In this document: positions 1 through 64,000 of the stretch, piece by piece | How the letters are laid out: every line of letters starts with the position of its first letter | Position numbering within the stretch: position 1 is the stretch's first letter | Source of the DNA: Giardia intestinalis | Lineage: Eukaryota | DNA length: 64,000 nucleotides | NCBI GenBank assembly: GCA_000002435.2 | Contig: CM018791.1 | Reading direction: 5' to 3' (one strand) | Notes under the pieces: model-generated | Databases searched by the model: none | Told to the model about the DNA's origin: nothing | Seen by the model: the letters and a program-made list of their open reading frames with translations, nothing else | Position numbers and translations under genes: made by a program

Positions 1-2085
1 TGCACAACGAGGATGCAACATTAGAGGGCCAATGGAACCAGGGGAGGCTGCTGTGGTAGCGTTACCAGCTAGGTCTTCTATGTCGTTCAAGGCGTAGAAG
101 CTCACCTGACCGTACCTATTACAATCTATAAGCATATTCATACCACCAACCGGAGACAATCTCATGGTGCACTGCACGTCCATGAATGACCATGACGAGC
201 AGGGCGTTGCTTTCTGATACTCGTATCTTCCTCGGCTCATATTTACGATGATCCATTGATCCAGCTGGTGAACTGCCAGAACAGGGTATTCTAAGTGCCG
301 CAGCACTGACTCGCACGTATACTCAAGCTCAAAGAACTTAAGTCGGCCTGAACACACTTCTTGTAGAGCAGAGACTATACTTTTGTAAAACGTGCTGTGA
401 TTCATGACAGCCTGTGCTGCAGCGGTCTGTTTTGGAAAGATATTGACTAGACTGCCATCTAACACGTCCTGCTTTAGATGCTCCAATTCTAGTAGGAAGT
501 CTGGGATGTAGTGCCCTTTGTAGGCTGTTAGGTCTAGCGTTGGTTTGCTAAGAAGCTCTAATGATAGCTCATAGAAGCTGTACCCATCCAAAGCTGACTT
601 AATGCAAAAGCGGACGGAACCAGATGTCTTTTCTTTTGACGGTATCTGTACTATACCTTCGATGTCCCCGTACGCACGTATAAACCCATGCATGAGGACA
701 GGGCTGAACATCGTGCCCTCCAGCTGGCATTCTGCTGGATGACACTTGTAGACTGGCAGGCGAGACCCGTCTATCCCCACTATCGATTCGTTCTGATACG
801 TGCTGAGAGCGCTGGTGTAAAAGCGCGTATGAGGGCGACAATTGCACGCTATACCGCTATCATTGGCAAGGGCAAGCAGGGCAACAGGAATATGATAGAG
901 ACAAATGCAATAGTCGTCTCCTCCAACTAGCAGTGTGAGAAACTCTCTGGATGTCTTTGTAACGGTTGACTCAGCCGTTTTACTCGATTGCATTAGCCAA
1001 CAAAGACAAGATGCGATATCGGGGGTGCAGCCCAGATGGCTATTGCGTTCGAACGATGATTGTAAATATACTATGGAGGGGTTTGCTTGGGGGCCGAAGC
1101 AAGTCACATATTCTCTAGGGATAGGTCTTGGCTTCGTACTTCTCTTGAGTGGACGTGGTGAAATGTTCAGCTCGGCACTGAGGTATAAGTCCACTGAAAG
1201 ATTTGACGCTTGGGCAGCTGCTTCTACGGCTTTGGCAAGATATTGGCCGTAAATTTGTTCGCAAGAAGCACAATGCCTTGGTGGCGAATGGTACATGCTG
1301 TATATTCTGTGGTACGTCTGCTCCGTGGTCAGCTTTTCCAATGAGCTCTCATCCATGCGGACAGTTTCGTCGAGAACCATCTGGGCTGGAGCATTGACGT
1401 GTGTAGATCGCCTCTGTCGCCGACCGGCTTGTCTCTGAGCAAGGTACCCCATGTGGTCCAGTAGGTCTGTGAAGTGATCGTACACAACAGAGCATCTACA
1501 CGTAACGTTCGCCTTCTTATAGTCTGGCTGGAAGACACCGTACCCACTTCCCTTTAGGACGGCTAGGACGGTGAAGGTCTCTGTGCTTAGTATCAGGCAT
1601 GCACCGTTATCCAATCCCGCTGCGAGCAAGGGGTACTGTGGACAAAGGCAGAAAGATATGCAGTATATGCTGTTGTCCCCGTTGATTGCGGGGCTCACGT
1701 GGGTCTTTAGGGACGGATGCGCCACATGTATGTACCTATCGGGTGGTATGCGAGCACCTTTACCCTTTACCTGGGATGTCTCAATAAGGGATGCAATGCT
1801 GTTGTACAAAAGAAGAAGTCCGTCCTCAGTTCCCAAAACAAGAGAATCACATCCCTGGTATCTGTATGTAGCAAGACACGCAACCGGGTGCTCTACATTT
1901 ACCTGACACAGGACATTGGCCTCAGCAGTTATCGCGGAAACGTAGTTTCCATGTGCAAAAATAACATAGCTTCCTAGAGCAATTGGGACCGTGCTAAGCC
2001 CTGGTACCTCGACAAAAATACTAGGAAGAGCTGGTAAACCCATATTGTTGGGATCGGCAACCGTGATCTGTGGACGAAGCATCAT
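1..2085 (-). CDS. hypothetical protein with WD40/beta-propeller-like N-terminal blades; partial, C-terminus lies beyond the left window edge
   Basis: I manually reverse-complemented and translated 2085->1. It gives one stop-free frame of about 695 codons starting ATGATG at 2085-2080 (minus), with an in-frame TGA just upstream. The frame agrees at three spot-checked points (2083, 1258 and 1-3, all congruent to 1 mod 3). The translation is protein-like (for example LVLGTEDGLLLLY and LLAAGLDNGACLIL WD-like blade motifs). It is absent from the ORF track, presumably because there is no in-window stop codon. Confidence 0.5.
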   Translation of the reverse strand, partial: MMLRPQITVADPNNMGLPALPSIFVEVPGLSTVPIALGSYVIFAHGNYVSAITAEANVLCQVNVEHPVACLATYRYQGCDSLVLGTEDGLLLLYNSIASLIETSQVKGKGARIPPDRYIHVAHPSLKTHVSPAINGDNSIYCISFCLCPQYPLLAAGLDNGACLILSTETFTVLAVLKGSGYGVFQPDYKKANVTCRCSVVYDHFTDLLDHMGYLAQRQAGRRQRRSTHVNAPAQMVLDETVRMDESSLEKLTTEQTYHRIYSMYHSPPRHCASCEQIYGQYLAKAVEAAAQASNLSVDLYLSAELNISPRPLKRSTKPRPIPREYVTCFGPQANPSIVYLQSSFERNSHLGCTPDIASCLCWLMQSSKTAESTVTKTSREFLTLLVGGDDYCICLYHIPVALLALANDSGIACNCRPHTRFYTSALSTYQNESIVGIDGSRLPVYKCHPAECQLEGTMFSPVLMHGFIRAYGDIEGIVQIPSKEKTSGSVRFCIKSALDGYSFYELSLELLSKPTLDLTAYKGHYIPDFLLELEHLKQDVLDGSLVNIFPKQTAAAQAVMNHSTFYKSIVSALQEVCSGRLKFFELEYTCESVLRHLEYPVLAVHQLDQWIIVNMSRGRYEYQKATPCSSWSFMDVQCTMRLSPVGGMNMLIDCNRYGQVSFYALNDIEDLAGNATTAASPGSIGPLMLHPRCA

Positions 2086-2108
2086 CAGTCAGGCTTTTAA
2101 ATTATCAC
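2086..2108. promoter_or_regulatory. 23-bp divergent intergenic spacer (cagtcaggcttttaaattatcac) between the starts of the 1-2085(-) and 2109-2900(+) genes; putative minimal bidirectional AT-rich initiator region
   Basis: The two ATGs face away from each other across 23 bp containing ttttaaatta. Diplomonad promoters are short AT-rich elements adjacent to the ATG. Confidence 0.4.
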
Positions 2109-2900
2109 ATGCCAGAGTGTCTGAGGACCTGGTCCATCCCCCTAACAGTAGACCAAAGCTTCGTCTTGGTGGCCAAGATTACAACAGTCCTAGAGTTGCC
2201 CGTTTTAGATAACCGCCTAACAGACCCCACTGTGCCCCACTCCATTGCTGAAGTGCAACTGTTTTTACGTCCTCCTGCTACCTCTTTGGAAGAAATCTGT
2301 AATGTAACCACAGGCCACGTCTATACAGTAGTGGCGCTGTTTGATGCCCAGGGTGAGTCTTTAGTGCTGCGGGCTGTGATGAGTCGTATTGCTACCGCCC
2401 TGACTCCCTACCTTATAAGTCAGAGAGACGAATACTTATCGGTCGAAGAACTGTTCTCTGCACTCCAAAAGGAGCATGGGACATCCTTTAAGATACAGAA
2501 GGAAAACCTTGGGACTATCCTTGTGGCCCATCTGCCTCAACTTGCTAATGCCAGACTACGGCTGAATATGTTATTAGAGATTCAGCAGCTTATGGATGCA
2601 CTGGCTTCTCTGACGACCTCCACTATAGTGTTTCTTCAAGGATTGGCGAAACACATGATTAACACTCTCGACTCGGGAGAACTACCATTGAGCACCCACA
2701 TCATTAAAGAAGTCGAACAAGCACGTGAAGCCTTGAGGACTATTGTTGATCGTTGCCGTGAATCCGGGGTTCTGTATACGAGGTATGGAGTCGAAAAGAT
2801 TTGTAAGATTCGGAGGTCACTTGAGTTGCTATCCTCTGAAGCCCTTCTCGGAAGGCCTTTAGAGATGAGGGAGGAACAAGGAACAAGTAAATGGGGTTAA
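2109..2900 (+). CDS. hypothetical protein (about 263 aa)
   Basis: The track ORF 2070-2900 begins at GTG. The first in-frame ATG is at 2109 (MPECLRT...). The translation is protein-like and non-repetitive, with a TAA stop at 2898-2900. Confidence 0.5.
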   Translation: MPECLRTWSIPLTVDQSFVLVAKITTVLELPVLDNRLTDPTVPHSIAEVQLFLRPPATSLEEICNVTTGHVYTVVALFDAQGESLVLRAVMSRIATALTPYLISQRDEYLSVEELFSALQKEHGTSFKIQKENLGTILVAHLPQLANARLRLNMLLEIQQLMDALASLTTSTIVFLQGLAKHMINTLDSGELPLSTHIIKEVEQAREALRTIVDRCRESGVLYTRYGVEKICKIRRSLELLSSEALLGRPLEMREEQGTSKWG

Positions 2901-2945
2901 AATTTAAATTATCAATTCAAGCTAGACAGAGTGGCCAGGGCCTTG

Positions 2946-5048
2946 ATGCAGAGTGAACGGAGTAGAGCAAACTATCACACCGGACAGAGCATCCCGCTGA
3001 CAAGAGAGCACGATTCGTATAGAACGGACCACTGCCCCGTTCCGGTCAAAGCGAAGATACATGGTGCAGAGCTCATTGCTAAGGAGAAGATCCATATCAA
3101 CTGGGATGATTCTAATTTTGATAACTATTTCTATGATGACAATGATGACTCGCGGAATATGTGTGATAATGCTACCTCTAAATCTCCTGCTCGAGCCGTC
3201 TCCATACCAAGGTACACTGTAATTTATTCAACAGGAACGACTAGTACATCTTTACGCAGCAGCATTGATGAGCCAGGGGTTGACTTACAAAAGAGAACCA
3301 TGGCCGGGGAGCTGAATTCTATTGACTCGAACTCCCTCTCTCAAATGACTGGTGAGATGATCATTCAGGAACATACAACTGCGCCTCGAGCAGCGGGTCC
3401 GCGGCAATTTTCACACAAAGGTGTACCAATGGTCAGCGTGCCCAGGACCGATCATTCGTCTGAAAGGAATTCCACGCAAAACATTGTCTCTCACGATACA
3501 GTATCACGCGATAGCTATGCAGATTCTGTGCCTGTTGCTTCTTTCGAAGTAGGGTACCGACCAGAGGCCTTTCCTAAAGAGCGGCACTGTCTCTCTCGTG
3601 GGTCCCGCTCAAGCTCATCCCATGCAGATACAGAGCGGTCAGCCTCACCAAACAAACAAAGACCACAAGTTGCACATCAATCCACACCATGTATTCCTGA
3701 ACATTCTATTAAAAACACATCAGCACCCAATCAAATGTACCTACCTGGAAGCCCTAACACATCGTTTCGTGAGATAAAGCCACCAGCAGTTGAAGTTGTA
3801 CATTCTAGAAACTCTGCTGGCACTACTCAGCGGGCATATCTGGCTACTTCTAACTCTCCGCCTCATCCTACGCCTGCTGCGGTAGCTGCACCTACACCGG
3901 CTCCTCAGCAGCCTCACGGGCAAGGTACTCATGTGCAGGTTCCTAAGCAAGCATACATCACCACTTTTAGAAGCTCCCTCTCTACTAACATGTCTCTGAC
4001 AAGTGATAAGCCGTTGTCATCTAGATCTCCTCACCGTATTTTCAATCGTGAAAAGAAGCCTGGTGCATCTGAGCCACTGGCTACCAATAAGGCAGGAATA
4101 CCTCAGCCTTACCAACATCCTCCGCAGCCAATCCCGCAGCAGTATCCCACAGATGGACCTCTACCTGGCACCTATAGTGATCAGGTTCAATCACGTGCCG
4201 TATCTGAGCGCTTGACTCCACGAAGATCACTGATTTCAACAACAAATATCAACGCACTTAAGCTCCAAGACGCCGTTCGCCAAGCAGACGAGCTACATTC
4301 ACATGCTTTGAAGCAATCGTACACCAAGCGTTCTACATTAGATGATCCATATTCAGAAACACTAGCAAGGGCAGAAGCCATCCTCTCACCAAAACGCGTA
4401 ATCCCAGCCACTCACGGAGGAGCACACAGCAATCCTCCTATTCTTCCAACCAAAATAGAGCCGACCACTGGCTCTGCTATGCCACAAATCGTCGATATTA
4501 ATAATAGAATCAAGGAGGCAATGACAATTGCTCGCAATGCTTTGTCCAGCCAGCAATCTGACAACAGTGCACGGAACAGCGTGTCAAGTCCTATTAGAGG
4601 GGTCTCTCCTATCAATCCAACATACGCCTCTGCTTCCACTTTTGCTTCGCCGATGTCTCCTGCCGGAAGGAGGCAGGCATTTCCAGCCTCCGAGGGAGTT
4701 TCCCCGTCTCTTCAACTTGCTAAGAAGTACATTGATGTAACAGGTGTTGCACGGATCAATTATGAACGCACAATGTCTCCTTCACGTGGAGCCAACAGTA
4801 ACATCTCTGCAGAGATGCTTTCGCATCGTGTGGTCGCGGATTCTTCATTTCGATCATCGGTGCACCACTATCCTCCATCACGTACATCTAATGCTCGTCC
4901 AAGTGTAGATGAGACGGAAACAGCTAATTACTTCACTTCACGGATAGCCATACAACGAGATGGAAAGCGGGTTCCTTCGTCCACTCAAAGTCTAACTATA
5001 AAGGCTCCGTCTCCATCTAGAGGTAGACAGTACACACCACTTTATTAG
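2946..5048 (+). CDS. Ser/Thr/Pro-rich low-complexity (probably intrinsically disordered) hypothetical protein, about 700 aa
   Basis: A long uninterrupted ORF. The track start at 2931 is GTG; the first ATG is at 2946 (MQSERS...). Composition is dominated by S, T, P, Q and R, and I recognise no catalytic motifs. Confidence 0.5.
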   Translation: MQSERSRANYHTGQSIPLTREHDSYRTDHCPVPVKAKIHGAELIAKEKIHINWDDSNFDNYFYDDNDDSRNMCDNATSKSPARAVSIPRYTVIYSTGTTSTSLRSSIDEPGVDLQKRTMAGELNSIDSNSLSQMTGEMIIQEHTTAPRAAGPRQFSHKGVPMVSVPRTDHSSERNSTQNIVSHDTVSRDSYADSVPVASFEVGYRPEAFPKERHCLSRGSRSSSSHADTERSASPNKQRPQVAHQSTPCIPEHSIKNTSAPNQMYLPGSPNTSFREIKPPAVEVVHSRNSAGTTQRAYLATSNSPPHPTPAAVAAPTPAPQQPHGQGTHVQVPKQAYITTFRSSLSTNMSLTSDKPLSSRSPHRIFNREKKPGASEPLATNKAGIPQPYQHPPQPIPQQYPTDGPLPGTYSDQVQSRAVSERLTPRRSLISTTNINALKLQDAVRQADELHSHALKQSYTKRSTLDDPYSETLARAEAILSPKRVIPATHGGAHSNPPILPTKIEPTTGSAMPQIVDINNRIKEAMTIARNALSSQQSDNSARNSVSSPIRGVSPINPTYASASTFASPMSPAGRRQAFPASEGVSPSLQLAKKYIDVTGVARINYERTMSPSRGANSNISAEMLSHRVVADSSFRSSVHHYPPSRTSNARPSVDETETANYFTSRIAIQRDGKRVPSSTQSLTIKAPSPSRGRQYTPLY

Positions 5049-6263
5049 CGCACGACAGTGAAAACTTATAGGAAGCATTTTTATTATTTTTCAGGATTGG
5101 TATACTGGCATATAGTGGGCATTTTTGTTAGTGTATTTTTGTTGGTAAAGGCCAGTACTAGGTAATTGATTGTGGATGATGGCGCACTCAGTCTAAAGCA
5201 ATCTAATATCTCTTAATTAATTGCCGTGCTGACAATAGATGATAAAAGCTAAATCAACTGCCACAAGTGCGATCATCCCAACCCACCCCACCGCCCAACA
5301 ACCCACCAGCTGACCTGGGACCACGGCTGAATGGACATAGAGAGACGGTCCCCTGATAGACGGGAGCATTGCTAAAAAGAAGCGACGACCTGGGTCTGGC
5401 CACCGTGAAGGAAGACCAAGAAGAGACACTACTTAGGGTAGACATACCTGCGAGAGGTCTGGAACCCTGAAATGACTGACGTGTATACATAATCTGGGTA
5501 CGCTGCACGAAATGGCAAAGAAGCGCACCAAGCTCTGGATGCACTAGTAGAGGGAAACCTCTAGCATGTCGTCTACAACTAGCCTTCGTTTTCAGACACG
5601 ATTAAAAATTGAGCGAGACTTACTCGTGAGACCTCTGGACCACGCCCCCAGGCGGGCTCAGCACAGCACGAAAAGCTCCTTAAGTACATGCATTTATTCT
5701 GTGCCCTAAACGATGAGGTAACTTTCTTGGCTATGGCTGAGCAAGCAGCTTAGTTTGTGCTGATTCTTAGGCTTACACTAGCACTGCTAAGGTCTACTAC
5801 TTGCACTTCTGCCTGATCTTACATTTCCAATGACATCCGTTGGCCTAAGGACATTCCTGGCATTAAAGCCCGACAAAGCCTAGTAATGATTATGTGATGT
5901 GTTCCTCTAAGCTATGTGTGACTATACTAAACCACCTACTGTTCAGATTTATAGCCGGCACGCACCCGTGTCAATGTGAATAGGGATGCTGCCTATTGCC
6001 CAATAAATGGAGTACACTTTGTGAGAGTGCTTTTACCACTTTGAATGTTAAATAGGGGTTCCGATTCCTGCATCTGTAGGTCCCTATAATAACCACGCTA
6101 GTTGGACATATTTCGGATGAAAACTATGTAGTCAAATGATGTTTATATTACTGTGATAAGCCCTTAATTCTTAAATTAGATGAATCAAAGCTGACACTAT
6201 TATTTGTCTGTGGTTTGAATACAGATACTATAGGAATATGAGATTGTTAAACGGCTAGCTTCA

Positions 6264-9200
6264 ATGTTACTAGGGATTGTTCTTCTTTGTGCAGCTGTGC
6301 TAGCTAAAGAATGTGTGCCGCAAATTTCTGGATGCGCCGAATGTGATGAATCGACTGGAACCAAATGCACGCGCTGCGACCCGGCCGGCAACACGCCCTT
6401 CCTGATGGAGACGACGCCGGACGGCGGGGAGGGCACGTGCGTCGGGGACTGCACACAGACCCCGGGCTATTACGGCGACGCCAGCGACGACCAGAATAAG
6501 AAGTGCAAGAAGTGCAACGCCGCCTGCGCAGCGTGCTCTGGCGCAGAGGCCACGAAGTGCACGCGCTGCGACCCGGCCGGCAACACGCCCTTCCTGATGG
6601 AGACGACGCCGGACGGCGGGGAGGGCACGTGCGTCGGGGACTGCACACAGACCCCGGGCTATTACGGCGACGCCAGCGACGACCAGAATAAGAAGTGCAA
6701 GAAGTGCAACGCCGCCTGCGCAGCGTGCTCTGGCGCAGAGGCCACGAAGTGCACGCGCTGCGACCCGGCCGGCAACACGCCCTTCCTGATGGAGACGACG
6801 CCGGACGGCGGGGAGGGCACGTGCGTCGGGGACTGCACACAGACCCCGGGCTATTACGGCGACGCCAGCGACGACCAGAATAAGAAGTGCAAGAAGTGCA
6901 ACGCCGCCTGCGCAGCGTGCTCTGGCGCAGAGGCCACGAAGTGCACGCGCTGCGACCCGGCCGGCAACACGCCCTTCCTGATGGAGACGACGCCGGACGG
7001 CGGGGAGGGCACGTGCGTCGGGGACTGCACACAGACCCCGGGCTATTACGGCGACGCCAGCGACGACCAGAATAAGAAGTGCAAGAAGTGCAACGCCGCC
7101 TGCGCAGCGTGCTCTGGCGCAGAGGCCACGAAGTGCACGCGCTGCGACCCGGCCGGCAACACGCCCTTCCTGATGGAGACGACGCCGGACGGCGGGGAGG
7201 GCACGTGCGTCGGGGACTGCACACAGACCCCGGGCTATTACGGCGACGCCAGCGACGACCAGAATAAGAAGTGCAAGAAGTGCAACGCCGCCTGCGCAGC
7301 GTGCTCTGGCGCAGAGGCCACGAAGTGCACGCGCTGCGACCCGGCCGGCAACACGCCCTTCCTGATGGAGACGACGCCGGACGGCGGGGAGGGCACGTGC
7401 GTCGGGGACTGCACACAGACCCCGGGCTATTACGGCGACGCCAGCGACGACCAGAATAAGAAGTGCAAGAAGTGCAACGCCGCCTGCGCAGCGTGCTCTG
7501 GCGCAGAGGCCACGAAGTGCACGCGCTGCGACCCGGCCGGCAACACGCCCTTCCTGATGGAGACGACGCCGGACGGCGGGGAGGGCACGTGCGTCGGGGA
7601 CTGCACACAGACCCCGGGCTATTACGGCGACGCCAGCGACGACCAGAATAAGAAGTGCAAGAAGTGCAACGCCGCCTGCGCAGCGTGCTCTGGCGCAGAG
7701 GCCACGAAGTGCACGCGCTGCGACCCGGCCGGCAACACGCCCTTCCTGATGGAGACGACGCCGGACGGCGGGGAGGGCACGTGCGTCGGGGACTGCACAC
7801 AGACCCCGGGCTATTACGGCGACGCCAGCGACGACCAGAATAAGAAGTGCAAGAAGTGCAACGCCGCCTGCGCAGCGTGCTCTGGCGCAGAGGCCACGAA
7901 GTGCACGCGCTGCGACCCGGCCGGCAACACGCCCTTCCTGATGGAGACGACGCCGGACGGCGGGGAGGGCACGTGCGTCGGGGACTGCACACAGACCCCG
8001 GGCTATTACGGCGACGCCAGCGACGACCAGAATAAGAAGTGCAAGAAGTGCAACGCCGCCTGCGCAGCGTGCTCTGGCGCAGAGGCCACGAAGTGCACGC
8101 GCTGCGACCCGGCCGGCAACACGCCCTTCCTGATGGAGACGACGCCGGACGGCGGGGAGGGCACGTGCGTCGGGGACTGCACACAGACCCCGGGCTATTA
8201 CGGCGACGCCAGCGACGACCAGAATAAGAAGTGCAAGAAGTGCAACGCCGCCTGCGCAGCGTGCTCTGGCGCAGAGGCCACGAAGTGCACGCGCTGCGAC
8301 CCGGCCGGCAACACGCCCTTCCTGATGGAGACGACGCCGGACGGCGGGGAGGGCACGTGCGTCGGGGACTGCACACAGACCCCGGGCTATTACGGCGACG
8401 CCAGCGACGACCAGAATAAGAAGTGCAAGAAGTGCAACGCCGCCTGCGCAGCGTGCTCTGGCGCAGAGGCCACGAAGTGCACGCGCTGCGACCCGGCCGG
8501 CAACACGCCCTTCCTGATGGAGACGACGCCGGACGGCGGGGAGGGCACGTGCGTCGGGGACTGCACACAGACCCCGGGCTATTACGGCGACGCCAGCGAC
8601 GACCAGAATAAGAAGTGCAAGAAGTGCAACGCCGCCTGCGCAGCGTGCTCTGGCGCAGAGGCCACGAAGTGCACGCGCTGCGACCCGGCCGGCAACACGC
8701 CCTTCCTGATGGAGACGACGCCGGACGGCGGGGAGGGCACGTGCGTCGGGGACTGCACACAGACCCCGGGCTATTACGGCGACGCCAGCGACGACCAGAA
8801 TAAGAAGTGCAAGAAGTGCAACGCCGCCTGCGCAGCGTGCTCTGGCGCAGAGGCCACGAAGTGCACGCGCTGCGACCCGGCCGGCAACACGCCCTTCCTG
8901 ATGGAGACGACGCCGGACGGCGGGGAGGGCACGTGCGTCGGGGACTGCACACAGACCCCGGGCTATTACGGCGACGCCAGCGACGACCAGAATAAGAAGT
9001 GCAAGAAGTGCAACGCCGCCTGCGCAGCGTGCTCTGGCGCAGAGGCCACGAAGTGCACGCGCTGCGACCCGGCCGGCAACACGCCCTTCCTGATGGAGAC
9101 GACGCCGGACGGCGGGGAGGGCACGTGCGTCGGGGACTGCACACAGACCCCGGGCTATTACGGCGACGCCAGCGACGACCAGAATAAGAAGTGCAAGAAG

Positions 9201-10523
9201 TGTGCAGAAGGCCAAAAGCCTAATACTGCAGGAAATAAGTGCTTCGTTTGCCCAGATGCTAACTGTGAACGATGTGATCAGAGTGATGTCTGCGCTAGAT
9301 GCAGTACCGGCGCACCACTGGAGAACGGGAAATGCCCCGCCGCCACGCCGGGGTGCCACTCCAGCTGCGACGGATGCACCTCTGACGCCATGACGAACCA
9401 GGCCGACAAGTGCACTGGCTGTAAAGAGGGACGGTATCTAAAGCCAAACCCTGCAGCTGGGCAATCGGGAACGTGTCTTACTGCTGAAGAGTGCACCTCC
9501 GATAAGACGCACTTCACCAAGGAGAAGGTCGGTGACTCGAAGGGGATGTGCCTCCCATGCAGCGACGCAACACACGGCATCGCGGACTGCAAAAAGTGTG
9601 CCCTCAAAACGCTCTCTGGAGAAACAGAATCGACAGTTGTGTGCTCTGAGTGTACTGACAAATGGCTTACTCCTTCGGGCAATGCATGTTTAGAACAGTG
9701 TCCTGCTGGAACATATCCTAACGATAACAATCTTTGTACTCCTTGTCATGATACCTGTGCAGAGTGCAATGGCAATGCGGACGCTGCTTCCTGCACGGCT
9801 TGCTATCCTGGGTATTCTCTCCTGTATGGATCTGGCACAGCCGGAACATGCGTCAAGGAGTGCACTGGTGCGTTCGGCGCCAACTGTGCAGACGGGCAGT
9901 GCACGGCTGACGTGGGGGGCGCGAAGTACTGTGCCCAGTGCAAGGACGGGTACGCCCCGATCGACGGGATCTGTACAGCAGTGAAAACTGGGAGAGACGC
10001 GAGCGTATGTACGGCGGCAGGCGGGAAGTGCACCAAATGTGCAGGAGAGTATACTCTCATGTCGGGCGGGTGCTATGGTGTGGCGAAGCTTCCTGGCAAA
10101 TCGGTTTGCACGCTTGCTAACAATGGAAAGTGTACTATGTGTGCTGCAAATAGCCAGGCACCTGTGCAAGATAAGTGTCCGGAGTGCTCTGAAGGCTGTG
10201 CAAAATGCAATGATTCTAATGCCTGCACTGAATGCCTTCCTGGATACTATAAGAACAAGAGCAGCGCTTGTATACCATGCAGCAAAGATAGCACACCAAT
10301 CACTGGCGTGCCTAATTGCGTAAGCTGTGCTCCTCCAGCTGGTGGCAATGGCGGTCCTGTCCTCTGTTATCTCATGAAAGGTGCCGACAACACCGGCGGA
10401 AGCACGAACAAGAGCGGCCTTAGCACAGGCGCCATCGCGGGCATTTCCGTCGCTGTGATTGTTGTTGTAGGAGGCCTTGTGGGCTTCCTTTGCTGGTGGT
10501 TCCTCTGTAGAGGAAAAGCGTAG
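6264..10523 (+). CDS. variant-specific surface protein (VSP), 1419 aa, containing a large tandem-repeat array
   Basis: Starts at ATG 6264. N-terminal signal peptide MLLGIVLLCAAVLA. Very Cys-rich with many CXXC motifs and one GGCY motif. The C-terminus is a hydrophobic transmembrane segment (GAIAGISVAVIVVVGGLVGFLCWWFL) followed by the invariant VSP tail CRGKA and a stop. AGTAAAC follows 15 nt after the stop. Confidence 0.9.
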   Translation: MLLGIVLLCAAVLAKECVPQISGCAECDESTGTKCTRCDPAGNTPFLMETTPDGGEGTCVGDCTQTPGYYGDASDDQNKKCKKCNAACAACSGAEATKCTRCDPAGNTPFLMETTPDGGEGTCVGDCTQTPGYYGDASDDQNKKCKKCNAACAACSGAEATKCTRCDPAGNTPFLMETTPDGGEGTCVGDCTQTPGYYGDASDDQNKKCKKCNAACAACSGAEATKCTRCDPAGNTPFLMETTPDGGEGTCVGDCTQTPGYYGDASDDQNKKCKKCNAACAACSGAEATKCTRCDPAGNTPFLMETTPDGGEGTCVGDCTQTPGYYGDASDDQNKKCKKCNAACAACSGAEATKCTRCDPAGNTPFLMETTPDGGEGTCVGDCTQTPGYYGDASDDQNKKCKKCNAACAACSGAEATKCTRCDPAGNTPFLMETTPDGGEGTCVGDCTQTPGYYGDASDDQNKKCKKCNAACAACSGAEATKCTRCDPAGNTPFLMETTPDGGEGTCVGDCTQTPGYYGDASDDQNKKCKKCNAACAACSGAEATKCTRCDPAGNTPFLMETTPDGGEGTCVGDCTQTPGYYGDASDDQNKKCKKCNAACAACSGAEATKCTRCDPAGNTPFLMETTPDGGEGTCVGDCTQTPGYYGDASDDQNKKCKKCNAACAACSGAEATKCTRCDPAGNTPFLMETTPDGGEGTCVGDCTQTPGYYGDASDDQNKKCKKCNAACAACSGAEATKCTRCDPAGNTPFLMETTPDGGEGTCVGDCTQTPGYYGDASDDQNKKCKKCNAACAACSGAEATKCTRCDPAGNTPFLMETTPDGGEGTCVGDCTQTPGYYGDASDDQNKKCKKCNAACAACSGAEATKCTRCDPAGNTPFLMETTPDGGEGTCVGDCTQTPGYYGDASDDQNKKCKKCNAACAACSGAEATKCTRCDPAGNTPFLMETTPDGGEGTCVGDCTQTPGYYGDASDDQNKKCKKCAEGQKPNTAGNKCFVCPDANCERCDQSDVCARCSTGAPLENGKCPAATPGCHSSCDGCTSDAMTNQADKCTGCKEGRYLKPNPAAGQSGTCLTAEECTSDKTHFTKEKVGDSKGMCLPCSDATHGIADCKKCALKTLSGETESTVVCSECTDKWLTPSGNACLEQCPAGTYPNDNNLCTPCHDTCAECNGNADAASCTACYPGYSLLYGSGTAGTCVKECTGAFGANCADGQCTADVGGAKYCAQCKDGYAPIDGICTAVKTGRDASVCTAAGGKCTKCAGEYTLMSGGCYGVAKLPGKSVCTLANNGKCTMCAANSQAPVQDKCPECSEGCAKCNDSNACTECLPGYYKNKSSACIPCSKDSTPITGVPNCVSCAPPAGGNGGPVLCYLMKGADNTGGSTNKSGLSTGAIAGISVAVIVVVGGLVGFLCWWFLCRGKA
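6367..9202 (+). repeat. tandem array of about 14.8 apparently nucleotide-identical copies of a 192-bp unit (64 aa, 8 Cys: CTRCDPAGNTPFLMETTPDGGEGTCVGDCTQTPGYYGDASDDQNKKCKKCNAACAACSGAEATK) inside the VSP coding sequence
   Basis: The off-frame 62-aa ORFs recur at an exact 192-bp period (6503, 6695, ... 8999) and are identical. The VSP translation shows 14 full units plus one truncated unit. The copies look identical on visual comparison. Confidence 0.95.
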
Positions 10524-10537
10524 ATGTGTACTTAGGT

Positions 10538-10544
10538 AGTAAAC
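10538..10544 (+). promoter_or_regulatory. putative Giardia polyadenylation signal AGTAAAC (AGTRAAY consensus), 15 nt 3' of the VSP stop codon
   Basis: Sequence gcgTAGatgtgtacttaggtAGTAAACg. The Giardia poly(A) signal AGTPuAAPy typically lies within about 10-30 nt of the stop. Confidence 0.55.
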
Positions 10545-11390
10545 GTATCCACGTGGTGCAGTGAGCCGCGGTGACGCTTGAGCTTCCAGTGCAGATTGTT
10601 CATTAGATAGCCATGTGTCACTCTTTCAGCGAGTGGTAGCTATTCAGTAAGAGTTCACGGTGATCGTAGTCTTCCAGCTCTCTTCACGCAGTGGAACTAC
10701 CGCCCCTATTTGATAAGTGACAAGATCAAGCGTGTCACAGTGTCTGGCCAGAATGAAAACAGGTTATGCATAAGCGAGTGACAATAGCTGCTAAACCAGC
10801 TTTTAGGATGTCTGGTAATCGCTGTATTCAGAACACAGCAATCTGAAGCAATTGCTACTCTCACAATGCTAACCCAGTTTAGAGAATCAACGTTAGCTCA
10901 CCTATGTTTGAAGCATTGCCAGAGTGCGGACTCAATCCGTTACTTTTCCATCGGTTTCCGTTATGCCATGCTCTTCAAAATGAGCAAGTTATTTGCTCCA
11001 GCTATTCCTAGCAGATGTCCCCGACTGGCTATATCTTTATCCTTCGCTAACAGATCCACCAACAAAGGCACATCCCTCTTACTGTTTAGGATTACCAATG
11101 CGTTGCTGCTTTATCACTTTTCACTGACCAGCCCTTTGATAGTGTTGGAGAAGGCTTTACTTGTTGGTTACTGCAACAATCTGCCAAGTGTACATACCAT
11201 GCAGCGGAGTGCTTCTTCTGTAGCCTTGTGCTGTGCTATTCCTACACTAGCCTAAGCATTGTTTTTATCTTGTGTCGAGAGTATCGCATTATCTATTCTC
11301 GAAGACTCCAGGTCCTGACAAAGTACACACCAGTAAACCACCTCTCCACAGCGAGTTATCCCAGCAACCAGCCCAAAAAACCTCGCCTTC

Positions 11391-12035
11391 ATGTTTGTCG
11401 TTGCAGCCAAGCGCTGCTCCACCTCCGAGGAAGGGGGACTCGAGACGTTCATCGGCCGCCAGATCGACGCCGCAAAGGCGCCTGCAAGGGCACATGTACT
11501 CGTGCGATCCGGTACGGATGCTACATTGCTTAAACAGACAGCCCTAGCTGAAAACAAAGCAGGATCTATGGACGTAGGATGTTACCATACGAATCCACTC
11601 ATAATCCCAGCTAAGCAGAGCTCTAACGCATATCTTTCTACAATTCACTTTCCTCCTGACTCTAGTCGAGAGCCCGAATTGAAAAGGTCTTATCAATCGA
11701 ATCCCACAGCTTCTCTGCGCATCTATACTCCCAATTATTCTACAAGTACACTTGATATACGTTCCGAAAAGACACATAAGCAAGCTTCAAATTCAGCCTT
11801 ACAACCTGTACTCCCAAAGAGTGCTAAGCGGTGGGCTATTCAGCGTAACGGAGAAGGTAAAAGAGACCCTGACTCAACGCGACTTGGTCTAAATGTCCCC
11901 GCCGGCACATCAGCTCTTGAGCTCAAAACTAAGGAAGAACTGTTGTTGTACTTAAACGATGTAGAACAACGCCTCAAGTCAGCTCTGGATGACTGCCTCC
12001 CGGCTCTGATGGAGTCCACGCCCAATGTAAATTAA
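11391..12035 (+). CDS. hypothetical protein (214 aa)
   Basis: ATG at 11391 preceded by A-rich cccaaaaaacctcgccttcATG. A moderately protein-like ORF that ends 34 bp before the next gene. No recognised domain. Confidence 0.35.
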   Translation: MFVVAAKRCSTSEEGGLETFIGRQIDAAKAPARAHVLVRSGTDATLLKQTALAENKAGSMDVGCYHTNPLIIPAKQSSNAYLSTIHFPPDSSREPELKRSYQSNPTASLRIYTPNYSTSTLDIRSEKTHKQASNSALQPVLPKSAKRWAIQRNGEGKRDPDSTRLGLNVPAGTSALELKTKEELLLYLNDVEQRLKSALDDCLPALMESTPNVN

Positions 12036-12069
12036 CCGCCAAAAAAACTAAGTAGAATTCGTCCAAAAA

Positions 12070-15000
12070 ATGTCTGCCCCGCCTGATTCTGCGTTTGCTA
12101 CTATACTCACCCCGACTGCGCTAGGCTCCATCAACCAAGAGGTCCGTGACGCTATTATGGCCCTCCAGAGTGAGTTGGAGAGTGAAAGAGAACGGGCCAG
12201 GAAGTTCGAGAATCAAGTTGCGGTCCTCTCTAGCAACGATCCCAGTGGGCTCTACAATAAATACATAGACATGGAAACTACGAGCGAACTGCTCAAGCAG
12301 GCCGTTCAGAAGGCTATCGAGGAGCGGGAGGCGCTAGAGAAACAGTATCAGAGTCTCAGAGCGGACTTCAGCTCACTTCAGGCGGATCTCGCAGCCAAGG
12401 AGGAGACACTACGGTTTCTAACGGACGGCAACGATGCCGCTAAGCAGCTGTCTATGGCCAATTCGGAGATCGCCGCCTTAAAGCTTGAAATATCAGATTT
12501 GGACGGTAACTTGAAACGCCTTACAAATGATGCGGAGAGGTTGCGCGGTGAATGCGAAGATCTCCGCGGAGAGAATGAGAACTTGAAGAATGCGCTCCAT
12601 CGTGTAGACGAGACCATGACAAATATCCGCAGCCACCAGGATAGCACAGCACCTGGCTCGACACACGGAAGTGCCTATGATGGTAACGAATTCTACAGGC
12701 CGCCGACGGGCAGGGATACCAAGTCTGATGACACCGATGCACCAGATTACCAGAAGCTGTACTTACAACAGAGCGATCAGATCTCGTCTCTTCAAGCAGA
12801 GCTTGAGAAGCTTAGATACCTTGCTAATCCCGATGACCAGTACAGCAGTAACATTGCGTCTTTGAATTACCAGGTGCACAAGCTGTTCGAGGATAATAAG
12901 AAGAGCCAGGTACGTATCAGCGAACTCACTGCTCAAAAGGAAGCCAGCGATGCGATAATTCACAGCCTGGAACAAGAGCTTGTTCACCTTCGCTCCGGAT
13001 CTGCTGCTGGATCTGCTGACCAGGCAGAGTTAAGTAACCTTCGAAACAAGCTGACGGCGACGGAAATAGAGCTTCGTTCTAAGAAACAAGAGGTCGAGAC
13101 TGCACGAAGCGAGAAGAATGCCATGGGGGCGGACTATTACGCACTCCAAGCTGAAATAGAGCAATACAAGAAGCTAGAGCACGATCTAAGCGTAGATGTG
13201 ACGCTTCTCCGCCAGCAGTTGGCTGAAGCGCGCGGGCAGGCTCCCGAAACAGGTGCTCTCCAGGCAGAGCTTGGTAATCTTCGTCAACTTTCTAATCGTC
13301 TCGAGCAAGAACTTCTTGCGCTCCGAAAAGCTCTTGGGAGCACTGGTATCACTGGGGTCGAGATTCAACTTAAGCGCAAGGACATAGAGATCGCTCGCTT
13401 GAATGAACGGGTCGAGCTACTTCTCAATACGTCTCCGGAGGCTGGCGATACCGTTGATAATCTCTCACGAAGATTGATGAATGTTCAGGAGGACCTCAAG
13501 ACCAAGGAACAGTTGCTTTCGAACTACGAAAACCACCTGACTGCAATGAACGGAGTGACACCGGATAAAATCGAGGAACTGACCTCTCAGATCAACACGC
13601 TAACTGCGCAGAACAGCGAGTTCGCTCATATGTTAAGCCAGCAAGGCCGCGGTCAGGAGGTCGAGATCATTGAAGGAAAGAATGCACGAATCAAAGAGTT
13701 GGAGGACGCAATCAAATCTTACAAATCTATAATTGACAATCTCGTAACCGCCAACGTTGCGTCAAATAAAGAGGTCAGCCAGATGAGTGAGGCCCTTGTT
13801 CTTCATGAGCAGACTGTCGCATCTCTCGCTGAATCTCTGCAGACAGGAATGGCCCTGAGGCTCGTGAATGCTCCATCAGATCAGCAAGCGCCAGCTACTA
13901 TTGGGGGCGATGCTCTTCCACTAGTAGTGCCAGATGAATATAAGATTCCGGATGAGGTCAAGCAGAGCTCCGATCCCAAGGTTCTGCGTGATGCGCTTCA
14001 AGCGACAGAGCAGATTATAGCCAAACTTTACGATGAAAATGTATCCAAGACACATGACATCGAGCAACTTCATGATGCTTTGAAGTCTCACGAGCACGCA
14101 CTCGTAAGCATCAGGGAGGCTAACTTAGCGAAGGATCAGGAAATCGACCAGCTCAATGATGCGTTAGCTCACCAGGAAAAGACAGTTGGGTCTCTTGTTG
14201 CCACACTTTCACCCCGATTGGGAAATTCGGCCATCCGTGACCGGGATGGGCTCATTCAGATGGGCAGCCCGGTCTATGATTACAGTGACATGCCCCCATC
14301 AGAGGCTGAGTTGGAGATGCTTAGAGAAGCTGTGAAGCATGCAGAAGATACGATCGCTGCTATGCGTGAGGCCAACGCCGCCAAAGACAAAGAGATTGAA
14401 GAACTTGGTCAGGCCCTAGCTCTGCAGGAGCAGACTGTGACCTCACTCTGCCAAACACTTTCTCCCAGTTTTACCGTGGGACCTGGAGCTGTTTCTTCTG
14501 AAGATGAGGGTCCGCTTGACAACCGCATCAAAGTGCCCCCTGAGACCTTGGAGAAGCTCCGGGACCTTGAGCACGAGAACGAGAAACTTAGGCACGACAT
14601 GCAGTTGCTTCAGAACCTTGAGAAGTACCTTCCAGGCGGTCATGTTTACGAGGAAAACGTGGAGAAAGGCGACGCCGGTGCTAATATGGCTTACTTACTT
14701 GCACACAAGGACGTCGAGCTGGAGAACCTCAACACAGAGCTTAAAGACCAGCAGGATGAGATAAAGCGTCTCAAGGAGGCTATGTTCTCGCGCGAGGAAG
14801 TCATCGCTAAAGTTTCTTACATCGATGCCAACAAGTCCAAGGAAATTGAAGACCTCCACGAGGCTATGCGAAAACAGGAGGAGATCGTTCAGAACCTCTG
14901 CGCTTCCCTGTCTCCAGATCTTACTGCAGCCATGGCGATGCAGCCGCGAAGTGGAGATGCCCCTGACGCTGATGATGCGAGACCTAAGTACAACATGGAG

Positions 15001-15642
15001 GAGCTTATTGCGGAGTTGCAGAAGAAGATCTCCGAGCTGGTGGGCGCTGAGCGCGTAGCCGAAAAAGACGCAGAGATCGACCGCCTCAAGAAGCAGCTGG
15101 CTTATCAGGAGAACCCAATTCTCGAACGCACCGCTATTAACGAACTTATGGAAAAGGAGACACACATCAAGAAGCTCCAAGATGTTATTGAGCGCCAAGA
15201 CAGGGTTATCGATGAGCTTAAAAACACTGTGATCCATCGCGAAAATGAAATAAACAACATGTCCAGTGCAAAGGCCAAGATAGAGCACGTCCTAGACCTG
15301 CAGGAGAAGAGTGGCGAGGCATCGAGGGCGAAACTTACAAACCTTTCAGAAGCATTGGCCAAACAAGAGAATCTGGTTGACCGCCTGTTGAATTGTCTCT
15401 CACCAAGCCAGCGCGAAACGTTCCTCAAAGAGGAGGAAGAGAGGAAGAAGCTGAAGGCAGCACGTGAGGAGGAGTTGGCCAATACAATCCGCGATCTCCA
15501 GGAACAGCTTGACCGGGCCAAGAATGAGGGAGGATCTACTAAGGAGGCGAGTGCGCTTCTTACGAAGGCGTCGGGCAAGATGATCCAATGGTTCAAGGAG
15601 CGCCCTAAGGACATGCCGAACGCCCTGGATATTTTTTCTTGA
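12070..15642 (+). CDS. long coiled-coil protein (1190 aa), heptad-rich and E/K/L/Q-rich, with internally repeated motif units
   Basis: ATG at 12070 preceded by ccaaaaaATG. Continuous ORF with a myosin-tail/SMC-like heptad composition. It has a recurring motif Q-E-x-T-V-x-S-L-x-x-x-L-S-P (EQTVASLAESLQ, EKTVGSLVATLSP, EQTVTSLCQTLSP, EEIVQNLCASLSP, ENLVDRLLNCLSP). Confidence 0.8.
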   Translation: MSAPPDSAFATILTPTALGSINQEVRDAIMALQSELESERERARKFENQVAVLSSNDPSGLYNKYIDMETTSELLKQAVQKAIEEREALEKQYQSLRADFSSLQADLAAKEETLRFLTDGNDAAKQLSMANSEIAALKLEISDLDGNLKRLTNDAERLRGECEDLRGENENLKNALHRVDETMTNIRSHQDSTAPGSTHGSAYDGNEFYRPPTGRDTKSDDTDAPDYQKLYLQQSDQISSLQAELEKLRYLANPDDQYSSNIASLNYQVHKLFEDNKKSQVRISELTAQKEASDAIIHSLEQELVHLRSGSAAGSADQAELSNLRNKLTATEIELRSKKQEVETARSEKNAMGADYYALQAEIEQYKKLEHDLSVDVTLLRQQLAEARGQAPETGALQAELGNLRQLSNRLEQELLALRKALGSTGITGVEIQLKRKDIEIARLNERVELLLNTSPEAGDTVDNLSRRLMNVQEDLKTKEQLLSNYENHLTAMNGVTPDKIEELTSQINTLTAQNSEFAHMLSQQGRGQEVEIIEGKNARIKELEDAIKSYKSIIDNLVTANVASNKEVSQMSEALVLHEQTVASLAESLQTGMALRLVNAPSDQQAPATIGGDALPLVVPDEYKIPDEVKQSSDPKVLRDALQATEQIIAKLYDENVSKTHDIEQLHDALKSHEHALVSIREANLAKDQEIDQLNDALAHQEKTVGSLVATLSPRLGNSAIRDRDGLIQMGSPVYDYSDMPPSEAELEMLREAVKHAEDTIAAMREANAAKDKEIEELGQALALQEQTVTSLCQTLSPSFTVGPGAVSSEDEGPLDNRIKVPPETLEKLRDLEHENEKLRHDMQLLQNLEKYLPGGHVYEENVEKGDAGANMAYLLAHKDVELENLNTELKDQQDEIKRLKEAMFSREEVIAKVSYIDANKSKEIEDLHEAMRKQEEIVQNLCASLSPDLTAAMAMQPRSGDAPDADDARPKYNMEELIAELQKKISELVGAERVAEKDAEIDRLKKQLAYQENPILERTAINELMEKETHIKKLQDVIERQDRVIDELKNTVIHRENEINNMSSAKAKIEHVLDLQEKSGEASRAKLTNLSEALAKQENLVDRLLNCLSPSQRETFLKEEEERKKLKAAREEELANTIRDLQEQLDRAKNEGGSTKEASALLTKASGKMIQWFKERPKDMPNALDIFS

Positions 15643-15702
15643 GTAGCACTTGGCGCTGATCGTGTTTACTCGTTCAAGCGTGTAAATATATTTTCTCTGT
15701 AG

Positions 15703-18700
15703 CTAAGAGCGTACATTCACAAAAGGGATTATCTCAGGACTCAGGGCATGCATGTATTGGTGCCTGCACCGAGCAAAGGCCTCGCAGAGCTCAGGGCCGC
15801 AGATGTCCCAGACAAGCTGGCATATCTGCAACGCCTCAACATACCTTCTCTGAACAAAGGGATAAGATCTAGCAAATCGGGATGATCTGAGATTGGGAGA
15901 CTCGTTGATTTTTACCAACGAGCTGCGTGTAAAGAAGATAGGCTGCAAGGAAATATCAATACCGCTATGACTATCTTTGATGGAGAGTTTTCCCGTGGGG
16001 AGCAGTGTATGTGTTGGCCGCATCTTTTGGGGGAAGATAGATGCTTGCTGGTTGTGTGTAGGAGATGCATCGTCTAATACGCTACTAGATGACTCTCTGT
16101 AGCTCCCTGTGCTATTCTCACTGATCTTCTCTGTGCCAGTTTCACTTTGCTCACTGGGAGCGGGCGTATCTTCAGAGAGGATTGTAGAAAAAGTCTTATC
16201 AGATGTCGAATAATTAGAAGAGGGCGTTGTACCACTGGAAGTATTAGTAGCGTTAACACATGTCTGGATCATACTGTTAAGTTGCTCCTGGAGGACCAAA
16301 ACATCTTCCCCATTAAAGGTCTTTATGATCAAATCTTCGTGGATCATGCAGAGCGGCTCTTCTATACCGGCTTTGGCGGATAGATTCCTTGAAACTGAAA
16401 TGCGGTATGATTCAGAAAATGTATTTTGCTTAGTCAAAGCAGAAACAGGCACCTCCTGCAAGTCTCGGGGCTTTGATTGCAATAGTGTCAGCTGTGCGTT
16501 AATAAAAGATTTCCACGCGTTTTCCCATAGCCATACGGTGTTATCGTTTAAACTAGGCCTAGAGAATGCAATAGTTGGATTGGTCATGGACACAGGCCAA
16601 TTGCAAGGGAGCTTGTTGACGAAAAGGTGATGTGCGAGACACATATCATTGCCATTCTCGTTGGAAGACTCATGTGAAAGTGGTACTACAGAAGGCAGCG
16701 TAGAGACCTTTTTCTTGGTAAGTGATTTGAGGCACTTGCTAATGTCAGAAAAGGCTGGAACGCTAGAAAACCCGCCCAGCTTGCACTGAGCTTCTTTTTC
16801 TTCTTCTGATAACGGAATACCTGTAACAGAATATCTATTGCATAGAATAATTGGGGGAGGAGTCTGGGTTTTGTATGAAGGCAGATCTGTATGCCTGCTC
16901 CATACCAAACGGTCGTTTGAAGCCACAGATATTCCAATTAAGGCACGGTTGGTAGCTATGCTCTCGAGATACTGGACAACTGAACCCTCAGCATCAGACT
17001 TGTAAGCAAAGTGCATCTGACTGTCAAGAAGTGATGGAAAAGCAGTTCTGGATCTGTGTTCTCTATCTCTACGAGGAGTATCCGGCTTGTACTCGCTAGA
17101 TGATGTTTGTGACATGTCATCCGTGCCTTCCGATGCACCGGTTGACCAAGTTGAAGGGCCGGAAGCAGAGTTAGCGGAGCTCGGTGTCGCTTTCGCTGGG
17201 GTTCTCGACCTACTATCTGAGTAAACATCCTTAAGTTCTAATGTCCCATACATCTGCTCACAGTACCGTATCGTAGGTAGCAGTTGTAGTAATGCGTAAG
17301 TATAAAATAAATAATACAGGATGACAGCTCGCGCCCGACGCTCCTCATCCGATACGCCCTTGCGCATCTGTGACGAATACACCGACGTCATCCGTGAGTA
17401 ACCAGAGCCCTTAATGTCTGTGTGAAACTTCCCTCTTCGCGAGAGGGAATTGAAGTCTGCAATCACAGAACCAAAGATATGTACTGAGATATCTATCTGA
17501 CGTCGAAACACACTGTTTTGTATTCCCAGAAGCATAAGAGAATCCTTTGTAGAGACCTCAGTAAGCTGAGATAAATCAAGAGAGAGGGAGGCTAGAGAGG
17601 CTGCCATGCTGGTTTCGATACTATCTTTAATTTTGATTAGGTTTAGCGGCAGAACTGTGGACACTGGGCGGAGAGTATCCACAATAGCCTGGAAGAATGG
17701 TTTCTCTTTGTGCTCAATGCACTTTCGCAGTATGCTGACAGAATTATTTTCTCCTGCTGCTAATAGATTATAGATGGATCCGGCTACAGATTTAGAGTGG
17801 TAAATTATCTTATTCTTAAGTCTGAGCCAGTCGTTATCGGTAGGATAGAGCAGCCCAGTTATGGTGTTTCCTATCATCCAGTTAGGTACGAGGGAGACTC
17901 GTGAGAAGGGAAAGTTGGGGTGCGCCTGCGTGTCTGTAGCCTGGTTAGAGACTTGGGAGGCTCTCTTTCGAGAGCTAATAAGTTGAGCTAAAGCAGCGTG
18001 TGCACTTGCAATTGCCGAGAGAGACATCTTAGCCTTGGGCTTTTTTGTATGCACATGTTCGGCAACCTCATTAGTCGCTACATCCTTACGGCCAGGAGAG
18101 TTTTGGTCCAACTTATAGCCGTGTTTCTGAAGAGATATTCGCTTAGTATTGTTTTTTGCACGTGCCTTAGAGTATGAGCTTGATGAGAGTGGATTGACGA
18201 GAGAGCTTTCACGTAATTCTGGTTCCAATCCATGCTTTAAGCTGACGTGCTGAGGCGATTGCACTTTAAGATGTGGTTCAGGTTCATCAATAGAACCATC
18301 CGATCCTTCCGTATCGCTGAAAATGAATCTCAACGATCCATCTTCGCCACGCGAGCCATCACTTTCATCGGAAGCGGTGCTTGAAGAATTGGTTGATTCG
18401 TCTGGCTGGGTTGAGGCAGAGTCTGCTAGCTCATTAAGGCACGTTGCGTATACATCTGTAGTATAGTGTGTTATCTCATCAATCCTAGTGCCGCAGTCGC
18501 TTAGAAAGTCCGAAGACTCACTCAGATAATTTTCTTCCAGGTCTTCCTGTGATGATTGACACAGCTTTTTGAATGATGGGGCAAGAAGTTTGCGCACGCA
18601 CGATACTGCTTTTCGACGCCAGCCAGTCTTGTCTGCATCTATTGCAAAGAAGAACTGCCGCCCCAGTTCCATAGTTAGTGGGTGGCTATAGCCAAGCATA

Positions 18701-21700
18701 TCCCCAACTATTTTAAGTTCAGACCCTATCCTTCCAATCGTCTTATCAAAAAATGCACCGGATACCCACTCAAGAATGAATGCTTCTCTGAGTATTAGCT
18801 CTACTGGTTCCATATTGATTTTAGAGTAAAGTAGCTTTTTGCTCTCTAAATCGACACCCCGCGAGCATTGGTCTTTGAGGACTGCGCTGACGTAACTTTT
18901 CCTAAGCAAACATGATAGATTGTAAAACTGTTCTAATTTCAGCTCTTGTAAAAATGGCCAATTTGATGTGCCACTGTCTATGGTATCACTCTCAATCCGT
19001 AGCAGATTGCCTAAGCCTGCCTCGATGTCCCTTAGATCTAAAGCATGTGCATCTATTTCTCCCGGATTTGCCTGAAAAGAAGCTGGCTCATATTCGCGTT
19101 GAATGGTCCCTAAAAGGGAGGCGTCCCATGAGACCCAATAGATGTCACCATCCAGGTCGCTGCCTGAAAGGCAATCTGTCATCGGACGACCTTCATAATA
19201 CTTTGGAAAGCAAATCACTCCTCTGTACATTCCCCTGATAGCTTCTTGTGCTACAAAGGATGGCAATACGGGCTTTAAATTCTGCCTGGACGCTTCCCGC
19301 CTGAGCCTTTCAAAGATGTTGACTGCGTGGTAAATTCGGACATCGCCACGATAAAAGCAGGGGTTTTTTGCTACGACTACACGACCCTCGACACAAGAGA
19401 TATTTAGTCCAACAGCAATATCAGATATCTGTAAGTCCAGATCTGGTGGTAGTAACGCTTCCTGCTGTGTGTCATTAGACATTGCCTTAAGATGTGTTGC
19501 TGCGGCCCATTTAGAGATGGATAGCGGCTCCTGCAACCCGACATACACCTCCCCCTCCTTCAAAAGGTCAAAACAATCGTAAACTCCAACGAATATCCGC
19601 GAATCTGGTACATAAAACCGCATATTTGCTTTCATACTACGTAGCTGCATCATTTGCAGCTTCATAAGAAGAAACTGAAGACAGGGCTCTGTAATGTCCA
19701 CGCCAGCCATCAGCATTTGGAGAATAAGCTTCCCGGAAGAACTATGAGATGCTCTACTGACCAACTGATAAAGATCTGCTTGGTGTCTGCAGCGGTCCAC
19801 GGGCTCCAGAAACAGAAGCGTCTTTTGCAAATCTTGATAAACCAGATTGAGAAAGACATCATCCGGAACGCCCATCTCTGATAGTAGCACAATAATCTGC
19901 ATATTTATCATCCCCTTTGACGGCTGCGCCACTCTGAGGATTTCTAGCGTCTGCTGGGTCTCAGTGGGATTAGGGATGCTGAACTTAACTTGAGACTTAT
20001 GGAACAGGATGGTCCTGGGTGGCAGAAGAGCGTTTAGAATGAGCACTCCCTTTGTGCCGGCCCAGCGCATTTGCACTGCAGAAGGTACCTGAATCAAATT
20101 TGAAGCTGTCTTCAAATTTGGTTGGAGATGTGGTACAGTGTGTTCACTGTCCTCGTTAGTATCAGCGAATCCATTATCATAGTATGTTTCTGTATCCTTA
20201 TGCAGTTGCTCGATCTTAAGCTTGTCCAGACAAAGGGCTATCTCGAGCATGAGATCGTAGCTTATCTCTCCTGCGCCATCAGTAAAAACGTAGCCATTAT
20301 ATTCCTTATCTGATACAATCTGCACATCCTCTTCCCTTACCTTTATCGTAGGTAAGGACTTACCAAAACATAGGCCTCTTCGTGTGCATATCTTGCAGGC
20401 CTGGACCTCCTTAATATCCCCGAGCCAATTTATTGCAAACTCGCGGAAGATAACAGCACGTGGACGCATAAACTTGTTCAGAATAGAGTCCAAATGGTCG
20501 ATGCTGGGAAGAATTGGTGATACGTAAAACGTGTAAAGCTTGGAGCTCAGATTGGCGTAAAAGGACTGATAGTATTTAAAGTCTCTGATAAAAGCAGTAA
20601 AGCGCTGCATATATCTATACATTAATTCATAGTCTGGTGCCCTAATAAACCAGCACTGTTGCTCCTTGAGCTGTCCACTCCCTTGTGCATAGTAAACAAA
20701 GACTGAACCACCGAGATAAACACCAGTTGTCAATATATTATAGATTGCTCGTTTTAATACAGATGAATGGGACGAGCGTGCAAATCTCCTGTTGGTTAAC
20801 GAAGGAAATCCGGCCCTAGCAATCGAGTGCTGTATTCTCTCTTCGATCATGACGGGCTTCTTATGTACCTTATGCCTTCGTTGAGCTGGTGATCCTGTGC
20901 GGTCAGGTAACTCAGCTCCATGTCTTCTGCTGTAGGGGCTCACAGATCTCTGCGGTGGTAACGAGGACGATGATCGTGGAACGGCAAACTCTACTCGTAA
21001 GAGGTGGCGCGAACCGAACTCACGAAGATGCCGAGAAGACATTTCAAGAATGGGTGTCTGGGGTAGAAGCAGCGCATAGACCCGCTCTTTTGTTGCAATT
21101 ATGACTATGATAACTTTGAAGACTAAGGCACTGATATTTTTTGGGTTTGGGGCACCGAGAACAGACCTGAGGCGAAGAGGCGAGTGGATGTGGGGGCCAG
21201 ACATGGTTGCAAAGTGATCGAGATGAGTAAATAAACCCAGCTCAAACAGATTGGAATGCGAAGCGTCTGTTCTGTCATCGGTATATACCGAGAAGACGCT
21301 ACTATACGAGTCCTTGCTTACGGTGCTGGTATTGATGTAAATTAGAGCTTGTTTGTGCTCTCCTTCCAACTGTCCATTGTGTAGTACAACTAGGTCGTCA
21401 AGCACTTCTTGTGCATAGATGGGATCAACTTTATGACACTCTGTGACCAGGTAATTGTACGCAGCTAATAGTAGCGAAATCTCGTCTTCATCATTCTCTA
21501 TTGCTGAGACTTGTAAATCGTACAATTGGATAATTATCCGCGATTGATCTAGCGCCCTAAATCCGGCTGAGTTGAGATGGAACTGGTCAAGTGCGTATCT
21601 CAGCGGAAATGATAGACTAAGCAGTGGAAAATCAAAGCCTCGTGGAGGAAAGCACCCCGATGGCGCAATGTATGGATATTGAGCATGTAGTTCGGACGCA

Positions 21701-21708
21701 GAGGGCAT
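15703..21708 (-). CDS. RNA-dependent RNA polymerase, eukaryotic RDR family (2001 aa), with the RdRP domain in the N-terminal half and a long S/T-rich C-terminal extension
   Basis: ATG at 21708 (minus). Contains KNPCFYRGDVRIYHAV and VICFPKYYEGRPMTDCLSGSDLDGDIYWVSWD. These match the RDR family's conserved (R/K)NP..HPGD(I/V)R and SG(S/G)DLDGD.Y.V.WD catalytic signature. Confidence 0.8.
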   Translation of the reverse strand: MPSASELHAQYPYIAPSGCFPPRGFDFPLLSLSFPLRYALDQFHLNSAGFRALDQSRIIIQLYDLQVSAIENDEDEISLLLAAYNYLVTECHKVDPIYAQEVLDDLVVLHNGQLEGEHKQALIYINTSTVSKDSYSSVFSVYTDDRTDASHSNLFELGLFTHLDHFATMSGPHIHSPLRLRSVLGAPNPKNISALVFKVIIVIIATKERVYALLLPQTPILEMSSRHLREFGSRHLLRVEFAVPRSSSSLPPQRSVSPYSRRHGAELPDRTGSPAQRRHKVHKKPVMIEERIQHSIARAGFPSLTNRRFARSSHSSVLKRAIYNILTTGVYLGGSVFVYYAQGSGQLKEQQCWFIRAPDYELMYRYMQRFTAFIRDFKYYQSFYANLSSKLYTFYVSPILPSIDHLDSILNKFMRPRAVIFREFAINWLGDIKEVQACKICTRRGLCFGKSLPTIKVREEDVQIVSDKEYNGYVFTDGAGEISYDLMLEIALCLDKLKIEQLHKDTETYYDNGFADTNEDSEHTVPHLQPNLKTASNLIQVPSAVQMRWAGTKGVLILNALLPPRTILFHKSQVKFSIPNPTETQQTLEILRVAQPSKGMINMQIIVLLSEMGVPDDVFLNLVYQDLQKTLLFLEPVDRCRHQADLYQLVSRASHSSSGKLILQMLMAGVDITEPCLQFLLMKLQMMQLRSMKANMRFYVPDSRIFVGVYDCFDLLKEGEVYVGLQEPLSISKWAAATHLKAMSNDTQQEALLPPDLDLQISDIAVGLNISCVEGRVVVAKNPCFYRGDVRIYHAVNIFERLRREASRQNLKPVLPSFVAQEAIRGMYRGVICFPKYYEGRPMTDCLSGSDLDGDIYWVSWDASLLGTIQREYEPASFQANPGEIDAHALDLRDIEAGLGNLLRIESDTIDSGTSNWPFLQELKLEQFYNLSCLLRKSYVSAVLKDQCSRGVDLESKKLLYSKINMEPVELILREAFILEWVSGAFFDKTIGRIGSELKIVGDMLGYSHPLTMELGRQFFFAIDADKTGWRRKAVSCVRKLLAPSFKKLCQSSQEDLEENYLSESSDFLSDCGTRIDEITHYTTDVYATCLNELADSASTQPDESTNSSSTASDESDGSRGEDGSLRFIFSDTEGSDGSIDEPEPHLKVQSPQHVSLKHGLEPELRESSLVNPLSSSSYSKARAKNNTKRISLQKHGYKLDQNSPGRKDVATNEVAEHVHTKKPKAKMSLSAIASAHAALAQLISSRKRASQVSNQATDTQAHPNFPFSRVSLVPNWMIGNTITGLLYPTDNDWLRLKNKIIYHSKSVAGSIYNLLAAGENNSVSILRKCIEHKEKPFFQAIVDTLRPVSTVLPLNLIKIKDSIETSMAASLASLSLDLSQLTEVSTKDSLMLLGIQNSVFRRQIDISVHIFGSVIADFNSLSRRGKFHTDIKGSGYSRMTSVYSSQMRKGVSDEERRARAVILYYLFYTYALLQLLPTIRYCEQMYGTLELKDVYSDSRSRTPAKATPSSANSASGPSTWSTGASEGTDDMSQTSSSEYKPDTPRRDREHRSRTAFPSLLDSQMHFAYKSDAEGSVVQYLESIATNRALIGISVASNDRLVWSRHTDLPSYKTQTPPPIILCNRYSVTGIPLSEEEKEAQCKLGGFSSVPAFSDISKCLKSLTKKKVSTLPSVVPLSHESSNENGNDMCLAHHLFVNKLPCNWPVSMTNPTIAFSRPSLNDNTVWLWENAWKSFINAQLTLLQSKPRDLQEVPVSALTKQNTFSESYRISVSRNLSAKAGIEEPLCMIHEDLIIKTFNGEDVLVLQEQLNSMIQTCVNATNTSSGTTPSSNYSTSDKTFSTILSEDTPAPSEQSETGTEKISENSTGSYRESSSSVLDDASPTHNQQASIFPQKMRPTHTLLPTGKLSIKDSHSGIDISLQPIFFTRSSLVKINESPNLRSSRFARSYPFVQRRYVEALQICQLVWDICGPELCEAFARCRHQYMHALSPEIIPFVNVRS

Positions 21709-21759
21709 AAGCCCAGATTATCCTGTTTTGTCTTAAAAAATCTAGATAGAGCGAAGCGC
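21709..21759. promoter_or_regulatory. 51-bp divergent intergenic region shared by the RdRP gene (-) and the 21760 gene (+); putative bidirectional promoter
   Basis: aagcccagattatcctgttttgtcttaaaaaatctagatagagcgaagcgc lies between the two outward-facing ATGs and contains an AT-rich taaaaaat element. Confidence 0.4.
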
Positions 21760-24237
21760 ATGAATGAGGATGACGGGCTATCGAGTCTAACGGTGCTTGT
21801 CCTATCTGATTTGAGCGGCGACGATCGCAAACTGACACTTCTATTAACAGAATTGATCAGGAGGCGGCAACTTATCGATTGCATCTTTGTCACCGGAAGC
21901 TTAACAAACGGAGACCCACGGCAGTTTAACAATACTGACTACATAGCTGAAGTTCTAGTGCGCTACAAAGTCGTCCTGCAGACACTCCGGCAGATCTCCC
22001 CATTAGTTTATTTTGTCCAGGGAGCCAATGACCCCGTGCTGACAATAAAAAAGCTATCATCTGGCACTCAAGCAGAGAGTATGGTATTAATGAGGTACCC
22101 AGATAATAACGAGTGGTGCATGGACGTCTCCTTCCAGGCAGTGAGACTCGCATCAAATCTGGTTATTGTTGGCTCTTCAGGGTCCAGCGCATCACTAGAT
22201 TCGTGTGCCAGAGAAGCATATGATAATGGTGCCGACATTCTATGGTCAGATACAATGAAGCAGGAGCTGACTGACACAGACGACCAGAAAGAGACAACCC
22301 CGTCCTCCTCTTCTTCTTCCCCGACTTCATCTTCTACCAGTCTACTACAACGGCTTCTAAACTTTGAGCTCCAGGTTACACTGTTTGATGTCTTGCGATC
22401 AGCACTTCTGGAGTTGAACACAGTTCAACCGTCTTCAGAAGCATTTCTGCATAATATACCTGTGACTAACACAGTGCAATCTGTTCTAAAGGACGTAGAC
22501 CCTAGGCTTTTCTACACGACACGGACGCCTGACGAACTCCGTGCTCTAATTACATATAAGCACAGCACAATGGCTGAACCGTTCAGACATAGGCATATGC
22601 CCAGCGGCTCCAACAGCTGCGTACAAAGGCAATCCCAGCATCCACCCTATCCTTTTGGCCCTTTCTTCTATCCTTATGTTCTTTATGAAGGCCTAAGTAA
22701 CTTTAACTCCTACACAACTGACGCCCTGACACTGGCGATTCAGTATGCTCAATCATTCAATGATTATGTGGTAGACACATCTGCTGAGAGAGATTCATTT
22801 TTGACTTATAGCAGAAGATCTGCTGCGTGGATGAATACACACCTTCTACCCCAGCTTTATGAACCCCTGCCAGCAAAGCTTTCTCGCCTTAGTGATGTGT
22901 CTGGACAAGCGGCTCGAAGCCTTCGCCCCACGTTTTCTTCAGACACCACAACAGGGCGCGTCAATCTCTCCCTGCACTATTCTCTTGACATACTACAGGC
23001 GCATACTACTTTTCATGACGAACCAATGGCAATCTTCATTAAATTCCTTTTGAATCCCAGTTTGTTAAACCCTACAGAGAGCATGTACATGCGGATTTAT
23101 GGGCCATTGTTCTGTCATAGCGTAGACTCTTTGCCAGGCAGCGCCTTCCAGAAGCTAGTAGCCTCATCACCTATTGAAGCAGATCATTTTGTGTCTTCCA
23201 CCGCAGTGTATTCCGATGAGGGCACAGATATCTTATCCCTAGCAACGCCGGCCAATAATGCCATGGACGATATGCTCAAGAAAGAGTGGATGATGAAACA
23301 CACTATTGTAGCTATTAGAGATGGAACTTCTCACGATTTGCATGATCTTTACAAGGAAACGTGTGATATCGTTGATGAATTCTCCTCATCAAGCGACGCA
23401 TCTGCACACAGCACGTCAAAGTATATTCGCTCCATGTCCACGCATTACGTAAAGACTCTGTCGAACCCTTCTAGCACCACTGCTTCACTTGTATCTAGTT
23501 TTACAGACGAGGGTGCTGTGAGTACTGTAGATAGTAGTTCCTCTGCAAAACTTAGCTTCTCCCATTCGCCAGTACTAGCTCCCATCACTCTGCTGGCTAA
23601 ACCTCGTTCCAACTTTGTCTCTCCGAGCAACGTACAGAACTATTCGTCCTACTTAAAGCCAAATAGAATAAAGGAGTCTCCACAAAGTCCCTCCAGCTGC
23701 CTACCAAAGTCACTATCTGTGCTCCCCAAGCTTGGCGAGTCTGCTCTATTCAAAAAAGAGTCTCAAACTAAAGATAAGGGCATGCGAGGCTGGCTTAAGT
23801 TAGCTCCAAATTTATATGATTATTTGCCAAAATCTTGGACAGATTGGTCCAACCTCATGCAATGCACGAGCAACGAATTGTCACAGCTCTATTCATTCAA
23901 TGCGTCAAAGGATTCCGTAATTCTCTTAACACATCAGGGGCCAGCTGGATCGCCCACCAGCTATGAGTTCGATCGAGACAAAGGAGAGCTCCTCGAAACA
24001 GGGTCATATGGTTTGCGTGAGCTCCATTGTGGGAGGCTGAATGTCTTACTCCATGTCCATGGTCGCGCAAGAAGGCCTCTAGTACGACTTTATGAAGTAG
24101 ATGATGTCATGGTATTCAACCCCGGTACATTCCGCGATGGGCTCTATGGTATATTGGAGCTCAAGAGAAAGGCCGGCATCTGGCAAGTGTCTTCAGCCTC
24201 AGTCCATAAGCTCATGGCAGAGATTGGGAGTGCTTGA
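21760..24237 (+). CDS. hypothetical protein with split calcineurin-like metallophosphoesterase signatures (825 aa)
   Basis: ATG at 21760. The N-terminus has LVLSDLSGDD, FVTGSLTNGDP and YFVQGANDP (D-x-GD, GD-x-x-D and GN(H/D)-like motifs). The C-terminus has LLTHQGPAG and LLHVHGRARRP (GHxH-like). These are separated by about 600 aa of S/T-rich sequence. Confidence 0.45.
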   Translation: MNEDDGLSSLTVLVLSDLSGDDRKLTLLLTELIRRRQLIDCIFVTGSLTNGDPRQFNNTDYIAEVLVRYKVVLQTLRQISPLVYFVQGANDPVLTIKKLSSGTQAESMVLMRYPDNNEWCMDVSFQAVRLASNLVIVGSSGSSASLDSCAREAYDNGADILWSDTMKQELTDTDDQKETTPSSSSSSPTSSSTSLLQRLLNFELQVTLFDVLRSALLELNTVQPSSEAFLHNIPVTNTVQSVLKDVDPRLFYTTRTPDELRALITYKHSTMAEPFRHRHMPSGSNSCVQRQSQHPPYPFGPFFYPYVLYEGLSNFNSYTTDALTLAIQYAQSFNDYVVDTSAERDSFLTYSRRSAAWMNTHLLPQLYEPLPAKLSRLSDVSGQAARSLRPTFSSDTTTGRVNLSLHYSLDILQAHTTFHDEPMAIFIKFLLNPSLLNPTESMYMRIYGPLFCHSVDSLPGSAFQKLVASSPIEADHFVSSTAVYSDEGTDILSLATPANNAMDDMLKKEWMMKHTIVAIRDGTSHDLHDLYKETCDIVDEFSSSSDASAHSTSKYIRSMSTHYVKTLSNPSSTTASLVSSFTDEGAVSTVDSSSSAKLSFSHSPVLAPITLLAKPRSNFVSPSNVQNYSSYLKPNRIKESPQSPSSCLPKSLSVLPKLGESALFKKESQTKDKGMRGWLKLAPNLYDYLPKSWTDWSNLMQCTSNELSQLYSFNASKDSVILLTHQGPAGSPTSYEFDRDKGELLETGSYGLRELHCGRLNVLLHVHGRARRPLVRLYEVDDVMVFNPGTFRDGLYGILELKRKAGIWQVSSASVHKLMAEIGSA

Positions 24238-24304
24238 CAGCTACTCTAAGGCGCATTGCCTTTGTTGTCATACCAATGTCAAAAAAGTTCTTCTGAATTT
24301 AAAA

Positions 24305-27013
24305 ATGCTCCCATCCGACTTCCATTCGGATCACTTCAATGAGCACGCAAATGCCGCGGCGATTGAGAGGATCTTGAGCTCTGCCTCCTCGCGCCCTGAC
24401 GGGCTCCTCTATGAGTACGAGGCGTATGAGCTCTTCGAGCTAATCGGCATCAAGGTCCCCGAGTTCAGATACTTCCCTCTGCATTCGTCCCTGGCCTCCC
24501 AGATCAAGACCTTCATGAAGCCCAACCAGAAGTACGTCATCAAGTGCCACATCCCCGGGTGCCTCCACAAGACGGACATCGGCGGGATCATGCTCTTCAA
24601 GGACCGCTCGAACATCGAGGCTGACCTGGAGCCGTTTGTCAACAAGCTCAAGAGCGCCGGCCACAACCTCGAGGGTGTCATTGTTGTCGAGATGGCGAAG
24701 TTTTATGACAGTGGGATGTCAAACGGCGAGCTTCTGATCTCTGTCTTTGAGGACAGCAGTTTTGGCCCGTGTCTCTGCTTTGGCCTTGGCGGTACAGCCA
24801 TAGAATACTATGGGGACGTTATGAAGCAGTCCATGTCCACCGTTTTCCTTCCGGTCTTCTTGAACCTCAAGGAGTCTAAGCCAGCTCTTGCAGCCATAGA
24901 GCGTCTTCCAGTCACACAGTTCTTGCTGGGCGAGGTCCGTGGGAGCAAGGCGCAGGTCAGGTCCTTCAAGGACATCGTGAGCCCCCTCGCTAACCTTGCT
25001 GAATGCGTCAGGTACTATTCGAGATTCAATCCCAAGTCTAGATATGTTGTTACGGAGTGCGAGATCAATCCCACGGTCGTTGAGAAGGGTACTGGCTCCC
25101 TTTTGGCCCTTGATGGCGTTGTCCGCGTCGCCGTTAATCCCAACTTCGGGAAGCCGGCCCGCGAGATCTCCCTGTACAAAGTTGCAAAGCCGCTTTACAA
25201 GATGGGCTATCTCTTCGCCCCGCGCTCTGTCTGCTTGGCGGGTGTTTCTACCAAGGTCGAGTACAACCCCATGACGGTTGTCTGCAAGAAGTTCCTCAAT
25301 CTTCCTGATGAAATGAGACCCGAGATAGTTTGCATTCATCCCACAGCCAAGGAGATTTTTGGAAATAAGGTTTATCCGAGCATTTCAGCTATGATGGAGG
25401 ACCGCAAGGCCTGTGGCCTCGGCAACGTCGATCTGACTGTCGTTGGTATTCCAGCTGCCTCTGCTGGAGCGATGATGCAGGAAATTATTGATCTGAATGC
25501 AACCAAGGCTGTCTTTGTCATGTCCGGCGGTTTTTCTGAGACGGAAGCGGGTAAGGAGAGCGAAGATGGACTCAAGAGGTCTCTAGCTGCATTCGGGAAC
25601 GACACAGAGCGCCGCATGATCATCAACGGCCCGAATACTGTGGGCTATAAGTTCTCATTCGATGTACCCGATGCTGACACAATAGACAGATTGAAGGCGG
25701 AGGGGAACCATCTCGATGCGTTCAGACTGGAGTATCTTCACGACCCTGCCACCCATCTCGAGATCAACACCGTTTTCCTTGCTTCTTACAAGTCTTCTGG
25801 CCTTGAGCAAAATGGACGCCGCAACTGTGCGTTGATTGCCCAGTCCGGCGCATTCATGATCTCGCGCATTGGGGATCTTGCTAACCGTTGCAGGCCGCGC
25901 TGCTGCGTTTCTGTTGGAAACCAGCTCTGTCTCTCTGCGACTGACTGCTTGGAGTGGCTACTGGACGAGAACATTGCCAGGGATGCTGGCTGCACAGATG
26001 AAAAGCTTCTTTCTCTCGAGCGCTACAAGCCAATGATGAAGGTTATTGGCATCTACTCCGAGGGCTTGAACCCATTCGAAGGCATCCGCCTTATCTATCT
26101 GATTGCCAAGGCAAGGAGTCAGGGGAAGATCGTCATAATCTACAAGGCTGCGCGTACCGCTGAAGGCAGCTCTGCAGTTGCTGGCCATACAGCCGCGTTG
26201 GCAGGCAATTACAACGTCTTCAACGAGCTGGTCGACATGGCCGGCGGGTACAACGCCACCTCTGCAGACGACTTTGAGGATGCGTACTATACGGCTACGT
26301 GCATCGTGGATAGGCTAGGATCCCTGGATGCTGCTGTCCTAAGGCGCGAAAGGGCTGCGAAGGATAATCCGGCGCCGCCAGAGGTTGACTCTCATGGGCA
26401 CAAGAAAGCAGCCCCGAATCCTTCTGCAACCTGGATCAGCGGGCAGTCCAACGCCGGCTACGAGAAATGTGCAATGGCAGATCACATGTTTGCTCTTTCA
26501 ACGGTCAACTGCTCCCGCTACCTTTCACTTCCGCAGTTCGATGAGCCGTCGAAGCTGAAGATTGCCGAGCTTTTCAATAAGTATAAGGTCGGGTCAGTCG
26601 TTGACATTCAGGACATCCTGGACACGACCGCTATTCTTCCAGATCTTGCGTATGACGAGATTTCGCGCGCTCTTCTCTCCAGTCCCGCGGTGGACGCAGC
26701 CGTCATCGGGCTCATCTCCGAGACGCACGTCATTTGTACATTGGGCGGTGAGTATGGTGCTAAGTTCAATGAGGATTGCGTAGCGAATAAGGAGTCTGTT
26801 GTCAACAGGTATATTAACATTTGGCATGACCCTGCGCTCCAGAAGCCGTGGGTGTTCTGCAACGCTGGTGGTTGGAAGTATGACGAGCTGAAGGCTCACA
26901 TGACAGCCTGCGGTCTTCCTGTTTTCCCTCAGGTGGATCGCGGCTCAAGGGCCCTGACTGGAATCATCAGGTGTTGGCGTGGGCGTGACTGCCTCTATAC
27001 GCCTCACGATTGA
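24305..27013 (+). CDS. NDP-forming acyl-CoA synthetase family protein (ADP-forming acetyl-CoA synthetase-like), about 902 aa, with domain order ATP-grasp then CoA-binding then CoA-ligase
   Basis: The track ORF starts at 24101 but overlaps the upstream gene by 137 nt. The ATG at 24305 has an AT-rich context (aatttaaaaATG). ATP-grasp motifs: VIKCHIPGCLHKTDIGGIMLF and SSFGPCLCFGLGG. CoA-binding Rossmann: VYPSISAMM...VDLTVVGIPAASAGAMM...NGPNTVG. Phosphohistidine-loop-like AGHTAALAG. Confidence 0.7.
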   Translation: MLPSDFHSDHFNEHANAAAIERILSSASSRPDGLLYEYEAYELFELIGIKVPEFRYFPLHSSLASQIKTFMKPNQKYVIKCHIPGCLHKTDIGGIMLFKDRSNIEADLEPFVNKLKSAGHNLEGVIVVEMAKFYDSGMSNGELLISVFEDSSFGPCLCFGLGGTAIEYYGDVMKQSMSTVFLPVFLNLKESKPALAAIERLPVTQFLLGEVRGSKAQVRSFKDIVSPLANLAECVRYYSRFNPKSRYVVTECEINPTVVEKGTGSLLALDGVVRVAVNPNFGKPAREISLYKVAKPLYKMGYLFAPRSVCLAGVSTKVEYNPMTVVCKKFLNLPDEMRPEIVCIHPTAKEIFGNKVYPSISAMMEDRKACGLGNVDLTVVGIPAASAGAMMQEIIDLNATKAVFVMSGGFSETEAGKESEDGLKRSLAAFGNDTERRMIINGPNTVGYKFSFDVPDADTIDRLKAEGNHLDAFRLEYLHDPATHLEINTVFLASYKSSGLEQNGRRNCALIAQSGAFMISRIGDLANRCRPRCCVSVGNQLCLSATDCLEWLLDENIARDAGCTDEKLLSLERYKPMMKVIGIYSEGLNPFEGIRLIYLIAKARSQGKIVIIYKAARTAEGSSAVAGHTAALAGNYNVFNELVDMAGGYNATSADDFEDAYYTATCIVDRLGSLDAAVLRRERAAKDNPAPPEVDSHGHKKAAPNPSATWISGQSNAGYEKCAMADHMFALSTVNCSRYLSLPQFDEPSKLKIAELFNKYKVGSVVDIQDILDTTAILPDLAYDEISRALLSSPAVDAAVIGLISETHVICTLGGEYGAKFNEDCVANKESVVNRYINIWHDPALQKPWVFCNAGGWKYDELKAHMTACGLPVFPQVDRGSRALTGIIRCWRGRDCLYTPHD

Positions 27014-27079
27014 TTTTCCAGGTGTAAATAAGGGCATTAGTTTACATACCGAGGACGACAGGATTGGGAGGCGTTGGCT

Positions 27080-28666
27080 TTAGGTGACTTCGTTCTCCTC
27101 ATACTGAACGATAGCAAAGCAAAGGATGTAGGATATTACACAGAGGATGAGGGTGCTCTGCTCCGAGACTGTCTTGGTAGTGCAACGAGGGGATCCGTAC
27201 TTATAGATCTCATATATGATCTCTTCGACAGACCCGCTCAGAATCTGGAGGTAGACTAGAAACGTTGTTGAAAGGTACAAGCACGTACGGGGCTCCAGCT
27301 CGTGGCAAATCTGGGAAAGGACACTGCATAACATTTGATAGACCGACGAAGGGATGTGGGGGATGTGGAGGTGGCAGCTCTCCAAGTTGGTAATTGCCCT
27401 CAGGGCGCCTGGGTCCGCCCCTGGGGTGCACTGAAAACTGATGTAGACAGACGGTACCACCGTTGTCGCAATGTATAGGGCGTCATCGGCCGTGCACGGT
27501 TCCTCACAGAGGGAGAACAGGTTCTGAAGGTCTCTAGAGGTAAGCTTGTCATTACAGCGCGTCAGGTCCAACCCGTCTGTTAGAAGAGAAAGGAACTTGA
27601 TAAAGTGCTTGAACGCTTGAATATGTGCTGCACCACTAATGTATCTTCTCAACGTAGTTAAGAAGCGCACCAGCTCAAAAATCTGGAGAGAGCTATTGCG
27701 GAAAACAGGCTTCTGAATGAGCTCTATCATTCCAAGGCATATGTTTCTAAGTGTGTCGGAGGAAAATGGAGGAATCGTCCCAGAGTCATTCTGAGACGTT
27801 GATGCAGACACAGACGATGATGAACCCAGGATTCTGAGGCTGTGGTACAAGTTCCACTGGAATGCAATGGAATCATATAGTCCAAGGAAGGTTCCCATTT
27901 TAGGTTTAGCATTAACAACGTACTTAGAAACGATCGTGCCAATGAAATTAGAGAAGTCAGTCAGTACCTGGGGGTTACGGCTAAAAGCGTCATCCACGAC
28001 GTCCAGGCCATTATCGCGATAGATGTTGTACTTGTAGTTATACTGCTTTATCTGCACCAGTGTCCGATTAGGTATAGTCGCGAGAATACGCTCGTCAATC
28101 CTACCATTGATGGCCTTATGTCGCACAAACCTCAGATAAGCTGAGTGCTCCTCGTCGCTCCAGACCCGGCGAGGTGCGCGCTTCACTGGCTGCTTTCCCT
28201 GGTTACCAGACAGCATTGCAGCATCAGCGGCCGCGGCGCCCCGGTCTCTTTTCTTCATCTCCAACCGGCTTGGCTTGGAAATAGTAAACCCCGTTCTGTC
28301 GTTACCACTGTTGGCACAGTCCTCTGACAACAGCGCACCTTTCACTGCAGGATCAGAACCGGTAGCATCAATAACAGATTGCCTAAAAGGCTGGACAGGG
28401 ACAGGAGCAGAAGTGGGGGCAGCCATCTCATCTAGTGTGGCCGCCTGCGGAAAGGACAGCACAGGTTGAAACGAAGGAACAGCCATGCCCCACGCTGGCA
28501 CTGCAGCCTGAGAGGACCCCTCTACAGGAAACAGCGGGTACAATGGAGAAAGCCCGCCATTGGGGTTTGCTGAAAATCCAAACGGCGGCGCCAACACGGT
28601 CTGAGATAATACACATGCTTGCTGATCTATAGATGACGTGTTATCATGGAGCTGACACGTGCTCAT
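27080..28666 (-). CDS. Myb/SANT-like DNA-binding domain protein (528 aa)
   Basis: ATG at 28666. RVWSDEEHSAYLRFVRHKAINGRIDERILATIPNRTLVQIKQY fits a single Myb/SANT repeat (W..EE...F......G..W..I). The rest of the protein is uncharacterised. Confidence 0.5.
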   Translation of the reverse strand: MSTCQLHDNTSSIDQQACVLSQTVLAPPFGFSANPNGGLSPLYPLFPVEGSSQAAVPAWGMAVPSFQPVLSFPQAATLDEMAAPTSAPVPVQPFRQSVIDATGSDPAVKGALLSEDCANSGNDRTGFTISKPSRLEMKKRDRGAAAADAAMLSGNQGKQPVKRAPRRVWSDEEHSAYLRFVRHKAINGRIDERILATIPNRTLVQIKQYNYKYNIYRDNGLDVVDDAFSRNPQVLTDFSNFIGTIVSKYVVNAKPKMGTFLGLYDSIAFQWNLYHSLRILGSSSSVSASTSQNDSGTIPPFSSDTLRNICLGMIELIQKPVFRNSSLQIFELVRFLTTLRRYISGAAHIQAFKHFIKFLSLLTDGLDLTRCNDKLTSRDLQNLFSLCEEPCTADDALYIATTVVPSVYISFQCTPGADPGALRAITNLESCHLHIPHIPSSVYQMLCSVLSQICHELEPRTCLYLSTTFLVYLQILSGSVEEIIYEIYKYGSPRCTTKTVSEQSTLILCVISYILCFAIVQYEENEVT

Positions 28667-28834
28667 TCAGCCAAGCAAGTTTTTTATTTTAGAACGTATT
28701 TATATTCATAGAGTTATTTGAATCACCAAAAGGTGCCATCATCCGCAACGGGTTTACTGACAGGTTTTGGAGAACACTGAGTGCATGATGAGATAAACGC
28801 CATAAATGTAAGTTAGCCCGTACTGTGAAGGGCT

Positions 28835-31396
28835 TTATTTATCGTTTTTAGAAATAATCTGTGAGATATTCAAGAAATACAAGCACCCTTCACTGTCGCC
28901 TGCAACAAGAATTGGCGCCGGAGATACCGGCAGAATGCAGAGTGCGGTCACCTCACCAACACTAGTTGTCAAGCTGACCATAGAACCTAAACCCTCATCC
29001 TTAGCCAAGAAGATTGCGCCCGATTGTGTTCCAATAAAAAGAGTGCTGTGTACTTCGTCATACAGCATTGCTAACACGTTTCCAACGAGTGGATCGATAG
29101 AAATGCTGACAGGGTCATTCAGCTCCAGACGTCTGATACCTCCCTGGCGTACATCACAGACATTCACACTGTATCTATAGCATGTATTCTTATAGGAGAT
29201 AAATACCCACTTGCTACCGGCGCAGATACGTGGTTGGATGCCTAGCTCCCATGCCTCTATGTAATCTGTGAATTCACATTCATCCCTGGCACTATTTGCT
29301 GATTTGAATGGCTGCAAATGGACGACGTCGTGGGTTCCAGTCCCTACATCTATATTATATACTGATACTGTCCCTTGTTCTGTTATGGCGGCGACGGTTA
29401 CGCATGTACACCCAAGGCAGCCTGGGCGTTTAGCAGGAGTGACATCTAGAAACACAGCTTCAACATAGCTTTCACCGTAGATTGGTTTGGCAGAATATAT
29501 CTTTCTAAACAGAAATTGCGTTCCTGCTCTATGTGACTTATCGTAAGATGGCTTATAAACTTCCCAGAGCACCATGGTATCCTCTGTAACACGCCCAGCA
29601 ATAGATAATGTCACAAGATAGGCGCCATCTGGACTCTGGCACAGCCCCATGCAGTTACTCCCAGGAAAGTTGCAGCACTCTGCAATTTCAGGGAACTGCG
29701 TTGTTCCATGGAGAAGTCTATCCTCTGACGAGGTGTTGTATCCTTCTGCAAGATCCAGAAAATGGGAAAACCTTCTCAGGTCGTCGAGAGCAAAGACTGG
29801 AGGTCGCACAAAGGAACTTGTCGCTACTTCTCTCTCTGTCCAGAGTGGTGAAACAGTGAGCGAAAGTTGTGCTGGCATCCCTGCTATGGGATTTGTCACA
29901 AATACATTGTCTGTATTGGACTTCGTAGATCCGCTCTCACTTTCGAAGGGACCTCGGAGCCATCCGGGCACAGTAATGATACGGAGGACGTTCTCGTCTC
30001 CAACCATTGCGAAGCTCTGTTGATTGCGAGGCTCTAGAGCCAGGATGTCAAAGATTGAGCAGCCATGAATGACACACCAACAAAGGGGGAGTGTTTCAAA
30101 GGAGACCAGGACGCGGAAATCAGAAGAAGACGCTGATAACACAAGGGTATTGTTCAAAGATGCTATAGAGCCTGCGGAATCAGTCATAAATAGGCTCTGT
30201 ATCCGACTAATTCTTCCTGTGTGACTTTCTGGAATGTTATACCGAACAAACCTGCACTCCTGTACATCATTGCATCGAGAGTAGGCCACCAAGGCGCCGT
30301 CCCCAGTTATCCCAACGATATACTCTGTCGTGCCCGCAATCGAAACGAATCCCCGACCGATTTCTGTTTCTATCGTTCCAAGTACCTGAAGGTGCGTCGC
30401 GTCTATGTGGCCATCGCTTTTGGTTATTGTGTACATATTGATGATGCGATCGCTTCCACTTGTGCACAACAACGTAGGTGATAGTATAATAGAGCTCATC
30501 ATTTGGCCACTGTGCAATGGTAAAGTTGTTAATGAATAAATGGTCAAGAGCTGTACGTCAACAAAGAGTAAACGAGGCTTTGAGTAGAGAAGCGTTACTA
30601 GAAGAAGGAAGCCCGTTCCATGCGAGGAGAGAGCATCACTCAGAAATTCTGAGGAGGTGTCTGCGGGGAGGGCCGATAAGCTTGTGACGGCACAGCGCGC
30701 CTCAGCACCAAGGCTCGCGTTTATTGCAGCAGTCTGAATGGGGGTAATGACTCGATTGGCAAGATCAAAAACATACGTGTAGAGAGCACCAGTAATGGTT
30801 CCAAAGGCAAACAGAACAGTACTTGTATGGGAGCTATTATCTAATATTGAAACTACGCAGGATTCTGCTATCTGTGGCCATGGAAGACCAATCTGGCCTT
30901 CCCGATTCGACCCTCCATACCGATATGTGATAGAGTAAGATTGCGTACTGATGAGTAGCACCAAGCAGCCTGTAAGATCTGTGATAGTTACGACAATGAT
31001 GCTGTGGACAGCGCTGACCTGACACGAAATGGAAGTGATGGTACTGGATGTAACAACAACAGGTGCCATAGCAAGGTGAAGCATGGCACTGCCTTCTGTG
31101 ACATGCAAACAACAGACCCCGATGGATCCATCACTAGCTCCGAACACTAAGTGTGTCCCATGGGACGCGATAGCAGTAAGCTTTGATGGGAATGCAACCA
31201 CTCGCGTATGCGATGCCATAAAGGGTGGGACCATTGATCTCACAACAACTGATCCCCCAAGCACAAACACAAGCCAATCCCCGATAAGTTGATGACCGTT
31301 CCGAATCGCTCTGGGGGAGGCATTCATTCGAAGCATACTGGTTCCACCACTCTGCAAACCTACTAGGCCGTCCTCATCCTGTCTCTGTTGGCCCAT
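28835..31396 (-). CDS. hypothetical protein, probably beta-propeller/WD-like (853 aa)
   Basis: ATG at 31396. Long clean ORF with blade-like motifs (VFGASDGSIGVCCL, VAGDSEGCLYFLNI). Confidence 0.55.
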   Translation of the reverse strand: MGQQRQDEDGLVGLQSGGTSMLRMNASPRAIRNGHQLIGDWLVFVLGGSVVVRSMVPPFMASHTRVVAFPSKLTAIASHGTHLVFGASDGSIGVCCLHVTEGSAMLHLAMAPVVVTSSTITSISCQVSAVHSIIVVTITDLTGCLVLLISTQSYSITYRYGGSNREGQIGLPWPQIAESCVVSILDNSSHTSTVLFAFGTITGALYTYVFDLANRVITPIQTAAINASLGAEARCAVTSLSALPADTSSEFLSDALSSHGTGFLLLVTLLYSKPRLLFVDVQLLTIYSLTTLPLHSGQMMSSIILSPTLLCTSGSDRIINMYTITKSDGHIDATHLQVLGTIETEIGRGFVSIAGTTEYIVGITGDGALVAYSRCNDVQECRFVRYNIPESHTGRISRIQSLFMTDSAGSIASLNNTLVLSASSSDFRVLVSFETLPLCWCVIHGCSIFDILALEPRNQQSFAMVGDENVLRIITVPGWLRGPFESESGSTKSNTDNVFVTNPIAGMPAQLSLTVSPLWTEREVATSSFVRPPVFALDDLRRFSHFLDLAEGYNTSSEDRLLHGTTQFPEIAECCNFPGSNCMGLCQSPDGAYLVTLSIAGRVTEDTMVLWEVYKPSYDKSHRAGTQFLFRKIYSAKPIYGESYVEAVFLDVTPAKRPGCLGCTCVTVAAITEQGTVSVYNIDVGTGTHDVVHLQPFKSANSARDECEFTDYIEAWELGIQPRICAGSKWVFISYKNTCYRYSVNVCDVRQGGIRRLELNDPVSISIDPLVGNVLAMLYDEVHSTLFIGTQSGAIFLAKDEGLGSMVSLTTSVGEVTALCILPVSPAPILVAGDSEGCLYFLNISQIISKNDK

Positions 31397-31429
31397 ATCT
31401 CAGCTCAATCTGTCTGCGTAACAAAAATG

Positions 31430-31461
31430 AAAAGGACATTTTAATAAAAGGACATTTTAAT
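31430..31461. repeat. 16-bp perfect tandem duplication (aaaaggacattttaat x2) in the 89-bp divergent intergenic region upstream of the kinesin ATG
   Basis: The sequence reads atgaaaaggacattttaataaaaggacattttaataaataatgc directly. It lies between the ATG of the minus gene (31396) and the kinesin ATG (31486). Confidence 0.6.
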
Positions 31462-31485
31462 AAATAATGCAATCCATTTTAAGTG

Positions 31486-34400
31486 ATGAGCGAGGACAGT
31501 GGTGGCCCAAGCCGTGCCTGTGCCATCAAGGTTTATTGCCGGATACGGCCCATCATCGACCAAGAGACAGCAGTTATAACTGGTGACTCCCGCAGCAGGA
31601 CGCTTACTCTAACATCACCGGGGACTGCAACAAAGTGCTATCGCTTCGACCACGTCTTTGATAGCCACGCAACGCAAGCCGATGTGTTTGCGAAGGTTGC
31701 TAAGGACGTCATCCAGCGCGTGCTGTTGGGTTTTAATGGCGCTCTATTAGCCTATGGAGCAACCTTCAGCGGTAAGACATACACTGTGTCAGGCCCACAT
31801 TACTCTTCATCAGAGCGTGGCCTTATTCCCCGGACAATCAGCTATTTGTTTCAATTCTTTGAAGAATCAAATTCCCCAACGTTTACGATTGAGAACTACT
31901 CTATTAGCATCTCTTTTGTTGAGATTTATATGGAGAAGCTGCGAGATTTGCTAGCAGCGCCTAGCGTTGCTGAAGGGGAGCCGTCACAGGACCTGCATAT
32001 CTATTCGCTGCCTGTCTATTCACGCTCAAACTCTGCGTTACCGCCCACTGAGAGAACCCGAGTAGAGATAAGTGGATTGACAAAACTTCCCATAACATCC
32101 CCTCAGCAGGCGCAACAAGTATTAGAAAGAGCCAATTCAAACAAAGTCGTGGCCAGTAACAGAATTAACCAGCACTCATCTAGATCTCATACAATCTTAA
32201 TTATAACCATTAACTACACATTCAGGACTACTGAGGCCCCCAACCTACTGCACCAGCGTAGTTCGAAGCTCCATATTGCAGACCTGGCCGGCTCTGAGTC
32301 TATACTCCGGACTCGGGCTGAAGGCGAGCGTCTCACTGAGTCAAAATACATCAATACATCCCTGCTGGCACTGGGTAAAATAATCAACCAGCTTTCAACT
32401 GACTGCAGCCACAAGCCTGCGGAGTACACCACGCTTTTAAGCAAAAACTCCTATGCCTTGCTTTCTCCTTGCAAGCACATTTCATACAGAGACTCTTTGC
32501 TGACCCGCATACTCCAGAACTGTCTGAGCGGTGATTCTATAACCGCGATTCTAGTACATTTCAATCCAGACCTGTACTCCTTACATGAGAGCCTATCTAC
32601 ACTTAAGTTTGCCACAAGAGCAGCACACGTGAGGACGTCGCCAATGCAATCGGAGTCTGTCCTCAGTGAAAACGTTGTGCCAGGCACTACAGCTTCTTCT
32701 GCTGACTCTTGCATTTCTACCGAGCAAGACCTGGATATTTATCAGCTGAGAACCACTAGTATCTATAAAGATTCTTCCACTGCGCTTTGTATTAGCGAGC
32801 TTCGGTCTCTTATCAAGACTCTTTATACCAGTGGTCAAGCTGCTATCTCTTCTAAACAACTTGCAATCCTAGCTTGCGCATTAGACAGCACCCTCAGTGA
32901 CGAGGCTCTATGCTATGAAGTCGCTCGGTGCACAACTGGTCAGGAGGAATCCGTCAGCACCTTATCATCTTCGGTATCTGAAACACCCGTGCAAGATGTG
33001 CGTAAGAAACTTTCGTTTATCGTAGCAGATCCACAGGCTGAGGAAATCCAGCGTCTTCTGTCACTCAATATCAGGGAATATATTCCTACAGAGACATTTA
33101 ATCGGACAGTCAAAGAGATAAACGCGTCCCTTTCAGAGCTGTACGAAAGGATTGAGAGTAGGGACCCTTCTACTTTTTGTACCATTCTTGCAAATATGAA
33201 TGACGTCCTCAAAGCGTCCTACAAGTGGATTTGCATTGTTTCCGTTTTGCGAATCCGTGTAGGTGGAGAGACGCTTTTAGTACATGCGATCTCACACGAT
33301 TTTCTGTCCGTTGTAGAACCCTTGCTTAGGGTGTCACCACCTCTGGCGACCGAGAAGGATCAAGACGGGTTCTTCCCGCTTCACAGATTGATGCGGATTG
33401 CACCGAAAACACTGGATGCACAGCTGTTCATTAAAACATTAACCACCTTATTCGAATACAGTCCAGAAAATGTTATACTAGAGCAAGCTCCCGACGGCAA
33501 GGATCTTGTGAGAGAATTTGTAGAAATCTGCTCTGTAATTGACGACGAGTTTGGGGCAGCAATCCTACGTGCCTTTGTAGCAGAAGAAGTTGATCTGGTG
33601 TGTTCTTCCTCAGTGGGTCGCAATGTGCCTGGAAGGGACTCTGATAGGCAGCATCTTATATCAATACTAATAGAGCTTGATATGCCGATGTGTGTAGGAT
33701 GTGTCTTTCAGACAATGAAAGCCAAATTGGAACCCTTGGTGACTTCCCACTTGTCGGACCATGTGCTCAAATCATGCCTAGACTTGCTCAATAGCTGCTC
33801 GTTTGATGTCCTCCTGCAGTCCTGCTTCTTGCATGACAGAGGCGAGATCCTACAACACGTTCTCGACAGTTTGGGGACGCCCTATAGAATTGCACTCATA
33901 ATCATGTCTGCTAAATGCATTGCACTATCGCTGACGGAGGGACGATACATCTGTACAGCCATTGCATTACGAATGTTATATGATCAGAACACAGGTACTA
34001 AGTCCAATGAACCAGAGTCTAACGAATCTTCGTATGCAGTTGCATTGAGAATATTCTTTTCGCAGGAGGTCCAATGTGATAAGAAAAGCATGTTTGCGTT
34101 TGCCAGGGGATTCTTGGACAAGTGTGCAGCGTATCCAATGCCAATACATGCTCATACTCAAAGAGGCTGTACGGCGCTCCTGGAACTCCTTGTAGAGGAT
34201 TTTCCTGGCAAACGGAAGTTTACTTGCATTCAGCAGGTCTATGAAGTTCTGCTTGAGCTTCAACGATGTAGCGTTCCCAGTGTTGAGGAATATGAACAAA
34301 TTCTTTGCGGCTGGGACAAGCTCTCACCCACTCTTGTTCGCCAGGAGAAGCTAGGTAACTATGACTTTTGTGAGCTATGCATCAGGACGCTGAACCCCCT

Positions 34401-34605
34401 GGCATTCGAGGTCATGGCGGCTAAGCTCCTCAACATCGATTCCGTTCTGGGTGCGCTTCAGCGATTTCAGTGTCTGTTTCCAGCAACAATGGAAAAGTGT
34501 CGCCAACTTGTGGGGAGTAGCGAGGACTGGGGAGTATTCTTTACTAAATTAAAAATGAAAAATGATCGCACCACAGACGATTGGCCCGGACCACGGTGCA
34601 ACTAA
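31486..34605 (+). CDS. kinesin-like motor protein with N-terminal motor domain (about 1039 aa)
   Basis: The track start at 31483 is GTG; the ATG is at 31486. Kinesin motifs: switch I NQHSSRSHTIL, switch II IADLAGSESI, and a neck-region LSTLKFATRA. The P-loop is divergent: YGATFSGKTYTV instead of the canonical GQTGSGKT. Confidence 0.85.
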   Translation: MSEDSGGPSRACAIKVYCRIRPIIDQETAVITGDSRSRTLTLTSPGTATKCYRFDHVFDSHATQADVFAKVAKDVIQRVLLGFNGALLAYGATFSGKTYTVSGPHYSSSERGLIPRTISYLFQFFEESNSPTFTIENYSISISFVEIYMEKLRDLLAAPSVAEGEPSQDLHIYSLPVYSRSNSALPPTERTRVEISGLTKLPITSPQQAQQVLERANSNKVVASNRINQHSSRSHTILIITINYTFRTTEAPNLLHQRSSKLHIADLAGSESILRTRAEGERLTESKYINTSLLALGKIINQLSTDCSHKPAEYTTLLSKNSYALLSPCKHISYRDSLLTRILQNCLSGDSITAILVHFNPDLYSLHESLSTLKFATRAAHVRTSPMQSESVLSENVVPGTTASSADSCISTEQDLDIYQLRTTSIYKDSSTALCISELRSLIKTLYTSGQAAISSKQLAILACALDSTLSDEALCYEVARCTTGQEESVSTLSSSVSETPVQDVRKKLSFIVADPQAEEIQRLLSLNIREYIPTETFNRTVKEINASLSELYERIESRDPSTFCTILANMNDVLKASYKWICIVSVLRIRVGGETLLVHAISHDFLSVVEPLLRVSPPLATEKDQDGFFPLHRLMRIAPKTLDAQLFIKTLTTLFEYSPENVILEQAPDGKDLVREFVEICSVIDDEFGAAILRAFVAEEVDLVCSSSVGRNVPGRDSDRQHLISILIELDMPMCVGCVFQTMKAKLEPLVTSHLSDHVLKSCLDLLNSCSFDVLLQSCFLHDRGEILQHVLDSLGTPYRIALIIMSAKCIALSLTEGRYICTAIALRMLYDQNTGTKSNEPESNESSYAVALRIFFSQEVQCDKKSMFAFARGFLDKCAAYPMPIHAHTQRGCTALLELLVEDFPGKRKFTCIQQVYEVLLELQRCSVPSVEEYEQILCGWDKLSPTLVRQEKLGNYDFCELCIRTLNPLAFEVMAAKLLNIDSVLGALQRFQCLFPATMEKCRQLVGSSEDWGVFFTKLKMKNDRTTDDWPGPRCN

Positions 34606-34897
34606 GCAAAGATTGGGGGTTACTAGTATCAAGACTTCTATAGGGGAGCTATATGTGCAGCAGCATATAGACAGCGCGCTAGTGACCATCTCGGAGACGG
34701 GTAAAATCAGTCATGTGATTCGTGTTGTTTCTGTTGGATCTCAGCCGGAAACCACCATTCTATTTGGAAGCAGGTGCGAGACAGATCTTAGGCTCTTGGC
34801 CCGGGAGCTTTGGCGGAAGCTTGGCTGCGAGGTTATTCTTTGCATAGGTGTCCAGAAACGAGCGTATCCAGAGTTAAAGAAGATCCTTAATCTATAG
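34562..34897 (+). CDS. small hypothetical protein (111 aa) overlapping the kinesin 3' end by 44 nt in another frame
   Basis: ATG at 34562. Globular-looking sequence (GELYVQQHIDSALVTISETGKISHVIRVV...). No recognised motif. It could be spurious. Confidence 0.3.
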   Translation: MIAPQTIGPDHGATKQRLGVTSIKTSIGELYVQQHIDSALVTISETGKISHVIRVVSVGSQPETTILFGSRCETDLRLLARELWRKLGCEVILCIGVQKRAYPELKKILNL

Positions 34898-34930
34898 CTA
34901 GCTTTTACTGTGAATTATTCAATTTTTCTA

Positions 34931-37036
34931 ATGCCTAACGAATGCCCATCTGGAGCTTTCACGGTCAACCTGAAGCCATCGCAGAGCTTCGCTAAGCTCA
35001 CTGAACGACAGCAGCAGTATGCTACGTTCCTCTCCCTCGCCGCCTTTGCTGGAGCCCCCGTCCTCTTCGATCAATGCTCCCAGCACACGCGCCGCATCCA
35101 CGCGTTCCTTGCGGAGTACTTGAAGATCCACATAGAGGCGCCTGACAGGGGAGCCGCACTGAAGACTGTTGAAACTGCAGTTGGGGTAGATAACCGCGAA
35201 ACACTCCAGTATCTGCACGACTACGCTGGACACTTTTACTTCAATTGCTCTGAGTATCTCGGTCTAGGGGATACGAAATTCATCCCACGCTGCACTAAGG
35301 AGAGCTTAGAAGTCGTGGTCAAGCTTCTGGGAGAGTCAACACACAAGGGAACAGGGCTCGTTGATGCTTTCTATACAGCGAGGGACGGAATGTACGATAC
35401 AGCGCCCGAGCAGCTTTCGCTTGGCTTCCACCCAGCGGGATGCACAGCATACTACCAGCCGGCGGACTTCTCAGAGAGCGAGGCCAAGCAGATCAACGAT
35501 CTGATGACGGCGAAGAAGATGATGCATGAAAACTCTCATGTGATACGCCACGACACCTGGTACGAGATCTCCCTCGCCTCCGTTGAGGTTGCAGAGAGGG
35601 GTGAGCCAATAGGAGTTTGCAACGGCAAGGAGGTTCACGTGACCCGCGGACGAGGGTCTGCAGAGCTGGCCAAGGCATGCTACTGGCTCAAGAAGGCGCG
35701 AGACTTCGCCGACAACGACTCGCAGAGGAAGATGCTTGATGCCCTCGTCGAGCACTACAGGACAGGGGACTGCGACCTCCACAAGAGATACTCGGAGCAC
35801 TGGGTCCAGGATAAGGACGTCACTGTTGAAACGTACCAAGGCTTCGTGGAGACGTACCGCGACCCCAGCGGTGTTCGCGCCGAGTATGAGGCCTTCGTCG
35901 CATGTGTCGACCCCGATGTCTCCAAGGCCCTGCACAACTTGGTGGAGCGTGCCTCAGAGATACTCCCCCTTCTTCCTTACCCACGTGCCCTGGAGAGAGA
36001 CAAGTTTATCCCGCCCGTCTACAACGCTATCAACATTCTATGTTTCCTTAATACATTTAGCCCAATAGGCATAAACATACCCAATTACGATGACACGCGT
36101 AGAGATATTGGCTTCAAAAACGTTACGCTCCACAATGTACTGATGAAAGCAGGCCCAGCAAGGATCCTCATTGACTTTGTTCCACAAGAACATAGAGAAG
36201 CATATAGCAAGGATCTCAGTACAGCGATGTTCTTAAACGTCGCACTCCACGAACTCTTCGGACATGGGACAACAAAGCTCCTACAGGAGAGCGATCTGCA
36301 GAACGGGATTTTGAATCCTCTAGATGAGAATGGAGGGAAGCTAACAACATGCTACAAGGATGGAGAGACGTACTCAAGCGTCTTTGGAGCAATGAGCAAT
36401 GCCTTCGAGGAGTGCAAAGCAGAGACGACGTCAATGTGCCTCTGCACAGAGGAGATAGTACTGCGTATATTCAATATTGCTCCAATGCGTTTTAACACCA
36501 TGAGACTTGCGCTAATGTACGAAATGATATGTCATGCCTTCACAAATCTTCCCCTCTACAATCCTGCCACTAACACCTGGCTCCAAGCACACGCACAAGG
36601 GCGTTTTTGCATACTCCAGGCCTGTCTGAAGTGGGCCCCTAACTCTATTAAGTTGGTGGAAGCGTGTGATTCGAACGGTAATCTGATGTCGCTACTGGTT
36701 CATATTATTGAATCAGAAATAAGCACTATAGTCAGTGCATGCAAAAAGCTATTATTACATATTGCAACCTACAAGGCTTCTGCTAACGTGGAGGCCGCTC
36801 AAAAGTTCTTCAAGGAAATGACTCATATGTCACCTGAATGGCTGAAGAGAAGGGAGTATGTTTGCAGCATCAAACGTCCAAGCGCACTGTATTGCGATTC
36901 GATGATCAAGACTGTCACACAACAGGATGGTGCATTGAGATACACACTTGCTGACACATGTGCGCTTGATGATCCCACACCATTGGATGTTGCTGTCGGG
37001 CTTTGTAACAACATCCTTGTTTCCTCTGCTAACTGA
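34931..37036 (+). CDS. dipeptidyl-peptidase III (peptidase family M49) homolog, about 701 aa
   Basis: The track start at 34910 is GTG; the first ATG is at 34931. Contains HELFGH (the HEXXGH zinc-binding motif) and, about 50 aa downstream, EECKAE (the second M49 motif EECRAE). Confidence 0.65.
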   Translation: MPNECPSGAFTVNLKPSQSFAKLTERQQQYATFLSLAAFAGAPVLFDQCSQHTRRIHAFLAEYLKIHIEAPDRGAALKTVETAVGVDNRETLQYLHDYAGHFYFNCSEYLGLGDTKFIPRCTKESLEVVVKLLGESTHKGTGLVDAFYTARDGMYDTAPEQLSLGFHPAGCTAYYQPADFSESEAKQINDLMTAKKMMHENSHVIRHDTWYEISLASVEVAERGEPIGVCNGKEVHVTRGRGSAELAKACYWLKKARDFADNDSQRKMLDALVEHYRTGDCDLHKRYSEHWVQDKDVTVETYQGFVETYRDPSGVRAEYEAFVACVDPDVSKALHNLVERASEILPLLPYPRALERDKFIPPVYNAINILCFLNTFSPIGINIPNYDDTRRDIGFKNVTLHNVLMKAGPARILIDFVPQEHREAYSKDLSTAMFLNVALHELFGHGTTKLLQESDLQNGILNPLDENGGKLTTCYKDGETYSSVFGAMSNAFEECKAETTSMCLCTEEIVLRIFNIAPMRFNTMRLALMYEMICHAFTNLPLYNPATNTWLQAHAQGRFCILQACLKWAPNSIKLVEACDSNGNLMSLLVHIIESEISTIVSACKKLLLHIATYKASANVEAAQKFFKEMTHMSPEWLKRREYVCSIKRPSALYCDSMIKTVTQQDGALRYTLADTCALDDPTPLDVAVGLCNNILVSSAN

Positions 37037-39529
37037 CTATACAGTGTCTATATTCTCGAGCTTAATCAGCAACTGCTTGTGAATCATGTGGCTTCTTTTC
37101 AAAGCGCGGAGATACTCTAGTTGATCAGCTTTAGCTGTGACACCCTTCTCTGCCAGTACAGTACAGAGCTTGGCAAACAGGTCCCTGGTGCGCTGCTTGA
37201 CTGCAGTGGCTATGTAGCCATCCGTATCTGAGTAAGCGGCGCTCACACTCATTAGAGTGCACAAGATATGACACTCAGATAGCTGTCTGATAATCTGATC
37301 TATTTCAGAAGAAAGGGTGAGTTGCGCAGACATCCTGCTGTACTCGAAGAATGCGTTAAGTGTCTGCTTTAGCAAGTGGATTATTCTATTGATGTATTCG
37401 TGCAAAATGGGGTCCGATGTCTCTAGGCCAACACCTAGTTGGAGAGACAGGATAGTCTCAAAGAGACAACCCATAGCGTAGGCCTCTGGCTGTGCAATCA
37501 TGTCGATAAAAGATTGTGCATGATTTGTTTTCTTTCTAATACCATGACGGGAGTGGATTTGGTTGTACTTAAGCTTTAAGAGAACCTGGAAATCACCGTA
37601 AATAGCCTCCAGCTGGGCTTCAATCAACTCCAGAATGTAGGCTTTGATGGAGAGCATGCCCTCTCTGACAGCCACTCCGTGGCTAAGAAAGCGTTGCTCT
37701 AGGGCTTCTATAGCGTTGCTCAATAGAACCAGTGTTGGTATGTGCTGTTGTAGTAGAGGACACATTTCTATAGCGGAACGTATAAAGACCTCTATTGGGG
37801 TGAGTGTATGTAAAAGAATGGCGTGCTCAAACTCCTGGATAAATGCCTTTTCTGCCCCCGTGGATAGACTATCAAAAAGGGCGCTTTTCAGCTCTTTCCA
37901 TTGCTGAAACACAGTGAGAAGTAGCTGCAGAAATACAAACTCTAGGGGGACTTGCCGATGGACACGTTTCTTGGATCCTGATGAGGCAAATAGAGCCATG
38001 TCGCTAGATTGGGTGCCATCTATGTTTGTAGTCTTTATGAGCTTGGATAGATTGATGGTATTCCAGTGTCTGAGCTTCTCCACAATCAGACTCCTGTCTA
38101 TAAAGAATCTGTATCCGTAAAATACAGGTCCAAGCAACGCTGGAGCCAGGTTGAACTTGGCTAGCTTTCTATCCATGGCATACAGATACTCCCCAAACCT
38201 GTCATAATATCTCGTTGCCGCCATGGTAAGTAATACTTTATCACAGTCTGGATTGAAATTGAGGGTGCGTGCCTTCCATGTCCAGCACTCTTCCGATTGA
38301 ATTTCTAATCGTTTCATGATCAAGTAAGTTAGGTGCGAGGACTCTGAGTATGGTCGCTGCTCCCCATCCATGCACAGATTGCAGAAGGGCTCAAACACAG
38401 AGAATAGGGTGATAGGTGGGAGCTTCCATTGCTGCTCTCTCGGTGCACTGGACAGTATGCTCTGAAATCCTGACTTCAGTATGGACAAGTAGCCCTGCTT
38501 CTTTGCCTTCCGTTCCAGTGCGTGCAATAGTTCTGCAAGGCTCAAGGATAGATCGGAGGGCTGTGGTGTGAGGGTTAATTGAAGTCTAGTGGAGTAAATC
38601 TGATTTTCGTTACATTCTAAATCATTAGTAGTGAAGCTGGAATCTGGGTAAAGTTGGCGGGCCACTGAGTTCGCTCTACTTCTTTCCAACGATTGAGGCG
38701 AGCTAGCACGAGACTTCACAGCAGGTGTTTGCACGGTTGACTGCGCTCGACTAACCCGTGCGCTTTCTGTCAGAGTTTGAGAACATCGTGCAGACCTGGC
38801 TGCTCGTCTACTCATCGCTCGCCGAGCCTGTGATGAAGCCCTGTGTTTGGTAATACAGGTCTGACAGAACCGCTCTTCGAGCTCTTTAAACGAATAGAAT
38901 TCAATCCCAGTAAAATCACAATGGATTGATGGATTGTTTGAGATTGCTCCCATCTGATGCACGCTCTCCTCAGCGCTGCCTAGCAGAAAGGCAGAAATAA
39001 CCATCCCCAAAATCCACCGAAATGTCGAGCAGGTTTGGAATAGTATCAAGAACCATCTGCTCTGGACGCTGTGGCTTCTGATCCGATGCAAATACTCGGA
39101 TAAAGACTGCTGAGATTTAAACAGCGAGGTATGGCGCTCTAGAGAAGAACCATGCCGAGCTCTGTGATTGGTCTGAAAAATCCCCAGAGGAATCTGACAT
39201 GATTCCACAAAGGAGTGTAGAAAGTCGACAGCAACGGGCCAGAGGAACGACGTGTCATCCAAAATCTCGTCTATTTCCTTAGACAAAGTCGAGAAAAGTA
39301 TGTTTGCAAGCACGGGAGGCATGTACTCATTGTCTGCTTTCAAAGGAACAGTCAGATCGCACTTTTCGTTGAGTAGAAGATACGCATAGAATGACCTAGG
39401 TGATTGCGTCTGTGCATCGACAACAGTGTCGAGCAGTGAAAAGGAATCCAGGCTGTCTTTAATGGTAGGTTCGACTAGATTCAAGAGCTCTTCTGCTGCC
39501 TGACGAACAGACGTCAGCATTTTTTCCAT
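37037..39529 (-). CDS. hypothetical alpha-helical protein (about 830 aa)
   Basis: The track ORF 37037-39562 starts at TTG. The first ATG is at about 39529 (MEKMLTSV...). Long stop-free frame with helical composition. Its stop codon directly abuts the stop of the convergent DPP III gene. Confidence 0.55.
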   Translation of the reverse strand: MEKMLTSVRQAAEELLNLVEPTIKDSLDSFSLLDTVVDAQTQSPRSFYAYLLLNEKCDLTVPLKADNEYMPPVLANILFSTLSKEIDEILDDTSFLWPVAVDFLHSFVESCQIPLGIFQTNHRARHGSSLERHTSLFKSQQSLSEYLHRIRSHSVQSRWFLILFQTCSTFRWILGMVISAFLLGSAEESVHQMGAISNNPSIHCDFTGIEFYSFKELEERFCQTCITKHRASSQARRAMSRRAARSARCSQTLTESARVSRAQSTVQTPAVKSRASSPQSLERSRANSVARQLYPDSSFTTNDLECNENQIYSTRLQLTLTPQPSDLSLSLAELLHALERKAKKQGYLSILKSGFQSILSSAPREQQWKLPPITLFSVFEPFCNLCMDGEQRPYSESSHLTYLIMKRLEIQSEECWTWKARTLNFNPDCDKVLLTMAATRYYDRFGEYLYAMDRKLAKFNLAPALLGPVFYGYRFFIDRSLIVEKLRHWNTINLSKLIKTTNIDGTQSSDMALFASSGSKKRVHRQVPLEFVFLQLLLTVFQQWKELKSALFDSLSTGAEKAFIQEFEHAILLHTLTPIEVFIRSAIEMCPLLQQHIPTLVLLSNAIEALEQRFLSHGVAVREGMLSIKAYILELIEAQLEAIYGDFQVLLKLKYNQIHSRHGIRKKTNHAQSFIDMIAQPEAYAMGCLFETILSLQLGVGLETSDPILHEYINRIIHLLKQTLNAFFEYSRMSAQLTLSSEIDQIIRQLSECHILCTLMSVSAAYSDTDGYIATAVKQRTRDLFAKLCTVLAEKGVTAKADQLEYLRALKRSHMIHKQLLIKLENIDTV

Positions 39530-39569
39530 GCCCTCGTAACCAAGGGGTCCAATGGGTAGCAAAGGTCGA

Positions 39570-39576
39570 GTTTACT
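39570..39576 (-). promoter_or_regulatory. putative polyadenylation signal AGTAAAC on the minus strand, 3 nt after the TGA stop of the thioredoxin-like gene
   Basis: The minus strand reads TGATAAGTAAACTCG. This matches AGTRAAY. Confidence 0.5.
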
Positions 39577-39578
39577 TA

Positions 39579-40214
39579 TCACAACTTTCTAGAAGCCCCT
39601 GTAAATGTAGAGTCTCCTCCGTGCGATGCTCCCGCTTTGTACGAATCATTGAGAAGCTTTAAGATACTGTCGCATTGACTAGGATGGCCAGAATATTTCA
39701 AAGCTCCCGATCCATCATAAATAAATGCATGAGGGATGCCGTTAATGTTCTCCCGGGATGCTAGTGCCTTGACGTCGCCCGACGAATCTACTGCAAGGTT
39801 GTAGTCCTTTGTAGCTGGAATCTTCGAGGCGAAACTTCTAACTGTCGCCTCGTCTTCATCAGAAACGCTGAGAATGTATACATTCTTATACTTCTTAGCC
39901 ATTTTGGAGAGATGAGGAATCATCGCGCGGCAAGGGGGGCACCACGTGGCAAACTTTTCGATCATAATGGGTTGGCCATATTGGTACTCAGATACTTTGT
40001 TGATGTACGTCAATTTTTGCAGGTTGACAGGAAGCCGAGCAGAGGCCATCGGATCAAAGGTTCCTATTTTTTTCTTGGACGGACTCGACTGTGCTCCTGT
40101 AGCCCCATCATGATTGCTTCCCAAAGCTGGCTTCTTGCCCATCACAAAAGCATAGATCACCGCGTAGATCCTGAGGACAAAGGCCTTGATGGCATCGACG
40201 AGCCAATGCCCCAT
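39579..40214 (-). CDS. tryparedoxin/nucleoredoxin-like thioredoxin-fold protein with WCPPCR active site and an N-terminal membrane anchor (211 aa)
   Basis: ATG at 40214. Hydrophobic N-terminus LVDAIKAFVLRIYAVIYAFVM. Redox motif KFATWCPPCRAMIPHL (tryparedoxin, nucleoredoxin and TlpA-like proteins use WC(P/x)PC(R/K)..P). The C-terminal GIPHAFIYDGSG resembles the TlpA-family GVP..F(L/I)ID..G. Confidence 0.7.
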   Translation of the reverse strand: MGHWLVDAIKAFVLRIYAVIYAFVMGKKPALGSNHDGATGAQSSPSKKKIGTFDPMASARLPVNLQKLTYINKVSEYQYGQPIMIEKFATWCPPCRAMIPHLSKMAKKYKNVYILSVSDEDEATVRSFASKIPATKDYNLAVDSSGDVKALASRENINGIPHAFIYDGSGALKYSGHPSQCDSILKLLNDSYKAGASHGGDSTFTGASRKL

Positions 40215-40304
40215 CTCAAGCTTTTATTGATTTTTTGAAAGGAATGGCAAGCGGATAAAGCAGGGCCTTTGGTGCATGTACTTTTGGGATGCCCAATAAG
40301 GTTC

Positions 40305-41015
40305 TCAGCGGTACATATTGGAGAGACTAGCAAATTGTATTTCCATCAGCTCCTCCTCTGCTACTTCCGTCTCCAGTGCCACAAGCAACGCACTCTTTCT
40401 TTCACTAACAGATGTGACTATGTTTTTGCGCACGTGCTGAAGAAGGTTGGCTTCGAAGTCCGTTCGTGGGCCTCGCGTGGCCATTTCTAACTGCTCTTTC
40501 AATGACTCCAGCATTCTAACTACTGTTTCATGTGTCTCCTTGGCAATTATATACCTCAAGCGAAATGCATCGCAGAGAGCAAAAAGGTCCTTAGCCACCA
40601 TACACCTCTGTACCCCATCCTCAAGAGACAGGCCTCTTGCAGTGATAAAGGTATCCCCTGACTGCTTCTCCTGCTCCTTGCGATGCATTATTGACAAGGA
40701 GGAAGAGGCGTTCTCTACGTTATTTGTTGGCTCAGGTTCGACTGCCTTGACGTGCGTGGAGAGGGACTGCGAAAGCGCATTCAACACACCCACACTCAGC
40801 CGAGTTGCCTGAGATGGGACTATTGCGCAGATCTTTGTACACGGAGTAAGGGAGTATGGAGTAAGGGGTCCGTTGCGAGATATCCGCTTGAGACGGTATA
40901 TCGTGCAGGCCGAAGACGGAATACCGGTCTCCCTTTCTGTCCTCTTCTTAAGCTCAGCCACTGTCAACGGCCTGTTGGCCTCGATGGAGCTTATTCCAAG
41001 GAACGTCTCAATCAT
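40305..41015 (-). CDS. hypothetical protein (236 aa), possible N-terminal helix-turn-helix
   Basis: ATG at 41015. Its ATG overlaps the upstream lipase gene's stop (the minus strand reads ATGATTGA). The N-terminal RPLTVAELKKRTERETGIPSSACTIYRLKR resembles psq/CENP-B-type HTH motifs. This is a weak call. Confidence 0.45.
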   Translation of the reverse strand: MIETFLGISSIEANRPLTVAELKKRTERETGIPSSACTIYRLKRISRNGPLTPYSLTPCTKICAIVPSQATRLSVGVLNALSQSLSTHVKAVEPEPTNNVENASSSLSIMHRKEQEKQSGDTFITARGLSLEDGVQRCMVAKDLFALCDAFRLRYIIAKETHETVVRMLESLKEQLEMATRGPRTDFEANLLQHVRKNIVTSVSERKSALLVALETEVAEEELMEIQFASLSNMYR

Positions 41016-43170
41016 TTATTTGGATCGTCGATAGGTTAGAATGGTCAGACGTGGGAAACAGGCCATAATATACCAATAGTAGGTATTCGAAGTACATAAG
41101 GTGCTGAGCCCACATATCCTTTGTGATGATCAGCTCTTCAATAGACGCAGAGTTTCCTTCATAAAGCTGTGCAAAGCGTTGCCCTCTTAGATCGAATACC
41201 CCCTTGCCTGCACATAAGTTATTAATATCAGCAAGCGATCGCGGGCACGGGGGCGAAGCTTGTGCATGCAGAAGCTCGAGAATCAAGAGAGATCCCGGGG
41301 TATGGAGGGTGAGGGTCTTCTCAAACGACGGTCTGGATAGCTTGTTAATATACAGCTGCAGAAGATCCTCGTCAGACAACTCATGCAAGAGCGATTGAGA
41401 GGATGCACTTACGCCTCCACTGTATTCTGGCAGTCTCGCGGAGTCATTAGTATACTCTAACATAGTCATTAGTCTATCAACCAATCCTCTTTTTTGTATT
41501 TCATCACGCAAGGATGCACGCCACAGTGTGGTCTGGATGGCGCTCAAAGATAAGCGGCAAACCACATCGCACTCAAGAGCGACTTGATATGAATACATCC
41601 CCAGCTCCCTAGACAGCGGCAAAGACACTGTTGGTGGGGCTCCAAAGCCATAAACCCGTACCCTATCCCCGAGTAGTGGCCGGAAGAAGTAGCCCAATAA
41701 GGCGGCTACTCCGGCGCCCAAGCTGTGGCCGGTAAAAATAAAGGTATATGGCCAGTCTGCTGTATCGTTCAAGATGCTCTCATTTCGGAAGTAAGTAGTG
41801 AAGCTGTGCCGGTCCTTTACGATTGAAAACAGCTGTTCAATATATGGTTTGATTGTATAGAAGAGGCTGCTGCTTGCTAGGTAGATTCCCTGATGTGCAT
41901 ACATCCCATTCTCCATGCTCTTGTCGGTATAATCTACTATGTGATCCTTGAATAGCTTGTTACGGAGCCTTTTGGGTATTTTTCGATTGCAGGTGGATAC
42001 AGACGTGGTTTTGTTCGTCGAGATTGCAGATTGACTACTAATTGATGGATACAAACAACTGCATATCAGGTCATCATAGGCGGGTGGTGGTCGCGTCACT
42101 CGAGTATATCCTACTGTAAGATCGACCTTTATGTCACCAAGAGACATTGTCCCCCGGACCGCAACAACCACTTCGCGCCTGTATGGATCTACATATAGGC
42201 AATGATGAGTTTCGAAGGCCTGGTTTGTCACGTAAAACAAAAGTATCTGGTCAGCTGTTACTCCCATTTCTGTTATAAAAGCATATAGATCGTTGTCGCA
42301 CTCCGCCAAGTACTCACTGACTTGGTGATGTGTTGCTGTATTTATGTAATCCATACTGAAGGCTCTATGAAGCCTTTCGGTACTCAGAGGCCAATCCTGG
42401 GGGCAGCCGTGGATGTATTCTGACTGAGTACTGGATTGACAGTGGGTCTTCTCGCGTGCATTGCTACTGCCATGCCAATCATAACGTATACCACATGCAC
42501 GCCCACTGTTGCCTATAAACTCATGATCCTGGATATTGGGGTCTTCTACTGCATGAATTATCTGCTCACTGTCGGCTTGGGCATGCTCTGTATGCTTCTT
42601 GTTGTTTGTAGCCGTCAGTCGTTTCCTTTCTATATCTAATATTCGTTGGTGATCATCTATATTGAGCTCCATTGTAAGTCTTCGAGTGCAGCTTGGAGTA
42701 GCTGGAAGAAAATCCTCCAGGCTTTCTTCCTTCAGCTCACTTTCCGCCCAGTAGTCTACAGACGGATATATGGTTCTGCCACACTTACTTGTCATCCTCT
42801 CTATTGTTGGTGCGGCGCAAACTGCAGATTGTAGGAGACGCCAACCAATCAATCTCAGTCTAGTGCGAGTATTATATGCTGGTATGTAATTCCTACGGTA
42901 CCCTAGATTATACTTTGTACCTACGCACCCGTACATGGCGAACGACACTCTACAGAAATGCAGGAGGGTCGATAGAAAGTAAATATCATCGATGCGTGAA
43001 TGTGGAGAGTTGCTCAAAGGCTTACCTCTTAATTGCTCCATATCTCTGGCCAGCTTACTTAAAGCCAGACACGTGCTCAGGTGTATCTCCAGATTTCCGT
43101 GAACCGCGTTATTAATGAATGAGGCTAGCATATGATAAACGTCGGTGAAGGATATTCCAAGATGGAGCAT
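41008..43170 (-). CDS. class 3 (fungal-type) lipase / alpha-beta hydrolase domain protein with long N-terminal extension (720 aa)
   Basis: ATG at 43170. Lipase_3 signatures VVVAVRGTMSLGD and the nucleophile elbow FTGHSLGAGVAALLG (GHSLG). Confidence 0.65.
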   Translation of the reverse strand: MLHLGISFTDVYHMLASFINNAVHGNLEIHLSTCLALSKLARDMEQLRGKPLSNSPHSRIDDIYFLSTLLHFCRVSFAMYGCVGTKYNLGYRRNYIPAYNTRTRLRLIGWRLLQSAVCAAPTIERMTSKCGRTIYPSVDYWAESELKEESLEDFLPATPSCTRRLTMELNIDDHQRILDIERKRLTATNNKKHTEHAQADSEQIIHAVEDPNIQDHEFIGNSGRACGIRYDWHGSSNAREKTHCQSSTQSEYIHGCPQDWPLSTERLHRAFSMDYINTATHHQVSEYLAECDNDLYAFITEMGVTADQILLFYVTNQAFETHHCLYVDPYRREVVVAVRGTMSLGDIKVDLTVGYTRVTRPPPAYDDLICSCLYPSISSQSAISTNKTTSVSTCNRKIPKRLRNKLFKDHIVDYTDKSMENGMYAHQGIYLASSSLFYTIKPYIEQLFSIVKDRHSFTTYFRNESILNDTADWPYTFIFTGHSLGAGVAALLGYFFRPLLGDRVRVYGFGAPPTVSLPLSRELGMYSYQVALECDVVCRLSLSAIQTTLWRASLRDEIQKRGLVDRLMTMLEYTNDSARLPEYSGGVSASSQSLLHELSDEDLLQLYINKLSRPSFEKTLTLHTPGSLLILELLHAQASPPCPRSLADINNLCAGKGVFDLRGQRFAQLYEGNSASIEELIITKDMWAQHLMYFEYLLLVYYGLFPTSDHSNLSTIQIND

Positions 43171-43518
43171 TGTCCACTGATCTACAGTTCGTCAACTTAG
43201 TTTGCTCAAAGATTTATAAAAACTGTCTTCTCTCTTCGCGCTGTTGAGGTGGTGAGCTGAAGTTAACGGGGTGATACGGATTTATCTTAGGAAGTGTATG
43301 CTTCATAGCGAAGCATTGGCTCCCCAGTTGGGTTTGGTTTAATAGGATTTACGATAGACTCATGAAAGGCCTTGAGACATGTACTCTCGAGAAAGCTAAA
43401 ATATTTTGTAGGAGGTAAACAGGTAGGATAAGATGCACTTTCTGAGACAGTTTACACGGTCTGTATGGCTTGTAAGAACAAGAAAAACGTGGAATTCGTC
43501 TAAGAATAAACAACAGCT

Positions 43519-46500
43519 ATGATTTCGCTTTCCCTTAGGCTTGGGTTGATCGTAGCTGCTTGTGTCACTCCTGCGACGAGAAGCCCACAGTCTGGAGATT
43601 GTTTAATAGGCAAGTGTACAGTCTTAGACGGGCAATATTGCGCCGAGTGTGCAATCCCCGGAGAGGTGCCCATCAACGGGGTATGCATCCCCCTCACTGA
43701 TCCCAGGGCAGTGGCATCTGGCTGCGGAGGCAGTGCAGAGGCTCCGCTGAGTACATCCGCCAGGAGGTGCGAATTTTGCCGCGGCGGAAGCTACTTTCTC
43801 CACGAGGGAGGGTGCTATAACGTGCTCTATAGCCCCGGAAACCGCATATGCAGAACTGCTACATCAGGATACTGCACGTTGTGTGTAGATGGATTCTTTC
43901 TAGACACAACATCCAGCATTCACCAGTGCAAGCCTTGCCACTCCACATGTGCCACGTGCACAAGCGGCACTGCTCAGTCCTGCCTCAGTTGCCGGTCAGA
44001 TCGGTTTCTCAAGACCAACGAATGTAAGGAGTGCTCTGCTGCAGATGGTGGAGTAACAGCTTGTGCACAGTGCTCTCAAAACTCCGACGAGATCACTTGC
44101 ACTCTGTGTAAAGAAAAGTACTTCGTTAAAGAGGGTAAGTGCACCGCTTGTGCTGCCAACTGTGCCACATGCACAGGCGAAAGACCAGAGGATTGTAGTG
44201 TATGCGTGAGCAAGTACTCGTACGACCTTACTGCCAAAAGCTGTACGCAGACATGTGATGAGCACGATAGCCAGGCAACCAAATGCAAAACAAGCATGTG
44301 CACCGCGCTGAATAACAGATACTGCTCTCAGTGCGCTAGCAGTAGCGACCTTCTTATTGATGGGAAATGCGTCTCTGCAGATGACAAGAAGATCTGCACC
44401 CCATTCGATCCCCCCAACGGCACCTGTAGTACCTGTGCCAAGGGGCATTTGCTCTTTCAGGGAGGCTGCTATAGCGTAGCAGAACCTCTGGGGCAGGAGG
44501 TGTGTGCAGAGACCTCCGAGGTCCAGGAGCGTACGGTCTGTGTCCGATGTGCGCAGTCGGGCTTCGTGCCTGTCTCAGGGGTCTGTTTGAGGTACGACGC
44601 GCAAGAGGTGGCAGCAGTGGGCTGTGTGACGTCCCGGGGCTCTGCGGTCACACCCACAGACACGACATGTGCAAGTTGTGGAGCGAAAGCTTTCCTCTAC
44701 AAAGGTGGCTGCTACTCAAACGAGACGTCGCCCGGGAACGTCATATGCGACGAGCTGGACGGCACAGGTGGCTGCAAAGTGTGCAGTAACAAGTACTACC
44801 GCAGTGGCAGCACGTGCGCACCATGCCACCAGTCCTGTGAAACGTGCAGTAGCGGTGCTGCCGACAGCTGCCTGTCCTGCAAAAAGGATGTCTACTTTGA
44901 GGTTTTCAGCGGGGGGCGCGGCTATTGCAAGCCCTGCAACGATCCGGTGGCCACCATCACGATCGTAGGGGTCGCAAATTGCGAAAGGTGCAGCCCCAAG
45001 CCCAGCGGGACCATGCCTATCTGCACAAAGTGCACCACCGGGCATGTCCTCAAGGGCAACAGCTGTGTGCAGGTTTGTCATGAAGGGGCTGAGGGGGCGG
45101 GACAGTGCAAAACGGGACACTGCAATACCATTTCCAACACTTATTGTTCAGAGTGCGCCACATCTACAGAATGTCCTGTTGACGGCATATGCACAGCAAC
45201 CCTAGATGGGCACAGTGCACAAGACGGCGCCTGCACATCCTGCGCATCGGGGTACTTTCTATACAACGGGGGATGCTACCGAAAGGGTGTCATGCCTGGC
45301 ATGCTTATCTGCAAAGATGAAGACGACAGCACCAGCACCTGTTCCAAGTGCGAAGATGGATACATGTCATCGGGCAACGGATGCAAGGTCTGCGAGGTTA
45401 GCAACTGCCGGGCCTGCTCCGGAGATGCCGCCTCCTGCACCAGCTGCAACTCGGGATACTTCCTCAAGGACAACATAAAGGGGTCGAAGGTCTGCGAAAA
45501 GGTCTGCGAGGAGGGCATCGGCCCAGGGAAGTGTATCTACGGAGGATGCACGGTTCGAGACAACACCTTTTGCAGCAGATGCAGCGAGGCAGACGAAGTC
45601 CCCATAGATGGAGTTTGCTCGTTGCCAGAAAAACGGGCCCGCATATGTCTGAGTGCCTCTTCGGGAGCATGCCTTCGCTGCGCCGCAACCCACCTGCTGT
45701 ACTACGGCGGGTGCTATAAGATTACCCAGCCAGTGATCGAGATCTGCAAACAAGATAGTCAGATAGTAGAAAAGGACACTGCCTATTGCAAAGCATGTAG
45801 TGATGCGGGCGAGTACCCTGTCGATGGGTCATGCACAGCAGAGCTTGACGGAAATACGTGCACAAGCAGTAAGTGCACTGCATGCGGGTCCGGCTACTTT
45901 ATGCACAGGGGAATATGCATGCGGCAGGAATCACACTCAGATATCTGTGCCAGGGTCGGGGCTGGGGTCTGTGAGGAGTGTGGCAAATCGTACTTCAAGA
46001 ACCCGGTGGCTAGCACGGCGATAGACTCATGCATTGCGTGCAGCGATACAGCTGGAAGCAACGGATATACTGGAATAGATCACTGCGATACATGCCTGCC
46101 TCCTAAAGCAGCAGGACCGGCTACCTGTACAGACTGCGCAGATAGGTACATCTTGAACGAGCAGAATCGATGCGAAGAATCCTGTCCAGAAGTAGAGGAG
46201 AGCAGCAAGGCGACAGGAAAGTGTTTGAAGGGCTACTGCAACGTGCTCAACGGGAAGTATTGTTCCAGGTGTTCGCTAGAGTCAGATTATCTCGTGGATG
46301 GAAGGTGTACCTCCACCAATAGTAATGTTTGCACACCGCACACACAACAAAATGGTATGTGTGCGTCGTGTGCGATGACCCACATCCTTTACATGGGCGG
46401 GTGCTACAATCCAGCTGCGCCTCCCGGGAGTAAAGCGTGCGCTAGGCATAACCTGATAGGCAACACGCTATACTGCTTCCAGTGCGGAGTCGTGACAGAC

Positions 46501-49500
46501 CTTCTGGTCGATGGACACTGCCTTGCGCCCGGCAGTACAGAAGCTGCGGTGTGCACTCTGCACCGCATCCCCACTGGCACGTGCTACTATTGCAGCAGCG
46601 ACTACTTCCTGATGCTTGGGAGCTGCGTCTCGGCAGAAAGGGCTCCTGGAAACACGGTTTGCAAAGACCTTGGAGTGCATGACGGCATTTGCAGCACCTG
46701 CAAGGATGGATACTACGCGCCCCCCGACCGCTCAAGTGTCAGCGACTCGTGTGTTCCGTGCACAGAGAACAGCGACACGCTGAAGGGCATACCCCACTGC
46801 AAGAGCTGCAAGGTTTCCAACGGACTCCTGGTCTGTGTTGCCTGCGAGCAGTTCTACAGACCAATGAACGGGGGAACGGAGTGCGTGCAAACGTGCATTG
46901 AGGCAGAGGCAGACCCCAAGGAGCACAGGTGCAGAAAGGACAAGTGTGATGTCCTGGGCACGTTCTACTGCTCCCAGTGCGCTGCTGATGCCGAGGGCCC
47001 AGTCAACGGCGTGTGTGCTTCAGTGGCCGCAGGCGTGTGCATACAATATAAACAAGCTAATGGCACCTGCAAATACTGCACCCACGGATACATCAAGTAC
47101 AAGGGTGGCTGCTATGAAGCGGGGTCGTTCGAGGCGGGGGACATCTGCGACGCCCAGGATGTCGTGACCTCGGGTGCAGGGTCGTTTTGTGCAAAGTGTA
47201 AGCAGAAGGATGAGGTGCCCGTTGATGGGGAATGCAAGGTCTCGGATGACTGCACCGTCAAGGGAGATGGCATCTGCAGGTCGTGCAAACAGGGTGTTAA
47301 GTCATTCCAGATAACCAAGGATGGAAGTCCTGCAACGGTTGCATGCTTTACTAAGTGTCCGGATGGGATGTATGAGTCTGCTGAGTTCTGTCAGCTGTGC
47401 GATAAGAGCTGCAAGACGTGTCAAGATAGTGCAGCAAAATGCACGGGATGCGCAGACGGCTTCTATCTTGCGGCCGGAAAGTGTGTTGCTTGCAGCGTGC
47501 TCCACTGCTTGACGTGCAATGCGGCAAATACCTGCGCCTCTTGCCAGGATGGGTATTATGCCAGTGGGAACTCGTGTGTTGCATGCACACCCGGGTGTAA
47601 GAAGTGCGATAGTACTGGGTGTAAGGTCTGCAAGGATAGATTTGCACTGAGGAATAACATATGTATTGAGGAATGCCCCGTTGGATTGCTTTCCACGTCC
47701 TGTGCTGCAGGATACTGCAATGTCAACGGCACGCTCGCATGCAGCCGCTGTGCGCTATTAAACAGCGTTATCATCGACGGAAAGTGCAAAGCGAATGACG
47801 ACGCTTGCATCCGTACAACCCCATCCAGCGGGACGTGTGCGGCTTGCAAGGACACACACCTCCTCTACTATGGGGGCTGCTATGCTAAAGGCGCAGCAGC
47901 TGGGACTGCCATATGTGACAGCCAGCACCAGGCTACGCTGGGCCCGTACACGATCTGCAAGCAATGCAAGCGAGACGGGGAAGTCCCGATCGACGGCTCG
48001 TGCGTTGCATTGGCTAACACTAGGGCAATCAGATCGCAATGTGTCGCTGCCACACCAAGCCCCACGTCGTGCACACGCTGCGGGCCAAGGTTCTTCCTGC
48101 ACGCCGGGGGGTGCTACGAGATAGGACGCTCGCCTGGAACGGTGCTCTGTGCGGTGGCCGTCGACTCAGCAGTTGCAGGAGTGTGCACATCGTGTGCCTC
48201 CGGGTACTACAGCACAGGCCTACTCGATCCCACAAAGGAGTCCTGCATCCTATGTAATGATACAGGTGCAACAAATGGATACACGGGCATTGACGGCTGC
48301 ACAGAGTGCTATCCAAGCGAGACACCAAAGAGGGTCATCTGCACGCGATGCAAGGACAAGCACATTCCTAGCGAGGACGGCTCGCGGTGTATCCAAAGCT
48401 GCAACGACAGTAGATCAGAGTCTGGTAACTGTAAGGCTGGCAGCTGTACGGCGATGGGCTCGCTGTACTGTTCCAGGTGTGCGCTGGATGACGAGTGGCC
48501 GATCAACGGGGCTTGCACGGGGCGTGATACGGACTATGTTTGCGAGAAGGGGAAGGGCGTCTGCACAGGGTGCCTACGCGGATACATGCTCTACATGGGC
48601 GGGTGCTATGACCCTGCCGCGATTCCCGGGTCTGGCATTTGTAGGGAGCTTCTGACAGTCGGAGGGCGCACATATTGCAAGCAGTGCAATCTTGCAGGAG
48701 CGTTTCCAATAAATGGCCTGTGTACAAAGGATGTGCCAGATGGTGTCTCGTGCTCCAGCGGTTTATGCGTCATATGTCCCGAGAACTACTTCTTCCACGA
48801 GGGAGGCTGCTATGATATCACGACTACTCCTGGAAGTGGGATTTGCGAAGTCCTTGGAACAGGCCGCGATGCCGGGACCTGTCGGCGGTGCAGACCCGGC
48901 TACCGTCACAACAAGGAGACGCTGACGTGCATGTCCTGCGCCGTCTCCAACTGCGCCAGCTGCGAGATAGACGTGAAGTACTGCACAGAATGCATTCAGC
49001 CCTACACGCTGACAGGCGTCGGGGCCGGGGCATACTGCACGAAGCCCTGCAAAAGAGTGGGGCAGGACGCTTGCAGTTGGGGCTCCTGCACAATAATGGA
49101 CGGGTCTCTGTGCTCGCAGTGCGCGTCGAGTGATTACGTGCCGATCGACGGCGTCTGCACACTCTATCCTGGAGATGCTCGCTCACTGGCCGGTCCATGC
49201 GTAAAGGACGCCACGAAGGGCCGCTGCACCGCGTGCCGAGGGAGCTACTTCCTCTACCAGGGGGGCTGCTACTCCGCAGGCGAGTACCCCGGTACGGGCA
49301 TCTGCGATGAGCGCGATGCAACAGTCGTCGACGGCCAGGTCGTCTGCGGGAGCTGCCTGATCGACGGAGAGGTTCCTCTGGATGGCACGTGCGCAGAGCC
49401 GAAGGAGGGACTTATCTGCAGCAAGGGCGTGTGCTCGCACTGCGGAGACGGGATGTTCCTCTTCGAGGGCGCCTGCTACACAAAGGGAAGGGCGCCGGGG

Positions 49501-51138
49501 ACGAGCATTTGTGGAGACACCACGGAGTCGACGTCCGGGTGCGCTGCATGCGAGGCAGGCTTTTCCAAGACAAACAAGGGCTGCGTGCGCTGCTCCGATC
49601 CCAACTGCGGCGCGTGCGTAGACGACCCCAATACGTGCACCGCTTGCAGGGCCGGATACTATCTCCAGAGCACGTCCTGCATTGCGTGCCACCCGGCGTG
49701 CAAGACGTGCGATGGTATGGGGGCTGATAAATGCAAAGAGTGCGCCGAGGGATACTTTGGCACGTTCGCCACGCCTGGCCTGGGAGCCTGTCTTGCCTGC
49801 TCGGACACGTCTGGCAAGGACAGCTGGGTGGGAGTGAGTGGCTGCAGGCTCTGTGAGGCTCCGAAGGTAGCGGGCCCCGCACTGTGCAAGGACTGTCTCC
49901 CGGGCTACAAGGCGCTCTCGACCGGGACAGAGGTGACCTGCCATGCAGTCTGTCCAATGACGTACTACGAGGCCGCTGACAGCTGCATCCCGTGCGCGAT
50001 CGACAACTGTGCAACGTGTACAAGCACGAGATGCACCAGCTGCGTCCCAGAGCACATCTGGAACGGCGAAGAGTGCGTCCCCAAGATCTGCCCTCCGCAG
50101 TGCCTCTGTAGGGAGCAAAGTATAGCGTGCATAGGATGCAACGAGAACGCCGTTGAGGTCAGGCCGACCCACTCCAGCGCCAGCAGGTGCCTGCTGTGCA
50201 ACGACGCGGGGGCAGGCGGAGGATGGACAGGGGTCGACGGCTGCCAGAGGTGCCGCCTCGCTGATCGCGTGGGCCCGGTCGTCTGCCTGGCGTGCGAGAG
50301 TGGACGCAAGGCGCTGACTCTGGACGGGATGCTCCTGTGCCCCCGCGAATGTCCGACAGAGAGCTTCTGGACAAGCGGCAGGGAATGCATCCCCTGCGCG
50401 CTTGGTTGCCTCCGCTGCACATCTGCTACTACATGCAGCGCGTGCAGCCAGGGATACTACTCGACGCAAAGCTCTGTCTCTGCTCCGTCCGATTGCCGCC
50501 CGTGCGATGATGTGACAAGCCAGAACGGTTTCACGGGAATTCCACACTGTGCCGTGTGCGCGGCAGACCGGGCAAGGGCGGGGGTCACGTGCCACGCCTG
50601 CGCAGAGGGCTACGGGCTCTCCGGGGGCTCGTGCAGCCCGTGCACCGCGGCCGGTTGCGCCCGTTGCGACGGGGGTGTCTGCACCTCCTGCAAGAGGGGC
50701 TGGCACCTGGCGGGCGACCGCTGCCTGGCATGCCCCTCTCCGTGCGCCGCCTGCTCGTCGGCAGCCAGCTGTCTGGCCTGTGCCGACGGGTACTTCCAGG
50801 CGACGCTCCTCGGAGGCCCCCGAGACTGTGTGCCCTGCGACCAGACGGCACCCCAGGGGCTTCAGATGGCAGGCATCCACGGGTGCGGGCTCTGCCAGGC
50901 GCAGGCAGGGTCAGGCGCCGTCCTCTGCCTCCGTTGTGCGAACGGAAACCTCCCCCTGGAGAACTACTGCGGAGGCTCGTCGGTCAAGCGCCGCCTCGGC
51001 CCGGGCGCGATCACAGGGATCACCCTTGGCGTGGCCGTTCTTGTAGGCGGGGCCATTGGCCTTGCACTCGGCCTGACAGTGTGCAAGCGCGGGTGCGCAG
51101 GCAGTACAGGTGAAGGATTACGGCCACTTTACGCATAG
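43519..51138 (+). CDS. high-cysteine membrane protein (HCMP; VSP-like Cys-rich type I membrane protein lacking the CRGKA tail), 2539 aa
   Basis: ATG at 43519 in an A-rich context (aataaacaacagctATG). Signal peptide MISLSLRLGLIVAACVTPA. Many CXXC/CXC motifs. At least 9 degenerate modules of about 75-100 aa of the form C..G.C..L.G.YCS.CA....P.DG.C......C.....G.C..C..H.L...GGCY....PG..IC. A single C-terminal transmembrane segment (ITGITLGVAVLVGGAIGLALGLTV) with a short cytoplasmic tail CKRGCAGSTGEGLRPLYA. Confidence 0.85.
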   Translation: MISLSLRLGLIVAACVTPATRSPQSGDCLIGKCTVLDGQYCAECAIPGEVPINGVCIPLTDPRAVASGCGGSAEAPLSTSARRCEFCRGGSYFLHEGGCYNVLYSPGNRICRTATSGYCTLCVDGFFLDTTSSIHQCKPCHSTCATCTSGTAQSCLSCRSDRFLKTNECKECSAADGGVTACAQCSQNSDEITCTLCKEKYFVKEGKCTACAANCATCTGERPEDCSVCVSKYSYDLTAKSCTQTCDEHDSQATKCKTSMCTALNNRYCSQCASSSDLLIDGKCVSADDKKICTPFDPPNGTCSTCAKGHLLFQGGCYSVAEPLGQEVCAETSEVQERTVCVRCAQSGFVPVSGVCLRYDAQEVAAVGCVTSRGSAVTPTDTTCASCGAKAFLYKGGCYSNETSPGNVICDELDGTGGCKVCSNKYYRSGSTCAPCHQSCETCSSGAADSCLSCKKDVYFEVFSGGRGYCKPCNDPVATITIVGVANCERCSPKPSGTMPICTKCTTGHVLKGNSCVQVCHEGAEGAGQCKTGHCNTISNTYCSECATSTECPVDGICTATLDGHSAQDGACTSCASGYFLYNGGCYRKGVMPGMLICKDEDDSTSTCSKCEDGYMSSGNGCKVCEVSNCRACSGDAASCTSCNSGYFLKDNIKGSKVCEKVCEEGIGPGKCIYGGCTVRDNTFCSRCSEADEVPIDGVCSLPEKRARICLSASSGACLRCAATHLLYYGGCYKITQPVIEICKQDSQIVEKDTAYCKACSDAGEYPVDGSCTAELDGNTCTSSKCTACGSGYFMHRGICMRQESHSDICARVGAGVCEECGKSYFKNPVASTAIDSCIACSDTAGSNGYTGIDHCDTCLPPKAAGPATCTDCADRYILNEQNRCEESCPEVEESSKATGKCLKGYCNVLNGKYCSRCSLESDYLVDGRCTSTNSNVCTPHTQQNGMCASCAMTHILYMGGCYNPAAPPGSKACARHNLIGNTLYCFQCGVVTDLLVDGHCLAPGSTEAAVCTLHRIPTGTCYYCSSDYFLMLGSCVSAERAPGNTVCKDLGVHDGICSTCKDGYYAPPDRSSVSDSCVPCTENSDTLKGIPHCKSCKVSNGLLVCVACEQFYRPMNGGTECVQTCIEAEADPKEHRCRKDKCDVLGTFYCSQCAADAEGPVNGVCASVAAGVCIQYKQANGTCKYCTHGYIKYKGGCYEAGSFEAGDICDAQDVVTSGAGSFCAKCKQKDEVPVDGECKVSDDCTVKGDGICRSCKQGVKSFQITKDGSPATVACFTKCPDGMYESAEFCQLCDKSCKTCQDSAAKCTGCADGFYLAAGKCVACSVLHCLTCNAANTCASCQDGYYASGNSCVACTPGCKKCDSTGCKVCKDRFALRNNICIEECPVGLLSTSCAAGYCNVNGTLACSRCALLNSVIIDGKCKANDDACIRTTPSSGTCAACKDTHLLYYGGCYAKGAAAGTAICDSQHQATLGPYTICKQCKRDGEVPIDGSCVALANTRAIRSQCVAATPSPTSCTRCGPRFFLHAGGCYEIGRSPGTVLCAVAVDSAVAGVCTSCASGYYSTGLLDPTKESCILCNDTGATNGYTGIDGCTECYPSETPKRVICTRCKDKHIPSEDGSRCIQSCNDSRSESGNCKAGSCTAMGSLYCSRCALDDEWPINGACTGRDTDYVCEKGKGVCTGCLRGYMLYMGGCYDPAAIPGSGICRELLTVGGRTYCKQCNLAGAFPINGLCTKDVPDGVSCSSGLCVICPENYFFHEGGCYDITTTPGSGICEVLGTGRDAGTCRRCRPGYRHNKETLTCMSCAVSNCASCEIDVKYCTECIQPYTLTGVGAGAYCTKPCKRVGQDACSWGSCTIMDGSLCSQCASSDYVPIDGVCTLYPGDARSLAGPCVKDATKGRCTACRGSYFLYQGGCYSAGEYPGTGICDERDATVVDGQVVCGSCLIDGEVPLDGTCAEPKEGLICSKGVCSHCGDGMFLFEGACYTKGRAPGTSICGDTTESTSGCAACEAGFSKTNKGCVRCSDPNCGACVDDPNTCTACRAGYYLQSTSCIACHPACKTCDGMGADKCKECAEGYFGTFATPGLGACLACSDTSGKDSWVGVSGCRLCEAPKVAGPALCKDCLPGYKALSTGTEVTCHAVCPMTYYEAADSCIPCAIDNCATCTSTRCTSCVPEHIWNGEECVPKICPPQCLCREQSIACIGCNENAVEVRPTHSSASRCLLCNDAGAGGGWTGVDGCQRCRLADRVGPVVCLACESGRKALTLDGMLLCPRECPTESFWTSGRECIPCALGCLRCTSATTCSACSQGYYSTQSSVSAPSDCRPCDDVTSQNGFTGIPHCAVCAADRARAGVTCHACAEGYGLSGGSCSPCTAAGCARCDGGVCTSCKRGWHLAGDRCLACPSPCAACSSAASCLACADGYFQATLLGGPRDCVPCDQTAPQGLQMAGIHGCGLCQAQAGSGAVLCLRCANGNLPLENYCGGSSVKRRLGPGAITGITLGVAVLVGGAIGLALGLTVCKRGCAGSTGEGLRPLYA

Positions 51139-51143
51139 TAAAT
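51137..51143 (+). promoter_or_regulatory. putative polyadenylation signal AGTAAAT overlapping the TAG stop of the HCMP gene
   Basis: The sequence is gcaTAGTAAATgg. The motif begins at the A of the stop codon. Confidence 0.5.
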
Positions 51144-51240
51144 GGTCCTATTCTCCTCGTGACGTTACAAAAACGAAATAGTTCTGGGGGAAATTTACTT
51201 ACACTAAGGCGTCCACAAGAGCTCAGCGCGCTTAACATAC

Positions 51241-54200
51241 ATGTACACACAGAGGTCATTGCACAAAAGGTATGTTGTACTTGTGAATGCCATACTCTCT
51301 TCACCACAGCCTTGGAGCATACGGCGGCGAGCTACAGCTCTTTTATGGGAATATCGCCTGGGGTTTAAACGTACAAGAAACATGCTTCTTCAGTTCATGC
51401 ATCATCTGGGCTCGGTTCAGGATAACACTGACACACTTTTGAATATTTTTGTCGCTACCAAGTTTATTGGACATCCAGCCCTTTCACAACTATCTGATCT
51501 GGTAAAGAGGTTGTTTCTGAAGTCTAATAGAGAGGATTGGTCTGCTATAGAATCGGCCGTGCTTACTCTTCTATTACTATCACTCTATCAAGGACAGGAT
51601 TCAAAATCATGCAATTCTCCTACATCGATCTGTACCCTTCAACCTCATAGAGACACTCCTTCTTTACTTACATCCATTTTAGGAAATTATCAAAGCCCCA
51701 ATCAGCAACTGCTCAAGAAGCACTTCTCAGCTATTAGCAAAAGCATGTCGGTTCTGAATCCTTGCACACAGAATGACTCTCTTTGTATTTCAAGGAAAGC
51801 TTCTGGTTCGACTGGAGAATTACTATGCTTTAGCTTTCAGCCGGCAGCTTTCACTGGGAATACTACTTCACGGCGTTCTACCGCAGTCTCAATTCTTCAA
51901 AGTCGTGGGGAAGGTCTTCGAGAAGCTGTGTTAAGCTCACCACATAACCCTAAGGGAGAAGTGCTCCTTTTAGGTCAGATAACGTGCTTCGATGATCTTC
52001 TGACGCTTATAAAGGGTTTGAATACACACCAGCAGTTTGCAATCTATAATAACCTGTCTCTATCTTTAGAGACACGAAAACTTGCAAAACTTTGGGTTCA
52101 GCCAAACCTCTATCTCATGTCTTGGGAGGCCCTTGTTGATCGCTTTGTTGACCAGTACTTTGGAATAGAGATTGCCCACGAGGTTGCCAATAGGCTTACT
52201 GATAAAGTTCTTTTTGACCTTTATCTTGCAAATCAGGTTGTCTGCAGTCAGAGTGCGATCGAGGGAGACACAAGAGCTAGTTCCGCCTTCCTTATCCAAC
52301 TGCAAGAGTTGGAAACAGTGCATTCTGTAGTACATGGGTACAAGAACCATCTTAGACACTGCATTTTGCATGAAAGGTTTTCTCATTCTGTCGAGCTGTT
52401 AGATGTATGTGTCATGCGTGGATCTGTCTTTGCAAGACAGCAATCTAGGAAGATGTTGCCAACTTTCTACACCCTGGTCTCAGAGGGGATTCTGAAGAAG
52501 ATGCAGCAACTAATCATTACAGAAACATACAGAATGTACGCGGGTAGTTGTAGTCAGCGATCACAAGGTGGGTCCCCAGAGATAGAATTGGGCATTGGAG
52601 GAGGGATTCCCATTATTAAAAGGTGTCTCTTTTATGAATTTGAGAACATTGGGCCCCTATCCTGCAACTCTGCCTTGGCAGCTTTGTTCCAAAAAAGATG
52701 GGAACTTCCTGAGCCAATGGCATTAATTGAAGAGCTGCTCCGACCTATCCCACGCATCTGGCTGCCTTTCTCACTTAAAGAATATGCAGGGACTATCATC
52801 GAACTTTTCAATTTAGGATCTCTTTTGTCGGCAACCAGAGAACATTATCCGCTCCTGCTTAGGACTCTTTTTTTGTACACTAGTACCGTTACTGGAGCCA
52901 TGACTCACCACACAACATCATCGAGCACGGATTGTGTAGAAACTCTTCTATTTTCATCTGACTATGAGTTCTACAAACCTAAGGATACGCATACCTCGAA
53001 ACTTAGTGCTAAAAGCCAAGGATTGGCCCATCAGCTCATTCAGGAGAGCATCGGGTCATATATTTCACATACAGCAAGCTTTCTTGAGCAGGAGCAAATC
53101 CGTAGAAGCGTTGCTAATCAGCTCGAAGAACAAACCGGAAAGCTTAGCAAGAGCGTGACCTTGTCCGCAATAAGTAGAGACAATCAGGCTAATATCCAAG
53201 ACGAGGCACTTCTTCCCGGTGCCGTTGCATCCAAAAGGGAGATTGCAGCAGTTCTAAACGATCTTAAGTCCTACTTCGTAACAGAAATGAGCAAGCTTGG
53301 ACTGGATGTCAAAAAGGATGAAGTTGTAGACGGTTTGAATCGCCAATTTAAACTATTATTGGCCAAACAAGCCCCTAGCTATGCAGACCTTTTTGAAGAA
53401 ATGGAGACAAAGCAAAATCTAGAAGAATTGAAAAGCGAGGAGCTGATCCCACGAGCTTCATTGCAGGACTCTGGTGCGGTAGAGGAAAATATATCTAATC
53501 TCAAGGCACCAGAATTCTTTGTCGATAAGAAAATACCAGGAAACGCCGCAGCACCATTCGATAAAAGTTTAGATACACAGAAGCTCCTCGGTGAAGAAGA
53601 CCTGCTAGCTCGTAAGAAGATGGAGGAGAGAATTGAAAAGGCAAAGCAGCGAGATGAAGTGCATAAGGCTGCTGTAGAAAGAGATAAGACTCTGCCTCTT
53701 CGAAAACGGAAGTTTAAGACAGCAAAGGAGATCATAGAGAATACAGAGTATGAAGGTGTTGGTGTTTTCTTCGACTGGGACGAGTATCTTCATGATAAGT
53801 TCCCAACACTAGTAGATTCTCTGCATAAATCTCATGCCCTTGCAAGCACTGACTCTCAAAACGAATTTCTTATTTCGCCAATCCATCGGCAAGATGATAT
53901 AGACAAGGGCTGGTGTCATTTTTCTAGAGAAAAGCATGATACAGAGCTTTTTCTATCCTACTCTGACGTTAATTACAGACAGCTGATCTCTCAATACATG
54001 GGACCAATCCAGCTTCTCCACCAATTAACAAACAAGATAGTGTGCAACTACCTTCTGTATGAGTCAAACCTCTTTTCGTGCATAGATACCGTGGGTGAGG
54101 TATGCTTCCTTTTAGATAGCAATTTGACCAATAGACTACTGTCTACGTTCTTCAAACACGGAAGTAGTACATGGATTTTTGACGGATCGTTTCAGGAGCA

Positions 54201-55323
54201 GCGGGTGCTCTCTGTGCTGTCTCGTCATGACCTACGCGGTGTAGCAGAGTTAACCATACTTACTGGGTCACTGAGCTCCGCTGATGTTCCTGGTCACAGC
54301 AGAATTTCAGCAGAAGACGATCTGCCCCAGCAAGGACGGGAGGCGATTGACTCTATTATTTCCATGAACAGGACACTAAACTCAGATTTATCTACGACGC
54401 TTGAAGGTCAATTATCAGATCTGTATACATCTGTCTGTCTTCTATGCAATCCTCACTCTAACTCGTCTCTCCCCATTCATAGTATTATATCAGCCCGAGA
54501 TATTGCCAACGTCCTGCAGTTATACAGTCCAAAGCGTCCTGGATCCGCATCTCGCAAAGACAATGGTGTACTTGATCATCTTCTGATCAAAGAAAACGAG
54601 CGACGCATATCTCAATCTTACAGCTCCAACACTAACTTTACTATGCTTCTAGATTTTTCTACTAGCAACGCATTGTTCCACCAATTGTACTATGCGCCTC
54701 TTGAGCCTCTCATCCTTGTGGTTTTTAAACACATCCTTACATTGTCGCAAAGCCTATATTCATTGCATGGGCTTTGGTTTCTCCTGGTGGTTAGCGATAA
54801 AGATCACAAAAGATACTCCGCATTGGAAAGACGCACACGTAAGTTACTAGTTATTCGTCACAGTGCATGTTGCTTCTTACAAGTCTTCCTCCGCTTTTTG
54901 CTTGGAGATGTACATTTGACTCTGGAAAACGCAAAGCAGTGCATTTACAAAACTCTGGAGACAGGGACAAACGTACTCAGGTCTGTAGATCAGTGGCACA
55001 CTCTGATTGCCATTACGTTGGCGCGCCTTTTTCTGACTGGTCCCCATCGAACCATTTTTGCAGCCATAAAGGAGATGCAGTGCCATGTCCTGCGGTTTTG
55101 CAACGAAGTGTGTGCTTACATAGAGTTTAGCAAGGCAGCGCCCGGGGTAGTATTCAATTATGAGGAGAAACTGACCGAAGTCTTTTGGCGAGCATCAAAT
55201 GCTGGCCTGGACCTGCAGCATGCAATAGATGAGATTGTAGCATGCTTGGTCCATTACGTAGAAAAGCTTGGGGTGACACGCTATGAGGAGGTCCTGGCTC
55301 AGTTTTCTTTACTAAGTAAATAG
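51241..55323 (+). CDS. large hypothetical protein (1360 aa)
   Basis: ATG at 51241. Long uninterrupted ORF, no recognised catalytic motif. A charged, coiled-coil-like stretch lies around aa 700-780. Confidence 0.6.
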   Translation: MYTQRSLHKRYVVLVNAILSSPQPWSIRRRATALLWEYRLGFKRTRNMLLQFMHHLGSVQDNTDTLLNIFVATKFIGHPALSQLSDLVKRLFLKSNREDWSAIESAVLTLLLLSLYQGQDSKSCNSPTSICTLQPHRDTPSLLTSILGNYQSPNQQLLKKHFSAISKSMSVLNPCTQNDSLCISRKASGSTGELLCFSFQPAAFTGNTTSRRSTAVSILQSRGEGLREAVLSSPHNPKGEVLLLGQITCFDDLLTLIKGLNTHQQFAIYNNLSLSLETRKLAKLWVQPNLYLMSWEALVDRFVDQYFGIEIAHEVANRLTDKVLFDLYLANQVVCSQSAIEGDTRASSAFLIQLQELETVHSVVHGYKNHLRHCILHERFSHSVELLDVCVMRGSVFARQQSRKMLPTFYTLVSEGILKKMQQLIITETYRMYAGSCSQRSQGGSPEIELGIGGGIPIIKRCLFYEFENIGPLSCNSALAALFQKRWELPEPMALIEELLRPIPRIWLPFSLKEYAGTIIELFNLGSLLSATREHYPLLLRTLFLYTSTVTGAMTHHTTSSSTDCVETLLFSSDYEFYKPKDTHTSKLSAKSQGLAHQLIQESIGSYISHTASFLEQEQIRRSVANQLEEQTGKLSKSVTLSAISRDNQANIQDEALLPGAVASKREIAAVLNDLKSYFVTEMSKLGLDVKKDEVVDGLNRQFKLLLAKQAPSYADLFEEMETKQNLEELKSEELIPRASLQDSGAVEENISNLKAPEFFVDKKIPGNAAAPFDKSLDTQKLLGEEDLLARKKMEERIEKAKQRDEVHKAAVERDKTLPLRKRKFKTAKEIIENTEYEGVGVFFDWDEYLHDKFPTLVDSLHKSHALASTDSQNEFLISPIHRQDDIDKGWCHFSREKHDTELFLSYSDVNYRQLISQYMGPIQLLHQLTNKIVCNYLLYESNLFSCIDTVGEVCFLLDSNLTNRLLSTFFKHGSSTWIFDGSFQEQRVLSVLSRHDLRGVAELTILTGSLSSADVPGHSRISAEDDLPQQGREAIDSIISMNRTLNSDLSTTLEGQLSDLYTSVCLLCNPHSNSSLPIHSIISARDIANVLQLYSPKRPGSASRKDNGVLDHLLIKENERRISQSYSSNTNFTMLLDFSTSNALFHQLYYAPLEPLILVVFKHILTLSQSLYSLHGLWFLLVVSDKDHKRYSALERRTRKLLVIRHSACCFLQVFLRFLLGDVHLTLENAKQCIYKTLETGTNVLRSVDQWHTLIAITLARLFLTGPHRTIFAAIKEMQCHVLRFCNEVCAYIEFSKAAPGVVFNYEEKLTEVFWRASNAGLDLQHAIDEIVACLVHYVEKLGVTRYEEVLAQFSLLSK
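55315..55321 (+). promoter_or_regulatory. putative polyadenylation signal AGTAAAT embedded in the last codons and stop (agt aaa tag) of the 51241-55323 gene
   Basis: The sequence is ctaAGTAAATAG, which matches AGTRAAY. The next gene's ATG follows 16 bp after the stop. Confidence 0.45.
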
Positions 55324-55339
55324 TGGGGCCTCCCCAAAA

Positions 55340-57040
55340 ATGAATTTGAAGGCTGCCAAGCAGCTTTTGAAGAATATCCAGGAGAAGGACGCGCTCGATT
55401 CTTGTAACAACTTCCTCGCTGCAAAGACCCAACTAGAGTATACAGAAGCTGCAAAAACCTACAAGGAGTACTTGGCCACAGATTACCGTTCATTGGATAA
55501 GCAAGCAACTGAGTTAATTCTGACCTTAGGAGTTCATGAGCCAGGCAAGGAAGCAGACCTGACTGCTGATCTCGTCTTGAAGGGCCTTGCAAAGCTTTCC
55601 AAGGAAGAGCGTGCCCTTCAAGCTGAGCTGGTATCACTTGTGGGTGGATACAGAACTGCGGCGACAGAACAAAAACTTACGACGCTCCTACAGATCAAGG
55701 ATAGGCCATCTAATATGTTCTATCCGTCTAGAGCCTTGTCTGGGGCTGAGTATCATGCATATGATATGAATCTCCTCAAGGTCTCTTGCGAAGCAGAAGG
55801 TCTCATAGGTCTGATTTTAGACAGCTCTAGCAAGATTACTATGTGTCCAGCAACGCTTAGCAAAGTGCTGTACATCAATTTGAATGATAGGAATGCAGTT
55901 CCACCAAAGATCTCGCCTTCGTCTTATTATTATGCGGCATTTGTGCGTCCATTTGGCGTCTACTTGGCTCGAAAATCAGCAAGCACCAACATTCAAGGCT
56001 TAAAGATGGCTTATTCGGCAGTGAAGAGGGTGTTCAGTACGTGGGTGGATCCCATCAAAAGAACGCTGCTATCGGTTAAGAGTAAGGTTCCTGATCAGCT
56101 GTCTTCTATTCAAGGGGCTATACAATCAGTTGACACATATCTATCTCTTATGGGTACTATTGGGTTGCGTTTTAGCCACTTGAAGACCACGCTTCATGAT
56201 ACTGCGGAGCTACTACAGGTAACAGAACAAGCAGATGAGCAGCTTCGGTACAATTTTGATACTTACTTAGACCGTGCCCTTGAACTGTACGAGCGCAGCA
56301 AAGCGCAAGTCGACTCTGTGAAGAGGGCCTCCAATCAACTTGCTGATGTAGAAAATACGGATCCTGATTCACAGGACACAGAGGCACACGGAGATGCTGT
56401 GATTCTAAAGGTGGCCAAAGATGTTAAAAAAGCCAAGCAGATTGCTCAATTCAAGGCACAAAAAGAAGCTGTACTTGATGCTCAGAATCGTACTGCAAGT
56501 GTGTCTGATAAATTACAGCAGGGAGCTATGCATGACATGGCGTCATACAGAGCTGGGATAATAGAGCTGCGGCAGAAGCTGCTCGAGCAGGAAAAGAAAA
56601 GACAAGCAGAGCTTCTTTTGCAATACGAGCGTGAGGAGAGAAAGCGTAGAGAAGCTGCAGAGGCCGATGCAGCTGCCGTTAGACCGCATGTCGAACGTAG
56701 CAAGGAGCGCGTCCTTGCACCAACAGAGGCTCTTCTGCGCAAACAAGCGGCAAATAGAGCTCGTGCACAGCTTCTGGCCAACGAAGGCGCAAGTAGGCTC
56801 TTTCAAACAGATCTCGCCATAGACGGAGAATTGGTTACAATGGCAGGCAAGAATGGAATTGTCAGGGATAACCAGGAAAATGCGATCTCCACCATAGCTT
56901 CTGAGCTCATGGCGCAGTACGGGATCTTGGGAACGCAGTACGCCCGCGATGCTCTGGCAGAGCTTCGTAGCCAGGAACTTGCTGCTAGGTTCCATCACTA
57001 CAGCATCCGCGATAGCGTTGCGAGTCTCTTTGGCAACTGA
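55340..57040 (+). CDS. hypothetical protein with C-terminal coiled-coil region (566 aa)
   Basis: ATG at 55340 preceded by ccccaaaaATG. Charged heptad-like C-terminal third (RQKLLEQEKKRQAELLLQYEREERKRRE...). Confidence 0.6.
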   Translation: MNLKAAKQLLKNIQEKDALDSCNNFLAAKTQLEYTEAAKTYKEYLATDYRSLDKQATELILTLGVHEPGKEADLTADLVLKGLAKLSKEERALQAELVSLVGGYRTAATEQKLTTLLQIKDRPSNMFYPSRALSGAEYHAYDMNLLKVSCEAEGLIGLILDSSSKITMCPATLSKVLYINLNDRNAVPPKISPSSYYYAAFVRPFGVYLARKSASTNIQGLKMAYSAVKRVFSTWVDPIKRTLLSVKSKVPDQLSSIQGAIQSVDTYLSLMGTIGLRFSHLKTTLHDTAELLQVTEQADEQLRYNFDTYLDRALELYERSKAQVDSVKRASNQLADVENTDPDSQDTEAHGDAVILKVAKDVKKAKQIAQFKAQKEAVLDAQNRTASVSDKLQQGAMHDMASYRAGIIELRQKLLEQEKKRQAELLLQYEREERKRREAAEADAAAVRPHVERSKERVLAPTEALLRKQAANRARAQLLANEGASRLFQTDLAIDGELVTMAGKNGIVRDNQENAISTIASELMAQYGILGTQYARDALAELRSQELAARFHHYSIRDSVASLFGN

Positions 57041-57069
57041 AACGTTTACATAAATAATCCCCAGCTACT

Positions 57070-59616
57070 TTACTGTGTGGTGATTGTGATGGGGTCATGG
57101 AGTTTAATATTCTCGGCCTTTGCATTAACCTCGCTGTTATAGTTGTTGGTGCGCGTCACGGAATCTTCTAACAGCTTCTTGGCCCTTGCACTGCAGTCGT
57201 CGATCTTCTTCATGACTTGGTCGATAGCTGTCGAGAGCTCGTGCATCTTCTCCGTTGTCGTGTTAATGACCAGGTCCATCTTCTCGTACTCATTGACAGG
57301 GGTCTTCTTTACGGAGCGGAACGAGGAGAGGATGTCGGAGTGCTGTGATATGATGGTCTGCTGAACCCCAACATCGTTGAGAAAGACCTCAAGAACTTCG
57401 CACATCTTAGAGACATCGGCAACCATCTCCTTGTACGCTGTCTTCACGCGTTCCTGGGCCCTCACAAGCGCTACTTTGCTATCCTTGGTTTCAGCCTTGT
57501 TGTAAATACTAGCCTCGTCCTCATCCAGGTCTATAAGCGTGCAGTTGTACTTGCCGAGGAGGAGCTCGTATGCTTGGGCTGCTAGACTGTATGCATATGT
57601 CACGAATTTTGGATGTGGCTGTTCAGCTGCATAGGCCTTCAAAAGTAGAGGTAGGGAGGTCGCCTTGCGTGCAAAAGACAGAGACTCGTAATCAACGTTT
57701 CCATTGTCTTCCACGTTATCTTCTGGCAGAAGCACGTCGATCTCAGGAAGGCGCATCTTATAGCCGAGAATCTGCTCGAACTTCCCAGACTCCCCCTCGA
57801 ATTTCTCGGCAGTAAATTCATCCTTGATCTTAACACACGTAAGTCCTATATCCTTGAAGGTCATCTCTAGGTCCTTGCATGACTTGAGAAAGACAACTAG
57901 AATTCCCTGGAAGTCATGCGAATTCCAGTATTTGGATGTGTACTTCTTAGTACGCTCCTGATCTGAGGTCTGAAGTGACGTTGTATTCTGAATTGCTGTT
58001 TTAAGATTTTGGTACGCTAGCGGGAACTTTCCTGTCTGAGCGACGGCCTCTGAAAACTCCTTGTATTTCTGCTTGAACTCCTCCGTGTCCTTTTTAAAAA
58101 CAGTGAGGCGAGAGAGAAGCTTTGCTGCTCTCGGGTTGTCGGTTGAAACGACGGCTTCCTCAATAGGATCCAGGGGGCACGGAAGGTGATTTGCAAAAAC
58201 GTTGTGCACAAGGAAGAAGCACTTTTTGACCTCCTTATTCGTTTCTGCTGCGCATATTGTTGCACAGGTTTTCGCCAAGGCAAGATTCCGCTCTGAGACA
58301 GTGGATCTCTGTTTCTTTTCTGTAGCAATAAGCTCATCTAAGTACTCCGCCAGTTTGGCATATGTCGCTGGAGCATCAGATGGGAGATCCTCATGAATGA
58401 GAGCACGAAACGCGGATCCGAGCTCAGTATTGCCGATCTTTGGCAAATCTCTTCCCACTTTAGAATATGTTTCCAGAACCAGCTTACGCTTCTCAGAAGA
58501 TAGATCAATAAGGGCGTCTGGCATCGCGGGCTTTAGACCAGTGCATGCAGAGCTGATTGCATCCAAGTACTTTGAAATCTGGCTGATCAAATCCTCCAGG
58601 GCGTGCTTCATCCCATACTTCTTGTAAGGGTCTGACAGAGGAGCCTTTTCCAGCTCCCTACAACTAGCTTGGGCCATATCCTTCGCCTCTGTGAACGCGT
58701 CCAGAGCCTCCTTGTACTTGGCATCTGTTCGCATGCAGAGGCCCACATAGTAGTAGGCAAAGGAGTAGTAGTAGGCGCGTTTATACACAACTAGCGCAAT
58801 TACAACCGGCTCAAGCACCTTCTTCAATTCTTTGTGAGCATCCAACAGGTGATCGGCCACCTTGTAGTAATGAACGGCTGCTCGCGATAGAGAACAGATG
58901 GTGGCAAACAGTGCTTGGTTCCCTATGCGTGTAAGCGTTCTCAAGGCATCGGGAATCTTGGCTCTCAATACAGACTCGAAAGCCATTCCAGTGTAGAGGT
59001 TCTCTAGGACCTCGAAGAAGCTGACAGTGTACTCTAGATCCATGAGATTGTGAATGGCCTGAGGAAGACTTCCGATAAACTTGGCTGCACTCTTGAAATA
59101 GTAGGCTGCACGCAAGAAGTGAGAGCGTCGAGACGCACACTGCTCTGTGTACTCGCTTGTAGCATGGTCGGACACCTGCATAGTCACCGCCTGGACCCCG
59201 AGAGTCACCTCATAAGCACCCATGTTGTAAAGAGCATTGAGGACATCCACATGGGCACACGGACCGCCAGAGGCAGACTTCTTCATGCCCACCGTGGACC
59301 AAGTAATAGGCATATTGGTTACCTTCTTGGACAGGGCTGGAGCCGTCCAGGCGACATTCATGGCCGGGATATAGGCCGCTGCATACAGCTCAAAGCAACG
59401 ATCAATAAATCCTCCAGTAGCTGGAGAGAGCCCTCCCGCGGAAAAGAACTTGCGAAGACGTTCTATCTCCGTCACAGAATCTATAATGGCCTGCACGTTG
59501 GATGAGCCCCTCTGCTTTGCGAGATCTAGCAAAGTAGTGTATATGCCGGATTCAGACCCCGTCTGCCGCACGCTTATGGTCGGATAGACGCTGTCAGAAA
59601 AAGCTACACCTAGCAT
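57070..59616 (-). CDS. hypothetical protein (848 aa), with a possible BRO1-like helical N-terminal domain
   Basis: ATG at 59616 preceded by ttttaaaaATG on the minus strand. Tyr- and Ala-rich helical hairpin segments (AAYYFKSAAKF, YYYSFAYYYVGLCMRTDAKYKEALDAF) are reminiscent of Bro1/ALIX, but I cannot establish homology without an HMM search. Confidence 0.55.
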   Translation of the reverse strand: MLGVAFSDSVYPTISVRQTGSESGIYTTLLDLAKQRGSSNVQAIIDSVTEIERLRKFFSAGGLSPATGGFIDRCFELYAAAYIPAMNVAWTAPALSKKVTNMPITWSTVGMKKSASGGPCAHVDVLNALYNMGAYEVTLGVQAVTMQVSDHATSEYTEQCASRRSHFLRAAYYFKSAAKFIGSLPQAIHNLMDLEYTVSFFEVLENLYTGMAFESVLRAKIPDALRTLTRIGNQALFATICSLSRAAVHYYKVADHLLDAHKELKKVLEPVVIALVVYKRAYYYSFAYYYVGLCMRTDAKYKEALDAFTEAKDMAQASCRELEKAPLSDPYKKYGMKHALEDLISQISKYLDAISSACTGLKPAMPDALIDLSSEKRKLVLETYSKVGRDLPKIGNTELGSAFRALIHEDLPSDAPATYAKLAEYLDELIATEKKQRSTVSERNLALAKTCATICAAETNKEVKKCFFLVHNVFANHLPCPLDPIEEAVVSTDNPRAAKLLSRLTVFKKDTEEFKQKYKEFSEAVAQTGKFPLAYQNLKTAIQNTTSLQTSDQERTKKYTSKYWNSHDFQGILVVFLKSCKDLEMTFKDIGLTCVKIKDEFTAEKFEGESGKFEQILGYKMRLPEIDVLLPEDNVEDNGNVDYESLSFARKATSLPLLLKAYAAEQPHPKFVTYAYSLAAQAYELLLGKYNCTLIDLDEDEASIYNKAETKDSKVALVRAQERVKTAYKEMVADVSKMCEVLEVFLNDVGVQQTIISQHSDILSSFRSVKKTPVNEYEKMDLVINTTTEKMHELSTAIDQVMKKIDDCSARAKKLLEDSVTRTNNYNSEVNAKAENIKLHDPITITTQ

Positions 59617-59678
59617 TTTTAAAACCAGTGAGCTCTATGTGATTGTGGTATTCAAAGGTGTTTACAAAAGTGTTTAGA

Positions 59679-60329
59679 CTAGTAGTCCAGACCCCCATCT
59701 TCCCAAGGCTCGTCGTCTAGGATACTCTCATCTGCTAATTGCATCTCCGGACAATTAAACAGCAGGTCCGTAAAATTATCGTCGAGGTCGTCAGGTTTCG
59801 CTTCATCCATGGCCATCATCCACCAGCACGTCCCCACAATGAGTATGACAAGAAGTACGACAGTCCAGATGGTTAAGTTGCGGTTCATTTGCGATGCATG
59901 AGTTAGTCTTGGAAGAACAAATGTGATTGTGTTGTCACTTACACAGGTATTGTCTGGTGGAGACATTGTCTTGACGTAATGAAGAAGGTAATCCGAGCGA
60001 AACCCTCCTACAATACCTATCGTCGAAAATGATCGACACTTGCTCGTTCCTAGATTCTGAACTAAGGAATTTGCTGCGTATGAGCCCAAGTCGAGGAAGC
60101 GCAGGCACGAACTCATCTTGAAGTAGTTTGATCTGTTAACTGTAGAGAGGAGATCGCCATCAGATGGCAGCCCAGCGGCCTCCATAACCGCGTGTGTCAA
60201 GAGAGACCGGTTAAAAACCTGTTCTTGTGCAATGTTAAGGATCTCTGATGGATCGCATATGGATACCTTTGCTTTAGATGCTTCTCCAATAGCGAGGAAG
60301 AGAAAGAGAATACCGAGGGTAGCTGACAT
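59679..60329 (-). CDS. small type I membrane protein, hypothetical (216 aa)
   Basis: ATG at 60329, only 9 bp downstream of the NEK stop codon. Signal peptide MSATLGILFLFLAIGEA. Transmembrane segment LTIWTVVLLVILIVGTCWWMMAM near the C-terminus, followed by an acidic tail. Confidence 0.5.
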   Translation of the reverse strand: MSATLGILFLFLAIGEASKAKVSICDPSEILNIAQEQVFNRSLLTHAVMEAAGLPSDGDLLSTVNRSNYFKMSSCLRFLDLGSYAANSLVQNLGTSKCRSFSTIGIVGGFRSDYLLHYVKTMSPPDNTCVSDNTITFVLPRLTHASQMNRNLTIWTVVLLVILIVGTCWWMMAMDEAKPDDLDDNFTDLLFNCPEMQLADESILDDEPWEDGGLDY

Positions 60330-60338
60330 TTGTATCGT

Positions 60339-62663
60339 TTAATATTTTTTGGGCTTGGGGTTGTCTGTCCCGACAGAGGGCTCGGCCCCAAGGCAAGCGA
60401 TAATTTCATCACGTACTTGAGGGGACGCATACTCCATTTCACGGGCAATATCTACGGCTGTTCGACCCGCCTTAGATGCCAGGGTTCCCTCGTATGGGAC
60501 TAACATTCGTGCAAACTGAACATTTCCGTGTGCTACAGCGTGCATCAAAGATGAGTACCCTGTTTTGTCCAACTGCCCTGTCTCCGCACTGAGGAGCAAT
60601 GCAGCAACTGCACAGGAGTTGACCATTCCAGCGTACATTAACGCTGTGGTCCCAATGGAATCCTTACCACAGAGCTGACCTGCTTGTATGTATCTTTTTG
60701 CAGCGCGAATATCGTTCTTCAATGCAGCAATCATAAGATTGGTAAGCTTTGCTTGGTCTCCCTCATAGTCCATGAGCATGTCAACACAAGCGAGACACCC
60801 CCACTCTGCAGCAAACTGTACCGCACGGCGGCCATCGCTAGCCACCAAGTTACATTCAACTGAAGCAAGAACCTTGACAATCTCCGGGTAATTCCACTGG
60901 GCTGCATACATGAGTGCCGTCAGGCCCTCTTTCGTTTGCTTCCCGCTCAGTTCCTTCTTGAGGATCTGGGCGGCCTTTTCCTGGCCATTCATGGCAGCCA
61001 CCATGAGAGCTGTTTGCCCTGTAGCAGTGCAAATGGCTACTTCTTTGGCTGCGAGGATCCTCATAATATTGCTATGCCCACGCTGAGTCGCAGACATAAG
61101 GGCTGTCCACCCGTTAGCCTTTTGCAAACCAGCCTCATGTTTGAGTAGTAGCTGGACAATCTCACTATGCCCACACTCTGCTGCTATCATTAAAGCAGTG
61201 CTTCCGCTACAAAGCCTCATGCCAGCTTCATATTGTGCTAATAATGACGTACACTTAGAGCTATTGTACTGGGCGGCAAACATCATAGCTGTTCTACCTT
61301 GCCTATTTTGCATACCTGCCTCGAACTCAAGTAACTGCTCGACGACGTTTTCGTTGTCTTGTTGAGCGGCCAGCATAAGAGCCGATGTCCCCTCACTATC
61401 TACTAAGCCTGCCTCATATTCAGCGAGGAGCTCAACGCAATCGCTGAACCCATACCAGGCAGCTACCATTAAGGCGCTGGCTCCTTCAATAGAAATACTT
61501 TGCTTTTTGTCTTTTGTGATAAGCTTTACTGGCGATATGCACTGCATTCCGGCTTCGTTAATGTACCTTGGTATATCATTATATAAGTTCCTTTCTACGG
61601 ACTCTATCAAAGATGTTTTTGACGGGTGCAGAACAGCATCCTTTCTTACACGGGTGGACTGTATTGTAGTTTTAATGCTGTCTTGCTCTCTGGCATCGTT
61701 TGGACAAGGCTCCTCCAAATTTGTATCCACAGAAGAAGCTTTATTGTCAGTCTCTACATCCATTTCTTCCAACCAGTTCTCAGGCTTTTGAGTGTATGGT
61801 TGCTCGGTGGGTGAAGATGCTTCCACTGTCTGGGCAGGGTCATCAGTTAGAAAAGCCGTGTTTCGCTGCACATTAACCACCTGTGGATGACTAAGTATCT
61901 CCTCTGCAGTTGGTCTAGCATTGCTGTCCAGCTGAAGGCATGATCTGATCAGCGTGGCCAGGTCCTCTGAGTAATACGTGGTATCAATTGTGATTTGTGG
62001 GTTGTCCTTGAGGTGTTCAGTACTCCAAGGAATTGGTTTAAGTGTACAGATCTCCAGGATGATGCACCCTAAGGACCAGATGTCTGCAGCAGTTCCGTAA
62101 AAGTCTCCTCGCTGAACCTCTGGGGCCATGTACACAGGGGTCCCCGTGCACGTTGTCATTCGAGACTTGCCGCTTGTTTCTCGGGCAAGCCCAAAGTCTC
62201 CCAGCTTTATGTGTGTGTCAGTAAACAGAATGTTCCCCGGCTTTAGGTCTCTATGAACAATTGTGCTGCTGGTGATGGATTGGCTGTGCATATAAGCCAA
62301 ACCATTGACAATCTGCCCTATCACATACCAAATGTACGGCTCCTGAAAAGGGTACCCCAAATAGCGTTGCGACCGGATGACATCTTCCAAGGACTGGTCG
62401 CAGAGCTCCATCTCCAAAAGATAATAGTATTCATCTTTACGTATAGTTTTGTATTTCAAGATATTTGGATGATCGAGCTTCTGCGCCGTGCTGAATTCCT
62501 GCTCTATCTTGTCGAGGAGATTGTCTGTCAAATAGTATAGATCTATCTCCTTTACTGCCACTAGCTCGCCTGTATCTTTAGAGTATGCCCTGTAGACCTT
62601 CCCAAAGCTGCCGGAATCGATGTATTCGGGGCTGTCATAGTACTCCCCCAAGCTCGTTGACAT
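60339..62663 (-). CDS. NEK-family serine/threonine protein kinase with C-terminal ankyrin-repeat array (Giardia-type NEK-ankyrin protein)
   Basis: The track start at 62699 is TTG; the first ATG is at 62663 (MSTSLGEYYDS...). Kinase motifs: GSFGKVYRA, VAVKEI, HRDLKPGNIL, DFGLA and GTPVYMAPE. Followed by at least 9 ankyrin-like repeats of the form (T/S)ALM.AA..(G/N)....V..LL. Confidence 0.85.
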   Translation of the reverse strand: MSTSLGEYYDSPEYIDSGSFGKVYRAYSKDTGELVAVKEIDLYYLTDNLLDKIEQEFSTAQKLDHPNILKYKTIRKDEYYYLLEMELCDQSLEDVIRSQRYLGYPFQEPYIWYVIGQIVNGLAYMHSQSITSSTIVHRDLKPGNILFTDTHIKLGDFGLARETSGKSRMTTCTGTPVYMAPEVQRGDFYGTAADIWSLGCIILEICTLKPIPWSTEHLKDNPQITIDTTYYSEDLATLIRSCLQLDSNARPTAEEILSHPQVVNVQRNTAFLTDDPAQTVEASSPTEQPYTQKPENWLEEMDVETDNKASSVDTNLEEPCPNDAREQDSIKTTIQSTRVRKDAVLHPSKTSLIESVERNLYNDIPRYINEAGMQCISPVKLITKDKKQSISIEGASALMVAAWYGFSDCVELLAEYEAGLVDSEGTSALMLAAQQDNENVVEQLLEFEAGMQNRQGRTAMMFAAQYNSSKCTSLLAQYEAGMRLCSGSTALMIAAECGHSEIVQLLLKHEAGLQKANGWTALMSATQRGHSNIMRILAAKEVAICTATGQTALMVAAMNGQEKAAQILKKELSGKQTKEGLTALMYAAQWNYPEIVKVLASVECNLVASDGRRAVQFAAEWGCLACVDMLMDYEGDQAKLTNLMIAALKNDIRAAKRYIQAGQLCGKDSIGTTALMYAGMVNSCAVAALLLSAETGQLDKTGYSSLMHAVAHGNVQFARMLVPYEGTLASKAGRTAVDIAREMEYASPQVRDEIIACLGAEPSVGTDNPKPKKY

Positions 62664-62879
62664 TTTTCTCTGGTCAGAACGAAAAAATCTGCTGAACAAT
62701 CGAGCTATAATTCACTGGATAAAGCACATTACTGTGATGGATGCAACGTAGCAATACTAGATCCATCTTAGCTCATCGCGTGTCCATCATTTCCAACCCT
62801 TAAAGCCGAACCTCTCTTTCTGAGTCTGCGGGGTCGTTAATTGCTGAAAAGTCTTGTATGCAGAAAGACCAGGGGAGAA

Positions 62880-63644
62880 CTAGAGTCCCGTTATGCAGCT
62901 GACTGGGTCAATTGATCCATACTCCATGCGCCGCGCTATACTTTGAATATCTACTAACGCCACACCCTTATCTGTCAAGTAACAGTGTTCAGCAGAAATC
63001 AGATCCAGCTCGGAGATGATGCGTAGATGATCATAGTCATATTGGAGTCGTTCTTGTTGCGTGGGGTAGCGCTTGGTCCTCATGTGCCAATCGGGATTGA
63101 GCACGGCATCTATTCTATCGTGAATGCCCTCTCCCTCCAATAGATGTGGATTGCGTGGACGTCTATTCTGCTTCAGCCGCTCCCGAAGATGCTCACAATA
63201 CGACATAGTGCATCCAGTAGATCTACTTAGCAACCCCTCTTTCCGCTGAGTGGTGGTCGAAGATGGGATGCATGCAATGGACTTAGATAGCGAGAAAGGA
63301 GAAGTGACGCTATCTTCCCTGCCCTTTCTAGTTGGTTGGAGGCCTTGTGACGGCTTGTTTAGTCTTGGTTTAGACGTTGTGAGGTGGATGGGAGCTTCAA
63401 CAGGAACGAATGGGGCTACAAGCCCATGCACAATAGGATTATTATCTCTATTATGCGGATGATCCTCCTGCTGATCAGACAATATCTGCTCAAAAGCATC
63501 TGTGGCTATAGACTTGTGTGCATCTTCACGGGTACAGGACTCATCATCATTATTCGGAGCTTTGCAACATGCGGTGCTATGCAATAGTGCAGGTGATGCA
63601 TTATTCTCCTGCCACGGTGTAGTGTGAAGCTCTCCAGTTTCCAT
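62880..63644 (-). CDS. hypothetical protein (254 aa)
   Basis: ATG at 63644. Moderately protein-like. No recognised motif. Confidence 0.4.
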   Translation of the reverse strand: METGELHTTPWQENNASPALLHSTACCKAPNNDDESCTREDAHKSIATDAFEQILSDQQEDHPHNRDNNPIVHGLVAPFVPVEAPIHLTTSKPRLNKPSQGLQPTRKGREDSVTSPFSLSKSIACIPSSTTTQRKEGLLSRSTGCTMSYCEHLRERLKQNRRPRNPHLLEGEGIHDRIDAVLNPDWHMRTKRYPTQQERLQYDYDHLRIISELDLISAEHCYLTDKGVALVDIQSIARRMEYGSIDPVSCITGL

Positions 63645-64000
63645 CAGGAAATTGCAATTTTTTAGGACTCCGCGAAATTGGGGCTATCTATTCCGCCCTC
63701 CGGAGTCTTTCAAAAGGCCGGGCAAATACGTTATCAGGTTGAGCATACACATTCTAATAGTCATCATAATAGCCATCAGATTGAAACAAACCAATGGATT
63801 ATCGCTTTGGTGAGATTGCCTGGTACGATTATAAGTACGATCGATTGGGTGCTTCTTTAAAATTAACGCCACCATGACATGCCTCACTATGCCTATATTT
63901 CTTAGAAAAGCCTTAGAAGAAACCTTGCGGTTAAACTCAACTAGCATGAAGCTTTTAGTCTTCTGAGCAGCATTGAGTTATGGCTTCCTCATAACATTCT

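Follow-up and report, generated by a model that had tools for sequence, protein, structure and literature searches.

A refined domain map of the RDR-family RNA-dependent RNA polymerase of Giardia duodenalis

The RdRP locus

The stretch of Giardia DNA analyzed here (the window, 64,000 nucleotides) contains an ATG-started open reading frame (ORF) that, according to the ORF list and its translation, encodes a protein of 2001 aa on the reverse strand (Table 1). This protein is 100% identical across all 2001 residues to XP_001710276.1/AAM73688.1, which carries the database title "putative RNA-directed RNA polymerase [Giardia duodenalis]" (UniRef E2RTV4), and the two represent the same G. duodenalis WB gene, with zero differences. 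Because of this identity the gene is to be regarded as already known; it has been annotated and studied before, and its rediscovery adds nothing new. The new increment is a refined domain map. It places an insertion within the RdRP domain, moves the last family motif to aa 1275-1313 and recognizes C-terminal blocks whose conservation extends to a distant relative. The orthologues in assemblages E and B comprise 1999 and 1989 aa, respectively.

[quoted passage not shown] Assemblage E has a spacer of 54 bp and assemblage B one of 44 bp, both with the A/T-rich core conserved, and the spacer is presumed to be a bidirectional promoter. The initial annotation had also labeled the neighbor phosphoesterase-like, a label that the profile searches do not bear out: the intact 825-aa protein yields no Pfam match, and an artificial splice of its N- and C-terminal parts reaches Metallophos_3 only below threshold (E=0.086, 12.6 bits versus a cut-off of 28.2). 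On the opposite flank, two genes separate the RdRP gene from a canonical VSP gene, whose end lies at a distance of 5,180 bp from the stop codon of the RdRP gene, in agreement with the 5 kb originally noted. The encoded VSP contains 12.4% Cys and 64 CXXC motifs and ends in ...GLVGFLCWWFLCRGKA. It thereby shows the VSP layout of a Cys-rich ectodomain with CXXC motifs, one C-terminal TM helix and the invariant cytoplasmic tail CRGKA, and its gene harbors 14.8 perfect 192-bp repeats at 6366-9202.

Table 1. Coordinates of features at the RdRP locus (positions in the window).
Feature	Position	Strand	Description and evidence
Neighboring VSP gene, 1419 aa	6264..10523	(+)	Pfam VSP 2.9e-70; CRGKA tail
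AGTAAAC	15664..15670	(-)	32 nt past stop codon; inferred polyadenylation signal
Complete RdRP gene	15703..21708	(-)	2001 codons + TAG stop at 15703-15705
C-terminal module, aa 1901-2001	15706..16008	(-)	dN/dS 0.07; P0035 BLASTP segment E=8e-5
Variable region, aa 1481-1900	16009..17268	(-)	S/T-rich linkers around conserved block; dN/dS
Conserved predicted-helical block, aa 1316-1480	17269..17763	(-)	Common to P0035; dN/dS 0.11 (aa 1271-1500)
Last conserved RdRP-family motif, aa 1273-1315	17764..17892	(-)	PNWM...(x21)...YHSKSVAGSIY; alignment, hhalign
~221-aa insertion, aa ~1045-1265	17914..18576	(-)	Missing from P0035; in-silico deletion; dN/dS 0.20
Pfam PF05183 match, aa 217-1049	18562..21060	(-)	Pfam; PDB sequence and Foldseek matches to RDR2, QDE-1
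DADKTGW motif, aa 1024-1030	18619..18639	(-)	Corresponds to canonical RDR motif D[YF]xKTG
Catalytic DLDGD, aa 851-855	19144..19158	(-)	Aligned to Arabidopsis RDR2 catalytic DLDGD
KNPCFYRGDVRIYHAV motif, aa 781-796	19321..19368	(-)	Sequence, RDR2 alignment
N-terminal region, aa 1-216, ahead of Pfam match	21061..21708	(-)	dN/dS 0.06
Spacer between divergent RdRP and 825-aa genes	21709..21759	.	51 bp; A/T-rich core CTTAAAAAATCTAGATAG

Family assignment and catalytic core

The ORF protein scores 282.2 bits with the Pfam RdRP profile PF05183, for which the cut-off is 23.8 bits. The match covers positions 9-558 of the 582-position profile and, with an E-value of 1.2e-83, lies far beyond chance. A phmmer search of PDB sequences returned RDR2 (6e-21), as well as maize RDR2 and QDE-1, the sequence similarity to QDE-1 being weak (E=3e-5 to 5e-3). 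Together with a 12-sequence alignment and Foldseek comparisons, these matches bear out the RDR-family assignment proposed initially, and the identity with the annotated WB protein confirms that the ORF is Giardia's RdRP; nothing was found against this assignment. The published literature describes the RdRP gene as single-copy in Giardia, and this ORF is very likely that gene, coding for the cellular two-barrel RdRP (RDR family) of G. duodenalis assemblage A, WB reference.

Word-indexed protein searches returned very few RDRs, and the depth of the alignments was limited accordingly. Across the 12 RDRs that were aligned, residues D851, D853, G854 and D855 are invariant and no catalytic aspartate is substituted, consistent with the intact DLDGD loop described in the initial annotation. 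Both motifs quoted there are present: KNPCFYRGDVRIYHAV at aa 781-796, for which the alignment gives KNPCLHPGDIRVLDAI as the RDR2 counterpart, and SGSDLDGDIYWVSWD at aa 848-862 (nt 19123-19167, minus strand). The (K/R)NPxxHPGD family motif is represented by KNPCFYRGD (aa 781-789), and all three flanking RDR-family motifs can be recognized in the Giardia RdRP with atypical spacing, including about 80 more aa between DLDGD and DADKTG than in canonical RDRs. The N-terminal region is also strongly conserved, and its alignment with the RdRP of a distant relative begins at aa 10. This 1904-aa protein (P0035) is encoded in a Giardia-like compact genome (Logan assembly of SRR31929897, locus L005).

The plant RDR2 proteins of Arabidopsis and maize (PDB 7eu0, 7roz, 7w82) share the Pfam domain with the Giardia RdRP and provide its best Foldseek matches. 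Their KNPC.H.GD and SG.DLDGD motifs align with the Giardia protein residue for residue, and their D.xKTG and PxFM...YxSxxLGxLY motifs are likewise found in it. In contrast, identity to RDR2 amounts to only ~20-25%, and the Giardia protein is ~900 aa longer: it carries additional residues in the DLDGD-DADKTG interval, a 220-aa insertion that separates DADKTG from PNWM, and a C-terminal extension of ~680 aa. Furthermore, canonical RDRs show no detectable similarity to the Giardia RdRP past the last motif, in their presumed head region. No Pol IV partner is known from Giardia. QDE-1 produces dsRNA for Dicer in post-transcriptional silencing, a role that the Giardia RdRP would share. The Neurospora crassa and Thielavia QDE-1 proteins (PDB 2j7n, 5fsw, 7y7p) belong to the two-barrel RdRP fold family, of which the Giardia protein is probably also a member, and share the DbDGD catalytic loop, but they lack both the long insertion and the C-terminal extension. 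P0035, on the other hand, is collinear with the Giardia RdRP from the N- to the C-terminus at 28% identity, and the two proteins have in common the N-terminal region, the core and the C-terminal module, along with a block that corresponds to aa 1273-1472. It differs in its gene neighbors and in the lack of the ~200-aa insertion after DADKTG.

Structural predictions were of low confidence except in parts of the barrels. An AlphaFold2 model of aa 830-2001 computed without any alignment was unusable (mean pLDDT 34). With 8 homologues as input, the model of aa 520-1500 averaged a pLDDT of 39, and values of 70-83 were confined to barrel segments. Foldseek with this poor model nonetheless produced 21 matches at E<=0.001, all of them to RDR2 or QDE-1 and with TM-scores of only ~0.2, followed by the large subunits of multisubunit RNA polymerases.

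Insertion and last family motif

Judging from the sequence alignments, the RdRP domain appears to be split by an insertion of ~220 aa, with the final family motif located beyond it, at aa 1275-1313. The distance from DADKTG to PxW[FM] is 251 aa in Giardia, 51 aa in P0035 and ~20 aa in canonical RDRs. The Giardia segment PNWM...YHSKSVAGSIY is equivalent to PxFME...YxSxxxLGxLY: the 12-sequence alignment shows full invariance for P1275 and near-invariance for Y1303, S1305 and G1310, and hhalign recovers the motif with P=7e-4 over 22 columns. In-silico removal of aa 1047-1265 lengthens the Pfam match from position 558 to 580 of 582, with a gain of 5.5 bits that is modest if taken alone. The insertion itself (aa ~1045-1265) has a net charge of -9 and a Ser content of 17%. 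This acidic, Ser-rich segment is probably disordered, and its position and distribution point to an element that sits within the RdRP domain and is specific to the G. duodenalis lineage.

Conserved blocks and linkers in the C-terminal half

The initial annotation had presented the C-terminal half of the protein as a 1000-aa low-complexity tail with no recognizable domain. The underlying S/T enrichment is real, as S and T make up 22.0% of aa 1050-2001 versus 11.9% of the Pfam-matched core (aa 217-1049). The description as low complexity does not hold, however, with a sequence entropy of 4.09 bits for aa 1050-2001 compared to 4.03-4.17 bits for the rest of the protein, and neither does the claim of a domain-free tail, given the polymerase motif inside it. 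A search for tandem repeats in aa 1050-2001 found none. Conserved blocks alternate with variable linkers in this region, and the entire RdRP ORF is under purifying selection (dN/dS of 0.13 for the whole ORF, 0.10 for the core and 0.19 for aa 1050-2001).

Following the last family motif, the first of these blocks overlaps a segment (aa 1273-1472) that BLASTP aligns with residues 1081-1290 of P0035 (E=1e-10), and a profile search with the tail also finds P0035 (E=1.8e-6). Fast-evolving, S/T-rich linkers are restricted to two stretches (~aa 1500-1600 and 1750-1900), with dN/dS values of 0.51 for aa 1501-1600 and 0.25 for aa 1751-1900, and the block that they enclose (aa 1601-1750) is conserved (dN/dS 0.135). 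In the C-terminal module, residues L1965, W1967, D1968, G1971, E1973, C1975, F1978, A1979 and R1980 are invariant. A zinc site suggested by the Cys/His pattern of the last 40 aa was rejected, as C1975 is the only residue of that pattern conserved in P0035.

The block at aa 1316-1480 possibly corresponds to the RDR head. In hhalign comparisons with the canonical RDR post-motif ('head') alignment, no similarity was detected for aa 1380-1500 (P=0.74) or for the last 110 aa (P=0.13), leaving the notion of the C-terminal blocks as displaced head-domain elements without profile support. Pfam, searched with the tail and its pieces, returned nothing meaningful, and neither did the PDB sequences, for which both single-sequence and profile queries were used. 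Among 1.84 billion representatives, the tail profile matched only Giardia sequences, P0035 and, as a low-complexity match, P0036, which was dismissed.

The ~680-aa C-terminal extension contains conserved blocks (aa 1316-1480, 1601-1750 and 1901-2001) linked by fast-evolving, S/T-rich stretches. Alternatively, the tail (aa 1050-2001) could be dispensable, drifting low-complexity sequence, a reading consistent with its S/T content, with the lack of Pfam or PDB matches, with an identity to assemblage B of 56% compared to 76% for the core, and with the elevated dN/dS (0.25-0.51) of the linkers. This reading is unlikely, because protein length changes little, from 1989-2001 aa among three assemblages to 1904 aa in the relative with 28% identity, which still aligns with aa 1273-1472 and 1904-2001, and because the blocks at aa 1271-1500, 1601-1750 and 1901-2001 show dN/dS values (0.07-0.135) as low as that of the catalytic core. 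The absence of tandem repeats and the presence of the family's final motif within the tail also argue against it. We infer that the conserved C-terminal blocks serve as accessory or scaffolding modules specific to the lineage, and the domain map could guide the design of truncation or deletion constructs.

Catalytic activity and VSP silencing

The gene matters because it belongs to the RNAi machinery that has been implicated in Giardia antigenic variation, and RdRP knock-down strains have served as vaccine material. The involvement of RdRP-dependent RNAi in VSP silencing, invoked in the initial annotation, is in line with published work in which RdRP knock-down de-represses VSPs, with trophozoites expressing many of them (PMC8957917, PMC5707882, PMC3282835). 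Purified Giardia RdRP is also reported to make high-molecular-weight VSP RNA in vitro (Prucca et al. 2008, via PMC3566956). The literature also contains rival models for VSP control based on miRNA and on epigenetic regulation.

By analogy with the family, the aspartates of the DLDGD loop (D851, D853 and D855) would coordinate Mg2+, and both family membership and the published Giardia work suggest that the enzyme would use single-stranded RNA as a template to make antisense or double-stranded RNA, with VSP mRNAs likely to be among its substrates on the basis of the latter. The resulting dsRNA would be cut by Giardia Dicer, which together with Argonaute would limit expression to one VSP. Tentatively, and with more doubt than confidence, the insertion and the ~680-aa extension may be accessory modules recruiting the RdRP to VSP transcripts or to Dicer/Argonaute. 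If true, such modules would help explain how the RdRP discriminates all VSP mRNAs but one.

The interruption of the polymerase domain, both between DLDGD and DADKTG and past DADKTG, could also be the mark of a catalytically dead pseudo-polymerase retained for scaffolding. With the catalytic aspartates and flanking motifs all intact and invariant, a core dN/dS of 0.10 and the in vitro RNA synthesis reported for the purified enzyme, we regard this as very unlikely, and an active polymerase as the preferred reading.

Genomic context and gene model

The Giardia genome contains ~200-300 VSP genes in ~12 Mb, so that chance alone would place a VSP within ~5 kb of any given gene roughly 10-20% of the time. 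A VSP occupies the same position past the same two intervening genes in assemblages A, B and E, with ~50-53% identity between the VSPs, which could be taken to indicate that the proximity is functional, for instance by way of a local link between this VSP locus and the expression or action of the RdRP. Such a link is highly improbable: the two intervening genes, encoding a 214-aa protein and a coiled-coil protein of 1190 aa, are unrelated, the orientation of the VSP is flipped in assemblage E, and the general synteny of the block (ACS, 825 aa, RdRP, 1191 aa, 214 aa) accounts for its conservation among assemblages. Moreover, no VSP lies within 10 kb of the gene for P0035, and the published model has the RdRP protein acting in trans in the cytoplasm. 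The RdRP-VSP linkage thus looks like inherited synteny rather than function, in keeping with the coincidence suspected at the outset, and neither the VSP close by nor the 51-bp spacer between the divergent genes is anything unusual in the compact Giardia genome.

The end of the Pfam match at aa 1049, an older GenBank record of only 1377 aa (AAK97084.1) and the ~1100-1500 aa of canonical RDRs might suggest that the 2001-codon ORF is an artefact of the gene model, joining an RdRP gene of ~1050-1300 aa and another gene downstream of it, but this is extremely improbable given the unbroken reading frame, an architecture shared by three assemblages and the distant relative, in-frame purifying selection on the tail, and the location of the family's last motif (aa 1275-1313) past any plausible fusion point. 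Downstream of the stop codon of this single gene, AGTAAAC matches the Giardia polyadenylation consensus AGTRAAY and presumably serves as the polyadenylation signal, and the intergenic spacers at the locus carry A/T-rich signals.

Identity and catalytic domain of the RdRP

The minus-strand ORF runs through 2001 codons without interruption, as seen in the ORF listing and in its translation, which contains both peptides quoted in the initial annotation, KNPCFYRGDVRIYHAV and SGSDLDGDIYWVSWD. The Pfam RdRP profile PF05183 matches its core with E=1.2e-83 and 282 bits (curated cut-off 23.8 bits), and the top PDB-sequence matches are Arabidopsis RDR2 (E=6e-21) and maize RDR2 (2e-17), with QDE-1 also present. 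In the alignment to RDR2, KNPCFYRGDVR lies opposite KNPCLHPGDIR and the second quoted peptide opposite SGGDLDGDQFFVSWD, and residues D851, D853, G854 and D855 are invariant in a 12-sequence alignment that includes fungal and metazoan RDRs. With the domain matched and its aspartates unsubstituted, the assignment of this gene to the RDR family with an intact catalytic loop is right and the underlying observation real. Judged on its sequence, the protein has the full RDR catalytic apparatus, with purifying selection acting on it, and the alternative of a dead polymerase was given little weight.

Along its entire length the protein shows 100% identity to XP_001710276.1, AAM73688.1 and KAE8303209.1, which share the database title "putative RNA-directed RNA polymerase [Giardia duodenalis]". 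The window is thus WB reference sequence and the gene an annotated one: it is the known and experimentally studied Giardia RdRP, and a refined domain map is the sole new increment. An older GenBank record of the same protein, AAK97084.1 ('RNA-dependent RNA-polymerase', 1377 aa), is apparently partial, and work built on it would miss the C-terminal 600 aa. Orthologues are present in assemblage E (P15; 1999 aa, 82% identical) and assemblage B (GS; 1989 aa, 67% identical). The closest RdRP outside G. duodenalis, P0035, is a 1904-aa protein encoded on L005, a 46.7-kb contig of a compact Giardia-like genome (SRR31929897, assembled by Logan) that may belong to an unsequenced or unannotated Giardia-related species; it is collinear with the Giardia RdRP but only 28% identical to it. 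Of six L005 proteins checked, P0035 and five of its neighbours, none shares a 90%-identity cluster with a named protein. The reading of the 2001-codon ORF as a gene-fusion artefact was likewise down-weighted.

Coordinates of features in the window and on L005, with segment dN/dS values (assemblage A vs assemblage E)
Feature	Nucleotides	Strand	Amino acids	dN/dS
Canonical VSP gene	6264..10523	+		
Long antisense ORF	6300..9359	-		
Long antisense ORF	6304..9144	-		
VSP repeat array	6366-9202			
RdRP gene to convergent gene	15643-15702			
AGTAAAC	15664-15670	-		
RdRP gene	15703..21708	-	2001 aa	
KNPCFYRGDVRIYHAV	19321-19368		781-796	
SGSDLDGDIYWVSWD	19123-19167		848-862	
PF05183 match (core)			217-1049	
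DLDGD			851	
DADKTG			1024	
Predicted insertion			~1045-1265	
PNWMIGN...(x21)...YHSKSVAGSIY			1275-1313	
Conserved block			1271-1500	0.11
S/T-rich linker			1501-1600	0.51
Conserved block			1601-1750	0.135
S/T-rich linker			1751-1900	0.25
Conserved block			1901-2001	0.07
Divergent 825-aa ORF	21760..24237	+		
ACS-like ORF	24101-27013	+		
P0035 (on L005)	10001-15715			

Dicer, Argonaute and RdRP are each present in one copy in Giardia (PMC5704216), and knock-down of RdRP or Dicer yields trophozoites expressing many VSPs (PMC8957917, PMC3282835, PMC5707882). According to PMC3566956, which cites Prucca et al. 2008, the purified Giardia enzyme is reported to synthesise VSP RNA of high molecular weight in vitro; miRNA and epigenetic models of VSP control, competing or complementary, have also been published. 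From family membership and the Giardia literature, the enzyme would make antisense or double-stranded RNA on RNA templates in a Mg2+-dependent reaction, with VSP mRNAs among its likely templates, and its product would feed Dicer and Argonaute, leading to the silencing of all VSPs but one.

Predicted insertion within the RdRP domain

The motifs of canonical RDRs follow a fixed order: DbDGD, ~90 aa, D[YF]xKTG, ~20 aa, and PxFME...YxSxxxLGxLY. In the Giardia RdRP, DADKTG and PNWM are separated by 251 aa, compared to 51 aa in P0035 and ~20 aa in canonical RDRs. In-silico deletion of aa 1047-1265 extended the end of the Pfam match from position 558 to 580 of the 582 in the profile, with a gain of 5.5 bits, and BLASTP against P0035 paired LVPNWM...IIYHSKSVAGSIYNLL with LRPSWF...VYYRSESVLGKIYDLL. 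Furthermore, a 22-column hhalign match (P=7e-4) links the YxSxxxGxIY segment to the canonical profile, and the 12-sequence alignment shows P1275 to be invariant and Y1303, S1305 and G1310 nearly so. These four results (Pfam extension, P0035 spacing, hhalign and the 12-sequence alignment) agree in identifying aa ~1045-1265, between the last two motifs, as a predicted insertion within the RdRP domain. It is 17% Ser, has a net charge of -9 and a dN/dS about double that of the core (0.20 vs 0.10); more speculatively, this acidic, Ser-rich segment may form a disordered surface loop, possibly a target of phosphorylation.

The C-terminal extension

The region from aa 1050 to 2001 had been described as a low-complexity tail with no recognisable domain. 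Its S/T enrichment is borne out (22.0% S+T vs 11.9% in the core), but its low complexity is not: its entropy of 4.09 bits is similar to that of the remaining protein, and a search of aa 1050-2001 for tandem repeats found none. The last family motif, at PNWM, lies within the supposedly domainless tail. Pfam and PDB sequence searches with the region beyond that motif returned no match. Comparison of assemblages A and E resolves the remainder into three conserved blocks and two linkers, in which S+T peaks at 38% (50-aa windows). Two segments, aa 1273-1472 (E=1e-10) and aa 1904-2001 (E=8e-5), align to P0035 by BLASTP, and a tail profile run against 1.84 billion representative proteins recovered nothing beyond Giardia sequences except P0035 (E=1.8e-6) and a single low-complexity match. 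Taken together, the low dN/dS of the blocks, their alignment to P0035 and the restricted profile matches indicate that the extension is an old, selected, lineage-restricted feature rather than drifting filler, and a dispensable tail was accordingly down-weighted among the alternatives.

Comparison of the post-motif blocks with the canonical post-motif "head" region by hhalign detected no similarity. Two AlphaFold runs were of low confidence (mean pLDDT 34 and 39); a structure search with the better model retrieved only RDR2 and QDE-1 at E<=0.001, down to 1e-12, followed by the large subunits of multisubunit RNA polymerases, a pattern expected of two-barrel polymerases; TM-scores of ~0.2 reflect the poor model. 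More speculatively, the conserved blocks may serve as modules for accessory functions or interactions.

Genomic context and the neighbouring VSP

The neighbouring VSP gene is canonical (Pfam VSP 2.9e-70, 12.4% Cys, 64 CXXC motifs) and ends in a TM helix followed by CRGKA; no other ORF in the 64 kb has a CRGKA end. It carries 14.8 copies of a 192-bp tandem repeat (100% matches, no indels) encoding a 64-aa Cys-rich unit, of which the two long antisense ORFs are by-products. Between its end and the RdRP stop codon lie 5,180 bp and two genes, one an ORF of 214 aa, the other coding for a coiled-coil protein of 1190 aa.

The order ACS (ADP-forming acetyl-CoA synthetase), 825 aa, RdRP, 1191-aa coiled-coil, 214 aa and VSP, noted at 11391-15642 of the window, is kept in assemblages A, E and B. 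Outside its repeats, the window's VSP is 50-53% identical to the VSPs at the matching place. The copy in assemblage E lies in inverted orientation; this 530-aa protein aligns to one copy of the repeat unit only. In one assemblage B assembly, ankyrin-repeat genes replace kinesin beyond the ACS gene. On L005 the neighbours of P0035 are wholly different, with no VSP within 10 kb, and include ribosomal protein S7e. A functional linkage between RdRP and VSP is unlikely and was down-weighted: because two genes intervene, VSP orientation varies and the published model has the enzyme acting in trans in the cytoplasm, the proximity points to inherited local synteny and high VSP gene density, in agreement with the earlier view that it is probably coincidental.

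Divergent and convergent gene boundaries

Exactly 51 bp, as first reported, lie between the RdRP gene and the divergent 825-aa ORF; this spacer measures 54 bp in assemblage E and 44 bp in B and has a conserved A/T-rich core. Its role as a shared promoter is inferred from how compact Giardia promoters are known to be. The "phosphoesterase-like" label of this neighbour, which is conserved in assemblages B and E with lengths of 825-839 aa, found no support in a significant hit: the intact protein matched no Pfam domain, and an artificial splice of its two ends gave only Metallophos_3 below threshold (E=0.086). Its ends, LVLSDLSGD...GANDP at the N-terminus and LLTHQGP...HVHGRARRP at the C-terminus, do look like calcineurin-type metallophosphoesterase halves, with ~550 aa of Ser-rich sequence between them.

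The ACS-like ORF (ATP-grasp_5, CoA_binding_2, Succ_CoA_lig), listed at 970 aa, in that form shares 137 nt with the end of the 825-aa ORF; gene calls for its orthologues give 902-904 aa, so translation probably begins at an internal ATG ~68 codons downstream, free of overlap. At the other end, 60 bp separate the RdRP gene from the convergent 1190-aa gene, and AGTAAAC, which fits the Giardia polyadenylation consensus AGTRAAY, lies beyond the RdRP stop; the two transcripts may therefore overlap at their 3' ends.

Follow-up and report, generated by a model that had tools for sequence, protein, structure and literature searches.

High-cysteine membrane proteins (HCMPs) of Giardia were defined by Davids et al. 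2006 (PLoS One 1:e44; PMC1762436) as type-I proteins of more than 400 aa with at least 10% Cys and at least 20 CxxC/CxC motifs, and without CRGKA; in 2022 the name was changed from HCMP to CRMP, for which a 2022 preprint uses signal peptide, TMD and non-CRGKA tail as criteria. Among Giardia gene families, the HCMPs respond most strongly to host contact, and the tagged members 7715, 91707 and 115066 are at the plasma membrane (PMC7461913). HCNCp (GL50803_40376; P0044, 1609 aa), a type-I protein with 13.9% Cys, multiple CxxC and 5 GGCY, is the sole HCMP localised experimentally by Davids et al. [quoted passage not shown] A CxxC-rich ectodomain is found as well in the transmembrane kinases (TMKs) of Entamoeba histolytica, the source of the label 'TMK-like' for some HCMPs. 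Furin-like or PC5-6-type cysteine-rich repeats, among which metagenomic 'PCSK5-like' protist proteins are counted, are built from two-hairpin CxxC...GxC units.

The window analysed here, a stretch of 64,000 nucleotides of Giardia intestinalis DNA, carries one unbroken ORF at 43519..51138 (+), from ATG to TAG, with no internal stops and no ambiguous bases; the single 7.6-kb ORF of 2539 aa described in an earlier sequence-only reading is thus borne out by ORF list and translation. By look-up, its product is an exact sequence match to XP_001710289.1, KAE8303221.1 and A8B3R3, and the feature is the complete CDS (2539 aa plus TAG) of the 'TMK-like' HCMP gene GL50803_114180, intact, of isolate WB (assemblage A). 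Together with its paralogues 113416 and 113319, 114180 makes up the 'TMK-like' HCMPs, three in all. The protein has a mass of about 263.7-263.8 kDa, 11.1% Gly and 13.0% Cys (330/2539), with 110 CxxC, 1 CxC and 0 CC, within the size, Cys and motif limits of an HCMP. Transmembrane helix, tail, mass, Cys percentage and CxxC, CxC and GGCY counts equal those published for ORF 114180 (mass, 13% Cys, 110 CxxC, 1 CxC and 12 GGCY in Tables 1 and 3 of PMC1762436), which together with the exact protein match places it in the 'TMK-like' subgroup; ORF 114180 of Davids et al. is the same gene, with no difference. The 2022 preprint names GL50803_00114180 a CRMP with 12 GGCY motifs. Gene, family and GGCY and CxxC counts were therefore already known, published in 2006 and catalogued again in 2022. 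The discovery value is small, the gain being confirmation and a cleaner anatomy (module map, two-hairpin make-up, GGCY-free stalk); Davids et al., in the sections consulted, give motif counts and MEME groups without an explicit 15-module, nine-group map. A frameshift or assembly join within the ORF was considered and rejected, as lengths are collinear in isolates WB, DH and P15 and the A2-isolate orthologue is likewise 2539 aa.

The protein is a type-I membrane protein with a signal-like N-terminus, an ectodomain of about 2475 aa, one transmembrane helix and a short tail. Kyte-Doolittle 19-aa windows over the whole protein exceed 1.6 at aa 1-2 and aa 2493-2523, the peaks of hydropathy falling at aa 1-20 and 2497-2519; a marginal hydrophobic stretch (aa 1541-1542) lies inside a module. 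The probable signal peptide, MISLSLRLGLIVAACVTPATRS, spans aa 1 to about 22 (43519..43584, +) and is assigned from hydropathy and the published CRMP classification. The single helix AITGITLGVAVLVGGAIGLALGL (aa 2497-2519; 51007..51075, +) holds the hydropathy maximum of the protein (up to 2.28) and is the one printed for ORF 114180. It is followed by a cytoplasmic tail of 20 aa with two Cys, TVCKRGCAGSTGEGLRPLYA (51076..51135, +), without a kinase domain and with a CRGKA count of 0. The conventional Giardia poly(A) signal AGTAAAT (51137..51143, +) overlaps the TAG stop (51136-51138). Signal peptide (here graded probable), C-terminal helix, short non-CRGKA tail and AGTAAAT at the stop had all been proposed in the sequence-only reading, and each holds.

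These termini bear on whether 114180 could be a true VSP taking part in antigenic variation. PF03302 (VSP) is the sole Pfam family found and matches very strongly (E = 2.6e-175, 17 stretches), and homology to the Cys-rich protein families of Giardia is strong; the motifs CxxC and GGCY are common to VSPs, the module profile described below retrieves proteins ending in CRGKA, ESU38537.1 and ESU39394.1 carry the name 'Variant-specific surface protein', and the A2-isolate orthologue is so labelled in GenBank. However, the VSP-type matches end in FLCWWF[ILV]CRGKA, whereas 114180 lacks CRGKA and its helix (GVAVLVGGAIGLALGL) is unlike the conserved ...FLCWWF... helix of VSPs. At its stop the conventional AGTAAAT alone is seen, not an extended signal; according to PMC1762436, all HCMPs except 17328 use the conventional signal. 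The protein is moreover 3-4 times the typical VSP length (about four times the size), and both published classifications (2006, 2022) set it outside the VSPs. Membership of the VSPs is accordingly very improbable, and PF03302, helix, tail and motif counts support the giant high-cysteine non-VSP membrane protein that had been suggested from the letters alone.

The ectodomain is a chain of GGCY modules. Exact GGCY occurs 12 times (aa 97, 315, 396, 584, 730, 960, 1196, 1452, 1530, 1694, 1762, 1915), against a mean of 0.15 and a maximum of 3 in 2000 residue shuffles. The pattern GGCY-x(3-12)-PG-x2-[IVLA]C has 8 matches and its relaxed G-x2-[IVLA]C form 10, and the four GGCY...PG..IC strings quoted as examples in the sequence-only reading are all present. 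Periodicity is strong: in self-BLAST of fragment against fragment, 597 HSPs lie off the diagonal, with E down to 3e-33, and in leave-one-out tests each module reaches 45-77 bits with a profile built from the other 14, compared with a best domain score of 5.3 bits among 200 composition-preserving shuffles. The chain counts 15 full modules, each 68-84 aa long (12 with canonical GGCY, 3 degenerate), as well as one half module. These fall into nine groups, six being pairs and three containing a single full module, and the CxxC linkers between groups are of three length classes. The chain of modules claimed earlier is thus upheld, while its figure of at least nine modules agrees with the number of groups instead of modules, and the sizes of 75-100 aa given for them do not stand. 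TRF finds only repeats of 19-23 nt, and direct matches are motif-level (at most 47 nt, 60-88% identity), so the description of old, diverged copies with no nucleotide-level repeat was correct.

All groups lie on the + strand. Group 1 is a single module (aa 28-111; 43600..43851; HMM envelope 67 bits, leave-one-out 56 bits). Supported by HMM, alignment and leave-one-out scores are Group 2, a pair (aa 256-329 and 330-410; 44284..44748), Group 3, a single module (aa 530-598; 45106..45312), and Group 7, a pair (aa 1395-1466 and 1467-1544; 47701..48150). The second module is degenerate in the pairs of Group 4 (aa 672-743 and 744-810; 45532..45948; GICM for GGCY), Group 5 (aa 902-974 and 975-1048; 46222..46662; GSCV) and Group 9 (aa 1852-1929 and 1930-1998; 49072..49512; GACY). 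Group 6 (46930..47316) consists of a full module (aa 1138-1210) and the half module (aa 1211-1266), which is without the GGCY hairpin and fits HMM positions 6-54 (21.5 bits, i-E 9.5e-9). Group 8, the pair at aa 1638-1708 and 1709-1776 (48430..48846), is the modelled segment. In the module alignment 9 columns are invariant, of which six are Cys, and each module is made of two CxxC...GxC beta-hairpin units, the first of the flavour P-[IV]-D/N-G-x-C and the second [FL]-[LF]-x-x-GGCY...PG-x2-IC.

An AF2 model of the Group 8 pair (pLDDT 86.8, pTM 0.77) contains short beta-hairpins only and offers a confident module-pair model for a family without a solved structure; a defined, foldable 70-aa module is also a practical start for structural and binding studies. 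In PDB, all the best structural neighbours belong to the furin-like Cys-rich repeats (Fu1-Fu2 of R-spondin and the CR domains of EGFR and insulin receptor), although the match is weak; a PDB sequence search with the whole protein gave no match. MYND zinc fingers and C-type lectins, obtained from PDB with the module profile, were at chance level (E at least 0.076) and were rejected as noise. An exhaustive search of representative proteins with the 74-column module profile found 504 proteins. The profile retrieves HCNCp at E = 3.6e-55, and its positions 9-69 align with the tandem 66-aa repeats of P0041. GGCY modules number 12-15 in 114180, in contrast to the one or two of most VSPs.

The fold also raises the possibility of a receptor-like sensor or adhesin, modelled on the Entamoeba transmembrane kinases and on EGFR-type Cys-rich domains, in which a TMK-like ectodomain would bind a host or environmental ligand and would signal via partner proteins. 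The nearest solved folds are indeed ligand-binding, and a TMK-ectodomain HMM gave E = 4.7e-5 for ORF 114180 (Davids et al. 2006, PMC1762436). Unlike the TMKs, however, 114180 has no kinase domain and a cytoplasmic part of just 20 aa; a Pfam scan of the whole protein found neither Pkinase nor another cytoplasmic domain, and 114180 would be unable to act as a signalling kinase. The fold similarity is weak, a ligand is known for none of the HCMPs, and 114180 expression is unchanged by host-cell contact (PMC7461913, supplementary Table 8), which weakens a role in host interaction. We consider the receptor role unlikely.

The paralogues 113416 and 113319 and the homologues of P15 and DH, all sharing the architecture of 114180, allow the constraint on the ectodomain to be judged. 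Overall identity to 114180 is 95.3% for GL50803_113416 (2516 aa), rising to 96.5% in the body, and 75% for GL50803_113319 (2529 aa); both genes lie on other WB assembly contigs (1.54 and 4.02 Mb records) and differ from 114180 in signal peptide and tail. The P15 homologue has 84.5% identity. Across five homologues 327/330 Cys columns are identical, the other three being lost solely through one 21-aa deletion, which 113416 carries, whereas just 78% of non-Cys columns are identical. That 114180 might be a decaying or silent copy, functionally a pseudogene with an ORF kept by chance or recent duplication, would suit its very low RNA and the existence of near-identical paralogues; against this, WB, DH and P15 all carry the 7.6-kb ORF intact, and the Cys are kept although other residues differ at 22%. 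With the P15 homologue at 84.5% identity, it is not credible that 330 Cys were preserved by chance, and decay is a highly implausible account.

Stage-specific expression was weighed in the same way. By RNA-seq, 114180 stands at FPKM 1.2 in trophozoites, climbs to 5.9 at 22 h into encystation and drops to 1.9 in cysts, levels near the HCMP-family floor (PMC7461913, supplementary Table 8). This rise and fall, together with the rank of HCNCp as one of the best matches outside the paralogues (long stretches with 26-30% identity), would accord with an encystation or cyst-stage protein like HCNCp rather than a component of the trophozoite coat. HCNCp is, however, strongly induced in encystation, reaching 168 FPKM at 22 h, against which the absolute level of 114180 is very low, and the same small 22 h bump is common to all three TMK-like paralogues (PMC7461913, supplementary Table 8); this assignment is unlikely. 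With transcript this low (FPKM 1-6), any contribution of 114180 in culture is minor or condition-specific, and paralogues 95-97% identical make the assignment of reads and peptides in published data ambiguous; peptides that tell the paralogues apart fall only at aa 1-34, in the tail and at substitutions scattered through the body. Of the paralogues, 113319 figures in a list of proteins released during co-culture (PMC5739509), and a figure legend of PMC7775365 names 113416 as one of the surface antigens quantified by MS.

With high confidence, HCMP identity, module architecture and a Cys-braced surface rod are taken jointly as the best explanation of the locus. The most likely role of 114180 would be that of a surface rod braced by disulfides and resistant to proteases; its localisation, metal binding, disulfide pattern and function are read across from the family. 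The cysteines would pair up as disulfides within modules or, as has been reported for VSPs, build metal sites, and these may hold together a long, rigid rod, resistant to proteases, on the surface of the trophozoite or encysting cell. Such a rod would join the Cys-rich coat, possibly with a part in ligand or host contact, and, by analogy with the VSP CRGKA, the two Cys of the tail are candidates for palmitoylation.

Mosaic, gene-conversion-like patterns are seen between the paralogues 114180 and 113416, which lie on different chromosomes. Among the WB and DH copies, informative sites in the body comprise 5 that fit orthology, 14 that group by strain and 12 crosswise; at the ends 31/31 fit orthology. 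Ongoing ectopic gene conversion might keep the two bodies mosaic while signal-peptide and tail ends stay locus-specific, a suggestion that we put forward tentatively. If true, ectopic conversion would be a non-VSP route to surface diversification on a frozen scaffold of 330 Cys.

Between the last module and the helix lies a membrane-proximal stalk of about 500 aa (aa 1999-2496; 49513..51006, +) with 73 Cys and 32 CxxC, in which G[YFW]TG[IV]xxCxxC recurs and no GGCY module was found (best module-HMM match there i-E 0.59). Its GC3 is 0.74-0.79. The long spurious antisense ORFs, of up to 565 aa, noted in the sequence-only reading are represented here by a 565-aa ORF at 49183..50880 (-), most likely spurious, whose product contains 125/565 Ala and 69/565 Arg. 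It lies in the high-GC3 zone (0.74-0.79), where sense TTA, CTA and TCA codons number 0. It is longer than usual, a length of at least 565 aa being reached in 0.2% of block-wise codon shuffles, and longer than predicted from gene-wide codon usage, by which 6.9 stops would fall across it. It was rejected as a real gene on account of its exact overlap with the GC3 zone, its codon-complementary frame and its Ala/Arg-rich product.

The open reading frame at 43519..51138 (+), GL50803_114180 (hereafter 114180), is a known, published gene, correctly re-identified blind: its protein matches XP_001710289.1 / KAE8303221.1 / UniProt A8B3R3 in an exact-sequence look-up, all values printed for it in PMC1762436 equal those computed from the window, and Pfam assigns it to the variant-specific surface protein (VSP) model. 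The gene is thus not new, having been described in the literature with 263.8 kDa, 13% Cys, 110 CxxC, 1 CxC and 12 GGCY (Davids et al. 2006, Tables 1 and 3, PMC1762436), TM helix AITGITLGVAVLVGGAIGLALGL, tail TVCKRGCAGSTGEGLRPLYA and MEME group 'TMK-like' (Davids et al. 2006, PMC1762436), and again as a CRMP with 12 GGCY motifs (2022 preprint, 10.1101/2022.03.07.483299). The sequence-only reading, a giant Giardia high cysteine membrane protein (HCMP), is supported by the match to ORF 114180 and by the Pfam VSP score (E = 2.6e-175). Of remaining interest are an explicit map of the modules, a confidently modelled module in a family without solved structure, and a mosaic pattern between paralogues.

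The gene is one uninterrupted frame of 2539 codons from ATG to TAG, as had been proposed, with no internal stops or ambiguous bases; AGTAAAT (51137-51143, +) overlaps the stop, also as read. The protein has a calculated mass of 263.7 kDa and 330 Cys (13.0%), with 110 CxxC (overlapping), one CxC and no CC; GGCY occurs 12 times (residue shuffles: mean 0.15, maximum 3), and the four GGCY strings cited as examples were all found. Strongly hydrophobic 19-aa windows are confined to the N-terminus and aa 2493-2523; hydropathy places the single TM helix AITGITLGVAVLVGGAIGLALGL at aa 2497-2519, directly followed by the 20-aa tail TVCKRGCAGSTGEGLRPLYA with two Cys. The tail has no CRGKA, in agreement with the short non-CRGKA end first described. 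A true VSP is excluded by tail, TM helix and size, with only the conventional poly(A) signal AGTAAAT seen at the stop, and a kinase receptor by a tail of only 20 aa. The topology is type I with a modular hairpin ectodomain; enzymatic or signalling domains are absent, only the VSP model matching in the Pfam scan (17 stretches).

For the module map, windows around every GGCY-like site were aligned, a profile was built and its envelopes were read as module limits. This gave 15 complete modules of 68-84 aa, canonical GGCY in 12 and GICM, GSCV or GACY in the other three, and a truncated half module (aa 1211-1266). They fall into nine groups: group 1, aa 28-111; group 2, aa 256-329 and 330-410; group 3, aa 530-598; group 4, aa 672-743 and 744-810; group 5, aa 902-974 and 975-1048; group 6, aa 1138-1210, adjoined by the half module; group 7, aa 1395-1466 and 1467-1544; group 8, aa 1638-1708 and 1709-1776; group 9, aa 1852-1929 and 1930-1998. 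The earlier figure of at least nine modules of 75-100 aa therefore undercounts the modules and needs correction in size, although nine is the right number of groups. Linkers are short (73-75 aa, 10 Cys), middle (89-93 aa, 10 Cys, with a G[YFW]TG[IV]xxCxxC or KGIPHCKSC element) or long (119-144 aa, 16-22 Cys); the final ectodomain stretch (aa 1999-2496; 73 Cys, 32 CxxC) lacks a GGCY module.

The consensus, CxxxxCxVxxxxYCSxCAxxxExPIDGxCx(8-20)CxxxxxxxGxCxxCxxxYFLYxGGCYxxxxxPGxxIC, comprises two related hairpin units, CxxC-x(9-11)-[DN]G-x-C and then CxxC-x(8)-GGCY. Nine alignment columns are invariant, six of them Cys, and modules are 28-48% identical to the reference module. Composition does not explain the repeat: in leave-one-out tests against a profile built from the remaining 14, every module reaches 45-77 bits, and the best domain in 200 shuffles keeping 13% Cys reaches 5.3 bits. 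Periodicity is plain in fragment self-BLAST (597 off-diagonal HSPs, E down to 3e-33). The copies are old, as had been claimed, because TRF and a direct-repeat scan give only 19-47-nt motif-level DNA matches at 60-90% identity.

The group-8 pair, modelled with AlphaFold2 from an alignment of the seven internal pairs only, forms short beta-hairpins in succession (pLDDT 86.8, pTM 0.77). Foldseek of this model against PDB gave no significant match (best E = 0.07); the top neighbours, all non-significant, are furin-like Cys-rich repeats (R-spondin Fu1-Fu2; CR domains of EGFR/HER and insulin/IGF1 receptors). Sequence searches of PDB with the whole protein and the module profile found no related entry. 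Against 1.84 billion representatives the profile matched 504 proteins at E <= 1e-3; among the best 150 of these are 149 new representatives, 31 with a CRGKA end and 114 with GGCY, which look like Giardia-type VSPs and HCMPs. GGCY is absent in the other 35, the named ones being metagenomic and labelled 'proprotein convertase subtilisin/kexin type 5' (PCSK5), whose repeats, two-hairpin units of 66 aa in tandem that end in G-x-C, align with profile positions 9-69. This alignment suggests that the module is a variant, marked by GGCY/PG-x2-IC, of a furin-like or PC5/6-like repeat widespread among protists, which fits the mention of a 'PC6B repeat' by Davids et al. (PMC1762436); among the matches listed, that variant occurs only in Giardia-type hits. 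Three metagenomic proteins of uncultured eukaryotes (P0041, P0043, P0071; 1000-3470 aa) consist of two-hairpin CxxC repeats, 14-44 in tandem, which can be aligned with the Giardia module but have no GGCY; some are auto-named PCSK5. Giardia muris yielded a sole match, covering 16% of the query at 24% identity, and no recognisable one-to-one orthologue.

Isolate WB has three TMK-like genes, 114180, 113416 (2516 aa, 95.3% identical to it) and 113319 (2529 aa, 75%), with counterparts in isolate DH and assemblage E isolate P15. In an alignment of five homologues, 327 of the 330 Cys columns never vary, and the remaining three are missing only where 113416 has a 21-aa deletion; of the non-Cys columns only 78% are invariant. 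Such constancy argues strongly for an expressed protein under structural constraint rather than a relic, and the cysteine conservation contradicts a pseudogene. Gene bodies of the 114180-type and 113416-type loci of WB and DH are 96.3-97.0% identical, orthologous or not (comparison with homologues P0004, P0006 and P0007). Informative body sites follow orthology in 5 cases, strain in 14 and a crosswise pattern in 12, whereas all 31 in signal peptide and tail follow orthology, a pattern that points to ectopic conversion between genes on different chromosomes or to a chimeric draft assembly in DH. P0005 (XP_001709275.1), 191 aa and annotated 'High cysteine membrane protein', copies the last ~190 aa of TMK-like genes with TM helix and tail of 113319 type; it lies on the 4.02-Mb WB record beside P0189 (XP_001709278.1), and looks like a C-terminal gene fragment, given an accession number close to that of the full-length 113319 gene.

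With FPKM of 1.24 in trophozoites, 0.91, 2.13 and 5.89 at 1.5, 7 and 22 h of encystation and 1.93 in cysts, no fold change listed for Caco-2 contact and 0.56-fold in oxidative stress (PMC7461913, supplementary Table 8), 114180 is among the least expressed HCMPs; the small rise late in encystation keeps a cyst-stage role open. The family responds to host contact, iron, redox state and histone acetylation (PMC7461913); some members are released, 113319 being listed among co-culture released proteins (PMC5739509), and a figure legend names 113416 among MS-quantified surface antigens (PMC7775365). For VSPs, binding of Zn and Fe and resistance to proteases have been reported (preprint 10.1101/2022.03.07.483299), and the Cys of their CRGKA is palmitoylated (PMC1762436). 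We propose that 114180 may form a long rod on the parasite surface, braced by disulfides or metal; such a rod would be part of a Cys-rich coat that resists proteases and might have a share in binding, and the Cys in the tail are candidates for acylation. A receptor or adhesin without kinase is possible but unsupported.

The antisense ORF of 565 aa noted earlier is present in the ORF list. Stops in the codon-complementary antisense frame require sense TTA, CTA or TCA, of which 114180 has only 32 and none at codons 1890-2464, where GC3 is 0.74-0.79 against 0.54-0.70 upstream. This stop-free run of 575 codons, for which gene-wide codon usage predicts 6.9 stops, exceeds the usual block-wise codon shuffle (mean 342; 0.2% reach 565). 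As it overlaps the compositional shift exactly and its translation is Ala/Arg-rich, the ORF was rejected as a real gene and is regarded as a by-product of that shift. The GC3 step lies inside one gene (48770-51020, codons ~1751-2500; 0.74-0.79 in the stalk region vs 0.54-0.70 in the first 1750 codons), window GC there reaching 0.60; GC-biased conversion among paralogues is one possible origin.

The gene is flanked by two exact Giardia WB proteins, a class-3 lipase (41008-43170, -) and ankyrin protein GL50803_16750 (51241-55323, +), and stands among ordinary genes (34910-43170 and 51241-59616; also an M49 peptidase, a thioredoxin/AhpC-like protein and a BRO1-domain protein), not in a VSP/HCMP cluster. 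A 1419-aa VSP at 6264-10523 (+; Pfam VSP 2.9e-70, GF_recep_IV 1.2e-30, Furin-like_2 9e-16), in a 63% GC block with antisense ORFs of 946-1019 aa, is presumably the repeat-containing VSP with which 114180 had been contrasted.
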